Positions 1 to 64,000 of a stretch of DNA of 64,000 nt are shown piece by piece. The translations under genes were made by a program, and so were the position numbers. Under the pieces are notes generated by a model, which was not told the DNA's origin, did not search any database, and worked only from the letters and a program-made list of their open reading frames with translations. The stretch comes from Takakia lepidozioides. Its lineage: Eukaryota > Plantae > Bryophyta. The stretch lies in contig CM060733.1 in NCBI GenBank assembly GCA_030704615.1, positions 24,800,001-24,864,000 of the forward strand, written 5' to 3'. The stretch's first letter is position 1, and every line of letters begins with the position of its first letter.

Positions 1-2473
1 CAGCTGAGGCCGAATAGATTTCCACGCTTCCCATATGGAGCTCCAAGCCTCCGAGCCGGGCGATTTTGATTTCTTATTCCCATGTACAAGCCACTTGAGG
101 GATGGCGCCTAGGACGGCGAGTTGGTAGGGAAGGAATGCATCAAATGCGATCTGACCAGAGTGCACCAAGGACTATCGCCATTATAGAGCGCTCTTGGGA
201 CCCATTTCGCTAGCAAGGCAGCAATCTGCATGAAAGGGTCTAGGAGGCCCAGACCACCTTCTTTGCGCGGCCTATACAATTGAGCCTAGGAAACCAAAGC
301 TCTTTTCGTGGGGTTTGTGGGGACGCACCCCACAAGAAATTCCTCATAAGAGCTTTAATTTCACCTATGAGCTTAGAGCCTAGCGACCAGACCGAGGCAG
401 GATACCAAATAGAGGCTAGTAAAACCTGGTTAAGCACAAGGGCCCTACTTGCAATGGAGAGTATCGCCGAACTCCAAAAGGCGAGGTTGTTTCGAAGTTT
501 TTGCAAGATAGGCTCAAACCTTTGCTCATATGTTAGGCCTATCCCATTCTAGAAACCAAGGAGAGTGTGTGCCGAGCCTGGCGGGAGCCATCTCAAGCCC
601 AAATCTTGTCCCCAGGGAGTAGCATGATGACTGGAAGAGGAGGCTGGCAACTCCGCGAGGAGCCCTACCGATTTATTCCAGTTTATCTTAAGCCCTGAAG
701 CCGAGCATAAGAACTGCAATGCTTCCTTAGCTCTGTCAATTTTAGCAGCATCTTTACCGTGGTCTCATCAACATACATGGAGATCTTAATAGAAGGACTC
801 TGTAGTACCTTTAGACCTATGATGTCTTGTCTGGTACCGAAGTAATGACCTAGAGCATCCACTGCTATAAGAAAAAGATAAGGGGACAGAGGGCAGCCTT
901 GCCTTACAGACCTGTGTAGAGCAAATGATTTTGAAATAGCACCGTTTACAATTACTTTGTTGGACGCTGAGCTGAGGAGAAGACAAACCCATTTTGAGAA
1001 AACTTCAGGCATTCCCATTTTGACCAAGATTTGATGAAGGAAGCTCCAGTCTATGTTATCAAAAGCCTTTTCAAAGTCTAGCATAAGAATAGACAGGGGT
1101 TGCTTCGAACTTTTGACCTTCTAAATAACTACGTTGATGAGGAGGACATTGTCCAAAATCATCCTGCGGCCTTGTAAGAAACCAGATTGCTCCCGCCTAG
1201 TAAATCTATCAAGAATGGGCTGCAGTCTTAAGGCTAGAGCCTTGGCGATAATTTTGTAAGTTGTGTTAAGAAGCGTGATGGGCCGGTAATTGGTCATCAG
1301 GTTTCTTTCATCTTTCTTAAAAATTAACGTAATAAGACCAATAGATAGCTGAGACGGCATAATCCCTTTGAGATGAATATCCTTGGCCATCTCTACAAAG
1401 TCTCCCTCAATAGATGACCAGAGGGCTTTATAGAATTCAATGGGCATGCCATCTAGCCCTGACATCTTTCCAGGCTTTAGTGATTTCAAGGCCTCTGCCA
1501 GCTCAGAGTCCGAGAGAGGGGATGAAAGATCCTCAACATCTTTCTCAGATAGGAGGGAAGGAATGTGTTGAAGAATTTCTTCAGAGTCAATCCTGGCCTC
1601 ATTGGATTGGGGCCTCTTCGAAAAAAAAAAGGCAAAATGTTGCTCAACAATTGCTGTCATCTCCTTTGGAGAGGAAGTGGAGGACCCATCCAGTTTTCTG
1701 AGCAAAACAATGGATGAGGCCATCCGCCTTTGCTTGGCTTTGATGAAAAAAATCTGTTCATTTTTTCCCCTTTCAAAGACCAGTTTACCCCAGCTTTCAG
1801 CCGAGCATAGCATTCTCTTTTTCTTGCCTGAAACTCCAGAGACTAGATTTGGCTTTATTATAGTTCATGAGAGTGCTAGGGCCTTTATCTTTGTTTCCCA
1901 AAAGTTGCTGGCAAAGATGGAGGCACTTGAGCAGACATTTTTCCTTTTGAGAAGTGCCATTGCAAGTGCCTTAGAGAGCTCTTGAGCTCTAAGCCGAGTG
2001 GCCTCTAACTTAGCAAGAAATTTTAGAGTGGCATACTCAAAATGATTCCCAGATGAAGACCACACCTGAGCTAGATCATTGTCCATGGACTGCGATTTTA
2101 ACAGGGACAGATTTAACTTGAAGTAACTTCTTCCTTTGGACCTAGAACCAAGAACACTGAAGAGAGTTCTAATTTCCATGTGACCAAAATCCGGAAGCAT
2201 TGGGCCAAGAGGGTTCGCCTCGGCCCAAGAGATGCTTCCGCTAGTGCAGTAAACATGGTCTAGCCTAGCCATGACCAGATCCGGGGGTGCTGATCTACAG
2301 GTAGTCCAAGAGAAACGGAGGTCATTATCTCCTAGAATGGAAATGTCAATAAACCCAACTGAGAGGCAGAGGGCTTCCCACGCAAACGTGATGTTTTCCA
2401 ATACACAACAAATGAAACAATCTATGGTAAAAACTGATGAGATATTGCATAATATTTTGGCTTTAATTCCCAA
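1..2473 (-). mobile_element. Degenerate LINE (L1/Tx1-like) ORF2 remnant: endonuclease end, RT and post-RT region
   Basis: Collinear minus-strand ORF pieces: 1865..2473 (ARLDHVY, YFKLNLSLL; end of APE endonuclease), 1121..1813 (GLDGMPIEFY, NYRPITLLNTTYKIIAK, QSGFLQGR), 683..1084 (LDFEKAFD, VRQGCPLSPYLF, MYVDE for YADD) and 240..506 (SRALVLNQVLLASIWY, NFLWG). Broken by frameshifts; runs off the window start. Confidence 0.9.
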
Positions 2474-2772
2474 TGCAAGAGGAAGGAGGCTTGAGATTCC
2501 AAAAATATATGCAAGATCCGAAGAGGTTTTCTTTGGGTTAACTTATATGGCATTTTAGGAATGATAGATATGTAACATTTTTTTCAGCTGTGATTGGAGC
2601 TTTCCTACAGCGGAAGGCTCCCTAATAACACAACAACAAGAGAGAAGACATAGCACATAAAGGTCGTAGGGCACTAGTCTTATGTCCCAAAAAAATCCCT
2701 CCCTTATTCTGCATAGAAAAAAAACTACTAGATTTTGCTAGATCATTGGCTGAGATTCCCTAAAGGTACCTC

Positions 2773-2880
2773 CATGCTAAACGTCACCTCGAATGCTACC
2801 GCTGCTGTGCTACCGCCGTCGAATGCTACCATCCTTGCTATGCTACCGCCGTTGCTATGCTACCACTGTGGCTATGTTAC
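2773..2880. repeat. Short degenerate tandem repeat (ATGCTACC-centred unit, ~15-19 nt)
   Basis: About 6 spaced copies of (a/g)tgctacc / atgttacc. Confidence 0.6.
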
Positions 2881-2882
2881 CT

Positions 2883-3273
2883 TATATACCCTGATTAGAT
2901 ATACCCTTCATTTTAACATATACCCTTCAGAAACTAGGGTATATTGGACTTCTTGATGCAGGGTAAATAGAAGCTCCAATAGGAGGTCGATTTGTCCTTC
3001 ACTCTACGGTGTGTATACCTTCATGGTACTTTTAGGGGTTTTACTTTTTTCCCCACCAAAAATAAACATAAATAAAGCTTCCAGGGCAAAGTCCCCGGAT
3101 TTAAAAAATAAATAAAAAAATAAGAAAAAATAGAAGGATAAGTGTATATCATAAAAATATACCCTAATATAAGGGTATATGTACATCCAAGTACCTAAAC
3201 TTGCCACACCAAGGTATATATATATATATCAATATACCCTGTATATCAGGGTAATCAATATACTCCAACACTG
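2883..3273. mobile_element. Probable end of a non-autonomous DNA transposon (ATATACCCT subterminal motifs, CAGTGTTGG-type terminus)
   Basis: Roughly 8-9 copies of atataccct/agggtatat in both orientations, ending in ...tactccaacactg. No partner terminus found. Confidence 0.35.
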
Positions 3274-3368
3274 GTCTCTACAGTCTCTCAGTTCTCTACA
3301 CAGCCATCAACTACTTAATTAAGGGCTCCTCTTAAGTGGGCTTCGCCGATTTATATTCTTGGAGGCAA

Positions 3369-3377
3369 GCCACGTCA
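3369..3377 (-). promoter_or_regulatory. TGACGTGGC bZIP-type element (hex/UPRE/ABRE-like) upstream of the alpha-mannosidase
   Basis: gccacgtca about 135 bp upstream of the ATG. Motif match only. Confidence 0.2.
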
Positions 3378-3511
3378 CGATAGAAACTGCAGAGTGGCAA
3401 TGCCACATACGCAGTGTCCATCTTGATTCTTGTTGAAGGAAGATGAGGACAGATGAGTACAGTTGCCTCACTGCATGAATCCATGATGCAGAGCTGGTGA
3501 AGGTGGGAGAG

Positions 3512-6500
3512 ATGGGTCGCAGCATGCTGGTGCTGCTTTGGTTTGTGGGTTACGGCCTACTCTGCAATGCAACACTGCACGGAGGTGGGGGATGGTGTGG
3601 TGGAGTCATTGAGTACGATACAGGTGCTTCCGTTGTAGAAGGAAAGCTGAATGTGCATTTGGTGCCACACTCGCATGATGATGTCGGTTGGCTCAAGACT
3701 GTGGATCAGTACTATATTGGTTCCAACAATTCTATCCAGGTTAAACAAAATTGCATCCTTTTATCGTGTTGCTGGAGATGATTGGTGGTTGTGATGGTCT
3801 CAAGATACCTTTTTCCCCTGTGCTTGCGATTGCTAGAAAGTGATTTTTATTCTAGACGTGTAAAATGTTGCATCTCCCCTTCCCTTAAATTATGTCGTTT
3901 CTTGTGCATCTAAAAATTGGATTCGGTGTGAAGGTGGTGGGATGTAGACTCCAGTCATTGTGATACAGTAAATTTGGTTCAATTGTTCACTTCTGGAAAT
4001 ATGATGTGTGTCTTCACTCCCACTTTGTTGGTTGGGATCTTCTCCAAACTTTGACCAGTGTATGAGCTTGTCCTGTCAAACTCACACTGTCTCATGTTTA
4101 CTCTAGTTAGTTCAGAGTGCCAATTGTATAAAAATTAGCAGTCATGTAATCAGGATCAACTGTCTCATCCCTCACCTTGAGTCATGTGGTGGTGTAGCAC
4201 TCTTTGAGAAGAGGAGCTAAGAAGAGTGCACAATACTTCTTGGATGGATGGTAGCACATATAAGCAGCCATTGTGAGCTTCAACTTGGTACTCACGAGTT
4301 GCCCGTTGATTTAAATAGATAATCTATGTATCTTGATAGATCCCACCCCAAAAGGGGCAGTACCCCAAGGCAAAGAGGCTCTTATTTACGCTAACTTGGG
4401 TCTCTCTCTTCATGAATCTGAATCTCCAACATGGATCAGTAGGTAGATTCATATGTATGAGTTAAATCTGTAATAGAGGTTCCACATAATCGGGTTGCCG
4501 CTGCTATCTTCATTCTGTTTCGAGGACTTCAATTAGCTCTTTGGTAGTTGCATTAGCAGCTTAGACTTTCCTTCGGAGGGACTTGGAGAGTTTAATGAGG
4601 ATGGGAGCACTGCGCAGGTGGCAGCCGTGCAATATATATTGGATTCAGTTGTAGCTGCTCTGCTGGAAGACTCAAACCGCAAGTTCATCTATGTAGAGCA
4701 GGTATGCACTCCTTGGGACCATTCTGTTTTTCGTGCTGGGTCCTTGGAGATAGCAGTTATCTACTTTCTGGGTCTCTTGGAGGGCAAGATCTCAATAGCT
4801 TTTGTGGCCTCTGGTTTGCTGGAAGAGGCCCCATGGGTGGGACAGAAAGTTGGGCAAAAGCCAATCACCGGAGAACTTACAGACCAAGAGAGTGAGTCCG
4901 TCAACAGATATTTCCAAGTTGTTTGATAGTCATGAATTGAATATGTTATCGAGTTTCACATGGGTTACTTTCACTGCATTTGGAAAGCATTATTTATGTA
5001 AATGTAGCTTGATAACATGCTGGTCTGAAGAAGTTTATGAGACTTGTAGGCAACATTATCAGTTACATGCATATGCATTGAATCTTGCTGAGCAGGAGGG
5101 GCCATGTATGGTTCAGAGTCTTGACTTAGAGCATGGGCACTATGAACTTTCTCTCATGCTTACGTTTAAAAAGAGGGCTGATATGGAATGAATGGGTTGG
5201 GACAACAGGCATTCTTTCAGCGTTGGTGGAGAGAGCAGACTACAGCAAAGCAAGAGCTAGTGAAGCAGCTTGTGCAAGCTGGGCAGCTTGAATTCATGTA
5301 ATGTCGTTAGTGGCTTTCCCTAGTAGCAAAGACTGGGCCATTGCACAACACTAGGTCAAATTTACGAATCTCACAGCTGTATGCTTTGCCACAGTATGCC
5401 AATTGTAGTCATTGCAAGGCAATATTCTTATTTCTATGCTTGGGGTCTCAACATGTGGGATGTTGCAGCAATGGAGGATGGTGTATGCATGATGAAGCAA
5501 CCACACACTACATTGACATGATAGATCAGACAACGCTAGGGCACCGCTACATCAAGCAGCAGTTTGGCAAGGTTCCTCGAGTTGGCTGGCAAATCGATCC
5601 TTTTGGACATTCTTCCATCCAGGCCTACCTCCTTGGTGCAGAGGTGCACGAGATGTTGAGAGTTATCTGTGCTACTTAGTGATGGAAAGTATGGCAATCA
5701 GTTCTAAATATTGAGGAACAAAGTTGCAGATGCAAGTTCACTCCGCATGGCTTCTACTGTGAATGAGCAGAAATTATCTTAGTTCAGGCTTTCATTGGGT
5801 GGAAAGATTAAGACTTTTCATTGTTTAGTCTAAGAGTTTCTGTTTCTGTCCCCTGCAATATATAGGTTGTACCCCTTCTCTGTGTAGTTTTCCTCTGTCA
5901 TGGTCAACACTTTGTACTTGGTAGGCCGGTTGAAAGTAGAAGGTCTTGAGCAGAGCCACTACCTGGCATTTGCACAGGCTGTTGTAGACTTGGATTGACA
6001 GTTGAGGAGAAAATGAAATTCATGACAACATTGTCTACGGAGAAGTTATGAAACGAAACAGAGGTCCATGAGCTGCAGTTTAGCGCATGAATGCTGCATT
6101 GACATGGTATACTGGATGGTGCAGTTGGGCTTTGATGCAGTGTTCTTTGCCAGAGCTGACTATCAGGATGTCATAAAACGGCGCAAAGACCGAACCATGG
6201 AGGTGGTGTGGCGTGCCTCCAAATCTCTTGGAGCATCTGCACAGGTAGGTTTGATCTTGGATAGTGGCAGTGTGACACTCAGTTTGCTCTTGTTAACAAC
6301 TGACGATGGTGATCCCAGGTAGGAAGGGTCTAATGGGTTATGCTGAATTGGGTCATTTGACACCTCATCCAGTTTCTATACAAGAACAAATGAAATTAAC
6401 CGTGATGTTTGCAGAACGAATGTCTCTGCAGAGATGTGGTCACTTTAAGGACTGTGGATCCTCAGTTTATTGAAATGGTCAACTGGATGGCACTTGGCAC

Positions 6501-9500
6501 CCTGTCCAAGCTGCAGACCAGCTGTTTCTCAAGTATGGGGAAATGTGTAAGAGCGTGTCCTTTGTCTGAGATGTGGAACTTTGGTACAGATCTTTGCAGG
6601 AGTTATGGCTCACCATTATGACCCCCCTGATGAGTTCCGTTATGACATCTCCTCAACAGGCTATCCTATCCAGGTGCTCACTCCCTGTCCAGCATGTAAA
6701 TTAATTACTTCATTCAGTTGGTTCTACAGATTCTCTGCTAAGTTATTATGTGTGGGTGGTCTTTTGTGCAGGATGATCCTCTGCTGTATGACTTTAATGT
6801 ACAAGAGCAAGTTGATCTCTTCGTGAAGCTTGCTCAAGAACAGGTATGTGGGGCTTTAGCAAAGGTGTTGTGGTGTTTACTATCACAAATCCAGCTTATT
6901 ATGCTTGCTCAGTTTGGCACCTAAGGTCACCTCACTAACCTGTAAGCAGCACATGCAGTGCGAGGGGTGCGTGTTGCTGTGGATGCTGGCTTTGCAAATT
7001 GATCATCTATAGGGAATTCTGAGCTTTGAATTAGAGCTGATGATTATGAATCTCTTGTTTGTTCACAGAGTCAACAGTTTCGAACAAATCACATAATGTG
7101 GGCCATGGGTGATGACTTTGCATATGAGAATGCCAATACCTGGTTCAAGCAAATGGATAAGCTCATTCATTATGTGAACCAGGTAATCATGTTACTTATA
7201 TTCAACAGTTTGGTCTTTCGTGTGATCGATGTTTGAGATGTAGGATATAGCAGTTAGGGTTATTGATGCATTTGGACTGTCACACTGCATGAACTGCGGC
7301 TCAAATTGTGATTAAAGTATGTGTGGGTTTGGGCACAGCCATACCCCACCTTCCACTGGTTTTGTTGCTTTGTTGCTCTTACTTGAACTGGTGCAACATC
7401 TGTTTGGGGCACCTTTCAATTTCCGTATGGAGGTGTTTTCTGTACTTATATATGTATATTGTGAAGTAGGGTTGTTGCTCCTCATATGGGCTTCTAGCAA
7501 ATGCAAGATCACTGTCTTTCACATGTGGTTTGTCACAGGATGGTCGTGTGAATGCACTTTACTCTACACCATCCATCTATTTAGATTCCAAGCATGCAGC
7601 AAATGAGAGATGGCCTCTCAAGACAGATGATTATTTTCCGTGAGTACTGAACATTTCTATTTCATCCCACCTAGTCATATGTTTTTTGAAGGTACCTCCA
7701 ACTTGAGAGCTGAATCAATAGGTCAATCCCTGGCAGTTGTGGATATAGGTCTGTGTATTGCTTGAGAGTTGGGAGCATTTTGCTGGAGGTAATATATACA
7801 AATTGCATTGTGGGTCAATATTGACAACAAGCATGACTATGTTTGGAACTTCTACTATTTGCCAAAAAGTGACATCAGGGAGGCAAACAATGCAGGTATG
7901 CAGATTGTCCCCACTGCTACTGGACAGGTTATTATTCTAGTAGGAGTGCTTTGAAGGGATATGTGCGCAAGCTTTCTGGCTTCCTCCAAGTAAGACTAGA
8001 AGTGTCAAGTCATTCAACACATTCTCCAGTTGCAAAAGATAGTGCATATGGCGAAAGTAAGCCTTGCTTCAATTTTAGAGCGACTGCTTGAAGATGATAG
8101 GATGAATAATTAATCATCCACAAGGTTTATGGGAACAACTGTGTAGGACTCTTACAGTCTGCCAATGGAACATGTGTGACTGAGCAGGCAGCAAGACAGC
8201 TAGAGTTTCTAGTGGGCAGGCAACAAGAAGGACCCAATACAGACAGCCTAGAGGAAGCACTGGCAATTCTTCAGCATCATGATGGAGTTAGTGGCACAGA
8301 GAAGCAGCATGTTGCAAATGATTATGCCTCACGTCTTGCAGCTGGAGCTGCTGAGGTAGGTGTATGCTGTACTGTGGTTGTGAATTTTTTTGGTTTTGTT
8401 GCACACAGGTTTGAAGCATGTGGTAACATTGCTAATGAATGCCGATGATTGGGCTGTCACTGGTTATTGCCGGAGAATTTGTGAACAGTCTACTTAAAAC
8501 GGGTACTGTTTGCCACCCAGGCTGCAATGGTTATGAATGCTGCTCTAGCTTCGTTGATCAGTGCCAAGACAATGTCCTTGAGTCACATGGATGAGAAAGA
8601 GGAGGAGAGTTCTACTGCTCTGCACCATCTGTTACTGCAGCAAGAGCACAAGGCCACAAGTACTAGAAGTGGAACTGCGGGAATTCAATTTGAGCAGGTG
8701 GTGTGAGGATTGACGCTGAACATTTGATCTCCCCTGAAAATTGTTTTTATTCTTCAGTGATGCATGATTGACGAGGATTTCACTTGGCATCCTTTTCGTG
8801 GCTGAGAACAGCATTGCCAGTCCCCTTGAGCACAACACCCAAATAATTGCATCACATTCGTCTTGTGACTCGAATGGATCCAGCAGTCTTTAATTCTAGA
8901 AAAGTTTCCCATTTTATGACAGATGTAGCATCCAGTTGTCATAGTTATATAAAGGAATGACCATACAAGTATTGCTGACACGTCACAATCTTCAGATGAC
9001 CATTAGATGTTTTCTTGTAGTGGGACATTGAGTTTTCTTGTACTACTTGTGAGACTGAAAACCTTTGTACGTAAGGTTGGTACTTGTGCCATGCAGAGTA
9101 AATATAGTCCATTCTTGCTGTACTGCAGAATACATTACATTAAACAAAATTTCTTTTGTGTGCATTGCTTTAAACTGAAGTTGATTCTGCTACAGAGAGG
9201 AGTATTTATTTCTTATTCCCAATCAGTTGTGTTGTTGGACTCCCCGCAGTGTCTTCTGCTGAATGTCAGCTACTGCCCACCCTCTGAGGGGGAGCTTTCA
9301 GTCGGGAAGAGTTTGGTATGTATTCATCAATCAATTTCAGAAGTACATGTCAGCTCTTGACACAGCTGTTTATGACTTGCAGCTTCAAAGGGTTGAACCT
9401 AGCCCCAGGTTCCTTCATATTTTACCTAACTTCATCTTGCCTTGGGGGGTGTGGGGTTGTCTGATTTCCATAGGTAGTGGTTGTTTACAACCCTCTTGGT

Positions 9501-12500
9501 TGGTTTCGGAAGGAGTTCATACGGATCCCAGTAAGGACTACTCTCCTTATTACTACAATGTTTTGCTAGTGCAGGTTTTGATGTTGGTTTTGGACAATCA
9601 TTTTACATCAAGAAGATGTGTTGGCCATGAGTTGTGAGCTTGTCTTATGCCCCACCTTGAGGCAGCCTGCAAGCTTTCTGCTGATGCTTCTTTCACCTGC
9701 AGTTGGGTGGGGTCCTGATGGGGGAGCTTGCAAGGACAGGCTATATAACTCAACCTTGATTGCTGCCTAATTCCAGCAGTATAACTGATAGAATAGTGGA
9801 GATAAGTCTGGCAACAGAACCACTGACGCAGAGGTGGGAGCAGGTGTCAAGCTCAGCCCTGGAAGTGAGCGATGCAGAAGGCAATGCTGTACCATCACAA
9901 CTGGTACCTCTTCCGAAGTCTGTGCGTCGTGTGAGAAATCTCTACATGAAGGTCCATGCTGGTGCTCCTTCGGGCAAGGATCCCCTGTATTCTTTGGTGT
10001 TCTCAGCATCCATTCCTCCACTGGGTTATGGCACCTTCATCATCCGGCAACCATCTACTAGCAGTCCTTGTGAGTCACTGAGCTGCTCTTTGACACCTTT
10101 GGCAGTCTTTCTGAGGCTGATTTCACAGTTGCTTGAGTTGCCCCCATCGTTCTGCGTCTCTGATTCTGCTTAGAAGGATCTTATTTGGACTGTCAATAAT
10201 TGTCAGGTCCTAAGAATCATATGATACATCAAGTCCGGAGATTGGACTGAAAAGTCGGAGGAAAGAGTAGTAGTTGAAAGACAAATGGAGTTGCTGACAT
10301 AGGAAGATTGTTGGTGGTCAATATAGGCTGTCAATTAGATTGCTTAGAAAGTAAGGTTGGATGCAGATGCGGCAAGGGTATCTTCAGTAGACAAAAAAAT
10401 GCGAAATCGTGTTCTGCGTCTGAATTCGAATCAGTTACAGCTCAGTTTCTCCAGTTCCACAGGCCAGCTGATGCAGATGATGAACTTGAAAACTCAAGTA
10501 TGTTTTCAAACTTTGTTCAGTTCTTCCCATATTTCCTTTTATTTGGTGAGTCAAATTCAAATCAGGAAATCATCAAATTTTAATTTGTTTGCTACAATGC
10601 TCATCCTCATCTGCATAGATGCTTCAGATATGGAATTTAAAATTTGATACATTATTGATACTTCCTATTGAAATAGTGATTGCAAGTATGTTGGGGAAAA
10701 AGTATCTGGGTCGTGGTCAATTCATGGATCTGCAGGAATTGTATCAGTTTGGATAGTGCTGAAGCTCTTTATAATTTGAACAGGCAGTGACTCCTATTCA
10801 GCAATCATATTGCTGGTACAATGGCAGCGATGCAAACACTTTCGAAGACCCAAATCAGGTGTCAAAACGTGCAATGCATTCCTCATGCCTAGAGTTGCAA
10901 CGTAATGATTTTAGTCACTAGCAATGGTGGTTCCGGCTTCCCTCCCACAGCCTTTGGCAATGGTATTGGGCCCTTGACCCGTTATAGACTACTATGGATG
11001 TCGGGATTCTTTCAGCATTTGACTGGTATAATTAGGACACCTACTAGTAGCTCTTGGCCATACCTGTTGGAGGTGTTCCTCTTCCTGCAGAACTCCAGGC
11101 ATCTTTGCAACTGAGGAACTGGAGCTGTGGATTGAAGTTGTGGAGTAACAAGTTACTGTTGACTAAGGGTGCCAGTTAAAAGACTTCAATGATATGAGTA
11201 CATGCTCCTTCAATTGGTTTGATGAGCACTCCAAACACCTCTATGGCTGAAGTAGGCTATTTTTGCAGGCATCTGGAGCATATGTCTTCCGACCAAATAC
11301 ATCCACGTGTTTTCCTATCAATACTACCAATCCATCTGTAAGTTTGTGGCGCCTTCCTGGGTGGTCATTTCATGTGCACTTCTACTGGAAAACCAGACCA
11401 CATTCGACAGCAGCATTCACTTGTCTAAATCATGGGACCTGGTTCATGTGCTTCAGGCTTTTAGCAGTCGACTGATTGCAGATTGCAGACAATGCTATGA
11501 TCACGTAATGCCTTGGCATTTTAGGCTTTGCAATTGGCTACCCTCACAATCTTACTGATGATTATGCCGCTGAATTTTTGTGATGTACTACTTTAGGTGT
11601 CTCTGGCAGTTATTCGAGGTCCTCTGGTAGAAGAAGTGCATCAAACATTTTCTCCGTGGCTTTCTCAGGTTTATATCTCCTCACTTTTCCACATACCACA
11701 TCTAGGGTTGTGTTGCTGAAGGAGAAGTGAAAAGCAGCTTTCTCGATTGCTGTCTTTGTCATTTGCTCTGGTGGGTTTATATGGTTATGGGCCTCAGTGT
11801 GAGGTGGGTAGTGAATTTGAGCTCCCCCCATTCTGCTGCTACTATCACCACCGATGAAGTAGTTTGGGTAACTTATGTGATATCCTCAAGCTGTGTTTTT
11901 TGGCCTTCACTGTCAATGATTTATGCAGGTGATTAGGGTATACAAGGATGCAGAGCATGCAGAAGTGGAGTTCACAGTATGTTTCGTGAGCCCTTGTTAT
12001 TATTACTTTTCAGACTGCCATCTCCTCATGAACTAACAACATGTTCTGTGCAAGTTGCAGATTCATATGAAATATATTTTTCTCATCACGCAGGGCTCTT
12101 AGGCCAGGACCAAGTTCTGGGGGTTCCACAGCATGTCTTACCATTATAATCATGGTGGAATGTGCTTGATGAACTGCTATATGTTTTTGATGATTGTCAT
12201 GGAGCAAATCGAAACAGTTTTCAACTGATGACAATGTTGTATCGTTTGGCAGGTTGGTCCTATCCCTATTGAGGACAGCCTCGGAAAGGAGGTGGTGACC
12301 AAGCTGACAACAGAATTATCGAGTAATGGAGAGTTTTACACAGATTCGAACGGCCGTGATTTTCTGAAACGGGTAAGTCCAGGTTCAGTCTTAAAGGCTG
12401 ACTGTTTATTTGTGATAGCAGCTGCAGATAATTCCATGTCTCGATTTGTGTCATACTTTGGATGAGATGGCAGCATGTAGGAAACCTTCGTCTTTGAATA

Positions 12501-15433
12501 AGGGAAATGACTGTGTTTGCTAGCAGACAAATCGACTTTTCGCCTCATACAAGTGAAACATATGTGTTTCATAGGTATGCAGGAGTATTGTGGCCAGGAG
12601 GATACTTCTGGACTAAGAACACTTAAAGTGAGGGGATTGTGGCGAGTTTTTGATTGTAGGTGCGAGATCACAGGCCTGACTGGGAGTTGAATGTGACTGA
12701 GCCCATTGCCGGCAACTACTATCCTGTATGCAGTACTCTTCCTCTCTTGTCTTTGCCCTCTTAACTTTTGGAAGTTTGTACAAATTTATCTGTGGGTGAA
12801 GAGGAACAAATTGAAGGCAGTGATTGCTTTGGTCTGTAGAATTGTTGATATTTTTGCTTACGGATCATCACTGTTTGGTTATCTGTTATCGCAGCTTAAC
12901 TTGGGAATGTACTTGAGAGATTCAAGGACAGAATTCTCTGTGCTGGTGGACCGGGCTCTAGGTGGATCCAGCATTGTTGATGGGCAATTGGAGCTTATGC
13001 TGCACAGGTACAGTTTTATTAGAAAAAAGCTGTTGTCAAGGTTGTAAGAAATTCTAGGCTGATCCATAAGCGAGTATTTTTATAAAGGTTGTTGTATAAA
13101 GATTACGCTGAAGTCTTGTACGTCTTTTGCAATTTGAACTATGTGTGCAAGCTCTTCATGACTGAATATTTGATGTTAACTTTTCAGGCGACTGCTATAT
13201 GATGATGGTAAGGGGGTGAGCGAGGCCTTGAACGAGACAGTTTGTGACAGGAACAGATGTGAAGGTTTGACGGTACGGAAACAGAACAAAGGCAGCCAAA
13301 TCTCGCTAGGATGCGTTGCAACTTCCCTGATATCATGGATGACTTCCTATTTGGCCACCTCCAGCATTCATGACTGCTTTGCTCTTCTCTCTCAAGTGTT
13401 TTCCTTTTCTTTTGATCAATTCCATCTCTGTTCTTATTCCTTTAGGTTAAATGGTCCGAAGCTTCTATCTGATGAGTGGAGGTGTGGGGATGAAAATTGT
13501 TTATGAAATGTGCTCTGCAGGTACAAGGTTTGTTCTTTATCAATGTCAACCCTTCAGAAAAAGCTGCAGAATGGCGTCGCTTTCATGGGCAACAAGTCTT
13601 AATGCCCCTGCAGCTTGCCTTCTCTGTGATTGGGGTATTATATCATTGCCCATGATGAACTAGCATCCTATATGGCTCCAATATTAGGGCTCTTAGGTTG
13701 TTTGACGAAGTTTATACTAGTGGAAGGTGCTCTAACATGCATAGCTGTTCTTCATGTATAGTGTGACCGGACACAGCTTGTAAGCTGGACATACATCGTC
13801 TCATTAGTGTTATCTGGCATTTCTGGAACCTTGTGAGCTTCAAGAGAATATTCCTGTTTGATCGTAATCTTGACTGGGTTCGAGGTTTGATGAAAATTCA
13901 GATGAATTTTCTTAAGGAGAGCCAGCAACTCCCGTTGAGGGAGACTGGTGGCTTTTTGAAGGCTGTGGTTGAAGGGTCTTTGTGAATAGTCTAGCTCCAC
14001 GGGAACGAGGGGTAACTTTATGCACCTCATGAATGCTGGTGGTCATTTCAGGAGACCCCTCCCACCGCCCTTCAACTGCTGTTTGTGACTGTCACACAGT
14101 TCCTGCAGTAAGACAGGCACCTGTGTGTTATCACATTGGGTCTTGAAGTTAACAGTTCTTTACAGATTCTAATATGTTGAATTCCACAACCAATTTTCTC
14201 TTGGAGGCAAGAGTGGCATAAGGGAGCCAAGTCTCTCTACGAGGGTGTAGCTCTACTAGTCTGTAGGTTGTATTTTAAGAAGGTTGTCAACACTTGCAGG
14301 AAGACAATGAAAGTGTTATCAAATCTCCACGATTTTCAGCCATGGAGTCAGGCTATAAGCTGCCACCTAATGTTGCTGTGGTCACCCTCCAGGTATCTGC
14401 CCTCTTCCATATACTCAACGTTGTGTCGGGTGCATGGGCATGTATATTGTGTTATATGATCCTCAGGTGTTGCAGTTTCAAAGATTATAAAGTCGTTGTA
14501 TTGAGTAATGGCCAAACCAGCAAAGCTTGTGCTGAGACAACTTTTTGAGTGTATGGATTGGGACTCTGCATGTTGTTGGGTGCAGGAATTAGAAGACGGC
14601 AAAGTTTTACTTCGGCTTGCACACATTTATGAGGTACATAGTTCAATAGTTTGTCCTTCGACGTACCAGTAGGGTTGTTGAATGTCTGTCAACTTGTCCA
14701 GAGTAACGGGTGCAAATATCTTGAAGGCCACTTCCTCTGTTTATTGTTTTGTGTGTCAAGATAGGCCCTTTTTACCTTTTACATGGAGAATCTGAAGCTA
14801 GGGTGTTGAGTATGTAGTATGATGTAACTTACCTCCGTGTGGATGACCTGCTGTTTGGTAAAAACACACACAGGTGAACGAAAGTGATGAGCTGTCAAAG
14901 ATGGCAACAGTTGATTTGCGGGGTCTTTTCGTTACACAAGAGGTGACATATTCTGCGGATTTAACTTACTGTCTTAACTCTGTGGTTCTTTAAACATTTA
15001 AATGGAACTAACAAGACAATATAGGAATTTCTTGGACTCCTTAACCGGGACCAGACATTTCACCAATGTTTGGTGTCTCTCAGGAGTCCAGGGCTTACCA
15101 ACCCAAACCAGGGTGAATACTTCCTTGAGATCAAGCTGTTGTAGTGGTGTCCATTTGCCAGCAGTGATAGCCACATCTTTTGCACAATCTGTTTCTGATG
15201 TCAATTGCTATAAACAACCCTCACAAAATGTTGGTATGCAGATTAAGGAAATTGTGGAGGTCTCTCTCTCTGCAAATCAAAAGAAGTCAGACATGAAAAA
15301 GTTGCAGTGGAAGGTTGAAGGGGAGCCTGATAGTAGCAACGAAACTCTTCGTGGTCGTCCAGTGAGTGACAAAGAACTTTTGGTCGAACTTGCGCCCATG
15401 GAGATCCGAACTTTTTTGCTCGAGGTCTCTTAA
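3512..15433 (+). CDS. Alpha-mannosidase, glycoside hydrolase family 38 (vacuolar/lysosomal type), ~29 exons
   Basis: Signal peptide, then [41 protein letters not shown] (catalytic nucleophile Asp), [37 protein letters not shown] and C-terminal [13 protein letters not shown] introns join the frames, e.g. exons 3512-3739, 4618-4701, 5209-5297, 5469-5643, 6125-6244 ... 15242-15433. Confidence 0.95.
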
Positions 15434-18400
15434 CTGCTGAAGAATCATGTTAGAGTGGAAGCTCTCGTAAAAGAGAACTGAAGCAATGCTGCAATGTAAG
15501 GACGTAAGGACAGGGTGTGAGGGTATTGTAGTGTTGGATATGTGGGCGATCAGTTTGTCCCTTAAATGTTGTGGCAGTGGCCGCACGGTACATAATAACC
15601 TTAAAGAGTGATTTCCTGTAAAGAGCCATAGACAAAGTACTGTCAATGACACACAGAAATTTCAACTCTCTTATTAGTGCATTCCAAACTTAGTTTCTTC
15701 TTTTCGTGAAGCTATTGAGCTATTGAATGGTTCGAGGAATTCACCTTTTGATCCTCTGGACAAAAATGCTTGGTGATATGAAGTGATGTCCCGGCCAGAT
15801 ACAATAGCTCTGGTTTACAACAAAAGCTGAATCAGAAAATGCCACAGGTGTTTTGCTGCAAGAATCAATCAGTGATTCATTTCTCGAAGGCACCAGTGGA
15901 CACCACAGTGAAGATTAGAAACCAGAAATATACACTTGGATGGAATGCATGTGAAGTTGAAGAATCATTTCTGTAATTTGACTGATATGCTTGTAGTACT
16001 CCCATGGATCAGAGCAAGGCCTCCTCTCTCAAGACAGCTTTCGCGTTTCTTATAGTTTTGCATTGGCATATTCGGGATATGTGGATGATTTCAGAATATC
16101 CTCATGTGCATTGAAGATACTCCTACGAAGATACTCCTACTAAGATACCCATACTCTTGCCTAAATTTGTAGATCCGCAGATTAGGAGAGAAGAGTGTCG
16201 AATGAGTCCAGTGCGTTTTCCCATTTGAATCGTCTTCAGATCCATTCCCATGTTTCATTCAAGGAATCTGGAGGAAGGGTTACCGAGTCTTGCTTGGGTC
16301 TGTGAAAATTCCCTCGCCTCACAGGATAGGCATGCTTGCGGTAGCAATGGCAGGCAGGAAGAAAGAAAGAGAAAATGGGAAGGTGGGCGATCAGCTGCGG
16401 CGGTAATACAGCGACTGTAGGAGGACTGCAGTGATGGATGATGACCGTGCCCCGCACCCAAGGCTGCAGGCAGGAGGGGTACAGGCGCGCACGCGACATT
16501 CGCTACCAGGGCGCTTGGCCAGAGCTGCACGGGCAGCCCTACAATCACATCTATCGCCTTTGAAAGCAACGCGCATTCCCTTGGGTACTGAAAGAGCTAC
16601 AGGATTGTTCAGATCCGGTGCTTTGGAATCTCATATTAGCAGAGCTTTGGGTAACACGTTGGGACCAGATGGAGGCAATTCAAAGGGCACCTGGAATTTC
16701 TTCTCAGCCGGGAAAAAGCTCCCTGATGCGCATCCAAGAATTTCGAGAGAAGATTGGGGAAGGGAAATGCAGCTTTCTGGAAAGCACTCTGTAAGCTTCA
16801 TTCTAACTACGGTGCAAGACAGTAAGCTCCTGTGTGGTCCATAGATGTGCAATTTTCACCGGATTATGTGATTGCGTCTAGATTGCAAAAGATGGTTCAA
16901 GTCAAGGCTGGTATTTCAGCAGAAATTCCCTGTGCTTTTGTGATGTTACTAGGAGTGCTTGTCCTTATGGAGGCCTAAACTAGCTTGTCTTATGGGGGCA
17001 CCATACATTTGCCTTATGACGTTGTAATGCAGGCGCTACCGACTGATGAATGCTTTGGAACTCAAATCTACTCTCAGATTTTTGCCAATGCATGTGATTA
17101 CACGCCCTTTGTTTGGGCCAAAAATGAAGTGCAGGAATAGAGTAGGACAGAGTAAGGAATTATATAGATGGGGTCTTTGGGGGAAGGGGCGATCAGGGTT
17201 TAGGGTTTAGAGAAAGAAGGGTTGAGGAGTTTGCAGAGAGGTGATGGTGACGGTTTAGGGACAGACATGGTTGGGAACTAGCTTCAACACCATACTGTTG
17301 AAGACGACTTGCCCATTGAATAGAAGCATTCCTCAAGTGTTGCCACATTTAAAGCGGGTGCAGAGTCAGTTTGGGAGTACTCCTGAACTCCATGGTCTAA
17401 TTAATTGAGCAGATTGTAATATGCAGCTGGGAGCAAAGACTACCGTTGAGACAATATTACAAGGGACAAAGGTTTCGTTGTTGGAATTTCAGCTGAGGCT
17501 GGTGCACAGTCTGGTTCACCTTCAACATTCTGACCAGGCTGTTCCAAAGGAGGACGGCTGCATTGCCTTGACTGGCAGAACAGATCTTCATGCTCATCAT
17601 CGTTTGACGTTAGAGAGCACCATGGGGTGTGTAAATTGACTTGACTCTGGTTCTGTATGTGCAACATGCTCAATTTGTAGCATCCAGCCAACTTTGTGCT
17701 TGTTCTGTAGTCTTCTTGAACTTTACTCCAACAATCTTGAACCCAGCAGAACACAATTTACAGTACTCTATATTGTGAAAGGAAGTTCTTAGACTGAGTT
17801 TAGGAAGCTGATGTGACCTTGGTAACTGCATTATTTCTCACTGAATCTGCATATCTCATTGAGTTTAAGCAGGAAATTCTCAGTATCCTATCCTGTTGCA
17901 TGGATGTAAGGCTCTTTGCCATCTGTCTGGTCACACCTCTACAAGGTGATGCAGTCATGGCCAGGCTTTGAAGGCTCTAAGCCTGTGTGGATGGTGTTCA
18001 GGTCTGAGGAAGACAAGCATTCTATATCCACAGTTTTCTCATCAGACTTCTTGTCAAGATTTTCGTGGGGTCTTGCATCCTCTCACAAGTAAGGTCTTGC
18101 CACTCTAATTCATTGTTTGCAACTAAACCTGTGGAGGAGATTTAATATATATGTCTAATTTTGGCTTGCATATAGAACCAGGTTTACGAGGCAAGCTACT
18201 TGATGTTGGTGTAATGAGGGTTTTTGCTTTCAGATGTCAGTAGTTTGAGTGTCACCAAAACAAAAGGCTCGAGTTATTGAGGAAGAGAGCGGGAGATACA
18301 CTTTGGGAATGAGTTTCCCTGCTATGTGAGTTCTTTGAACCACACACGGTGCAAGGTATATCATGTCCAATGGTCGCTGCAAGCTCACACTTTTGCATCA

Positions 18401-19172
18401 CTGCTTTACAGCCACCAGGATGTCCCTTTCCAAGATAACATTTTTGTTGGGTTCGTTCTAAAGGTAATTAGGGAGTTTAAGATTTCGACTACTATATCTC
18501 CTTGATGCAGAAATCTTATCCCGTATGAGGTCTCTTTCTGCGGCATGGCACTTGTAGGGTGGACCATAAGTTGACACTGTATTCAAGGTATACAAGTGAC
18601 AAAAATGCTGGTCAGCGACTCATTCTGCAGGTATCTTTTGTTATTATGTGAGTGGGGCAAATCCATCTCTCTCGCATTATGTGTACTTTAGAAGCACCCA
18701 TTTTGCTATATTTGTAGTGGTTAGCTTTGGCAGTGATATATCAGTCAGGACAAAGACCCATGTTGTGCTGGATGCATTTATCAGTTGGGAGGAAGCTGCT
18801 ATTCAACCTTCCTGTCTCTTAATTCACATATATCAACCTTTTATGATGCTGTGTAAAAGAGCCTTTCAATCTTCAGTTGTGTGCAAAGCTTTTCCAGTAA
18901 GCTTTTCCAATCATCAGGCCTCTTATTGTAGTTTTATTTTAGAAATAAGGGGATGTTTCTTGTGCCAAGGCAGTGGATTGAGGGACATTTCTCTATGATC
19001 AGGCAGTTCATAGACTGGATGAGAGAAATTCGGTCTCCCCAATTTGTGCAGCAACAACGGGCAGCCGCCCTCAAGCTGGTGTTAGCTGGACTCATTTTTT
19101 TGCTCTTAATGGTACACCCCTTTTTCCCTTGTCAAAAAGCTGCATCCCTCTCTCTCTCTCTCTCTCTCTCTC

Positions 19173-22100
19173 GTCGGATAAACTGGTTGGAGATGTCAAT
19201 GGTTATAAATGGGCAGGTAAGATGTGTACTCTCAAGGCAGCCTCTGCCAAACGCGGTCAAAAAGGGGTTGGATTCTTTGTCTGTGATTTCTTGTTTGACA
19301 ATTGTGAAATTATCAACAAGGGTTTGAGGTACGAGCATAGTATCTGGCTAAAACTGAATCTGAAGGGCGGCATGAGTACGAAGGACCTCTTTGTGGGTTG
19401 TGTTTACATACCCACAGAGGGGACCCTTAGTGCTGACGCAGACAAAGCCTTCGAAGATGTAAAGCTGGACTGTGCTTCGTTCCTTGCCAAAGGTCAGGTG
19501 GTGCTATTGGGTGACTTCAATGCCCGGGTGGGCAAAGGGCTCCATCAGGACGATATCATTGGGCCTTTTGGTGAGGACGAGCTGAATTCTAATGGCAGAC
19601 AGTTAATTAACTGTCTAGAAGAGCTTCAGCTTTTGACCTTGAATAACAGGACAAGAGGTGACCAAGTGCAGTGGACTCGTGAGAAATCATAAACTGGGGA
19701 ACGTTCCATTGTGGACTATATCATAATGGACAAAAATTTGTTCCCCCAGTGTGCCAATGTGTTGATCGACAGAACTGATGTTGGTACCTCTGACCACTTC
19801 CTGGTTTGGACTGAGATCAAAAGGTGTTTTCCCAACACCAAGAGATCTGTGAAACGTTCGATTCGGAAGTGGCGCATAGAAAAATTCCATAATGAGGAGG
19901 TCAAGGCTGAGTACGTCCAGGCCTTGCAAGAGGCTCTCCCTCATTTTGTCCAATCGCTCCAAGAACTTCAGTCTCGCTCTGATAACGCAAGAAATGAAGT
20001 CGAAAGAGCAGTGGATTCTTGGGAGAGTTTCGTTTCCTCCGTGGCTGACAAGATCATTGGGAGGAAACTAATTGTCTGTGGTGGACCAATGAGATTAAAC
20101 TCAAGATAGCTGAGAGACGAGCCCTCTATAAAGAGTGCTGCAATTTGAAAACCAACAGAGAATTGTGGGCGAGGTACTACCAGCTCCGTTGGTGGTAATG
20201 ACAAGAAATTCTGGTTGGCCCTTCAACGTTTGTACAAACCGAAAAACGGTCAGCAAGTACAAGTGCTGAAGACTACTAAAGGTGCAGTGGTGACTTCATC
20301 GGTTGACATTGTCAAAACCTTTGAAACTCACTACAGTATCCTTGGCAGAACTTCTAGGTCTAACAGTGAGGGGTCTTCTGCTGAATGGAGGGACACAGTT
20401 GGAAAAACTGTTCCTATGATTCAAAACAGCCCTGATGAACTGGAGTATATTTCAATGGCTTATAACGCTCCCATTAGTTCTTCTGAGATTGTGAAAGCAA
20501 TTGAACATTTAAATGGATATAAAGCTGGTGGACCTGATGGTATTGTCAACGAGCTTATCAAGCACGGTGGCGATCCCATGATAGAGGCCCTAGTTCTCCT
20601 CTTTAACCTTATCTGGAAGACTGAAATGATCCCCTTTCGCTGGCGACAGGGGCTCATTGTCAATCTATACAAGAAGGGTGACAGAGAAGAACCGGGGAAC
20701 TACCGTGGCATCACGCTCCTCAATGCTGTTGGCAAGACATTCTGCAGAGTTATAAGTACTCGTCTTGAGGTTGATCTGGAGTCTAGAGGTTGTTTCCACG
20801 AAGGCCAAGCTGGCTTTCGGCAAAACAGGCTGTGTGGATCATATCTTCACTCTAAGCCAGACTATCCAGGGAAGGAAAAAAGAAGGGAAACCCACTTATG
20901 TTTTTTTCCTGGATGTCAAAAAGGCTTATGACACAGTGTGGAGAGATGGCCTATGGTTCCGCCTCTGGTCTTGTGGGATCAAGGGAAAGATGTGGAGAGT
21001 TGTCCACAACTTGTATGCTCACACCAAAAGCTGTGTCACTTTTAACGGACAGAAGTCCAACTTCTTTGACATAGACCAAGGTGTAGCTCAAGGATGTACT
21101 CTCTCCCCTCTGCTCTTCAATGTTTTCATCAATCAACTGCTGGAGGATGTGGAAAGTGAGGGATTTGGGTTAAGGGTGGGTGATACCACCATACCAGCCC
21201 TTATGTTTGCGGATGACTTCGCAGGCATAGGGGAGACTCCAACCAATCTCCAGGAGTTGATTGATTGCGCGGAGAGATACTTTGATCTTTGGGGGCTAGA
21301 GGCTTATGTCAGCAAATGTGCAGTGGTAGCATTCAACGACAGAGGAGAGGGAGGAAGTGATCTTAAGTGGCAGTGGGGTAGCCAAGAGATCCCGGTCCTC
21401 CCTTCCTACACTTACCTGGGCGTTGAGTTTTCCTCCAATTGTAACTGGGATGCACACATCCGGAAAGTTGTTCAAACTGGCAAGGGCGAAGCTCTGGGGC
21501 TCACTAAATTTTTCCACTGCAGAGGGGTCAACTCTGAGGTTAAGAAAACCATGCTTTGTCGCGTTATTAGACCTGCCTTGGAGTACGGATCTGCTATATG
21601 GGTTGATAACTCCAACCAGGCTAAGTCTCTAGAATCCATTCAAGTGGGGGTGCTTAAGGAGTGTATGTCAGCATGCTCCAAAACAGCCAATGTGGCTGTT
21701 CGGGGTGAGTTTGGCATTCCGTCCTTAAGCTCCCGACGAGATGGTCAGATGGTGGGGTCAGCTGCAACATATGCCCAACACCAGATATCCTAGGTTAATT
21801 GACTCTATATCTTGGAAACAGGACCGCCCTGTCAAACAGGCTAAGTCCTGGCAGAAGAGAGTAGAAGAGATTCTCAAGGACCTGGACCTGGATCCGCAAG
21901 TCTTGACCCTGCTGGATAAATCTGACTTAGAGGCTGTAGTGTCCAAAGCCATGTCTGTTGCCATGAGATTGTCTGATGAAAATGAAGTTAGGCAGAAAAC
22001 TTCCCTGAACTTGTTTCCAGTCAGTGACATGGGGGAGGACATCTTGGATGACCTCAAGGGTCTACCCACTCTCGGCACTAGACTGAAATTTAAACTCAGG

Positions 22101-22467
22101 GCAGGAAGCCTACCTTTGAACAGCAAACAGAAGCAGAGAGGAAAGGGAGAGTGCAATTGCCCGTTGTGTGGGCAATCTGAAGACAGTATTCATGTTTACC
22201 AACTTTGAAAGTCTCGAGGCTGAGCCAAAAGCCCAGGCCCTCCTGAGGCCTAGTTTTTGGGCAAATCACACACAGCAGATTGATGCTTGTGTGAAGGGAT
22301 TTCTAGAGGATATCTGGAAAACCCGGATTAATTCTATATATGAAGGTAAGTCTTACTACCAACGTCAGCCCCTGACAGAGGTAGGTTCTGTCCCTTTTGT
22401 TCCCGCTCAAACTGGGCGCGGGGTCAATGGCCACAAGGCTACGGCAAACAACGTCTTATGAGTACAA
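19173..22467 (+). mobile_element. LINE copy 1 (non-L1, possibly RTEX/L2-like), 5'-truncated and degenerate, inserted in (CT)n
   Basis: APE endonuclease (LLGDFNARVG, DYII, SDH), RT (GPDGI, NYRGITLL, FLDVKKAYD, QGCTLSPLLF, LMFADD, YLGV) and a partial C-terminal CPLC. Contains stops, frameshifts and internal deletions. Preceded by (CT)n 19148-19172; ends CTTATGAGTACAA followed by (TC)n. Confidence 0.93.
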
Positions 22468-22487
22468 TCTCTCTCTCTCCCTCTCGC

Positions 22488-25400
22488 TGTGTTTACATGC
22501 CCACAGAGGGGACCCTTAGTGCTGACGCAGATAAAGCCTTCGAAGACGTAAAGCTGGACTGTGCTAAGTTCCTTGCCAAGGGTCAGGTGGTCTTATTGGG
22601 TGACTTCAATGACCGGGTGGGTAAAGGTCTTCACCAGGATGATATCATCGGACCTTTTGGTGAGGACGAGCTGAACTCTAATGGAAGACAGTTAATTAAC
22701 TGCCTGAAAGAGCTTCAGCTTTCGACCCTGAACAATAGGTCAAAAGGTGACCTGATGCAGTGGACCCGTGAGAAAGCCCAAACTGGGGAACGATCCATTG
22801 TGGATTATATCATAGTGGACAAGAATCTGTTTCCCCAGTGTGCCAATGTTGACAGAACTGATATTGGTACCTCTGACCACTTTCTGGTTTGGACTGAGAT
22901 CAAAAGGTGTTTCCCCAACACCAAGAGATCTGTGAAACGTTCGATCCAGAAGTGGCGCATTGAAAAATTCCGAAATGAAGAGGTCAAGGCTGAGTATGTC
23001 CAGGCCTTGCGAGAGGCTCTGCCCAACTTTGTCCATTCGCTCCAAGACCTTCAATCTCGCGCGGGCAATGCAAGAAATGAAGTCGAAAGAGCGGTGACTC
23101 TTGGGAGAGTTTCGTCTCTTCTGTGGCTGAAAAGATCATTGGGAGGAAACTAATTGTCTGCGGTAGAGCTGTTAATTGGTGGACCAATGAGATCAAAGTC
23201 AAGATTGCCGAGAGACGAGCCCACTATAAAGAATGCTGCAGAATGAAAGCCAATAATGACCTTTGGGTTAGGTACTACCAGATCCGCAAAGATATCAATC
23301 AGCTTGTAAGGTCTCAGAAGAAACTGTATTGGGAAGTTATACGGGGAAATAAACTCAAACCACCACGGTGGTAATGACAAGAAATTCTGGTTGGCCCTTC
23401 AACGTCTGTACAAGCCGAAAAATTGTCAGCAAGTACAAGCGCTGAGGACCCCTAAGGGTGCAGTGGTGACTTCAACGGCTGACATTGTCAACACCTTTGA
23501 AACCCACTACAGTACACTTGGCAGAAATTCTAGTTCTAGCAGCGAGGGGTTTTCTGAAGAATGGAATGACACAGTAGAAAGAACTGTGTCTATGATTCAA
23601 GACAGCCCTGATGGAGTATATTTCAAAGGGCTATAACGCTCCCATTAGTTCCTCTGAGATTGCGGAAGCAATTGAGCATCTAAACGGATACAAAGCTGGT
23701 GGCCCTGATGGCATTGTCAATGAGCTTATCAAGCATGGTGGTGACCCTATGATAGAGGCCCTTGTTCTTCTCTTTAACCTTATATGGAGGACTGAAATTA
23801 CCCCCTTTCACTGGCGGCAGGGGGTCATTGTCAATTTATGTAAGAAAGGTGACAGAGAAGAGCCGGGTAACTATCGGGGCATCATGCTTCTTAATGCAGT
23901 TGGCAAGATATTCTGCAGAATTATAAGTACTCGCCTCGAGGTTGATCTGGAGTCCAGAGGTTGTTTCCATGAAGGCCAAGCTGGCTTTCGGCGAAACAGG
24001 GGCTGCGTGGATCATAGCTTCACACTCAGCCAGATTATCCAGGGAAGGAAAAAAGAAGGGAAACCTACTTTTGTCTTTTTCCTGGATGTCAAAAAGGCCT
24101 ATGACACTGTGTGGAGAGAGGGTCTATGGCTCCGACTCTGATCTTCCGGGATCAAGGGAAAGATGTGGAGAGTGGTCCATAACTTGTATGCTCATACTAA
24201 AAGCTGTGTCACTGTAAATGGACAGAAGTTTAATTTCTTTGACATAGACCAAGGTGTAGCTCAAGGATGTACCCTCTCCCCTCTGCTCTTCAATGTTTTC
24301 ATCAATCAACTGCTGGAGGATGTGGAAAGTGAGGGATTTGGGTTAAGGGTGGGTGATGCCACCATACCAGCCCTTATGTTTGCGGATGACTTCACAGGCA
24401 TAGGGGAGACTCCTTCCAACCTCCAGGGGCTGATAGATTGCGCAAAGAGATACTTTGATCTTTGGGGGCTAGAGGCCAATGTCAGTAAATGCGCAGTACG
24501 ACCGGGGGGAAGGAGGAGGCGATCTCAAGTGGCAGTGGGGAAGCCAAGAGATCCCTGTTCTCCCCTCCTACACCTATCTTGGCATTGAGTTTTCCTCCAA
24601 CTGTAATTGGGAAGCACATATTCAAAGAGTGGTTCAATCTGGCAAACGCAAAGCGCTGGGTCTCACTAAATTTTTCCACTGCAGAGGGATCAACTCTGAA
24701 GTAAAAAAAAGCATGCTTTGCCGCGTTATCAGGCCGGCCTTGGAGTATGCATCTGCTGTATGGGTTGATAACTCCAACCAGGCTAAGTCTCTTGAATCCA
24801 TCCAAGTCGGGGTGCTCAAGGAGTACATGTCAGCATGCTTCAAAACAGCTAATGTGGCTGTTCGGGGTGGGTTTGGCATTCCTCCCTTAAGCTCCTGACG
24901 CGATGAATTCAAAATCAGATGGTGGGGTCAGCTGCAACGTATGGCTAATACCAGATATCCTAAGTTAATCGACTCTATATCTTGGAAGCAGGACCGCCCT
25001 GTCAAACAGGCTAAATCCTGGCGGAAAAGGGTAGAAGAGATTTTCAAGGATCTGAATCTTAGTCCACTAGCCATGACCCTGCTGGATAAATCTGGCTTAG
25101 AAGCTGAAGTTTCTGAAGCCATGTCTATTGTCAGGAAATTGTCTGAAGAAAATGAAGTTAGGCAGAAAACTTCCCTGAACCTGTTTCCAGTCTGTGACAT
25201 GGGTGAGGCCATCATGGATGACCTCAAGGGTCTACCCACCCTCGGCACTAGACTGAAATTCAAACTCAGGGCGGGTAGCCTACCTTTGAACAACAAACAG
25301 TCACAGAGAGGAAAGGGGGATTATAAGTGCCCGTTGTGTGGGCAACCTGAAGACAATATTCACTTCCTGATTCATTGTCCTGGGTACTCTCACCAACGGG

Positions 25401-25717
25401 ACACCCTCTTCAATTCCATCAAGGAAATTGTGCCTGTACCACTGTTTAACAACTTTGAAAATCTTGAGGCTGAGCCAAAAGCCCAGGCCCTTTTGGGGTC
25501 TAGCTATTGGGCAAATCACACACATCAGATTGATGCTTGTGTGAAGGGATTTCTGGAGAATATCTGGAAATCTCGGATCAACTGTTTATTCCAAGGTTAA
25601 TCATACTACCGGCGTCAGCCCCTGACAAAGGTAGTTTCTGTCCCTTTATGTTCCGTTCAAACTGGGCGCGGGGTCAATGGCCACAAGGCTACGGCAAACA
25701 ATGCCTTATGAGTACAA
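22488..25717 (+). mobile_element. LINE copy 2 of the same family, head-to-tail with copy 1
   Basis: Same domains, with an intact C-terminal Cys/His motif CPLCGQPEDNIHFLIHCP. Different 5' truncation point and different lesions from copy 1. Flanked by near-identical tctccctctcgctgtg (~22476-22491) and tctcctctcactgtg (25718-25732), a probable TSD. Confidence 0.93.
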
Positions 25718-26691
25718 TCTCCTCTCACTGTGATTTGCATTGCCCTGCACGCAGCCCAGAGTGATGGGCGGAAGCCTCCTGTGCCCCACACATCCCCAAG
25801 CATATCATTTCTGTGGTAAACGCAGAGCTATAAAACTAAAATCAATAACTTCGCAACCAGGCTGTTGAGTATGCATGCGGACAGGTGCCTCTGTGAGTAC
25901 CTTAATGGCAGTTGCGGGAAAATACGTTAATACCTGCAGCTGAGCTGCAGGATAAGCTAAGGCCTGGTGGGTGTAGAGTAGATTCTCTCTCTCTGTGTCC
26001 CCACTTCTTTGTTGTATCAACGGTAAGTCCCACTACTGTAGTGAGCCCCTCACAAAGGTGGTGTCTGTTCCCTCTTGTTTCCCCTAAACTGGGCATGAGG
26101 TCTATGGCCAGAAGGCAACGGCAAAACCATGAGTACATTCTGTCCCACTTCAGGTTTTGGGCTTCAAATTTTGTAGAATCTTTGCTGCAAGCTTTCAGCC
26201 CTTCTGGCCCAAGAAAACTAATCCCTCTATCTAGAGCCTCTGAATTACATGCTTAAATCATGGAAGGAAATGTTGTGAATAACGACTGTTAATCACTTCC
26301 TTCTCAAATACGTGTCCAATTGGCTCAATGTGTTGATTTGTTGATCTTGAAAATCTGTCAAACATCATTTCTAGCAGGAACTCCTGAGAAGTTTGTCTTC
26401 ATTACCTCATTCTTACAGATGATTTGGTATTGCCAGGTGTTGGTGAGGAGTCGCTTCAGTTAAAAGCCTTGTGTGCTGGTAATGGTGCCTACGTTCTGAG
26501 CCTCAAAGCACAAGTTGGAAAAGTAGAGTTGTAGTGAGCCTTCATAGGTGCAATGGTTGTCAATGGTTATACAGCTTGAACAAACAGATGTGGCCCATTT
26601 GTAAGTCTCAGGATTGCAACTGTACATTTATTACAGTCCCACATTTGACCTCTCTTCGCTTTTTCCTGGTCCAGAAACTAGATAGTTTGCA

Positions 26692-26847
26692 ATGGGTATT
26701 TGTGCCGGGGTGCTTGTCTTCTTCCAGTGGCAAAGGTGTGGGGTGGCGCAGGAGGCAGTGGTCGTAATGCTCCCCACTCTGGGAATTCAGTTGGAGGTCG
26801 TGTACCACAACAACGCTGTGTTGTGTGTATCAAAGGACAGGGTGTAG
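26692..26847 (+). pseudogene. Possible PIG-H (GPI-GlcNAc transferase subunit H)-like fragment
   Basis: My translation MGICAGVLVFFQWQRCGVAQEAVVVMLPTLGIQLEVVYHNNAVLCVSKDRV* resembles the ESVxxxPxxGIQLE motif of plant PIG-H. No downstream continuation found. Confidence 0.3.
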
Positions 26848-27661
26848 ATCAATCAATCACATTAGATAGTGACTCAACTACTGCTGTGATTGTAGTTGGT
26901 TGTTTACTGTGTAAGCAAATTGCAAGCAAGGGGAGTGTGAAGAACACTCTCTGATGGAAATGTTGTCTGACCGAGTGCTTCTCTCTGCAAATCAGTTTTA
27001 CCACAGAATCTTTGAGGTTGACCTGAGACTTGATAAAGAGGACTTCTAAGTCCGTGATTCCAAGATACTATTAGGAAAAACTTGTCAAACAGATTTCCCC
27101 CACACCACAGTACAGCACAGCACCAACTTAGATGGAGGATTTGTGAGAGGAGAGGTGTTGTGTGACTTGGTTCCAAAACAGTATCTTGCCAAGACCTAGG
27201 GATGGCTAAGACCCAAATCGGAGTTGCACCCACTGGTGCTTCCAGTGGCTTGCATGTGGGTCATCTATGGCAAGAATGGAGAGTTAGACCATTTGACATA
27301 TCAGAAACATTCAACACAACAACACAGTAGCTCCTGAAGAGCTAGAGACACACAAGGAACACATCAAATGGCACCAGTGGCCAAATCTTCTTGAAGCCTT
27401 TCAGAGCTCCTCTTTCAGCCCCTGCACAAGTATTCCTCTCTTCTTTCTGGTGTAGAGCGGCCATGAACTCTTCAACTTCAGCTCACTAGCGGAGCTCCCT
27501 TTCTTCCTACACCCCTGGACTCACCGTGGACAAGAAATTATAAACGGACCCAATTAGTTAGAAATCAGTTCTAGCGGTTAGCTACCCTTCTTCCTCCTCT
27601 CTTATCTGGGTTGGGGACACACTGTCATCTCCAGTTCCATCGTTCCTTCCCCTCGAGAGAG

Positions 27662-30600
27662 ATGGAGCCACACCAGAATAGGGGGGCAGTGAAATTCTCC
27701 GTTGGAGCGTACATAACGACTCTCTCTCTCCTCCTTGCCTGCTTTGCCTTCGCCATCAACTGGAACAAGACGCCTCTTTTTTATTATGACCCCATCGAGA
27801 GCATGCTGGTGAAATGTGAGCGAGGTCTGATGCAAGATGGGCCCATCAACATCATGCCCGAGTACCCTGGATGGGCACTCCATTTGAATGACCCTAAAGT
27901 GCGTCTTTTTTCCTTCCAGATCATTATCTCAATGTCTGTGTTTGCCTCTTTGACATACACACATGCAAACACAATGCCAAACTCCATTTTTGTTTCTCCA
28001 CCTCTGTGAAAGTTAGAAAGTTCTATTATCTTTTGTTCTTGTTGTATTTGGGCTGCGTCGGACGCATCCTGCTTTCTCTTGTCCCGTAAGCTCTTCGAGT
28101 TTATGTCCATTTCCCTCATGTCATCTCTAGCGCAAGCGGGGCCCAAGCGGTCAGCACGTTGCAGGTTGTCCCATAAGCTCTGCAGTGCGTAGCTTCCATA
28201 ATGCAATGTGCTAATTTATATCATGATGAAGTTCTTTTTATCATAGTTTTGCCAAATGCCAAGTTGTTTTTTAGTCTCTTTTTCAAGGAGCATCTTGTCA
28301 GCATTCATGTGTCCTACATGTTGGCGTGATGGCTAGGATGCACTAGAAAAGATTGGGAGTGTCATTGCTTGCCCTTAAGCATTGAAGTATACTTTTAGGA
28401 GCAGAATCATCCAAGGGACAATTTAAGAGGGTACACTTATCTGGGGACTGGAGGGAGCATTGGACAGATCTGTGTTACAGCTACAACTGCATCGGCCATT
28501 GAGGACCTGGTGCCATGGATATTGTACCACCGTACCATAGGCGTGGCTTCCTTCTTCCTCTTTGTGGAGGGCCAGGCTGCATCAGCCCACAGCCGTGCTA
28601 CCCTCCAGAGTCTTCATGTAATCTCGCTCATTTCTTTCACTGTCGGTGTGTCCCCATTTCTCTTTTCCCTCTCTCTTCTCAGTTGTTTACCCACATTTCT
28701 CTGTTTGCTCTCCTCTCATTATGTCTTGACCAATTTCTACTTCCACAAATGGTCACAAAGTCATAAAGATGTCAAGCAAAGTCACAAAGTCATAAAGGTG
28801 TCCACCTTCCCATCAGAAGGCAGTAGTGCTTAACTTCGGGAAGAGTCCAAAAACAAACTAAAAAATACTTTGTCTGGCTCTCAGGATGTGTTGAGTTGCA
28901 ACACTGAAGAGAAATGTACCAATTTCATGGTAGGCATAGTAGCCCTCCAAAATTCGAGACATTGATGGTAGTCGCCGTGTCTATGATGTTTGTGACTATG
29001 TGCAAATTTTTATGAGATAAGAGCCATAGGAAGCGAAATTTATATGGGACAAGAAAAGTATGTGCCTTATTGACTAGGGAGGTCGAGGGCTGCACCTGTA
29101 ATGCATTGGTTGTGTTGTAGTTTGCAGGGGGTTATGTTGGTTACCAAAACCAAAAAACTGAAGAAGAAGCAGCAGCAAAGGTCCAGTTTTAACTACTCAG
29201 ACACATGATTTTTGTCAGATCTGATTTTCCTCTTGAAATGTAGCTGTTGAGGAATAATCCCTCCAACCTTGTAACGATGTAAATGTATATGAGTGGCTCT
29301 CGTACGACTGCTCTACTAACTTGAGCTGTTGGTGCTAGGACATAACAGCCGGCTATTGAAGGAGGCATGGATGGCCCGATACTTACACAGACCCTGCAGT
29401 TATGAGTCATTTGTCCAGAAGACTCTGGATATGGAAGTTGCAGTCACTCTTGCAAAGGTATGCCTGTCATGAAGGTTGGGGTCTGTGACATTTGAGAGAG
29501 AGAAATGTACTCATAAGACGTTGTTTGCTGTAGCCTTGTGGGCTGAACAAACGGGAGCAGAAACCTTTGTGGGGCTCACTCCGGTAGTGTGACTTAGTTT
29601 GAGAGAATGTACTCATAAGACGTTGTTTGTCGTAGCCTGGGGCCATTGACCCCGCGCCCAGTTTGAGTGGAACACAAAGGGATAGAACCTACCTTTGTCA
29701 GGGGCTGACGCTGGTAGTAAGACTTACCTTGGAATAAACAATTGATCCGGGTTTTCCAGATATCCTCTAGAAATCCCTTTACACAAGCAACCTGCTGTGT
29801 GTCGTTTGAGAGAGAGAGAGAGAGATCAAATGATATGTCAGTGTAGTGTGAATCAGCAACATAGGAGCATTTTGCTTGAGTGAGGCAAGCTCATAATTTC
29901 TCCTGTAAACTAAGACTGATTGGAAACAGACACTACCTTTGTGAGGGGCTCACTCAAGTAGTGGGACTTACCTTGGTATAGACAATTAGTTCGGGCTTTC
30001 CACAAGCAGCAATCTGCTGTGTTTGAGCTGCCCAGCATTAGACCCCAACAGGGCAAGTGCTTTAGGCTCAACCTCAAGATTTCGAAAGTTGGTGAACAGA
30101 GGTGCAGGGACTATGTTCTTGATGGTTCTGAAGAGGGTTGCTCCCTGATTAGAAGACGCTGGACATTGCATTAGAAAGTGGATATTGTCTACAGACCACG
30201 CGCCCAGTTGGGCAGAACAAAAGGGACCAGAAACTACCTTTGTGAGGGGCTCACTCCAGGGATGAAGAGAATGTACTCATAAGACGTTGTCCCAGGGATG
30301 AAGAGAGAGAGAGAGAAAGAGCATGTCCCTCATTTGATTAGACGATGCACATGGATAACACCTTTGTTACTTCCGGATGCATATCAAGCCATGGTTAGAG
30401 TAACAAGTCAGTACTTTATTTCTCAAAAACAAGCAGGGCTTGAGCTAGGAAGTGGGGGATAGAGGGCAGGCATGCAGTGGATTATAGCTATGGACGATGA
30501 CGAGCTGCTACACCCTGCTGGGGCCTTGACCTACTCCATCACATCTGTCCTTCAAACTGTTGACCGTCGCGTTGATGCTGTCGTCTTTCCAAATCATGTA

Positions 30601-33435
30601 AGTAGTGTCAAGGGATCCCCTCTTCTCTCTGTTATATGGAGTTTTAGGCAAAACATATTGGGTTGTCTCTTCAAGATCATGAGGCTACTGGGAGCACTGT
30701 CTATCACCCTCTCTTCGCATCTTCTTTATCTTCAAGTGCAAACTTGGACAGTAAATGCTAATTCCAATGTGGAGAGGAATCTTCACGTCTGTTGATTTGT
30801 AAAGAGTTTAGTGTTGCGCGTGAAATGGCATGGAGCTTTTCTGATCTAAGGTGGCCACAATGTGTTCAGGAAAGTGCAATTGAACGCGACAGTATTGTGG
30901 AGCCCTTCAGAGAGGTTCACATCTCAAACCTTCAAGAAGAACCTACCCAACCCATGTGTAACAAACCTTAGCCAAACCAAGGAATTCAAGGTTCTCAAGC
31001 TTGAAAGTCTTACCATACCCAAAGATGCATCTTACTGGACTGTGCTTGATGATGCCACATGGAGAATAGGCGATGTGCATTGTGTATAGCCTGCCTCTAC
31101 TTGACTGGAAGAGTATGTGCACTCTGTAGATCCCAACAACCATGGTGGGAACTGCAGGTGACACTATTCAAGAAGGCGATCACCCATATTTCAAGGTCCA
31201 CGTTCTTGAAAATGTATGAGAAAGCAGCTCGTGGTAATCCATGGTACTTTATGAGCTATGGTGATGGCAAGTCTGCTGCTCGCATCAAGTCAGGACTGCG
31301 ACCTTATGGCCCCTACCGTTGGAGCAACTACAACAAGCCTTTCAAGTGCCTCCCTCAACCCTTTCTCTCCCCTGCATGCACGCACGTTTGGCTAGCTTAT
31401 ATCTCAAATTGCACTCAATGCAAGAAGCAGGCAGAGGTTCAGAAATCACATCTCTTACTATCCGACGATAATTATGATGCAAGCTTCTCACTTTGAAATC
31501 GAAGATTCTCTGCTTGATCAATTGCACATTCACTGTCCAATGGATCACCCACTGGCTGTGAATCTGCCTCATGCGTGACCTTACATCCTTCACTATCCAC
31601 CGGGCCACGAAAACTAGAGAGAACGCACTGAAGGCAAGCACAGGTTAATTGAGTGTTGGCCGGAAGGGTTGACACACTGCCTGAAAGCATGAGCTTGATT
31701 CTAGCACACTGCATCTAGCTTTACACAAATGTGATACATGGCTGTGGTTGCACATTCAATCACGCCACAACAGGGGAACTGGAGAACTAAATGAAAGACA
31801 GGAAGTAACTTTATGTTGAGGGAGAGATGAGCTTCCTAACGAGAGAGAAGAGGGGGCATAGTAATTCTGGAAGAGGTTTGGAACATAACCAGTTGCTGAG
31901 TGACACCAGGGGAAGTGGTTGGGCAGGGAGGTAATGATGGAGGAGGCGGGAGTATTGCACTACTCTTACACCAAGTTCTCTGACTTGACTTCTGTGTGGG
32001 ACCGGTGTGGGTGTTACTATGCACCCAAGTTTGGAAGCAAATGCTTTGTGAATGAGTTTGACCGCCATGTATGTTCTCATGATACGTTTGATTTGAACAT
32101 TTGCCTTGTAGTGTTCGTTTCTGCATCCATGAGTGCCCAGTTGTAAAGAAAAGAAATAATGAACGTGAAGAAGAGTGACTGTAGCAGGTGTTTTCCCAAG
32201 AAAAAACTTGAAACTCTGCCAACCAGCAAAGATTTCCTTTTGGATCCGTCTTACTATCGGATTATTGACATGCTTCTGTGCCAGGCATACATCATCGCAT
32301 CCTCTGCCTCTGAACCACATTTGTTCCAGTGGTACGATCACACAGCTCTCTCCCCTCCACTCTCTCTACTGGCGTGCGTTACTGCTGTCGTCACTCAGAC
32401 AGAATAATTAGTTTTGGACCCGTTCAATTGAATAAAGACAACAGGACTGACAATTTTGGAGGTACCAAAATGGTTCTGAACACTTACATTCAATGATGAA
32501 TGTTATAATTGCAGGGCAAATGGTAAGAAGGTGGCTCACACATCCAGACGATGCTGAATCACAATGTGCTAAATTTTCTCATCAGTTAACCCTTTGACAG
32601 GTTCCGGGAACATGTAGTGTGGGACAATCTGGAGCTGGTGCAAACCCTCATCAGACACGGGATCTTCACTCGCATTCAGGCACCTCAGGTATGCACACCC
32701 CCTAAGGTACACACTGTTTCTCCATGCAACTTTGCAAATTTGGAGCAGGAAAATGGAGAAAGACTATATCAGCATCCCAAACCAAAAACAGACAAAACAG
32801 ATGCCGAGAGCCCCAGATCTACTGTACTCCTTCCTCTTCCAGGTGAGCATTGGAGGGGATACTCCCTGCGGAAACCAACCCTTTTGGGGTTTCGTGGGGT
32901 GTTAGCCCAATGGGGAGAAACTGAGAACAGTTTTCAGATAAAGCCTGTTTAGCGTTCAGTGATTTTACAGAGCTTACTGCTTGAAATGAGAGAAAATGGG
33001 AAATAAGGAGCATAAAGAGAGGAAGAGAATCTTACCACGAACCTAAGAACGTATTTGACAATTCACAGTTGTGGGGTGTAGATTATAATACAGGGATTGC
33101 AAGAGGTTGGCCAATTCCAAGATGCACTTGATGCAGGCCACAAAATGCTGGAAGAATCCGTGCTCCTCATTGGAAAACCTAATCGTTCCCGTTATCTGGA
33201 TGCAACTGAGAGAGTTCAAATTCAAGAAATGGAAAAGATCTATGATGCCTTACAACAAGGAGCTAAAGATCAGTTTTCTCCCAAAAGCAAAAGTCAGTCG
33301 TCGATAGGGGCAAAGGGGAAAGGGTTAGGGAGGGTTGCAGGACGAAAACTGCTGAAAGTGGAGGCAGCCTCATTGCCAAGAACACTACCCCTACCTCCAT
33401 CATCCCGCCCCAAAGTTTCTCTCGCAGGAATTTAG
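27662..33435 (+). CDS. KOBITO1/ELD1/ABI8-like glycosyltransferase-like protein (divergent paralog), ~11 exons
   Basis: N-terminal TM anchor, then ICVTATT, PWILYHRTIGVASFFLFVEGQAAS, MQWIIAMDDDELLHPAG (DxD), ESAIERD, RGNPWYFMSYGDGKSAARI, LHYSYTKFSDLTS..DRCGC, AYIIASS and GIFTRIQAPQ, in the order known for KOBITO1. GT-AG introns. Confidence 0.85.
29491..30316 (-). mobile_element. Cluster of short 3' fragments of the (TC)n-targeting LINE inside a KOBITO1-like intron
   Basis: The reverse complement of the LINE 3' end (tgtactcataagacgttg) occurs at ~29506, ~29608 and ~30272. Older diverged pieces lie at ~29930-30255. Fragments are separated by (GA)n. Confidence 0.88.
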
Positions 33436-35036
33436 AATGAGTGCGTGGATGCGAGCTTGAGCATAACTTGTAAAGATTGCTTCATTTTAATCTCCAGACA
33501 ACCACCCTGCTTCTGCATTTCTCACCAATGAAGCTGTCTGACTCACTTGGAAGCCACATTGAACTCAGCCCAGAATGAAGAGGTTATTGAAGCTATTTGG
33601 TCCAATCAATTCAAGCTTTAGTGATACTGTCCTTTGCAGATCACCTGATGCTGGAGCTGATGCCATATCTTTAGATTGATCTCCTGCAAGGAGTCAAATC
33701 CCTTCCCCCATTCCGTCACTTCCTTCCGTAACCCAGCTTTGCACCTCCTACCTAAGGGACTGGTATTCTGGTGTCCAAAAGTTCAGTGTGAGATGGAAAT
33801 GCACAAAAGGTTTGATGGATGCCCCAACGCATCCCTCTGTGCAGCTCTTCAGTTGCTGCCACCGTTTCTGGAAGCCTATCCACTCCAAAGGCTTCAAACC
33901 ACCTGTGAACCTCAGATGCAATAGTGAGCAGTGAGCACTGGTGGCCCCCGATGGCCAACCATTCATTCACATGTGACTTGAGCCCACAAAGACTGTCTTG
34001 CTCTGCATTTTACCTGGAAAGCAAAACGAAAGTGCTGGAAATCCTTTACCAAAACGAGAATCACTGAAAACATGACTTCCACACCAACAGATCTACACTC
34101 CCCCGCCTTCTCCACCTATTGCCATATTTGATCCACCATCAAAGATGACGAGTCCATTCTGTCATAGTAGCAGATTTCCGTGTACCATGCTGATGCACTG
34201 AAGATCATACTTAAAGGCCTGCATTAATAAACGGTGATCTCTGAGTTGATTGGAATTTGGAAATCCTGAAACACAGGTACAGCGACTACTAAGTTAAGTA
34301 GGGTAGATTCATACCTTAGAAGCGTAATTTCTGCTGACATAGACATCAGCAGGTACAATACTGTCTTAATGATCACAGGCTTAGTAATCACTGTGAAAGC
34401 GCTCAATGGGAAATTCGTACAAAGGACTACTTACTACATAACAAAGACTCTCATAATACAGCCTTTTTCCTCATGAAGTCTCATCAATGTGAATGTACTA
34501 TTCACGAATGTGAGTATGCCTTATTTACAAAGGCTGTGAGTAAGTATACGCTATCAAATCCTGTCCAGTCTGCAGAGTCCGGATTGAGACACCAAAAACG
34601 GCATGGTTGGAGATTTGAGTTGGGAATTTGAGCCCCCTGCATCCAATGGCGATCCAAGATCTTGTGGTGTTACAACTTCAGCTATCCATGCTTCGATAGA
34701 CTATACTGGCAAAGCTGCAGTACATATGGATATGATCATTCACTGATTCATTGACTTGTTTTACAAAGAAGATATTCAAGAGGTTGTTGATTGTAGACTG
34801 CACTGTTACTATACTAAGTTACACTACGTAGTCCCCCTTCTGTTTCATCCATGAAAACAGGCATATATTATTAGTGTTGTACCTGAAATTGGGTGTGGGT
34901 GATAAGGTGGCTGTCAATGATAAGCTGGTAGGAAGAGAAGAGAGACGAGAAGGAAGAGAGAAGAGTGACGAGAGTATCAGTGAGAGTGTAGGGAGCTGTG
35001 TGAGGAGACTAGATTGTGAAGGCAAGAGAGGCAGCA

Positions 35037-37712
35037 ATGGGGGAGGGGTTGTGGACCAGGCCGGGAGGAGAATGGTTGGTGGCAGCGGTGGCAGGGTGGG
35101 GTGTGGCGTATGTGCTGGTGCGTAGTCTGCTGCCCCAGCGCTCCAAGGATTTTGCCAATCGCTGCGTGTCGTTGTTGCATGTGGTAGTTGCTTCCTCTCT
35201 CTGCACGCATTCCATACGGGATTGGTCACACCCGCTTGATGGCATTGGCGGCCCTTCCACTCCTGCTCAGGTTAGTCCCATCCCCGCCCAAAACTTTGTG
35301 CACTGTGTGCGCTGACGATAGGGAGTTACTGGGCATGCAATGTGTGTGTGTGTGTGTGTTTATAAAGAGAGAGGCTCGGTGAGAGAGATTCCTTGTACAA
35401 TACTGGGAATTACATTTGAGTGTGGAGGGACATTTCAATGCGTCAAAACTTCGTCTTTTGATTCAGAATTCTTCAGTTCCCAGATTGCTTGTAGATTAGA
35501 GACTCTGAGAAGCGCATTTCTCTTTTGTATACGGGGAGGGAAGGTCTTTACGAGAGGGCACCTTCTGTCTGGCCATTCTGTAGTCATCGTCTGCACTAAA
35601 TTCGTTGAGACAGCTGTGGAACCCATAACCCTACATGGAACCAGAATTGATAGCAGGTCATTTATCAGATACAACCCTAACATGTAATTGTTTTTGCCTC
35701 AACAATTCCTGATTGTGATAAATTAGATTGCCTTGTGTACTTGTGGGCTGGAATTCTGAGGTGCAGGGGTTGATTAGTATGGGTAGAATTGACTTAGTGG
35801 TATGATGGGATTCAAGTGTGAATCTTATACTAATTGGTGCGATACATATTCTGAGATGAGGCATTTTAATCTGTATCTTTTACAAGAGTACCTTTTGGCC
35901 TTTTTATGCCATTTCGTAATCCATGTGCCCCATTTGGTCGCTTGGGATTTGATCTACATGAGTAAGAAGGCTGTTACGGTCTGAGCATATGGTAATTGTT
36001 TCAAATTCGAAATCCATTCAGTCTTGATCAGGGATAACTAAGCATGCACTACTCTTTATTTGCCTATGCCTGTGCAGAAGAATCTATGGTTAGCCTCTAG
36101 CAGGCAGTGATGGGTCATTCCAGTGCAGTTGACTCACTGTCTTTGGTAAAGCCAGCTCTAATTTGCTTTATTTACTTGCTATGGAACTTTGGACAAATTG
36201 CAGATGTGGGCAATTGTTGCGAGCCTGGCCTACTTTATATACGACTTTCTTTGCTGCATTATTGAGCTTCCATGGGAAGCTGCAAATGCCATACATCACC
36301 TGCTCAGTATTCTGGGACTTGCCTTTGGTTTCATGCAGGACTCTGTATGTTTCCTTACCATGCATGGCCACATTTCTTCCTTTCTGATGAGGGTAGTTAG
36401 CTGTGTAGCATTTCCCGCGATGGGGAAGCAAATATGTCAGGCATATACTCACAGGGTTCTTCTGGCAAGTGGAGAAAATGAGAGGGAAAATAGGCAAATG
36501 GGCTATCTTTGCTATGTTCAACCTCTTTACATGTGCTAACTTCCCATTCTGCTCCAGCATTATTGAAAGCGTGTATGTTGTCCCACAAATTTCTGTACCT
36601 CAGATTGAGTGGATAATTGTGCAACAATTGCTCTATGAAAATTGAGACTTGGGAGTGTGTTTGTAAGTGAATAAAATCGGCTTGACCTTCTAGTTTTGTG
36701 ACCTGGAAGGCCTCTATACAGGGTACCTTATTTATTCTTTTTCCTGTAGTGTGGGACAGAGTTGGTGGCGTGCCTTTGGCTGATGGAGCTTTCAAACCCC
36801 TTCATGCATGCTCGAGAGTTACTGAAGGAGCTTGGCCTCAAAAACACAGGCTATGCCCTGCTGAATGATGTGAGACAGACGCCCATCTAGATTTCTTACA
36901 GCAGACAACTTGATGCCTGTATGGGTTGTTTGGGCTCTCATGCACTGAAGCTCATCAGGATGTGGACCTTGAAAGGCCATCCCTCAGATTGCTGAGAAAC
37001 TGGAGTAGGGAAGCTTGGAAGCAGTAAGCAAGGGAAATTGAAAGACTTTCAGTCTGTTTGCATCCACATTGTTAGGAGCTAATGAAGTCAGTGGCAAGGC
37101 TTAGCAGCTAGCTAGTCACTGCAATTCAAGATTGACTTATCTTGACTCTTTAGAAGACAAGCTGCAGGTTTGTTTGTTGGGTCTCTTGTTTGTTTCTATT
37201 TTCGGTCTTTGTAAAAAATTTCCCCTTTGTTGAGCTGTTCTTAGATAGGCTTACAAACTCTTCTTGCAAAACTCTTCTTTCTTTGCCTTGGATGTATTGG
37301 TGCAGTTTGGTCTGCACTCACATTGCAATAATTGTAAGCAAGGGATATTGAGGCTTTCTGGTGATTGCACCATGTGCAGGTCTGCTTTGCATTGGTGTTC
37401 ACAATTGCCCGAATGGGAATTGGACCAATTGTGACTTACGCAACTCTACAAGCAGAGAGTCCCTTGGCTGTAAAGGTAAGCAGTTTGCTTCCTCCTTCCA
37501 ACTGTGAGAGAGTAGAACCCTTTTGTTTCACAAAATTTTGTATCTAATTACGGGACTTAACCACATGCATCCAGAATCTGACACAATTATATTTACATTT
37601 ATTGCAGGTGGGGGCAGTAGGTATTCAGGTTGTCAGCTTCATCTGGTTTTTAAAAATCGCAAAGATGGTTCAGTATAAGTTGAGGAAGCAGAAGGAGTCG
37701 AAGACAAAGTGA
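35037..37712 (+). CDS. TLC (TRAM/LAG1/CLN8) domain membrane protein, TMEM136/TLCD5-like, 5 exons
   Basis: Exons 35037-35270, 36204-36344, 36750-36869, 37380-37475 and 37608-37712 give DFANRCVSLLH, SLAYFIYD, IHHLLSILG, GTELVACLWLMELSNPFMHARELLKELG, FALVFTIARM and a basic C-terminal tail. Confidence 0.9.
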
Positions 37713-38484
37713 CAGCTTAAATCCATTGAGGATCCACCTTACCAACTTTCCTCTCCACATTCGTCCCAACGAATGTTCTTTGAATTGATAATTGTACCAA
37801 AAGAAGCTTGAGGTACAAATGAATTTTAATTCCTTGAATTGGTCGGAGATTAGGTAGCCTGCTGGCGATTACATGACAGCATTTCATGGCAAATTTGTTT
37901 GTTTGATGGTCTAAAGTTATTTACTAAAGACCACAGGGAAATTAGATTCATTGAGTAGTCCCCTTCAATCTTTGAATTTTGAAGTTGACTGCGATATCTT
38001 CCCATGTCAGGAATATGGATACTTCATACTTCTGTTTGGTGTGACATCCAAGTCAGGATGATGGAATTACAGCTGGGGTTTGTCAGGATGGGAGCTCATC
38101 TTCTCACCCAGCTCTGCTTGCTTCATCTCACAACTGTTGATAATGCTACATCAGATTCTATATATTCAGCACCCATCACTTGTAGCCAAATCATGATTCT
38201 CAAGGCCCTTAACTGAGGCTCTTTAAATCATAAAACACTTGGTATATGTATGTGTACCGATTTGACTACTTGAGGGAAGTTCTTAGGCCATTGCTTTTCT
38301 GACATCACAGCTACTGGAGTAAGGCCAAAATCACCCTCCTAAAGGTGAGGGAGGACAAATGGAAGAAGTATACTCCCCTTTCTATTGAATAACTAACAAA
38401 ACATGCCAAATTACAATTACAGAGGTGCATGAGGCTGAGGGTTTCAGACAGTCAAATTGATGTAGTCATAGTATGCATTGACAA

Positions 38485-38490
38485 TCTCTC

Positions 38491-38552
<62 letters not shown>
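38485..38552. repeat. (CT)n microsatellite
   Basis: About 34 CT units with one interruption. Confidence 0.95.
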
Positions 38553-38556
<4 letters not shown>

Positions 38557-38975
38557 ATAGTTTTGCCTTTAACCACTTATCTGTCCTCTGTCAAGCTTCA
38601 GTGATTGTAAGACCTGCCTAACGCCCTCTCTCAATACTGAGGGTTTCCACAAGATGCTACCACATGCCAAGTTAGCCTTGAGTTGGTGGCTGTGCGTGAT
38701 CAAATGGATGAGTGAAACGAGAGATTGACAGCCATGGTCTCTAAAACTCGGGTACTTAGAGTGTGCCATGAGCAGGTTTTCCTTACTACTAAGTAGTCCT
38801 GACTCCTCATGCATTCATCTACATGCTACAGCTTTGCAAGGATTTTATGTTACATTGTGGTCATTCATTCATAGGGCTGGCGACAAGTGGCAAAAAAAAA
38901 CAAAACACAGTGTATTCTTAGTGGAAAGAATCCACATCATCAGGTTCTTTGAGAAGAGGAGGCCCATCGTAGCCG

Positions 38976-41900
38976 ATGTCTGGCGTGCACACAGTGTATG
39001 GAGCACGCGATGTTGTAGAGGAGAGTGCTCTGAGTAATGGGTGTGCGGAAGGTTTGAAAGGGATCAGGCTCGATGTCCGTGAAGATGAGAAGGAGGACGA
39101 AAGCAAGAAAAAACCCAAAAGGAGGGGGAGGAAGAGCGTGAAAGTATCCTGGCATGGTGGAGCGATGCGGGTGCGAAGGACGTGCAGACGTTGGGGGATC
39201 ATTCTCGCCATAGCTGCCTGCTTGCTATTCTTCCTGGAGGTGCGCATTCTGTCTCCAAGTCGCTTGAATTCACCAAGTAAACCTACCACCCTGGTCTCTT
39301 CCCCTTTTTCCGGTGCTCCTTGGAAGTGTTTATCACTATTCTCTTTGGTTTAAACGGGAGATTGACAGACAAAGTCGACTCTGCACACAGATTTCCACGA
39401 GGGTACTTCTTTCCATGCCTAGATTTTTTCATGCGTGGAATGGGTGTAGGATGTACCTGAAGTATGGTATGCAAGTCTCTCTCGCTCTCTCTTTCTCTCT
39501 CTCTCGTATGGAAAGTCGACTGCTTGAAGTGCTGGCAAGAAGAGAATTCTGACGCTGTTTGGTCCTGTGGGCGTCATGGATTGTTCAGAGGACAATGCTG
39601 GGGACAACCATGGTCTCGGCAAGGCGAAAACGGTGCACAGCAACCTCAACAACTTGGACATGCCCACACGTATGGTTGCGGGCGTACACCAACGTAAGTT
39701 AGGCTCGCATTGGATGTGAGCACTGCTCGTGGCCTTTAGGGAGGTGGCTTATTGCAATAGCGAGTGTTAGTCGGAAGTAGATCACACTGGTACTGACAGG
39801 TTGATCCCCGTGGGGACTTGATACATTGATGTATCTGCCATTGCAGAATTCTGTCTGTTCTGTTGCACAACATGTATTTCAGCTGATAGTACATTGGAAA
39901 TGCATCTTGCGCTCTGTAGTCCCATCACAGGATTCTTATCCGGCCATTAGCTGGGCTTCTTCTTAGTGTTTGCTTGCTTTTAAAATTGTGACCTCCATTT
40001 GGTGCATGGTGTTGCATAATCATAGTCTGGTGTCTGTATTCAGCTTGCCTACAGTTGCTGCAAGACCATGAGATACAGTCACTGCAACTACCACCCCCAA
40101 GTGCGTCACCCGTGAAGGAGCTGCACTATTGGTCCGATGAAAGCTCTACTTTTTCTGGAGAGCCAACTATGGCTCAGCGATCAGCCAGCTTCCAGGTCAG
40201 GAGTCACTTTACCACTACCCTCCACCCCACCCTTTTTACACCACAGCACAATGCTCCCTGCTGAACCAAAAAACCTTAAACCCAAAGCACATGGCCCAGG
40301 CACATGCGCTCCCTAACCTCCTGCATCCCTACAAATGTGGGAGGCAGGTGAAGGACATAGAGGGGGGCTTCGTGCACATACTCTGATCGTACTCAGCCTC
40401 CTAGCCTCTTTGGTTAGTAAAACACTGTTTACTTAATTATTTTGATTGCAGATGATGGTGGCTATGGTGCTGTCTAGGTCTGCACAACAACAGGCATTGA
40501 GAGCAAGAGGCAGGCCAGGGTACTTTGCAGGTCCCTATTTACAGGGATGCGCTGAGGGACATAGGACGTACTTAAAAACCTCCTTTCACATACCTCCTAA
40601 CCTCCTCCATTCTGAGGATATTAGGATGCGCATCTTTAGGAAGGAGGTTGGGAGGCGAAGATGCACATGTGCGCCGGTTAACACCTTCCCTTCCCACCTT
40701 GTTCCTCTTCCTCTTTCAACCGCAGAACAGCCCTCCATGCTGAGTGAGTTCCTTGAATCTAGAGCACCAGGTTTACACTGGCTGGCTTCCACTTACACTG
40801 TAAAGCAATATCCAAACATGTCTGTCCAAGCTTCCATACTGGTGTCTGTGTCACCTGGCCACGAATGGCATCTTTGTTGCTTGAATGCTTGAAACGATGT
40901 AGGGTTGCATAGAGAGTGCCTTGTCTGTTAGACAGTCATCAGTTATGTCGAAGTGGGCTGAGGCAGGGTTGGTGGTTGTAGATGGAGGAAAGCATGGAGG
41001 TGCACTGTGGGTGGTGCGGTGGCGGCAGTGGGTTTGACATTGACGCTGTCGACAAGGCTTTTATGGACACATGTAGTGTGGTCATAGTAACATGTGCATT
41101 TGGGGGTGGCGATGATTTGCACCAGCCCATTGGCTACACCAATGCCTCTGTGGCCAAGGTGATTAACGTGGACTGCTTTGCTTCACCTAACCCTAGTTTG
41201 CTATTGCTGTCACTCCTTTTTTCATTAAGCATGAAGATTTCCAGTATGACTCCTTAATCCTTCATCCTTGAGATCTTTCTATTCCAGTGCAACCACTACA
41301 TTCATTTGAGAGGCAACTTCTGGACAGTTTGGCAGATGCTGTTCGAGACACTTTGGGAACAGGAAACCATGTTTCATCTTTTAAGATTGATGATATTGAT
41401 GATGACACTGATGGATTCAAGTAAAAACCAATATGGTCCACAAGTTTGTTGTAAGTTTGTTTGCGTCTCCAGTCATCAGACAGAAACTTCATGCTTCAAG
41501 CTGTTATCACAGACAGTGGACAGAGAGAGGCTACCACTATGTTTTCCAAACTGAATTTTTTCACTTGTTGGTGTTGTTTTTATTGTTCCTGGTGATGCGG
41601 AGCCTTCTATCAAACCAGCTCTCTGTTCCATTGTGAAGACCACATACATTTTGGACATCTGGACAGATTTCTGGATACTGAGAGACAATTTTGAACAAGG
41701 AAACCCTTTTGGACCAGTTTTCAACAAAGCTAACGAAGATTCTCGCTGGTAAAGCAGGTCTGCTATGTTGCATTCTGGGATGAGGTGACACAGGAGACAC
41801 AGGTGAATGCGGGTAATGATCCAGGTCCTGATCGCAGCATAGGGCTGTGGCGTATTGTGCTGGTCCACAATCTGCCCTTCGCTGACCAGCGCCGCAATGG

Positions 41901-43075
41901 AAAAATTCCTAAGGTAAGCATGGTCCTCACCTTCTGTCCTCTGTTCACTTCTGTATCTCTGCGGCTGGGTGTCCTGGTTCTGCTGTTGGAGTCATTGGAA
42001 ATAGTTGCTGTGGAGCCTGAACAAAGCACGCTGCCTAAGAAGACGGTGTATAGTTCTGCATGTGAGTTGCCACAGTAATGGAACTGATGGAAGTACTTGG
42101 CTTGCCCTATTTCTTGAGGAATTGTCATTCTTTATTGTGAGTTAGATTAGTAGTACAGGTGCTTCACTGGTGTACAGCAGGAACAATTCAAGTCAAGCTC
42201 CTGGTAGAACTGATATGTAATGCCATGGCAGATGTTGAGCCACCGACTGTTTCCAAGTGCACAGTACAGCATTTGGGTGGACTCAAAGTCTCAGTTTCGG
42301 AGAGATCCGATTGGTGTTTTGGAGGCACTACTATGGAGACCTGGTGTGGTGTTTGCCATCTCTGAGCATGGTGCACGCAGCTGTGTTTACAAGGAAGGGG
42401 AGATGGTTGTGAAGAAGCATAAGGCCACACCAGAGGAAGTGGCTATTCAACTTGACCAGTATCGCTCTGAAGGCCTGCCCGAGAGTGCCCGCTTTGATGG
42501 TCACAAGGGTAAGTCAGCAGCGCACATCAAAATTTCTGTAGCTGATACTTTGAAAACTTCTCTTTCAGGACTTATATATGATAGATAGGTATACACATGT
42601 GATTGGCATGCAAATTCAGTAGAACAGTCCTTTCTGATGCCTGCCCCTTAAGTAAATTAACTTGAAAGAGTTGATTGGATAGTTGGACATGCATAATCTC
42701 CTTGAGAGAGACTTAAAATTGATATGGATCTTGTTCAGTGTATTGACATCCACTAAGACACTATCAATTGTTCTCCTTGTGTGTTTTGAGTATTGGAGTT
42801 TGGTTTTTCACTGATGGAGTGGGATCTAATGTGCTGCAGCGCTTGCGGAAGCATCAGTGATAGTGAGGGAGCATACAGGATTGACCAACCTCTTCATGTG
42901 TGTGTGGTTCAATGAGGTGATGCGCTTCACTGCACGTGACCAACTAAGCTTTCCCTTTGTGCTCACCCGCTTTCGTCTGTTGCATCCTCACATGTTTCCT
43001 GTGTGTACGCGCAAAGCACTTGTAAATAGTCTGGGTCATGTACGCAAAGCCCAACCTCTACTCCTGGACAGGTAA
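38976..43075 (+). CDS. DUF616 glycosyltransferase-like protein (MUCI70/TOD1 family), ~8 exons
   Basis: Type II TM anchor, then TCAFGGGDDLHQPIG, CYVAFWDE, IGLWRIVLVHNLPFADQRRNGKIPK, HRLFPSAQYSIWVDSK, AISEHGARS and NLFMCVWFNEVMRFTARDQLSF. GT-AG introns; a probable 34-nt micro-exon at 39368-39401 restores the frame. Confidence 0.9.
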
Positions 43076-44074
43076 TTGGCACCAAGTATACATTGCGTTT
43101 CCCATTCTTTAATGCGTTGTAGGTGGAAGTAATTGTATTTATACAGCCATATGGCTTGATGGTCATAGAGCCCACCTTCAGCTTGGACAGACAAGGAATG
43201 AGGCAGGAGGGAAGACCAAACATAGAGACGAAAGCCACTACCATTGGTCAAAGTGTATTCCATGTGGATTTCGTCAGATTGCAATAGGGTCTTTGACTTC
43301 ACCCTTCCAGCAGTTAATGGGATCAACTACGTTCTTGGAAGGCTTGGCTGTAAAATCTTGCTGATGTATGCATCTCGTTCTGAATCTAAATCGAGTCTGT
43401 CTCTTGAGAGTGAATGATTTTTTGCAGAAACTAGTCTGTGATTGAGCACACAATAGTGGATGATGAATCAGTCAGTAGGAAACTTCAAGCTCCTTCAATT
43501 AGAAAAACAGCATTTTGGTCAAAAATAGGTGTAAGCAATTCTGACACTGACATGGCGTCTTGAGCATTTCAAGGAAAACCTTATTCACCTCAGGGCAGTA
43601 AGTCCTGACTTGTAGTGGGCTCAAAATATTTGAAAACAGAGAAAGCTAGAATGATTGTCATTGAGTTCTCTTTCGGAATGTCCAGTGTTAAGATGTTGCT
43701 CTTCAAGTATAGGGGCATAATTCCTCGTGCGTTCCAGTCACCATTGATGCTTCACCTCTTCATATTTTAGTCAAATGGAGAACCTTTCACTAAATTCAGG
43801 AAGGAGAGGGTAGACTCCAGCTGAAGTCAGCATAATGAATTAATAACCGGGCCTCCTGCTTTGTCAGGGTTTGAGTCTATGTATCACATCTAAGTGAGTG
43901 AGTGCAGCCCACTCTCAATGTACAGATGTAGTCTATTTTGGCCTCTTGCAGGCTTCTCCAAGCAATTCAAAATCGGATGCAGGATATATTCCGTATCTCA
44001 ATTTTCATCACAACATTTTCACAACAAAGCAGACATCTGCGCCTACCCGCCAAATTTGACCATGAACTTTCAGT

Positions 44075-44274
44075 AAGAGCTCCTTTCAAAACTTGCAATA
44101 AGACTTAGAACTTCTACTTGCATTAAAACCAAAACATACGCTAAGACTACAAAAGGGTACTTCACCCCAAAGGGCTACTGGATTCCAAGAGCTCCTTTCA
44201 AAACTTTCAATAAGACTTTGAACTTCTAGTTGCATTAAAACCCAAACATGAGCTAAGACTACAAAAAGGGTACT
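44075..44274. repeat. Imperfect direct repeat, ~86 bp x2, period 112 bp
   Basis: aagagctcctttcaaaac...ctaagactacaaaagggtact at 44075 and 44187. Confidence 0.85.
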
Positions 44275-45039
44275 AAGAACCACTTCACCTTCCGGCCCCT
44301 GCCCCCTTTCCACGGGTGGCGAGTGGGCTCTATAAATACCAGTTCCTGAGATTTTTCAGTGGAGACAGAACCAGGTTGCCTCTTGGTCCAGGGAAGGCCA
44401 CACTCCTACCTTATAAATATTAGTGTTGCAATGACCACACTGCCCTTAAATAGACTCCATAAAGGTCTCTCTTACCCCCATGCCATCCAGTGCCATACCC
44501 AGAACTAGCTCACACTAGATGCAAAATCCCAAGGCTGCCAAAAAGTGTACAGTCAGTCATGGTCCAAAACAATTGGTTCCTCTGAAGCAAAAAATCCACT
44601 GAACTTGAAGTTTGTATACAAGAACCCTCGAGTAGTGCTTAATTCGTCCGTCATGGCCAACACTTGTGCCCCACAAAGCTTACGGATGATCCCCAATAAG
44701 GTTGGGTATCTTTCTATCACTCTGCTATCAACACCTATCCAATTTGCAACACCATTTTCTGGGCTGCTTTAGTGGGAAAGGAGAAAAGGTGATGTCAGTA
44801 CCACATTGAAGCTCCAACCATTTCCTTTCTTGTCTGTCTGTCATCCTAGCAGTAACATGGGCCCGCCTCAGATTATCTGGTAGACTTGCAACTATGGTCC
44901 ACCATCCGTGCTAAAGGCTCTCTCAAACTAACAAACTTCAAATAAAACACCTCTTGTCCACATCAGTTGGCATTCCCACATCAGGTTCTTTCAGTCTGCA
45001 TGACCTCTGGCAATGGCTTGGGTAGTATGTGGGAAGGTA

Positions 45040-45470
45040 CATTTCTACCACTCGGATAATGTAACCGTTGGTGAAACACCTCTGCAATTTGGTCTGCGAA
45101 GTCAGGTCCCATCGGCTGATGAGGGAGGGATCTTCAGCACAGCAGACATAGATTGAGGTCACTGCACTTTCAACCACTACCAGTGTTGAGCCAACCTGCA
45201 GCATAGAGCAAGTAGATTTTGAGAAATTTCACACCAGAGGAAGAAAGATAAATTCATTAGACCATGCTCAGAGCTTTACAAAAGAAGGAAAAAAAGTTGT
45301 GTCCACAGGACGCCCAAAGCAAAACTGACAGACAAAGACCAACACAAAAATCAGGGGACAGTCAAGGCATCCAACCAGTATCATGCCCATGAGCATGGAG
45401 GTGGCGCCCACGACAGCCACACAGTCTCTATGCACAAACCATACCCAATGCCCACACAGGTTCCTGCACT
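45040..45470 (-). pseudogene. Plasma-membrane choline transporter-like (CTL/PNS1 family) 3' fragment, two frameshifted exons
   Basis: GTCVGI/(shift)VWFVHRDCVAVVGATSMLMGMIL, an intron, then VGSTLVVVESAVTSIYVCCAEDPSLISRWD/(shift)DFADQIAEVFHQRL. This matches the C-terminus of plant CTL-like proteins; the 5' part is absent. Confidence 0.7.
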
Positions 45471-45485
45471 CAGCAAGGATGTATT

Positions 45486-48400
45486 TTAGTTGTCAGATGG
45501 CTGTGTGAAGGGCCTCACATCCAAGGACCCCACTGACATTGGGTTTTCCACTGCTTGAGCATCCATAGGTGGCCCTAAATTGTGTGAACTAAAAGGACCC
45601 CCTCTTGATGAGCTTGAAGTAGTTGCTGTGGTGACATGTAGTGAAAGGCTGTGATTTTTACATAATTCTTCCGACAAAGAGCGGTGGGCTTCAGCATCTG
45701 GGATTTCTCGACATAGGCTTAGTTTGCTCTTTGTATTCAGATCACCTGCTTCTGGTAGTGGGTCTCTGGAAGAGCACAAACGCATGACTGGTGTCTTCTC
45801 TAAAGGCAGTGGGAGCTCATCGTCTCTAGGTGAGTCTTTAGAAGTGCCACCTACAGCTAATAGCAATGATTTTTCCAGTGAGACATTGGTATTCGGCTGC
45901 AGCTTGTGGGAGTTTTCTTTATCCCGAGTCTGCTTGCCTGGCTTGCTCAAGTTCAGAGTTGGTGACAGGCTCTCCATATTTGTTGCTGACTCATTCTCAG
46001 TCTTGTTGTCAGGCAGGAGCTTCTTGCTAGAATCTGAAGTCCTGTTAATCCCGAGATGGGACCTGGTGTGCATTGCAAATTCAGCTCGAACTTCATTACA
46101 AGTGGCGTGGGATCTCAGCTCACTGCTTGAAGATAAGTCCACTGAAGCCCTGTTCATGATTAAGAAAAAATCACTTCATGAGATGCTTAACTTGACCAAG
46201 TAAATGTGCATCCTCTCAAGGGTTGCTTTGGAGTGTGTAGCAAAAGTTCTACAACAAGAGTGCATACTAATCTGGCTTTAGATAAAATCTATGGAAAGCA
46301 AGCTGATACTCACTTCCTCTTCCGCTTTCTTCTGGCTGACCCTGTTGCAGCTTTGAGAAAGCAGTGTTCACCAGATAACTGACCTTCCACAGGCTCAGGA
46401 TGGGGTTCACTGCCCCCTCCCTTCTTCTCACAATCTTTTTCACCATCTCCTGCCTTCTTTTCACCAGCATCTGCAGACTTTCACCACACAGTGTTGGTGG
46501 AATGCATGGGACAGACAATACAACGTACCTTCCCAGCCTCTTGTTCAACAATACTCACCCCAGGAAGATGCCAATAACATTCATACTTGAGAAAGTTGAG
46601 GAAGGTAGAATCACACTGACAGAACAATGTGCATGCATCTGGTTCAATAACCTTTGGAGATAACCAAATGTTTGAACAACTTCTCCCTGATTCTGGTGAG
46701 GCAGATTATCATATGGAGAGTAAAACAGGTTGCAGATATGCTGAAGCGATGGCTGTAAAATATAAAACAGAAAAGAGAGCGATGAGACCACTTTGCTTTC
46801 CAGTCCTAGGATTCCTCCTTCCTAGACTTTTCAAGTTTCGAAAGAGTGGTGGAAGTCACCTGTGAGGGCTGCTGGTAGCCATCTGTTACTTGGATCCTCA
46901 AGTTTATAATGGTTGTCCAAACTCTTTCTTTCTGGCAGACTTACCAACAGGCCATGTTCCTCATTCTGATTGCCCCCACTCACCCTCAACTGGCTGCTAC
47001 CAGCTCCAGCCATAACATCCTCCATTCGTGGTGCGACATAAGAGCTCTCTTGAGATTCACCTGTGCCGGTGTTACTCAGTTGCCCTTCACCTGCCTTGCA
47101 ACAACTCACACTAGATTTTGGAACAGTTGTATCCATGTGCCCACAAGGTTTATCTGCCATATCTCTGGAAATCAGAGTGCAAATACTACACTGAGCTTCA
47201 ATCACCTTCCCAGTAGTCAGCCGCCCTGTACTGCTTCTGGTAAGATCTGTGAGGCCCACACTTCTACATTTGGAGTTATCCAGTTCAACAAATTGATTGC
47301 CCGTTGCTTGATTATGTGATGCTCTTTCTTGCTCGGTTTCTAACTCCCTACCAAACAATCTTCCTTTCAATCCCACTGTCAAAAGATTTGGAGGCAACAC
47401 CCCTTGTCCATCATAAACAATGTCTCTCACTGAACACTGCCCAGGCAGCCTCTCCTCTGAAGCTGACGAAGAGTTGTTCAGGAGGAACATATGGTCCACT
47501 GAAGAAGGAGATCCAGTTGTAGAGGATGGTGTCCTTCCAGGCGACATTGATCCTCCTCTGTAAGCTTCCAACGGCACACCTACTTCCCTTCTTCCAATAT
47601 CCCCATGGGCAAACTCTGAATTTCCTGAATTTATGAGGCTCAGTGGATACCCTCTACCACATACGTAACCTGCAAACCCAGTATCTGTTTCACACATTGC
47701 AGACAACTGTTCCTTGTCTGTCAGATGATGTGCTTCAATATCTCCAGACTTGGCTTCTGTTAACTCGTCTAAGCCCGCACATGGAGGAATGTCTTTTCTC
47801 TCAAGTATTCTTGACCCAGTTTCATCAAAATGGGTTTCATCACCAGATGTGCTAGCTTTGGGATCGGATTGTGTTGTGTGCTCCTTGTTGGATAAATTTA
47901 TGCCAGTCACAAGCTTTTGACCTTCACAACCCCAACTGGTCCTTTTCTCTGCCTGGCTTGCTTCACCTTTCTTCAACTTTTCCACGAATTCGTCCATTGG
48001 GCTGTGGCAGAAGGAAGAAAGTATAATGGGTCATTTTGAATCTGCACTTGAGCCGCATTGAGTGCATTTACATCTTTATCTAGTAAAAAATTCTGATAAG
48101 TAGATATTGCCCCCAACATCAAAGTTGTGGTGAAAAAGACAGCAGCCTTACCTAAAGCAACGCATGCCAGATCCACTCAGAAGACTGCTGATGCGCCGCA
48201 CAAGCTCTTGCTCCATTGCTACCCTGACCCGCTTGCCAAGTTTTGGAAGCACTTTGAGACAACCTTAACGTAGAGTTTTGGTAAAAATTATGCATTACTA
48301 TGTAAATAAGCAAACCTTTGTACATCAATGGTGGGCAAGCCCTTGAACACTGAATCTGCAGCACTGTAGGCAACTGCTTCACCGGGTCCTGGAACAGGGG

Positions 48401-48560
48401 ATCGCCCTATCTTCGTCCCGGTGCCCCCACATCTCTTTAAAGCCACCAGGAAGGAATCATACATGCAATTAACTTCCAGAGGAGTTCTGGTAGCAGTTGG
48501 TTTGTTAACAATCGGTTCTCGCCACTGGGTCCCAAAAATAGAAGAACAGGAGGTTCCCAA
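45486..48560 (-). pseudogene. Unidentified large-exon gene or remnant (Ser/Glu-rich, likely disordered)
   Basis: Long minus-strand ORFs 46831..47997 (388 aa) and 45486..46157 (223 aa), with shorter interrupted frames upstream. No domain recognised. Confidence 0.35.
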
Positions 48561-48818
48561 CCAGCTGCATCATGCAGATAAGGAGGATAGCATGATCTTA
48601 CAGGAAAAGTTTGTCAGCTGCTAGCCGGTACACACCTTCCATTTTGAGTTCCTGGAGAAGCAGACCACCAGTATTCCATTAATTCCTACGACCTTCTGCC
48701 AAATTTGAAACTAGTAGAGAAGAGTGAGAGTGAAGCAACTTGTGTGTTCTACATTAAGCACCTCCCTCCCTCCCTCTCTCTCTCGTTATAAAATACCTTC
48801 TCTCTCTCTCTCTCTCTC

Positions 48819-49059
48819 AAAAGCCCAGGCCCTCCTGAGGCCTAGTTTTTGGGCAAATCACACACAGAAGATTGATGCTTGTGTGAAGGGATTTCTAGAG
48901 GATATCTGGAAAACCCGGATTAATTCTTTATATGGAGGTAAGTCTTACTACCAACGTCAGCCCCTGACAGAGGTAGGTTCTGTCCCTTTTGTTCCCGCTC
49001 AAACTGGGCGCGGGGTCAATGGCCACAAGGCTACGGCAAACAACGTCTTATGAGTACAA
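48819..49059 (+). mobile_element. ~240-bp 3' end of the (TC)n-targeting LINE
   Basis: Near-identical to 22227-22467 (about 3 mismatches by eye). Flanked on both sides by (TC)n. Confidence 0.93.
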
Positions 49060-51837
49060 TCTCTCTCACAACTGAGACAAGGAAATAGGAAAAGTAAGAC
49101 CTCAGCAAGGGTACCATTGACATCAATAAAGTGAAGCAGCATCTTTCCTCTGGCCTGTAACACAAATGAAAACATGACATCAGCAGAAATTATTGAGACA
49201 TTACAACCTTGTACCAAGTAATGCATCTGTTCCTGCAAATGAGACTTGCAAGCTTGGCTAGCTTTGCTGCCAGCTTGAGATTATGAAGCCCATCTGATGT
49301 CGAAAGAAAATCCCCAAGGAAAATTTAATGGCACTTCCACAAAGAGCCACAAACACTCTCAAAATAAGATCAGACATTTTCCCCAAAAGCCTCTCACTGG
49401 TGCCCAATATAGTTAATCAGAAGAGTCTTGTTACTAACAATCAATCAAACCTCCTATTCAAGTGTGCACCTGCATGATTTGGAGCTCAGTTTCCATCTTC
49501 CTAATTAACACTCCCCGTGCTTGATTCATCCGAGACATCTCAAGGCCTGCACACATAACCATGATGATCATCAAGGTGTCCTTGTTGCAGGAGAGCTCAA
49601 AGACAGTTCGTGTGGAGCAGTGATGGCTTGCCATACTCCGAAGACCAATCATTGAGTAAACAAGTCATAACATCATCAAATCAAAGGGCAGGTGGAAGTG
49701 GAAGAAGCAAACAGGAAGGGGTACCGATTGAAGGAATAGCAGGGACAAGTGAAAGTTCTTGGGCAAGCCATAGTGCATCCCAGGCTTCTTGCAAGGCCTG
49801 CAGCATACACAATCTTTTGATTATCATGCCCTCATAAAAACCATTTATCTGGTTGCAGTGAAGGGCTAGATCGAGATGCAAGGTCAACTAGCGGCCTTCG
49901 AGAAGATGTCAAATAGAACAGTTCATTAACTCGAGCTGTCATCCAGTAGTGGCGTAGGAAGCATCATTTGTTGGTCTAGCTCCCTATGTATCCTTTGTCA
50001 ACAACCCATGTTCCCTCTCTCCCCTGCCCACTTGCACTTTCTCTGCGCATAAGCAATGTTTCTCTAAGAATCCACATGCTATTCCTGCACTTACTACAAT
50101 CCCCTGACCTTCTGTCATCTAAGCCCTATCTGAATACATTATCAATTGGTGCATCCGTCTGCTAAAGACTGAAACAGACTATGGCAATGACAAAAGTGCT
50201 CCTCTATAAAGATGCAAGACCTGCTAACTTGTCTATCGAAACAAGACATTCCCATAAGGCTGATGTCTAGCATAAGACAGTGAAATCGAAAGGAGGACCT
50301 GAGAAGTTGATGCTATAGTCTCATAACTATTCAAGAGAAAGTCAAATGTGCCTGCTGACGCTGCCAATTCCATCATAACTTCAGCCTCACGACGATTTCG
50401 GACACTGCAAGGTTCCAAAGAGTCAAATCATGGGCTAGAAGGGCCTAAAAGTCTTGATTCCTGTCCTCGTTAGGAGACTTGCGATTACTCACACATACAG
50501 GAGGAGAGAGAGCACAACACATTAAGGGAGGAGAGAGATAACTTGAAAACCCCTCTCTGAAGACCAGGGCCTGCAAGAGTTCTGATATCCAGGACTCTAA
50601 CAACCTTCAGATGGTCAGAGGAGCTTCACACTTGGAGAATGGCATGGAAGGAAAGAAAGTGAAATATGCAAACTTCTTGTTTATATGGCATGCATGCACA
50701 TGCAGTCAATAATACCCTCTGGCAGGTCGATTTTACAGAGGTGACGAGACAGATGGGGGGGCAAGAGGGATCAATAGAACTGTTCATAAAAGCATCCTAA
50801 GAGTAGATTGATCTTAATGACAGTACGTCATTTGAGTGTCACTAGACCTGTGTAAAGGTACAATTATGAGTGCATATTTTGATTAAAAATGTACCCTGGA
50901 AAATCCTGCACATACAAACAATCTTTAGTGGACAAATAGTAGAGCAGGATAGCAAACATCATGCTTCAGCCGTGGTCTCAAAACAGACTGAAAACTCCGC
51001 ATGCTCTCAGACAAATTCACCTCCGTGCAACAGAGAACTTGACAATATGCCCTTAACCTTGCCAACCACTATCCAGGGTACTTTTGGCAAAATTTTCGGA
51101 ATCGCAGATTGACTCCAACACTGAAAGTTTTAGGACCGTGAAACTCACAAAAACTCCTGCCGCAGAATTTCAGAGGAAAGTAAAGCCAACCATGATGCAA
51201 AAGAATAGCGTACCGTAAGACCAGTACATCCACAGGTACACTGAGCACTCTTGCTATTGAAGACTGCAGGTATGTCTCTTGATCCAAGTTGTATCCTTCT
51301 GATTGCTCCCGTAAGAGTACATCTCCAGCCGATTCCTGGAGGTGCACGTGCAATCACCCAGCGCATCTAGGGGTTTCAGGTAAGAGATATCTTATAAATG
51401 TAACATCTCTTTCTACGATAATATGTGGATTGCACAGCATCACAACGACAGTCATTCTTCCTCTGTGGCGTTGAAAGCGATTAACTTGCACTGCGGCAAA
51501 CCCTTACAATCAAACGCCGGGAACAAGAACAGACCATCAAACGTGATCGGAAGGCAGATCCGGGACGCAGACATGAATGTCGTGGAGGAAGGCAGATCCC
51601 TGAAAATTCCCCAAAACATCACGCACCACATTTGTACCACATTCCCGCCATACCTAGCTTGTCAACTACACCATCTTCAACGGAAACTAAAATGCAGGCG
51701 TTTAATCCGTCGGTACTTTCGCCGGATTCAGGCAGCGCCCCTGTCAAATCCTCCCCACCCCTTTTGGATAGGAGACAAGGCGAAGTGGCTCTTAGTCTCG
51801 TCAGAGTTTCTCTTTTAGATTCCTTTGTGCATTGACG

Positions 51838-54580
51838 ACTAGTGTGTTGGTAACCAGGGAATGATAGCCTCGGTGTTTTTATTTTTGGTGAAATTTTGCA
51901 CTTTTTCGACCTCAAAAAAACAAATCGAATATTCTGTCGTAAATTCCTTGTTTTCTCATAGATGAAATCACCAAAATTCTCCAAAACAAATATAAATCTT
52001 GGATGAATTTGCCTAATATGGATGATATACATGGATGAAAATACAGAGAAAAATGATGATTTTGTCCAAATTTCAGTGGATGAACATAAATATGGCTATT
52101 TAGGGCCAGCATCCTTATCCTCCCGCTTACATGATAATAACTTGCGGTCACAAAGCAACTCCAATGTAATTTCAAGAAAAATAAGCACATTAATAATTAA
52201 CATGAATGGAGTGACGTGTATCTTATAATGGTTGTAAAGATTACGTTACTGCAACAAAATGTTTGGAATTGAATAAAACTTGTCCGTTTTTGCCGTAGTG
52301 GAGTCGCGAGTCGATACCAAGTTTGATAACCACTTCATCACCAACTCAGCAACTAGAGCGCTTCTCATAACACAATATCATATATGTGACTCAAGCATCA
52401 ATGCTATCAACTTGCTCGTCATATGTAACATCATCCGTGCGGCCCCAACCAAACCCTAATGCTGAAGACTCGGTATAAAACTCCTAAACATAACAACAAA
52501 ATTTATTTTAGTATGAATTCATATTGAAGTGGACATAACAAATACATAAACTCACAAACATAATATAAATATGTATGCTTAAACCAATAAATTAAAACTA
52601 ACCTTCATCCGCTGAACGACATTTGTGGAATTAACGTTCTTGAAAACGCCATACACGTCAAACGACTTAAGAAGTCTCAGAGTGTTGTGAGTCATCCCAG
52701 TATCAACCATCAATGCCGCAATCCATATAGAGTCAAAACATTGTCGTATCTTTATCAATACACGCTCTGCCTCACGGTCACGAATAATAGGCCATACATC
52801 CCAAGTCGGACAATGTCGACAAGTGTCAAATGACGGTGCTATGTACTATGGCCAATGTATTGAATGACCCTAGAGATCTTACTATCGTGACACTCAGCCA
52901 TCGGTACACCAGTGACAACAGATGTCAGCCTTAGGTCATGCCCCACCAGTACTGCCACATGCGACGGTCATATGCACCACAACCCGCCTCCAAATCACGT
53001 ACGGACAATCTTTGCGAGAGCTCGGCACCGAAGTAACAAACCGTGTGGCGTATGAATGTGGGCTAATAGGGACACGTATTGGTGCACGCATGTCAACATG
53101 ACCTGACTGTATAATATGAGCAATATCCACATTGACATCACCAGTCATAGAGACTGTACTATGAGCTGAAGTCATGTCGGGTATATCACTATGACCATGA
53201 ATGACTAGCTCAATACTCTCTAATGGCGCACCAAACTCATCATCAGTAAGAGGGGGTTGGACATTTGGGTCAGGAACGGGATCCATATTCTCACGATGAG
53301 GAACCTCATCATCATTATCATCAATAATAATGCGACTTGGAATGGAGGCTCCAAAGGTATAATTAAAGGACCAGCGATATCTTGATGCAACTCTCATACG
53401 ACTGTCTGACATACCGGTCGACTACCAGATCCACTGAAATGTAATTGTCATGTCCATGGGGTGGCTAGGTTGGAACAATGTCAGGGGCTCGACGACGTGG
53501 AGGCCTTGATGGAGGTCTACGATCTGGCTCAAAACCGAGGGGCAAACCGAAAGAGTCGCCTTCCATACTTTATTTTACGGTAACAATCATGTGGAGTCCA
53601 TCACAATTTTACATATTGACCCGCCAACACACAACAACAAACAAACATAAATCTTATATATATCAAAATAGTAGGATAGTCAAAATTTTAAATATTACAT
53701 GATTAGGTATTATATTCTTATTCAATATGCGGGTCAGTTATAATATCTAATTGAATCCTTCATATATATTTTAATCTAGTGATGTGAGTCTAACTAGTAA
53801 TAGACTCTATAGAGTCAATACAAATTTCACATTGTGTATTAGAGATGGACCATCATTATTACTACCGTCCAAAACCATACATACAATTTGGTTGTCAGTA
53901 TGTCATAATATTTTAATCCACCACCTACTGAATAAGCATTGCTATGACAGTCCCATGTAATCAGTGACTCCGTCGGATAGAGCCCGCCACTGAAAGGAGG
54001 CAGTACCCGCAAGGGGAAGAGGTTCTTATTTACGGTAGCTTCAGTTGGCGTTATATATATATACATGACTCCGTTTGTTCTAATGCAACTTGCATAAATA
54101 ATATTCTTTCATGTTTAAACTAGTGTTGGACTGGCATATCACTTTGCGTCTAGGTAGTAGGTACGAGTAAGGGTATTGTAGAACATACCAGTTGGATATG
54201 TCTTGGGGGCTTATATCCCGGCTATACCCTGGACCCTCGGGTTTTGAACATTGGACCTACTCCCTACCTACCATACCAAACTAAATATGAACTACTTTCA
54301 TACTCGGCTTGAGATCCGTATTGAGGATTGATGATCCCAAGCTAGCATGGGTATGTGTAATGATACAATTTTTTTTGTGCTTATCCTCATTCACATTTGT
54401 GTATTAATGTAAAAAATAGCACTATATCTTTGCAAATTTTATTCAAAAAAAATAAAGAAATCATTCTCTACATATCGTATCTTTACACATATATAATATA
54501 TACTCTTAATATGTTCATACCATACATTTGCACATGTAGACCTAGTATCTCCATTTAAAATTTAATTTATTCATGCCTAG
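51838..54580. mobile_element. AT-rich, probably transposon-derived segment with decayed minus-strand coding pieces
   Basis: Sharp compositional change from the genic DNA. ORF 52936..53412 plus interrupted frames at 52260-52840. tagtgttgga at 54121 with ataccct/agggta motifs. Class not identified. Confidence 0.3.
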
Positions 54581-55190
54581 TGTCACGGACATAGCCCAGA
54601 GGAACTTACCAGGAGTAAATATCAGAAGTTACCAAGTTACCATGTTACCAAAAGTTACCATGACTTACCCTGATTTACCATGATCTACCATGATTTACCA
54701 TTACTTACCAAGTTACCAGGAGTTTACCAAATTTTTAAGAGTAACTTAGGAAACTACTCAGAAAGCTTCATTTGAAGGAAACTTCTCCATCAAGATACCT
54801 CATTTGTTTAAGGAAGTTTCTCCATCAAGAAACCTTTGTTTAATCTTGGAAACTTCTCCAGCAAGCAACCTCCATAGGGGAAGCTTCTTAGGGAAGCTTC
54901 TTAGTAGCCAGTATATATAGGAGGCGAGACTGGACAGTCTTCAGTCTCGCCAACGCCAGTTCAAGCTACTCTTGTTTCCAGTTCCCAGTACTCCAGTCCA
55001 GTTCCCAGTACCCTAGCCTAGTTTCCAGTATCTGGTACTCTAGTCGAGTTTCCAGCATTCCAGTATTCAAGTCGTGTTCTAATATCTTGTACTCTTGTTC
55101 ATTGTTATAAAGATCGTCTTGATTCCTATTTACTCATCGTACATTCGGCCACGCCGACCTTTGTGTTCAGTCATGTTCTCGTCCTTGACA
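54581..55190 (+). mobile_element. 5' LTR (610 bp) of a Tcn1/sushi-type Ty3/Gypsy element
   Basis: TGTCACGGAC...GTCCTTGACA termini (9/10 inverted match). TATA at 54912-54919. Internal tandem arrays: ttacca ~10-mers at 54605-54730, ggaaacttctccatcaag at 54777-54870, ccagta/ccagtt at 54955-55070. Directly followed by gag. Confidence 0.88.
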
Positions 55191-55228
55191 GTTTGGCGAG
55201 ACTGCAGTTTGTTCTTTAGTTAGTTAAG

Positions 55229-56130
55229 ATGGAAGGCACATTTGCGGAAATGGTCACCACATTGCAGAGTCTTCAGCTCCAGATGCAAAAACTTCGTGTC
55301 TCTACTGCCCAACTACAAGCTAATCAGTCTCAAGACCTTGGCAATGCTCTCAACAATTTGCAACAACAAATTTCAGAGTTGAAGGAGTCGAACAATAGAT
55401 CTTCAACCTTACGAGTCCCTACTACAACAAATCATACTGCAACGGTTCATCCAAATCTTCAACAGATTATAAGGGAACCAAAGGTCAGCATGCCCGAGAA
55501 ATTTGATGGGACGAGATCAAGATTTCGCGGTTTTGTTCAGCAAGTACGATTGTTCCTACGACTACATCCACAACGCTACTCTGATAAAGATATTCAAGTG
55601 GGATTTGTGGGCACCTTTCTATCAGACACTGCCCTATCTTGGTTTGCACCGCTATTAGAGAAAAATTCGCATTTACTATACAATTTTGAAGCGTTCATGT
55701 CCGAGTTCACTGCAACGTTTGGAGAGAATGATAGAGAGAGAAATGTAGAGACAAATATGCGAAATCTTCGACAAGGAGCACGTCCAGCTTCCGTTTATGC
55801 TACCGAATTTCGACAACTTGCGTGCGACCTTGACTGGAATGAGAAGAGCCTCATTAGTCAGTTTCGATGTGGCCTAAAAGATGATGTTAAAGATTTGTTG
55901 TTGACAATGCCAAACGTGAGTACACTGAGCGAATTCATCACCCAAGTCATTGCATGCGATAATCGTTTGTTCGAAAGACGTCAAGAGAAGCGATCCGGAT
56001 GGTCGACGACGCACCATGTCGCTGCTACTACGGCACCAAATACAACGATCCATCAGACATCCGGTAATGATCATATGCATCTGATGCTGTCCGATTCAAG
56101 CCATTGACGCCACATGAAAAACAAAGACGG
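55229..56130 (+). CDS. gag: Retrotransposon Gag (PEG10/sushi/Tcn1-like), truncated
   Basis: PEKFDGTRSRFRGF, LSDTALSWF, LRQGARPASVYATEFRQLA and LDWNEKSLISQFRCGL. After a frameshift it continues DAVRFKPLTPHEKQRR and is cut off at ~56130, before the zinc knuckle. Confidence 0.9.
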
Positions 56131-56217
56131 CTGTCGTGCACCTAAGCATCATGCCACAACATACATCGCTGTCCACCACACAATCTAAGCACACAATCCT
56201 AGAAAGCTATACCACAA

Positions 56218-56725
56218 TGATAAGAGATGAGAAATGAGAGAAGTAGAAGACAATGAAAGCTCTCAAAGCATGAAGCAATCACATGAAGAACAAGCCCTAG
56301 TCCTTCCAAGTGAAATCCACTCTATCACATAAACTAAGTCAAGCCAAGGGCACCTTTGCTAAATGAATCCACCCTACAAAGCCCTCAACACACTCCCTCT
56401 CAATACCTAGAGCTATGGAGGTGAGAGAAGCTCATGGAGGCTCAACTACAAGAAGATGAGCCTCCTCAACACTCACAAGGGGAAAACCTATCTCCATGTC
56501 TCAAGTGAGGCTCGACACCTCACTTGGCATGTGAGACCAAATGAAGTCCCAACACACAAAATATAAATATAAATATCTAAAATGTCCTAGTTAACTAGAA
56601 GTAGGTAATTCTAGATAACCACGACTAAAACCATGACAGCTGTCATGCACCTAAGCATCGTGCCACAACATACATCGATGTCCACCACACAATCTAAGCA
56701 CACAATCCTAGAAAGCTATACCACA
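56218..56725 (-). repeat. 3' LTR (508 bp) of the DNMT-carrying element
   Basis: Minus strand TGTGGTAT...CTTATCA, immediately preceded by a purine-rich tract (TTGGGGGGCGAT; plus strand 56726-56737). Confidence 0.8.
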
Positions 56726-56982
56726 ATCGCCCCCCAAGCTGGTGGTTAGGTCCCTCTAACTCCAGATAGCTACAAGATGTAATAGCCACAGCCGTACTAA
56801 GTCCTCTATCACTGTCCCTATTGTACTCAAACTCTATAGACCAAGAGGCCGGGTACAAGAGCAACCCCATCGTTAGTTGCCGTCTTGCAATCTGTGAACT
56901 TGAGTCAGGATCTCGTGTGTTGGTCTCCTAGTAGCTTGGCCTTGCATTTCTTGTTAGCATTCCATGGTTGTATCCACTCCCA

Positions 56983-57130
56983 CTATCCAATGCAATACGG
57001 ACATAACCAATCCCCATCAGGAACCATCTCAAGAGGTGGAGTCAAGCATCCCATATGCCAACCTCTAGAGCATCGATCACACACCAGCATGGTGGCTGCC
57101 CCTCTAGCAGACCCACTCAACATGCATTTC
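56983..57130 (-). CDS. PHD finger at the integrase C-terminus
   Basis: CMLS...MLVCDRCSRGWHMGCLTPPLEMVPDGDWLCPYC fits C4HC3 with the second Cys replaced by Ser. In frame with the integrase across one TGA at 57220. Confidence 0.9.
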
Positions 57131-57219
57131 AAACTTGCAGATACCACTGCCAGGTTTGGGTCAATCCTGCCATTGACATTCGGAAGGTGACATGGCACAC
57201 AATTATGCACATGGTCCTT

Positions 57220-58294
57220 TCAAATTATGCCATCCCAACCCTCCAAGACCAAGACGCCTGAGGGCAAAACCTCTCGAACCCTCAAAATAACACGTCCTGC
57301 AGTCACATCCAATGTCGTAGGAGCAGTCTGCTGCAGATAGACATAGTCACCAGGGTTGAATCTCCGAACCCCAGGACGATAGCCCCCACCACGTATGGTA
57401 GCATACCTCAACGTATCACGATGTTGTGCAATGGCAAGGTTCTCGAAAGCCATGGGCATGACTTTCTTGAACAACTCTGCACGCTGCTCACATGCACGTG
57501 CCCACACGTCCGGATCGTCAAGGTTAAGAACTGTAGTAGCTTCTCTGCGAATGGATGTAGGCAAATCCGGCTCTCGGCCAAAGAGAAGAAAGTATGGTGA
57601 GAAGGAGGCAAGTGATGCTTGCTTGCTGAATCTATAGCCCATGGCTAACCAGGGTAACTGAAAGTCCCAATCTCCTAGGTGTCCCTTCTGCAAGCCATAC
57701 TTGCGCAAACCCCTCTTTACTGTCTGAACAACTCTCTCTGTCAAGCCATCGGCCTCAGGATGATCCCGAAGAAGTGGTGCGGTGGTCTATCAAGGCCTTG
57801 TCATACAAAGCCTGAAACTCCCCCAAGAACTCTCTCCCTTGGTCCGTGAGTACCTCAGCTGGAGCACCGAATCGGCTAAGCACACAATCCAAGAATACAT
57901 ACGCAGCTCCCTCACTAGCCTTATCAGGCAATGGAACCAACTCAATCCACTTGGAGAAGTGCTCCACCATCACCAACACGTACTTGTTGTGGCGCATGGT
58001 CAGTGGCAACGGCCCTGCGAAGTCAAGACTCCACCTGTAGCCCAATCCCATGATCGGAAGAGGGTGCAATTGTGGAGTAGGGGCGTTGAATGAAGCACGC
58101 ACCCTGTCACACACCATGCACCTAGCCACAAATTGTTGCACCTCTGTGTGCATACCACGCCACCAATACTGCCCCTGCAGTAGACTATGAGTGCGTCGCA
58201 TCCCAAAATGCCCCAACTCCTCATGGGCATGCCGTACTAACCGTGCCCGCTGTGTCGGGTGAGGCACAATCCTCACTCGACCATCCTCCCACAC
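57220..58294 (-). CDS. Integrase (HHCC + DDE core + C-terminal module), frameshifted
   Basis: HEELGHFG..CMVC, WSLDF, VLTDQG, (frameshift) DHPEADGLTER, SPYFLLFGREP and RFNPGDYVYL. Confidence 0.95.
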
Positions 58295-58548
58295 TCGGAG
58301 CAGGTGTGTCCCCTCTACTTGAACCTCTTGGCTCGTTGTAGGATCCGATCCCTCTCATTGGCAGTCATAGTGGCTGCAGTGTCTCCAGTGCGGAGGTAGT
58401 CCAACACAACTGAATCCTCATGTATATCTTTGGCGCCACCTTGCTCATTGCTGGCCTCAGGGTCCTCAGACACTTGATCTACAGTCATCCCTGTTGCAGG
58501 TCCAACCTGGCCTTCCGCTGCCAAGATACACAGAAATGCAGATGCATG

Positions 58549-59952
58549 TCATCCGGGCACCATCTCCTCGTCCGTCTCACCATGCCACCAAGCTCCAGTG
58601 TCATCCTGCTGGCTCGTGCATGGATTGCATCTCAACCCATCTGCATTGCGATTGACCAAACCCGGTCGATGCACCACCTGAAAGTCATACTCTTGAAGGA
58701 TGAGTACCCACCGTGCAAGCTTCCCCATAAGCTTATCTGACTCCATCAACCACTTGAGTGGTTGGTGATCCGTGACAAGGGTGAAGAGATTGTCGTATAG
58801 ATAGCACCTGAAGTGTGCCACGGCCCACACTGCAGCTAAGCATTCTCCCTCATATGAGCTATACTTAGACTCTGCAACGTTGTTTGATCGGCTAGCATAA
58901 GTCACTACGAACTCTCTTCCCTCATCATCCACCTGTGTGAGCACCGCTCCAAACCCCAGCATGCTCCAATCTGTATGCAGCTGAAAAGGACGCCCCCTGA
59001 TAGGTCGTCTCAAGATGTGCGCCGAGGTCAACCTCGCCTTGAGCTCTTGAAAAGCTTGTTCTTGCTCATCTTCCCACTGCCACTCCTGGTCCATCTTGGT
59101 CAGCTTGGTTAGAGCCTTTGCAATGGCACTAAATCCCTTAACAAACTGTCTATAATAGTTTGCTAACCCCATGAAAGCTCGAACTCGGCTCACATCCGTG
59201 GGGCGTGGAACCTGTGCAATGGACTCTACCTTGGTCTGCTGTACCCCCAATCCTCCAGGATATATCATGTGACCCAGATACTCAATCTGGTTGTGGAAAA
59301 ACTTGCACTTTCCCGGATGTAACTTCAATCCGTGCGCCCTCAAGCACTCAAATACCCCCTGAAGGTGTCTCTCATGCTCTTCCACCGCAGCACTAAAGAT
59401 GATGATGTCATCTATGTAGCACCAAGCAAACTCCACCCCTGCTAGAATCCTGTCCATGACTCTCTGAAACTCTATCGGAGCGTTATTAAGCCCAAATGGT
59501 AAGAACCGCCACTGGTATAGGCAATCCTTCCCGTGCTCATTGATCCCCCAGAATGCCGTCTTTTGCTTATCCGCCTCCTTGATCGGCAACTGGTGATATC
59601 CGGATCGTAAATCCAACGTGCTAAAGACCTTGGCATGCCCAATGGCATCAAAGATCTCCTCTGGTGTTGGCATGGCATACCTATCGGTCTGACGATTTAC
59701 AGGCTGGTAATCACCGCACATACGTCTCTCCGTCCAATTGCCAAAGACATCATTCTTGGCTGGCATCACTGTGGCTGAAGCATACTCTCCCCCAGATAGC
59801 TCCACCAAACCAGCCTCCCAAAGGTCCTGAGTTCTCATCTGAATCAAGGACCTCTCCATGTCACTGTATTTATAGGGTCTCCAAAAGATTGGCGTGTCAG
59901 TAGCCAATTCAATGCGAATCTCTTGACCTTTCAGTGCTCCTAAGTCCTTCAA
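58549..59952 (-). CDS. Reverse transcriptase + RNase H
   Basis: RMCGDY, FSTLDLRSGYHQ, LPFGLNNAP, YIDD, YLGH; RNase H LHTDWS, EGECLA, VTDHQPL, NADGL. Confidence 0.97.
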   Translation of the reverse strand: MKDLGALKGQEIRIELATDTPIFWRPYKYSDMERSLIQMRTQDLWEAGLVELSGGEYASATVMPAKNDVFGNWTERRMCGDYQPVNRQTDRYAMPTPEEIFDAIGHAKVFSTLDLRSGYHQLPIKEADKQKTAFWGINEHGKDCLYQWRFLPFGLNNAPIEFQRVMDRILAGVEFAWCYIDDIIIFSAAVEEHERHLQGVFECLRAHGLKLHPGKCKFFHNQIEYLGHMIYPGGLGVQQTKVESIAQVPRPTDVSRVRAFMGLANYYRQFVKGFSAIAKALTKLTKMDQEWQWEDEQEQAFQELKARLTSAHILRRPIRGRPFQLHTDWSMLGFGAVLTQVDDEGREFVVTYASRSNNVAESKYSSYEGECLAAVWAVAHFRCYLYDNLFTLVTDHQPLKWLMESDKLMGKLARWVLILQEYDFQVVHRPGLVNRNADGLRCNPCTSQQDDTGAWWHGETDEEMVPG

Positions 59953-60419
59953 ACTGAAGGCAAAGCAATTCCTGTAAGCCCTTAGGAACCACCGTATACG
60001 TCGTCTCTCTCCTCCGGTGACAATGGGTCCAATGTCAGGCTCCCAATTGTCCTCCGTAACTGCAACCTTAAGTCCAATGGGCTTAGAGGTAGAGGACGCG
60101 TCCCGTGGTTGCTATGCCGCAACCTCTTGAGCAGTACTCCCTGCCTGCTCAGTCAATGACAAGGCCTCATCCTGCCCCATCATCTCATCCTTGAGGACCT
60201 CATCAACCCGAGAAGAATCCCCAACCTCATCCATCACAGCTGCCTTGGCTGCCAACTCCTTCTGAACCTCGAGCACCTCCCATGTGTGCCATGGATGCGG
60301 CCTGCACCTCGTGGTCCTCACCTGCTCGCCCCCACTCGCTGCATGTACTGTCTCGGTAGGCAGGGAGACCATGAAGGGAAGTGTACTCCGTACTTTGCGC
60401 TGCTCGGCCATAGCCAAGC

Positions 60420-61365
60420 TGATAATCCAGGTCAAGCAATTGAGATCCATTGCTTGTCCCAACACCTGACGACGTGATGCCTCAGAAAGAGATAGCACCG
60501 CCGTGGTACCAGTAGTAAAACCCATCGCCCGCTCACGCTCGTCAGCATTGGGCTCCACTAATTGTTGCAACTGGCTATCCCACAAGAGGCCAGGTCCACC
60601 ATCCCGAAAAGCATGGGATCCTGGGAAGCTGAGCAGTGTAGATAATGCTGCTCATGGTTGACCCACCCTGTTGACCACTGCCAAAGGCGAACGGTCATCG
60701 TGTCTCACACGTTGAGACTGCCTCCCTGTGTCCAAAATGCTATCCACTGTGAGGTGTGCTGGCCGCTGCACCCCATCAAATGCACGCTTGAGCAGTGCGG
60801 GTGGCATCAAGTTAGTCCACCATAGCCGTGGACGATGAGCCCATGACCCCACTGCAGCTGCATCCAACAACACTGCTGACCCAAGCCACGACCGGACTTG
60901 ATACCCACTGGCCATCAACCTGGCCCGAGAATCACCCATCAGTGGCACATTCTCCAAGATGTATGCTGGAGATACAGCTTGGTGAAGTTGCAAGTGGCGC
61001 AAAATCCACACCATCTCCCAAAACAGACCCGTCCTCGAGTCTCGCAATCCATTGTCATGCCCGGCTGATGAATGCCCTTGGCAGGGCCAACCTGCCACTA
61101 CCAGATCAATGGAGCCAACCCGCTCCAAATCCTGCGCCCCCAACAACGAAATGTCTGCTGGCAAGGCTTGTTGGTATCCACGAACTGCAGACACTGGCAA
61201 CAAATCAGGGTACTGCTGTACCAACTAAGCAACATGGCGCAGTGAGACGCGTCGTGCAGTCTCATCTCTCTCCACATACAGGTAACGTCGAACTCGTACA
61301 CCTGCCTGCAGTACTGCAGCCAATCCAGTGCTGATCCCGCCAAACAAGTCCAGAAGACATATGCC
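60420..61365 (-). CDS. C5 cytosine DNA methyltransferase domain (DNMT3-like) embedded in pol; two in-frame stops
   Basis: Motif I LDLFGGISTG, II YVERD, III ADI, IV DLVVAGWPCQ (catalytic Cys), V RTGLFWEM, VI ILENV, VII/VIII LDAAAVGSWAHRPRLWWTNL, IX ERERAMGF and X RRQVLGQAM. ORFs 61225..61869, 60652..61224, 60112..60585 and the RT ORF all share one reading frame. Confidence 0.92.
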
Positions 61366-61779
61366 TTCATCCGGGCACTGCCACACAAGAGGTGTGGTGT
61401 CCAATGGCGACAACTGAGGTGGTCCTGGTGCAATCACCGCACTCTCCTCTTCTCCTGATGGTACGAAGGCCTCTACCCAGGCTTGTTGTACCCGTCCATC
61501 AGCAGTCTGCTGCAAATCCTTGCTCGTACCCCATAATGGAGTGTGAGCAACCATGGCAGGCAACTCCGCCGTACCATGCATGTCATCCTGCTCTGCTGGA
61601 GGTGGCACATCCTCTGCATGGGCATTGCCTTCCAGCAACTCTCTAGGCCAACTAATTGCAGCTGTAAAGGCGGCTAGTGTTGGCATCTTGCCCCGCTGGG
61701 CAGCCACAATACCCCCAATGAATGTCACAGGGAGCTGTGCACGACGACCATCCCCTGACTGCCATCCAGGCCTGTAGGA

Positions 61780-62030
61780 TGCTGACTCCTCCCAAAAGTA
61801 CAGGGTGAAGCCCATGGGATATAAAACTGCCCCACCAACAAGGACATCGTAAGAGACCGCATCTGTCACACCGTGTCATGCCCCGAGCCTGCTCTGATCC
61901 TCCCAGAGATGTCTATATCTGGAAAGGACAAGGCTCCATATCCGCCTCCATGAGGCCCAAACTTGCAATAGCAGCTCTGCCCAACATCAGTGGCTGAGCT
62001 CATGAGTCCAACAAGACCCGCAGTGGCCAG
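61780..62030 (-). CDS. Aspartic protease remnant
   Basis: RVLLDS*AQPLMLG (D-S-G with the Gly codon now TGA at 62000-62002), then after a frameshift/deletion YDVLVGGAVL. Confidence 0.75.
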
Positions 62031-62164
62031 TACTTCTTGCATGCCGGTCCACTCAAACAGAAAATGCCTCCCTGGTTGTCTAACAAGACAACTCCAGGTG
62101 TCACCATGGCGCGCTCAAAGGCTGGCCTAGCTGGCAGCTCCGTCAACCTGGCAGCTGCAGCTTG

Positions 62165-63250
62165 TCATGGCGCAGCCGTGGCAGTCTTGACCCTCAAATC
62201 CGAGGATCCCTCAGCCACTACACCTTTCAGTAACTCCGCAGAAGATGAAGTGACCTCCCCACTCTCAAAGAGTGTTGCTGCTAGTCTGAACACTGCAACT
62301 GGTCTTACCCCCGGCGTCGAAATCATGGTTGCCGAGAACAGTGGGGCTTGACACACAGAGGTGGCTGCCCCCAATAACACACCGGCTGCACTAGCCTTGG
62401 TAGTGGGTGTCAGTGCTGCATGTGTAGTTCTCCCCAATGGCATAGTAACCTCCGCCTCGGTAACAGCCGGGCGAGAACTAGGTGCCATGGATGGCGTCGA
62501 CACTGTCTCTGCCAATGTGAATGACTGAGGAAGCCTCGCTTGACGGCTTGCCTCCCCACGCTGTGGATCCAATTCCACCTCTGCACCTCGTGGCTCAGGA
62601 ACTCGTGCTGCTCCTCGAGTCACGGCTGCAGCAGACTCCACCTGCACTAGTGGTAGTGCTGCTCCGCACATGAATCCCATGCCTCCCATATCTCCTCCCT
62701 CAGGAACACGAGGTGGACCATCCCGCCTGGGAGCCGGTACCACCTGAGCTGTAGCCATGGCAGCGAGCCTCTGCTCTAGCTGCTGAAGCCGGTTGGCCAT
62801 GTCTTGGTCAACACCCTGACCTCCGCGTCCTTGGCCATGTTGAGCTTGCCCTTGGCCTGCACCTCGTGCCCGACCACCTCGTCCTCTCTGGGCTGGTCCA
62901 CCTCGCCCCCGGCCACCATTGTTCCCTTGGAACTGGCCTGGGCGCAACTCAGGGTGCAAGTCATAACACTGGGCATCTCCATGCCCATACTTGCCACAAT
63001 GCCCACACTGCAACTGTGCAGGCTGTGCTTGTACCGGCCTTCTGCCACTCTCTGGGCAATCTCTCTTGACATGGGCTCCTCCACATGTCCAACATATCAC
63101 CCCTGGTTGCTGATGGCCTGCAAAAGGTGCCACGGGCCTCTGCACCTGAGGTCCCCTGTAAGCTCCATGGAACTTGGGTTGGGCAACCTTGCCCCCCTGA
63201 CCACGCTGTTGGGCAGTCCCTTGTACTACATCTCCTCCATCGTGTCCCAC
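62165..63250 (-). CDS. Gag nucleocapsid region with two zinc knuckles and an RGG-rich tract
   Basis: CWTCGGAHVKRDC and CGHCGKYGHGDAQC, followed by GGRGRGG repeats. Same frame as the protease across a TGA at 62165. Confidence 0.85.
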   Translation of the reverse strand: MGHDGGDVVQGTAQQRGQGGKVAQPKFHGAYRGPQVQRPVAPFAGHQQPGVICWTCGGAHVKRDCPESGRRPVQAQPAQLQCGHCGKYGHGDAQCYDLHPELRPGQFQGNNGGRGRGGPAQRGRGGRARGAGQGQAQHGQGRGGQGVDQDMANRLQQLEQRLAAMATAQVVPAPRRDGPPRVPEGGDMGGMGFMCGAALPLVQVESAAAVTRGAARVPEPRGAEVELDPQRGEASRQARLPQSFTLAETVSTPSMAPSSRPAVTEAEVTMPLGRTTHAALTPTTKASAAGVLLGAATSVCQAPLFSATMISTPGVRPVAVFRLAATLFESGEVTSSSAELLKGVVAEGSSDLRVKTATAAP

Positions 63251-64000
63251 AACAATGGCACGGAAATGACTTGCACCCTCGGCGAGAATCCTCCTGACTC
63301 CGAGTCTGAACCTTCCTCAGAAGACACTGAAGGTGAAAGTGGCCTAAACCGCACACCTTGTCTTGTGTACCCACTAGTATCGCTGGTGCTTGTACCGGCA
63401 CTCCCCTCAGCAGCTGGTGGCACCTCCGTGATGAAAACTCACAACCCAACCGGTTGTCAACCTGTCTCTAATCCCCACTTTCTACAAGGTAACCGGGTAA
63501 AGAACCTGTTGCGGCTACTGGTTCAAGCAGGAATAATAGGTTTCTAACGTAGACCTGTACCTGCACCTGCATCCACCGCAAGCACTCTTATGGTCTGCTG
63601 GTCATCAACCCAGCCTCACCATAGAAGAAACACTGGTGGTCTTGCTGGTCATCACTCTAGCCTCACCACCGACAGCATACTCTAGGATTGGCCGGTGATC
63701 AAATCCGGACCAACCTCCTATGAAAACAAGCGCCCACACAAAGCTAACATGGCGCATAGTCAAGCATGCAGGTGTGGAGGGGATCCAAACACAAGAAAAT
63801 CAAGACAGCAACTCCCCCACACCAAAAACACTCCACAGTGTCGCTCCTGCAAGGACACCCCAGCCCAAACCCGGACTGACTCTTGCCTCCACCTACGGAA
63901 AGGTTTTGGCCTACAGAGAGGGTGAAAGACTATGGAGAAGAGAAACTAAAGCAATTCCTAACCCCAGAATGCTCTCATCCCACCACTCTCCCTCCTGTCT

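Follow-up and report, generated by a model that had tools for sequence, protein, structure and literature searches.

A Gypsy retrotransposon family of land plants with a DNMT3-like methyltransferase ahead of a conserved stop codon

The 64,000-nt stretch of Takakia lepidozioides DNA analyzed here (the window) contains a decayed, high-copy Gypsy element with a cytosine methyltransferase (DNMT) between protease and reverse transcriptase (RT), all coding features being on the minus strand. Downstream of a 5' leader (63241..64000), which sister contigs cover up to the window edge, a gag remnant (62966..63240) opens with a start codon at 63240 and closes with two zinc knuckles at 63094–62966. A Marchantia ORF1 aligned to this remnant from residue 256 onward only, at 63229, and sister contigs had loose ends at 63227, which indicates a deletion there and the loss of most of the capsid region in the window copy. 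The aspartic protease (61831..62017), located by alignment to relatives and by its LLDS motif, is interrupted by stops and, near 61870, by a frame-changing deletion; a Pfam search of the window copy returned no protease match. The RT (59250..60051; RVT_1, E 6e-31; YIDD at 59418) is followed by RNase H (58621..59076; PF17917 and PF17919), by an integrase (57334..58258; HHCC, D at 58033, D at 57847, E near 57740) and, at the end of ORF2, by a PHD finger (56986..57126; PF00628, E 2e-10) that the initial annotation had not mentioned. Frame changes were found near 58317 and 57770, the latter within the integrase. The solved PHD fingers closest to that of the element are those of CHD4, PHF12, KDM5A/B, ATXR5, and PHF21A.

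The order protease, RT, RNase H, integrase, together with a Gypsy-type RT and a DDE integrase, places the element in Ty3/Gypsy, and a PDB search with the intact ORF2 from a related locus (L046) gave Ty3 Pol as its top match. Assignment to the chromoviruses was rejected, as a PHD finger and no chromodomain follows the integrase and the intact ORF2 stops just past it. A DIRS element was likewise rejected: an rve integrase and target duplications are present, whereas DIRS elements carry a tyrosine recombinase and no DDE integrase.

The DNMT domain (60415..61362) is the last domain of ORF1. Its motifs I (LDLFGG, 61353), IV (GWPCQG, 61092–61075), VI (ENV, 60960), VIII (HRPR, 60840), IX (ERAMGF, 60555–60517), and X (RRQVLGQ, 60474–60439) follow each other in canonical order, and two stops (61227 and 60654) interrupt it in the window copy. 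It contains no intron and shares its frame with the C-terminal part of the protease and with the RT. A profile search matched PF00145 (E 6e-12), all 30 matches of a PDB sequence search were DNA methyltransferases with DNMT3A at the top (E 2e-9), and the predicted structure of the domain from a relative (L001; pLDDT 75) was closest to DNMT3A/3B (TM ~0.67). Identity to DNMT3A is only ~22%, and the target-recognition region was modelled poorly. An ESM Atlas search returned only generic PF00145 clusters, mostly of phage. Unpermuted motifs I–X with the catalytic Cys and ENV present are those of the DNMT3 family, which is the closest characterized family in both sequence and fold, and a fragment of a host DRM or DNMT3 gene was rejected. 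Thus far the initial annotation was borne out in its account of motif order, PF00145 membership, missing intron, shared frame, and unpermuted DNMT3-like wording.

Its further statement that only point stops interrupt this region did not hold for a third stop. The TAG at 60114, in a UAG-CAR-YYA readthrough context (60106..60114), was conserved in 49 of 50 close sequences and is a family feature between DNMT and RT, not decay. The survey comprised 50 sequences with an RT identity above 50%, which represent about four independent lineages and for the most part stem from repeated sampling of a Sphagnum-like plant. An in-frame stop lay 14–24 codons upstream of the RT in 48 of them and also in L054, there behind a nearer decay stop; L029 had none. 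CAR-YY followed the stop in 44/48 and the exact CAR-YYA in 7/48, against 2/157 and 0/157 for decay stops. In the Sphagnum-like lineage the context reads CAR-YY-C in place of CAR-YYA and an ATG comes two codons further on; the stop itself is TAA there in 12 of the 48 CAR-followed cases counted. At 60112–60114, sister contigs from three runs gave no majority base that differed from the window. Intact relatives encode Gag-protease-DNMT, one stop, and then RT-RNase H-integrase-PHD in an unchanged frame; in L046 and L081, two open frames are parted by this single stop. Of 32 long protease-DNMT proteins, 26, including five intact Marchantia ORFs, terminate 94–163 residues past motif X. The domain is integral, as had been proposed, but in this clade it closes ORF1, and its description as part of pol finds no support. 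A 14-locus sister family lacks such a stop, other clades fuse DNMT to RT in one ORF (e.g., P0197 and P0243), and no CAR-YYA stop at a shared position was found in the divergent family, whose decay is too advanced for its gag/pol boundary to be located.

UAG-CAR-YYA is the readthrough signal of tobacco mosaic virus (TMV) type in plants (PMC2754532), and 3' stems stimulate readthrough (PMC3159437). A long RNA stem, a candidate stimulator, was predicted at 59998..60101 (minus strand), beginning ~10 nt past the stop. Such stems were predicted in four of five sequences (z -2 to -4), while that of L001 was no better than shuffles (z -0.35), and a cross-lineage alignment retained just six pairs. Stop, six-base context, predicted downstream stem, and a polymerase as the extension are thus alike in the two systems (PMC2754532, PMC3159437); in the window family the candidate signal follows the protease and DNMT of a retrotransposon. 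Taken together, the conserved stop is likely read through occasionally.

ORF2 could instead be translated after reinitiation at an AUG close by, or come from spliced RNA, with DNMT still an abundant ORF1 product. The ATG of the Sphagnum-type loci and a Met at residue 14 in L053 speak for reinitiation, but the first Met past the stop comes late elsewhere, at residue 85 in the window and at residue 117, within the RT, in L046 and L081. Splicing finds a parallel in Ogre, where the GAG-PROT/RT boundary is an intron (PMC6317226), and some Marchantia and Sphagnum gene models skip the junction (P0127, P0128, P0132, and P0163); these models, however, disagree among themselves and derive from broken copies. 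Against both routes, the frame across the stop is preserved in all lineages and CAR-YY(A) is conserved although synonymous sites are saturated. We consider either route unlikely.

Since the DNMT lies upstream of the conserved stop, in ORF1, its output would match that of the capsid. Our preferred reading, to which we assign a probability of roughly 60%, is that of a Gypsy family whose ORF1 encodes capsid, protease, and DNMT and ends in an amber stop that is occasionally read through, RT, RNase H, integrase, and PHD being produced as an extension of ORF1. Large amounts of DNMT would then be produced and enter the particle, where the enzyme would likely methylate each new cDNA ahead of insertion. 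As an alternative, the abundant enzyme may work chiefly in trans: its nuclear targets would be the donor copy, rival elements, or the chromatin of the host, and not cDNA inside the particle. Production at Gag level would far exceed the enzyme needed per cDNA, and in moss the DNMT3s of the host carry out de novo CG/CHH methylation (PMC6453930). Long-term selection on a retroelement domain is, however, explained most simply if the producing copy benefits, and the searches of ORF1 showed no domain that would read chromatin, so that action in trans appears about as improbable as reinitiation or splicing. CG observed/expected ratios were 0.42–0.77 in the elements and 0.38 in the rest of the window; as the depletion extends to the latter, it is no sign of self-methylation.

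Relatives at 65–74% identity were found in Marchantia, Calypogeia, Riccia, and Sphagnum, in agreement with the proposed presence in land plants, and 456 clusters matched at E below 1e-30. Sister contigs cover the element continuously, one of 5009 nt running from the DNMT to the 3' end. DNMT dN/dS between the window and eight loci was 0.09–0.12, with dS near saturation; among L046, L050, L053, and L081 it was 0.08–0.14 in five of six pairs, the remaining pair being saturated. RT dN/dS among intact loci was 0.04–0.06. Close Sphagnum-type pairs gave DNMT values of 0.50–0.95, which we read as post-insertion decay. DNMT and RT trees, both quick searches with SH-aLRT support only, recovered one clade in common, the DNMT tree containing retroelement domains only. 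As judged from these comparisons, the DNMT has been co-inherited with the RT under purifying selection, and the Gypsy-borne domain is an integral, selected domain of DNMT3 type.

The domain might also be preserved because it binds DNA or RNA or helps to build the particle, with only a minor part for catalysis. The Klebsormidium enzyme showed no activity in yeast (PMC5890265), and the low identity to DNMT3A, the poorly modelled target-recognition region, and a dN/dS above that of RT and integrase would all fit. The catalytic PCQ is nevertheless invariant (GWPCQG unchanged in 16/16 aligned domains), and EN(V/I) and RxR are kept across domains of just 45–50% identity, which makes such a role less probable still than action in trans. 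That the window copy picked up part of a host DNMT3 gene in a single event, a reading favored only by the broken state of that copy, is refuted by dozens of loci with the DNMT at the same position, by the continuous cover of sister contigs, and by a dN/dS of ~0.1. None of the outcomes that the initial annotation named as refuting was observed.

The 3' end of the element lies at 56132 and its 5' repeat, A1, is expected past the window edge, in place of the span 56218..63250 given previously; in four relatives A1 begins 1465–1500 nt upstream of gag. A polypurine tract (56728..56735, minus strand), a G-run also found ahead of B1 in relatives, precedes repeat B1 (56641..56727), which is 94% identical to B2 (56132..56218), itself ending in the right terminus. 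Between them lies A2 (56219..56638), assigned by position from relatives with both A1 and A2 (L001, L017, L022, and L043). The B/A junction (56632..56647, no strand assigned) is a palindrome whose halves are the right and left termini of the element, and it was present in 11 sequences, the window among them. The arrangement A-coding-B-A-B was complete in L017, L022, and L043, and the window retains its 3' B-A-B; at the three best-preserved loci B-A-B was not seen, the contig ending there or the circle being collapsed. Twin LTRs were not found in relatives: B occurred on 0/14 of their left ends, and the forms are A-coding-B-A-B or A-coding-B. TG..CA termini with an exact 4-bp target duplication were found in five of six two-ended loci, the sixth having one mismatch. 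By eye, no tRNA-type primer site follows A1, and no tRNA genes were found in the window. In five of six loci, 9–16 nt could base-pair with a site within A, which lies at positions 156–170 in four of them.

Split repeats, a palindromic junction with terminal halves, and 4-bp duplications point to an integrase that opens a circular intermediate. The transcript would start within A and may self-prime reverse transcription; the product would be (B-A)-coding-(B-A), whose ends are then joined, and the integrase would open the circle at the built-in B/A palindrome and insert A-coding-B-A-B. This model also predicts A-B-A-coding-B copies, a form seen on 0/14 left ends. The PHD finger may direct insertion to chromatin without H3K4 methylation, and the new copy, methylated on arrival, would thereby be hidden or restrained. 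Tentatively, and with more doubt than confidence, we extend this to an old Gypsy group spanning the green lineage, with DNMT3 made at capsid level via a leaky stop of plant-virus type, self-methylation of cDNA, default circle integration at the palindrome under PHD guidance, and intact Marchantia polymorpha ORFs annotated as host genes. Marchantia loci of the family include Mp4g09160, whose DNMT domain is intact, Mp5g06330, Mp5g06860, MpVg00370, and MpVg00540.

The Gypsy-Dnmt3 kind itself has been known since 2018, when de Mendoza et al. reported KnitGypsy-Dnmt3 of Klebsormidium nitens (PMC5890265). The kinship suggested by the initial annotation is supported: both have Gypsy domains, an intronless, non-permuted Dnmt3 in the coding region under purifying selection, and a DIRS-like A-coding-B-A-B structure (PMC5890265), although no Klebsormidium-named match was among the matches listed in the relative searches. 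In KnitGypsy-Dnmt3 the DNMT is described in one ORF with RT and RNase H, whereas a conserved stop separates them here; compared by description, that account speaks of neither a PHD finger nor a palindromic junction, and of no target duplication or host among land plants (PMC5890265). The enzyme did not methylate yeast DNA, a result its authors call inconclusive (PMC5890265). SymbioDIRS-Dnmt3 is likewise a retroelement-borne Dnmt3 with split repeats and methylates CG de novo in yeast, but it has a tyrosine recombinase and a DIRS RT in place of DDE integrase and Gypsy RT (PMC5890265). In the EpiLTRs of Cymbomonas and Euglena, too, an LTR element carries a cytosine methyltransferase together with a chromatin reader; theirs are a DNMT4-related enzyme, DAM, and a chromodomain, ours DNMT3-type and PHD (bioRxiv 10.64898/2026.05.21.726589). 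That preprint names "streptophytes (Gypsy-DNMT3)" without detail (bioRxiv 10.64898/2026.05.21.726589). Chlamydomonas Gypsy-7a and REM1 share a PHD finger in a green-lineage Gypsy, whereas their descriptions mention neither methyltransferase nor split repeats (PMC9940879). Retroviral integrase cleaves palindromic 2-LTR circle junctions, likewise yielding CA-3' ends, which in HIV and foamy virus is a secondary pathway (PMC4372172); in the window family the junction is repeat-encoded and looks like the normal route. The land-plant range, readthrough, PHD finger, and integration logic of Gypsy-Dnmt3 elements were not found in print in the literature search.

Ever since 2018, the function of retrotransposon-borne DNMTs has been difficult to study, as their hosts do not lend themselves to experiments; the intact ORF1 copies of Marchantia polymorpha bring the question within reach of a genetic model. 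The position of the stop behind the DNMT suggests an enzyme needed in bulk, which would alter the published Pol-fused picture. A self-methylating element, if true, would lay down silencing marks on itself with no targeting by the host. The architecture of the repeats, the TG..CA ends, and the target duplications further point to routine use of the circle junction by a DDE integrase, a route long regarded as a side path in retroviruses. Elements of this kind, having no twin LTRs, are probably overlooked by LTR finders, and they are probably also counted in error as host DNMT genes and binned wrongly with bacterial genomes. Elsewhere, the window holds an alpha-mannosidase gene at 3479–15430; a search with an alpha-mannosidase exon returned no match, and an Atlas search with a TOD1/MUCI70 exon returned scores below 0.9 only. 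No relatives were found among viral contigs, and one contig among GTDB genomes carried a relative, which we read as contamination.

Domain searches and sequence reading identified a decayed Gypsy element on the minus strand (63240-56132), with the order gag remnant (two zinc knuckles), protease (PR), methyltransferase (DNMT), RT, RNase H (RH), integrase (IN), and PHD finger. C5-methyltransferase motifs I-X were found in canonical order in the DNMT domain, as the initial annotation had claimed, and the domain matched PF00145 with an E value of 6e-12. Its best sequence match in the PDB was DNMT3A, and the best matches of a predicted structure of the domain from the related metagenome locus L001 (pLDDT 75) were DNMT3A/3B.

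The domain is a family feature rather than a one-off insertion, recurring in sister contigs, protein relatives, and metagenome loci. In the sequencing run X1, 79,437 contigs lay on the element at a likeness of at least 80%, a measure of depth and not of copy number. The cover by sister contigs was unbroken across the DNMT, and a single 5009-nt contig from another organism reached from the DNMT to the 3' end. Protein searches yielded 199 and 58 relatives, each among about 8,000 candidates, and a profile search 456 clusters at E below 1e-30. Of 198 stretches confirmed in a metagenome scan, 80 were retained, and among these the gag-PR-DNMT-RT-RH-IN-PHD order was seen again. The proposed presence in land plants was borne out by named relatives from Marchantia polymorpha, M. 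paleacea, Calypogeia fissa, Riccia sorocarpa, and three Sphagnum species (best identities 65-74%). In a quick DNMT tree, the window sequence fell within a 13-row clade (SH-aLRT 100) with liverwort and Sphagnum sequences; a quick RT tree had the same shape. This grouping with bryophyte elements, together with the intron-rich genes and LINEs of the window, makes a bryophyte or another non-seed plant the likely host; searches with two host exons (alpha-mannosidase, TOD1/MUCI70) did not place it. The dN/dS of the DNMT was about 0.1, not near 1: 0.09-0.12 for the window against eight Sphagnum-type loci (at a dS of 2.0-2.6, near saturation) and 0.08-0.14 among the loci L046, L050, L053, and L081. 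RT gave 0.04-0.06 among intact loci.

The view that only point stops interrupt the domain held in part. Two stops lie within the DNMT domain, but most of the capsid region and part of the protease are missing, and the stop at 60114, between DNMT and RT, is, as judged by sequence comparison, not decay. The RT start was present in 64 of 82 sequences, and stops were counted in the 50 with an RT identity above 50%, representing approximately four lineages. An in-frame stop 14-24 codons upstream of RT was found in 48 of these 50; L054 has it as well, masked by a decay stop closer to RT, whereas it is absent from L029. CAR-YY follows directly in 44/48 (exact CAR-YYA in 7/48, the window included), and in the remaining four the CAR codon itself is a second stop. 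Among 157 decay stops used as a control, CAR-YY occurred in two and exact CAR-YYA in none. L046 and L081 are unbroken, with Gag-PR-DNMT, one TAG, and 1047 codons of RT-RH-IN-PHD in unchanged frame, the first Met beyond the stop being residue 117. Sister contigs (three runs, 38 rows) showed no majority difference at the stop, and 26 of 32 long PR-DNMT proteins terminate 94-163 residues beyond motif X. Five of these 26 are intact Marchantia ORFs of 1278-1281 residues that carry host-gene annotations. The DNMT, described initially as an integral pol domain, is therefore integral to the element and shares its frame with RT, but the conserved stop (48/50; L046 and L081) puts it in ORF1 with Gag and PR.

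UAG followed by CAR-YYA is the TMV readthrough signal, and wild-type viral contexts gave 9-32% in a plant reporter (PMC2754532, sections consulted). A long stem was predicted to begin about 10 nt 3' of the stop in four of five sequences, with thin cross-lineage covariation; stems in this position are known at other readthrough sites (PMC3159437, in excerpt). An ATG two codons 3' of the stop in the Sphagnum-type lineage and a sister family of 14 loci without such a stop count against readthrough. The arrangement suggests that DNMT would be produced together with Gag, in large excess over RT and integrase.

Most likely, the DNMT acts on cDNA in the particle: the protease would release it there, and the released enzyme would methylate the cDNA, so that a new copy would be inserted already marked. 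The PHD finger resembles those of CHD4, KDM5, ATXR5, and PHF21A, which read unmethylated H3K4, as does the ADD domain of animal DNMT3. CG depletion of the elements did not exceed that of the remainder of the window. In yeast, the enzyme from Klebsormidium showed no activity, which its authors regard as inconclusive (PMC5890265, relevant passages).

The DNMT has occupied two positions, since in 78 of 95 long relatives (P0165-P0174, P0239-P0373) it follows RNase H and precedes integrase. The chlorophyte Hariotina reticulata is the source of one cluster of this type; a Gag-DNMT protein was found from Closterium. The loci L061-L080 form a second, divergent DNMT-Gypsy family with about 40% identity and the same B-A-B ends and palindrome (A and B being parts of a split terminal repeat); the CAR-YYA stop was not found in this family. 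L081 and the proteins P0019 and P0433 are intact or partial elements within records labelled as cyanobacteria or relatives, probably through eukaryotic contamination of bins.

The 3' end in the window reads polypurine tract-B1-A2-B2 (minus strand). The full form, A1-coding-B1-A2-B2, occurs in L017, L022, and L043, and the A-coding-B-A-B layout stated for KnitGypsy-Dnmt3 matches it (PMC5890265, legends of Figures 1 and 4). L007, L045, and L057 have an A-coding-B form with zero repeats and a retained target duplication; LTR finders would miss such copies. In 11 sequences B and A meet at a palindrome with 2 bp at its centre; one half corresponds to the left terminus (TGTC), the other to the right terminus (GACA). 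Target duplications of 4 bp flank 6/6 two-ended loci, one with a mismatch. In 5/6 loci the bases 3' of A1 could pair with a site within A, a complementarity like that of self-priming elements (PMC6317226, section 13). In the simplest reading, RT would yield (B-A)-coding-(B-A), the ends of this product would be joined, and the DDE integrase would cleave at the palindrome built into the repeat; circle-junction cutting is possible for retroviral integrases (PMC4372172, in part). The A-coding-B form may stem from circles with a single repeat, from double cutting, or from B-B recombination at a later stage. The mirror product A-B-A-coding-B was seen at 0/14 left ends, which the circle model does not account for, and the palindrome is present in the three best-preserved loci, where B-A-B was not seen. 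At the A2/B2 join of L043 (10838-10857) there are additional bases, as expected for imprecise ligation of an end.

The element is real and its kind already known. The consulted text of the 2018 paper describes it for K. nitens only, with the DNMT within the RT ORF (PMC5890265), whereas here, compared by that description, a stop separates the two. Retrotransposon DNMT3 is placed in 'streptophytes', land plants not being named in the text portions available, by PMC12344493 and bioRxiv 10.64898/2026.05.21.726589. Searching mostly outside subscription journals, we found neither a land-plant or structural description of such elements nor published readthrough for them; the parts consulted of PMC6453930, PMC9033089, PMC9940879, PMC8557442, and 10.1101/2021.11.30.470311 do not describe them. 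New features are the range in bryophytes, among them a model plant that carries intact ORFs; the chlorophyte form, whose DNMT lies between RNase H and integrase; the conserved, apparently leaky-type stop placing DNMT in ORF1; and the proposed palindrome-and-circle integration logic.

The DNMT element appears nested in an unrelated Gypsy element, as the Gag of the latter (Retrotrans_gag, Ty3_capsid; 55220-56107, plus strand) stops at its right terminus. The plus strand also carries a multi-exon GH38 alpha-mannosidase gene (3479-15430) and an exon of a TOD1/MUCI70 glycosyltransferase-like gene (40982-41254), both genes being rich in introns, and two tandem copies, 83-91% alike and labelled LINE-like by eye (18982-25725), whose 3' end recurs in short copies at 29638-29789 and 48818-49067. 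A further LINE RT (686-1864) lies on the minus strand, as do two long open frames (229 and 399 codons) with smaller exon-like pieces, one putative host gene (44941-48030).

Follow-up and report, generated by a model that had tools for sequence, protein, structure and literature searches.

The window analyzed here, a 64,000-nucleotide stretch of the Takakia lepidozioides genome, carries a minus-strand Ty3/Gypsy element whose genes run, from right to left, in the order gag, broken protease, C5 methyltransferase (DNMT), reverse transcriptase (RT), RNase H, integrase, and PHD finger. The features of this element and of the sequence that it interrupts are as follows:

61700-63316 (approximate), minus strand: gag with two zinc knuckles, followed by a broken protease, read from the translation
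60408-61368, minus strand: DNMT3-like C5 methyltransferase (PF00145, E 2e-12) with motifs I, IV (PC), VI (ENV), and VIII
60114-60106, minus strand: conserved in-frame stop TAG-CAA-CCA at the ORF1/ORF2 boundary, in a CAR-YYA readthrough-type context
58552-60111, minus strand: RT and RNase H, from Pfam
57373-58354, minus strand: integrase H2C2 finger, core, and long helix, from Pfam, with frame changes near 58315 and 57769
57178-57372, minus strand: SH3-like integrase C-terminal domain, ending in H-x3-C-x2-C-H-L-P
57222-57220, minus strand: premature TGA upstream of the PHD, at a codon for Trp in nearly all distinct relatives (58 of 61)
57126-56992, minus strand: PHD finger, from PF00628 and its zinc ligands, broken in the window's copy
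Zinc ligands of the PHD, minus strand: C 57126, S 57117, C 57081, C 57072, H 57057, C 57048, C 57003, C 56994
56985-56983, minus strand: natural stop of the Pol frame, 2 residues past the last Cys
56641-56727, minus strand: repeat B1, ending in ...GACA, then a GC spacer and TGTC
56132-56638, minus strand: 3' terminal repeat A2-B2, TG...CA, with B2 at 56218-56132
54581-56131, plus strand: second Ty3 element (LTR and gag), interrupted by the insertion, with a likely 4-bp target site at 56128-56131

The gag frame gave no match in the Pfam scan. By a rule taken from full-length relatives, the element ends at 56132, within the gag of the plus-strand Ty3 element. Three such relatives (L018, L021, and L067, which amount to two loci once near-identical ones are removed) share the layout A1...B1-GC-A2-B2, and the A1 partner and 5' end of the window's element are expected beyond the window's right edge. 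Their ends are TG...CA, apart from the 5' end of L018, which is TA. A 4-bp target duplication flanks each of the full-length loci (3 of 3), which indicates integrase-type insertion. A DIRS-type (recombinase) element is ruled out by the TG...CA ends, the 4-bp duplications, and the rve integrase. The bases flanking 14 element ends contain no common motif. Observed-to-expected ratios within the element are 0.48 for CpG and 1.69 for TpG, as expected for a methylated, decaying copy.

A preliminary description of this DNA had placed the element next to another LTR element and away from the genes. The second element is there, but the insertion lies inside its gag rather than merely adjoining it. The Pfam-confirmed host gene closest to the element ends about 13 kb off, two long exon-like frames are found at a distance of about 8 kb, and the window has several genes.

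The junction between B1 and A2 forms a palindrome, GACA-GC-TGTC (56635-56644), that recurs in L012, L016, L021, L033, L034, L041, and L067. It resembles two element ends joined with a 2-base spacer, and may mirror split-repeat reverse transcription. Elsewhere in the window, intron-rich host genes encode an alpha-mannosidase (GH38; 9760-15433, plus strand) and a TOD1/MUCI70 glycosyltransferase-like protein (40982-43072, plus strand). Two long Ser-rich exon-like frames of 229 and 399 amino acids at 45486-48030 (minus strand) have no Pfam match, and the longer of them, the ORF at 46834-48030, has no homologue among longer proteins, which is weak evidence. Two tandem LINE-like copies that are about 87% identical, with endonuclease and RT read by eye, occupy 19000-25730 (plus strand); their 250-bp tail is found again at 48818-49067 (99%) and, in the opposite orientation, at 29601-29808. 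A further fragment at 683-2542 (minus strand), likewise read by eye, is a decayed remnant of a LINE-type endonuclease and RT.

The presence of a PHD finger on the integrase is borne out by the Pfam scan of the window, in which PF00628 matches with 40.8 bits against a gathering cut-off of 24 (E 2.3e-10). The finger is contained in a 78-residue frame at 57219-56986 (minus strand), and seven of its eight zinc ligands are present. The exception is ligand 2, which is Ser rather than Cys (codon 57117-57115, in the sequence CMLS). Thus, the C4HC3 pattern assigned in the preliminary description holds for the family, whose ligand columns are 95-100% conserved, but not for this copy. The CxxC motif is restored by relatives, given that Cys occupies the Ser column in 60 of 61 loci. 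Furthermore, nearly all sequencing depth in four runs holding the host's own family differs from the window at the first base of the Ser codon, and therefore the loss of ligand 2 is private to the window's copy. Because of the TGA at 57222-57220 and the further breaks in the integrase, which comprise an additional stop at 58551-58549 and the two frame changes listed above, this copy is unable to make the finger. The PHD domain is real, and the copy that carries it here is dead. The finger does end the Pol frame, whose stop falls 4 residues past the last Cys in 43 of 48 distinct loci. However, Pol is the second of two frames and the methyltransferase lies outside it, so the finger cannot be said to end one polyprotein that contains both.

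Relatives were collected from several sources. With the finger as the query, 35 proteins were found, those with names coming from Marchantia, Calypogeia, and Sphagnum. From a metagenome scan, we used the best 80 of 166 loci, among which 61 are distinct at <98% identity. A profile search yielded 484 representatives at E values up to 1e-30, the best 150 of which were analyzed. All of these best 150 end in a PHD, partly as a consequence of how the query was constructed, and 132 of the 150 have the full C4HC3 pattern, the 18 misses being mostly truncations or spacing variants. Among the 61 distinct loci, the ligand columns read C in 59/61, 60/61, 57/58, and 58/58, H in 57/59, and C in 57/59, 52/55, and 43/43, and the His ligand is invariant across 98 aligned proteins. 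In every distinct locus that spans the integrase end and the PHD (55 of 55), the two share a single frame, and 20 of these loci are without a stop in columns 143-265. The finger is thus a conserved, in-frame feature of the family.

Ratios of pN/pS relative to the window are 0.39 for the PHD, 0.24-0.26 for the integrase end, 0.31 for DNMT, 0.25 for RT, and 0.21 for RNase H; because the window is one side of every comparison, these values are not independent, and they are near saturation and include post-insertion decay. All are well below 1, and the PHD value is the highest among the domains compared. The family is also highly repeated, as judged from the 22,780 contigs of one run that align on 2.6 kb of the element (not a copy count). 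It ranges over bryophytes and green algae, reaching chlorophytes, with copies in Marchantia. A scan of viral contigs found no relative, and no Klebsormidium-named proteins were among the matches returned by the protein searches.

To place the finger within the integrase, we rely on a structure model of an intact relative (P0001) made with a 98-sequence alignment, which has a pLDDT of 86.6 (33 close sequences gave a pLDDT of 50). In the model, a long helix leads into an SH3-like barrel, which the PHD follows. Among the many SH3 and Tudor folds that match the barrel is the C-terminal domain of foamy-virus integrase (4bac_A; Z 6.4, rmsd 3.0 over 63 residues). Given that the PHD comes after the integrase core and this SH3-like C-terminal domain, it takes the position where chromoviruses carry a chromodomain, as had been proposed. 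No Pfam chromodomain family matched the window's region or any of 37 related proteins. Ahead of the finger, the motif H-x3-C-x2-C-H-L-P (57213-57181, minus strand), whose Cys-His pair is shared by 130 of the 150 representatives, is a candidate for an additional zinc site.

The best fold match of the PHD is that of ATXR5 bound to H3 (5vab; Z 9.8, rmsd 1.7, 53 residues), and the next are DPF2 and ORC1b (5hh7), with unmodified H3. The top structural matches are all H3 binders, with 37-42% identity and rmsd values of 1.6-1.8 over about 50 residues. Sequence matches of the finger in the PDB comprise CHD4, PHF12, the first PHD (PHD1) of KDM5A/B, BHC80, BAZ2A/B, UHRF1, and AIRE; neither a DNMT3 nor an ATRX ADD domain is among the best 60 of 138. 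In readers of H3K4me3 of the BPTF/ING2/TAF3 type, the cage Trp sits two residues ahead of the His ligand. At this position, Trp occurs in 0 of 132 complete fingers, and Gly is found in 117 of the 132 and in 56 of 58 loci.

Residues of PHDs that read H3K4me3 are named in a published study (PMC4225485), according to which KDM5B PHD1 needs four residues, including L325, D328, W351, and an acid contacting K4. In our own mapping of these residues onto the family finger, the equivalent of L325 is Leu at C3-2 in 59 of 59 loci, that of D328 is Asp at C3+1 (55 of 58 loci; 126 of 132 complete fingers), and that of W351 is Trp at C7-2 (54 of 55 loci; 125 of 132 complete fingers). By this alignment, the A1 and R2 pocket residues of unmodified-H3 readers are present in the family finger. 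Considering these matches to ATXR5, DPF2, and ORC1b and the lack of a cage Trp, the sequence and fold class of the finger are those of readers of unmodified H3. Intact family fingers are likely to bind histone H3.

The acid that contacts K4 is found in only 3 of 33 near relatives (the land-plant branch), and D or E is present at C1-3 in 78 of 132 distant relatives. Because this acid is mostly absent from the land-plant branch, K4 selectivity there may be weak, but TIP5 is described as reading K4 mostly via backbone carbonyls. For readers of this class such as KDM5B and TIP5, K4me3 is reported to lower affinity 6- to over 15-fold.

A second structural feature of the family concerns the boundary between its two frames. 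ORF1 (Gag-PR-DNMT) and ORF2 (RT-RH-IN-PHD) lie on either side of TAG-CAA-CC, and TAG or TAA followed by CAACC occupies this place in 19 of the 23 distinct loci whose junction can be read. GAG-CAACC is present in 1 of the 23, and the junction is shifted or rearranged in 3. No variant letter reaches 5% at any position in 60106-60114 in four runs of the host's own family (1353 contigs in one). The other stops of the element lack such conservation, and we therefore reject the explanation that the TAG at 60114-60112 arose by decay. Counted from protein sequences alone, 24 of 55 DNMT-bearing proteins stop right past the DNMT, without RT.

The CAA-CCA of the window fits CAR-YYA, the readthrough signal described for tobacco mosaic virus (PMC2194720). 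Most metagenome copies have CAA-CCC-ATG, with exact CAR-YYA in 1 of the 19 conserved loci, and therefore reinitiation is possible in these relatives; the host family has no ATG at the CAA-CC position. The Tca2 element provides a precedent in which an in-frame stop need not be leaky through its local context. From these sequences, the conserved stop points to readthrough.

The methyltransferase itself appears to be a genuine DNMT3 relative, in that the first 25 of 27 PDB matches of the Marchantia protein P0039 are DNMT3A/B/C (best E 1.7e-8). Its catalytic motifs are kept across the family (catalytic Cys in 20 of 22, ENV Asn in 23 of 23), and the window's copy has two premature stops (61227-61225 and 60654-60652). 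Co-occurrence with the PHD, which the preliminary description had proposed to examine across related elements, is found in 22 of the 27 distinct loci that are long enough to judge, in which no less than 4.4 kb of sequence precedes the PHD. Truncation or rearrangement affects the remaining 5. Among the 150 representatives, DNMT is directly ahead of the integrase in 63 and before RT in one frame in 2, 10 pass from RT or RNase H to the integrase without an in-frame DNMT, and 75 do not extend far enough to judge. In the relatives P0261, P0181, and P0186, a single ORF contains DNMT, RT, and RNase H. One full-length protein, P0241, has the order Gag-PR-RT-RH-IN-PHD and no DNMT. Proteins with the order RH-DNMT-IN-PHD, including a Scenedesmus 'pol', form one branch, an algal sister clade (37 of 45 rows, SH-aLRT 100), in a quick tree made without bootstrap or reference chromovirus RT, midpoint-rooted, from 45 rows in which RT and RNase H are complete. 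The PHD is therefore the constant part of these elements, and the DNMT moves or is missing. In P0155, P0224, and P0226, degenerate, low-scoring DNMT-like domains are located between RNase H and integrase, and those of P0155 and P0226 have no recognisable catalytic motifs.

It had been suggested that reader and writer might be coupled in the manner of the DNMT3 ADD domain, with the PHD sensing unmethylated H3K4 and positioning or switching on the element's own DNMT3, such that the new copy and its flanks would be methylated where K4 is bare. The wide co-occurrence of the two domains and the retained catalytic motifs favor this arrangement. So do the 63 of 150 representatives above, in which DNMT, integrase, and PHD share one frame, and the branch including the Scenedesmus protein, where a single DNMT-IN-PHD protein could exist. 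However, an ADD-type unit has its reader adjacent to the catalytic domain in one polypeptide, and its finger is all-Cys with a GATA-like first finger. The finger of the window's family is instead C4HC3 with an invariant His, ADD domains are absent from its best PDB matches, and in the window's branch it is separated from the DNMT by a conserved stop, RT, RNase H, and integrase. That the PHD is constant while the DNMT is mobile or absent also argues against an obligatory unit. P0241 has the finger without the enzyme, as does Gypsy-7a_cRei, going by its published domain list. We consequently regard ADD-like coupling as improbable, and conclude that the PHD and DNMT probably do not work as one unit in the window's branch.

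Perhaps the finger has less to do with chromatin state than with attachment, and acts as a general tether that holds the nucleosome or H3 tail and raises integration efficiency or stabilizes the integrase end, with little selectivity. The land-plant branch, which mostly lacks the acid that contacts K4 but retains the residues of the A1 and R2 pocket, fits this possibility, as do the absence of a shared motif beside the 14 element ends and the location of the window's copy among genes. Nevertheless, readers of the KDM5B/TIP5 class are sensitive to K4me3 to the extent noted above, and most distant relatives keep the acid before C1, and we judge a nonselective tether to be unlikely. A ligand other than a histone is a very improbable alternative, wherein the PHD would bind another host or element protein or RNA, for example in particle assembly or nuclear import. 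Ligands that mimic H3 are described for PHD fingers in the abstract of one report (PMC8166343), and the conserved Cys-His motif ahead of the finger may form another surface, but this proposal is at odds with the top structural matches, all of which bind H3.

The explanation that we favor, with somewhat more confidence than doubt, is that a broken PHD finger ends the integrase of a dead Ty3/Gypsy copy of the Gypsy-DNMT3 type, and that the finger of active copies likely grips the N-terminus of H3 unless K4 is trimethylated, biasing insertion away from active promoters. An intact PHD would hold the free H3 N-terminus when K4 is not trimethylated, and insertion would be biased accordingly. Ribosomes would pass the conserved TAG at a low rate. 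Production and packaging of the DNMT would consequently match those of Gag, and the integrase-PHD protein would be scarce and released by the protease. The DNMT would then act on cDNA or on the new copy, and the PHD within the integration complex. These would be two separate chromatin tools within one element, with no ADD-like switch. The finger probably works like the chromodomain of chromoviruses, but by a different rule. The heterochromatin targeting that had been proposed rested on a single nested insertion, in a window with several host genes, and finds no support, given that a preference cannot be read from one site. If the finger reads unmethylated K4, avoidance of active promoters is a more natural expectation than a preference for heterochromatin.

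On a broader scale, we speculate that an old, green-lineage-wide Ty3 clade may have rebuilt the instruction "methylate where H3K4 is bare" from two parts. An integrase-PHD would land on chromatin without H3K4me3, and a DNMT3 made at Gag levels, through a leaky stop of the tobacco mosaic virus type, would methylate the cDNA such that copies arrive pre-silenced, with an algal sister clade having both parts on one DNMT-integrase-PHD protein. We consider this extended scheme doubtful as a whole.

Reader-plus-writer combinations are not unique to this family. In EpiLTRs (bioRxiv 10.64898/2026.05.21.726589), a chromatin reader and a cytosine methyltransferase are already reported in one LTR element. 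These elements differ in having a chromodomain, DAM, and a DNMT4-related enzyme, and their authors separate them from Gypsy-DNMT3. The window does not have this set of features: the Pfam scan found no adenine methylase, there is no chromodomain match, and the DNMT is DNMT3-like. By its features, the element is a probable relative of KnitGypsy-Dnmt3, the streptophyte Gypsy-DNMT3 described in 2018 from Klebsormidium only (PMC5890265). Its DNMT gave no methylation in yeast, which the authors call inconclusive. The two share Gypsy domains, a DNMT3-like domain with catalytic motifs that is under purifying selection, and DIRS-like split direct repeats (A1...B1-A2-B2, with B1 and B2 in the window), in the layout that the paper's legend gives. 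As far as the published description extends, they differ in that the DNMT of KnitGypsy-Dnmt3 is in the ORF of RT, whereas that of the window ends ORF1 at the conserved stop, and in that the window's family is found in land plants, reaches chlorophytes, and has a second domain order. The term "PHD" occurs 0 times in the main and supplement text available for that paper, although its Fig. 4c may show one.

Chromoviruses such as MAGGY likewise have, past the C-terminal domain of the integrase, a histone-reader module that is proposed to influence where they insert (PMC6317226; bioRxiv 2021.11.30.470311); their chromodomain reads H3K9me, whereas the PHD of the window's family has no methyl-lysine cage. 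Compared with PHDs that bind unmodified H3 (ATXR5 5vab, ORC1b 5hh7, KDM5A/B PHD1, BAZ2A/B, BHC80, and DPF2/3), the finger has the same fold, no cage Trp, and the A1/R2 residues, but the acid before C1 is mostly missing in the window's land-plant branch. The family has a conserved integrase PHD in a Gypsy-DNMT3-type element, and by its domains is neither a chromovirus nor an ADD unit.

Further elements to compare are Gypsy-7a_cRei of Chlamydomonas and, presumably, REM1. Gypsy-7a_cRei has a Gypsy polyprotein with a PHD and LTRs made of subparts (bioRxiv 2022.06.16.496473). Compared by description only, it differs in that no DNMT is listed and the legend puts the PHD before the integrase. Its intergenic insertion is reported there at 2.6x chance, which the authors attribute to targeting or selection, and serves here as a family-level precedent for biased insertion by a PHD-bearing element. 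A 2019 paper notes that PHDs are encoded by many retrotransposons, and PHD-transposon fusions were surveyed in 2022. Within the literature searched, which left aside most subscription papers, Repbase, theses, figures, and bioRxiv supplements, we found no description of a land-plant Gypsy-DNMT3 with a PHD or conserved stop, nor of a clade with a PHD in both land plants and chlorophytes; Supplementary Table 6 of bioRxiv 2021.11.30.470311 may bear on the PHD.

The PHD makes a second targeting rule testable, namely avoiding H3K4me3 as opposed to seeking H3K9me. To our knowledge, no histone reader of plant LTR integrases other than the chromodomain has been well tested, and Marchantia, in which copies of the family are found, is a genetic model with chromatin maps. 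The conserved stop in turn predicts DNMT at structural-protein levels, which would change the picture of retrotransposon DNMTs and would make the cDNA within the particle a likelier substrate than DNA at the target site. Elements with DNMT in ORF1, with DNMT between RNase H and integrase, and with no DNMT provide a natural series on the purpose of this enzyme.

Several members of the family depart from the common architecture. Many distant, partly algal members (P0109, P0153, P0163, and others) continue for 100-500 residues (median 246) past the PHD without a Pfam match. Extra modules are seen in P0174, which has a G-patch ahead of the integrase, and in P0186, which has CCCH fingers in its N-terminal part. 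Finally, four internally deleted loci (L009, L010, L011, and L068) keep gag, in most cases also DNMT, and the PHD end, with RT and RNase H missing. These are possibly non-autonomous forms.
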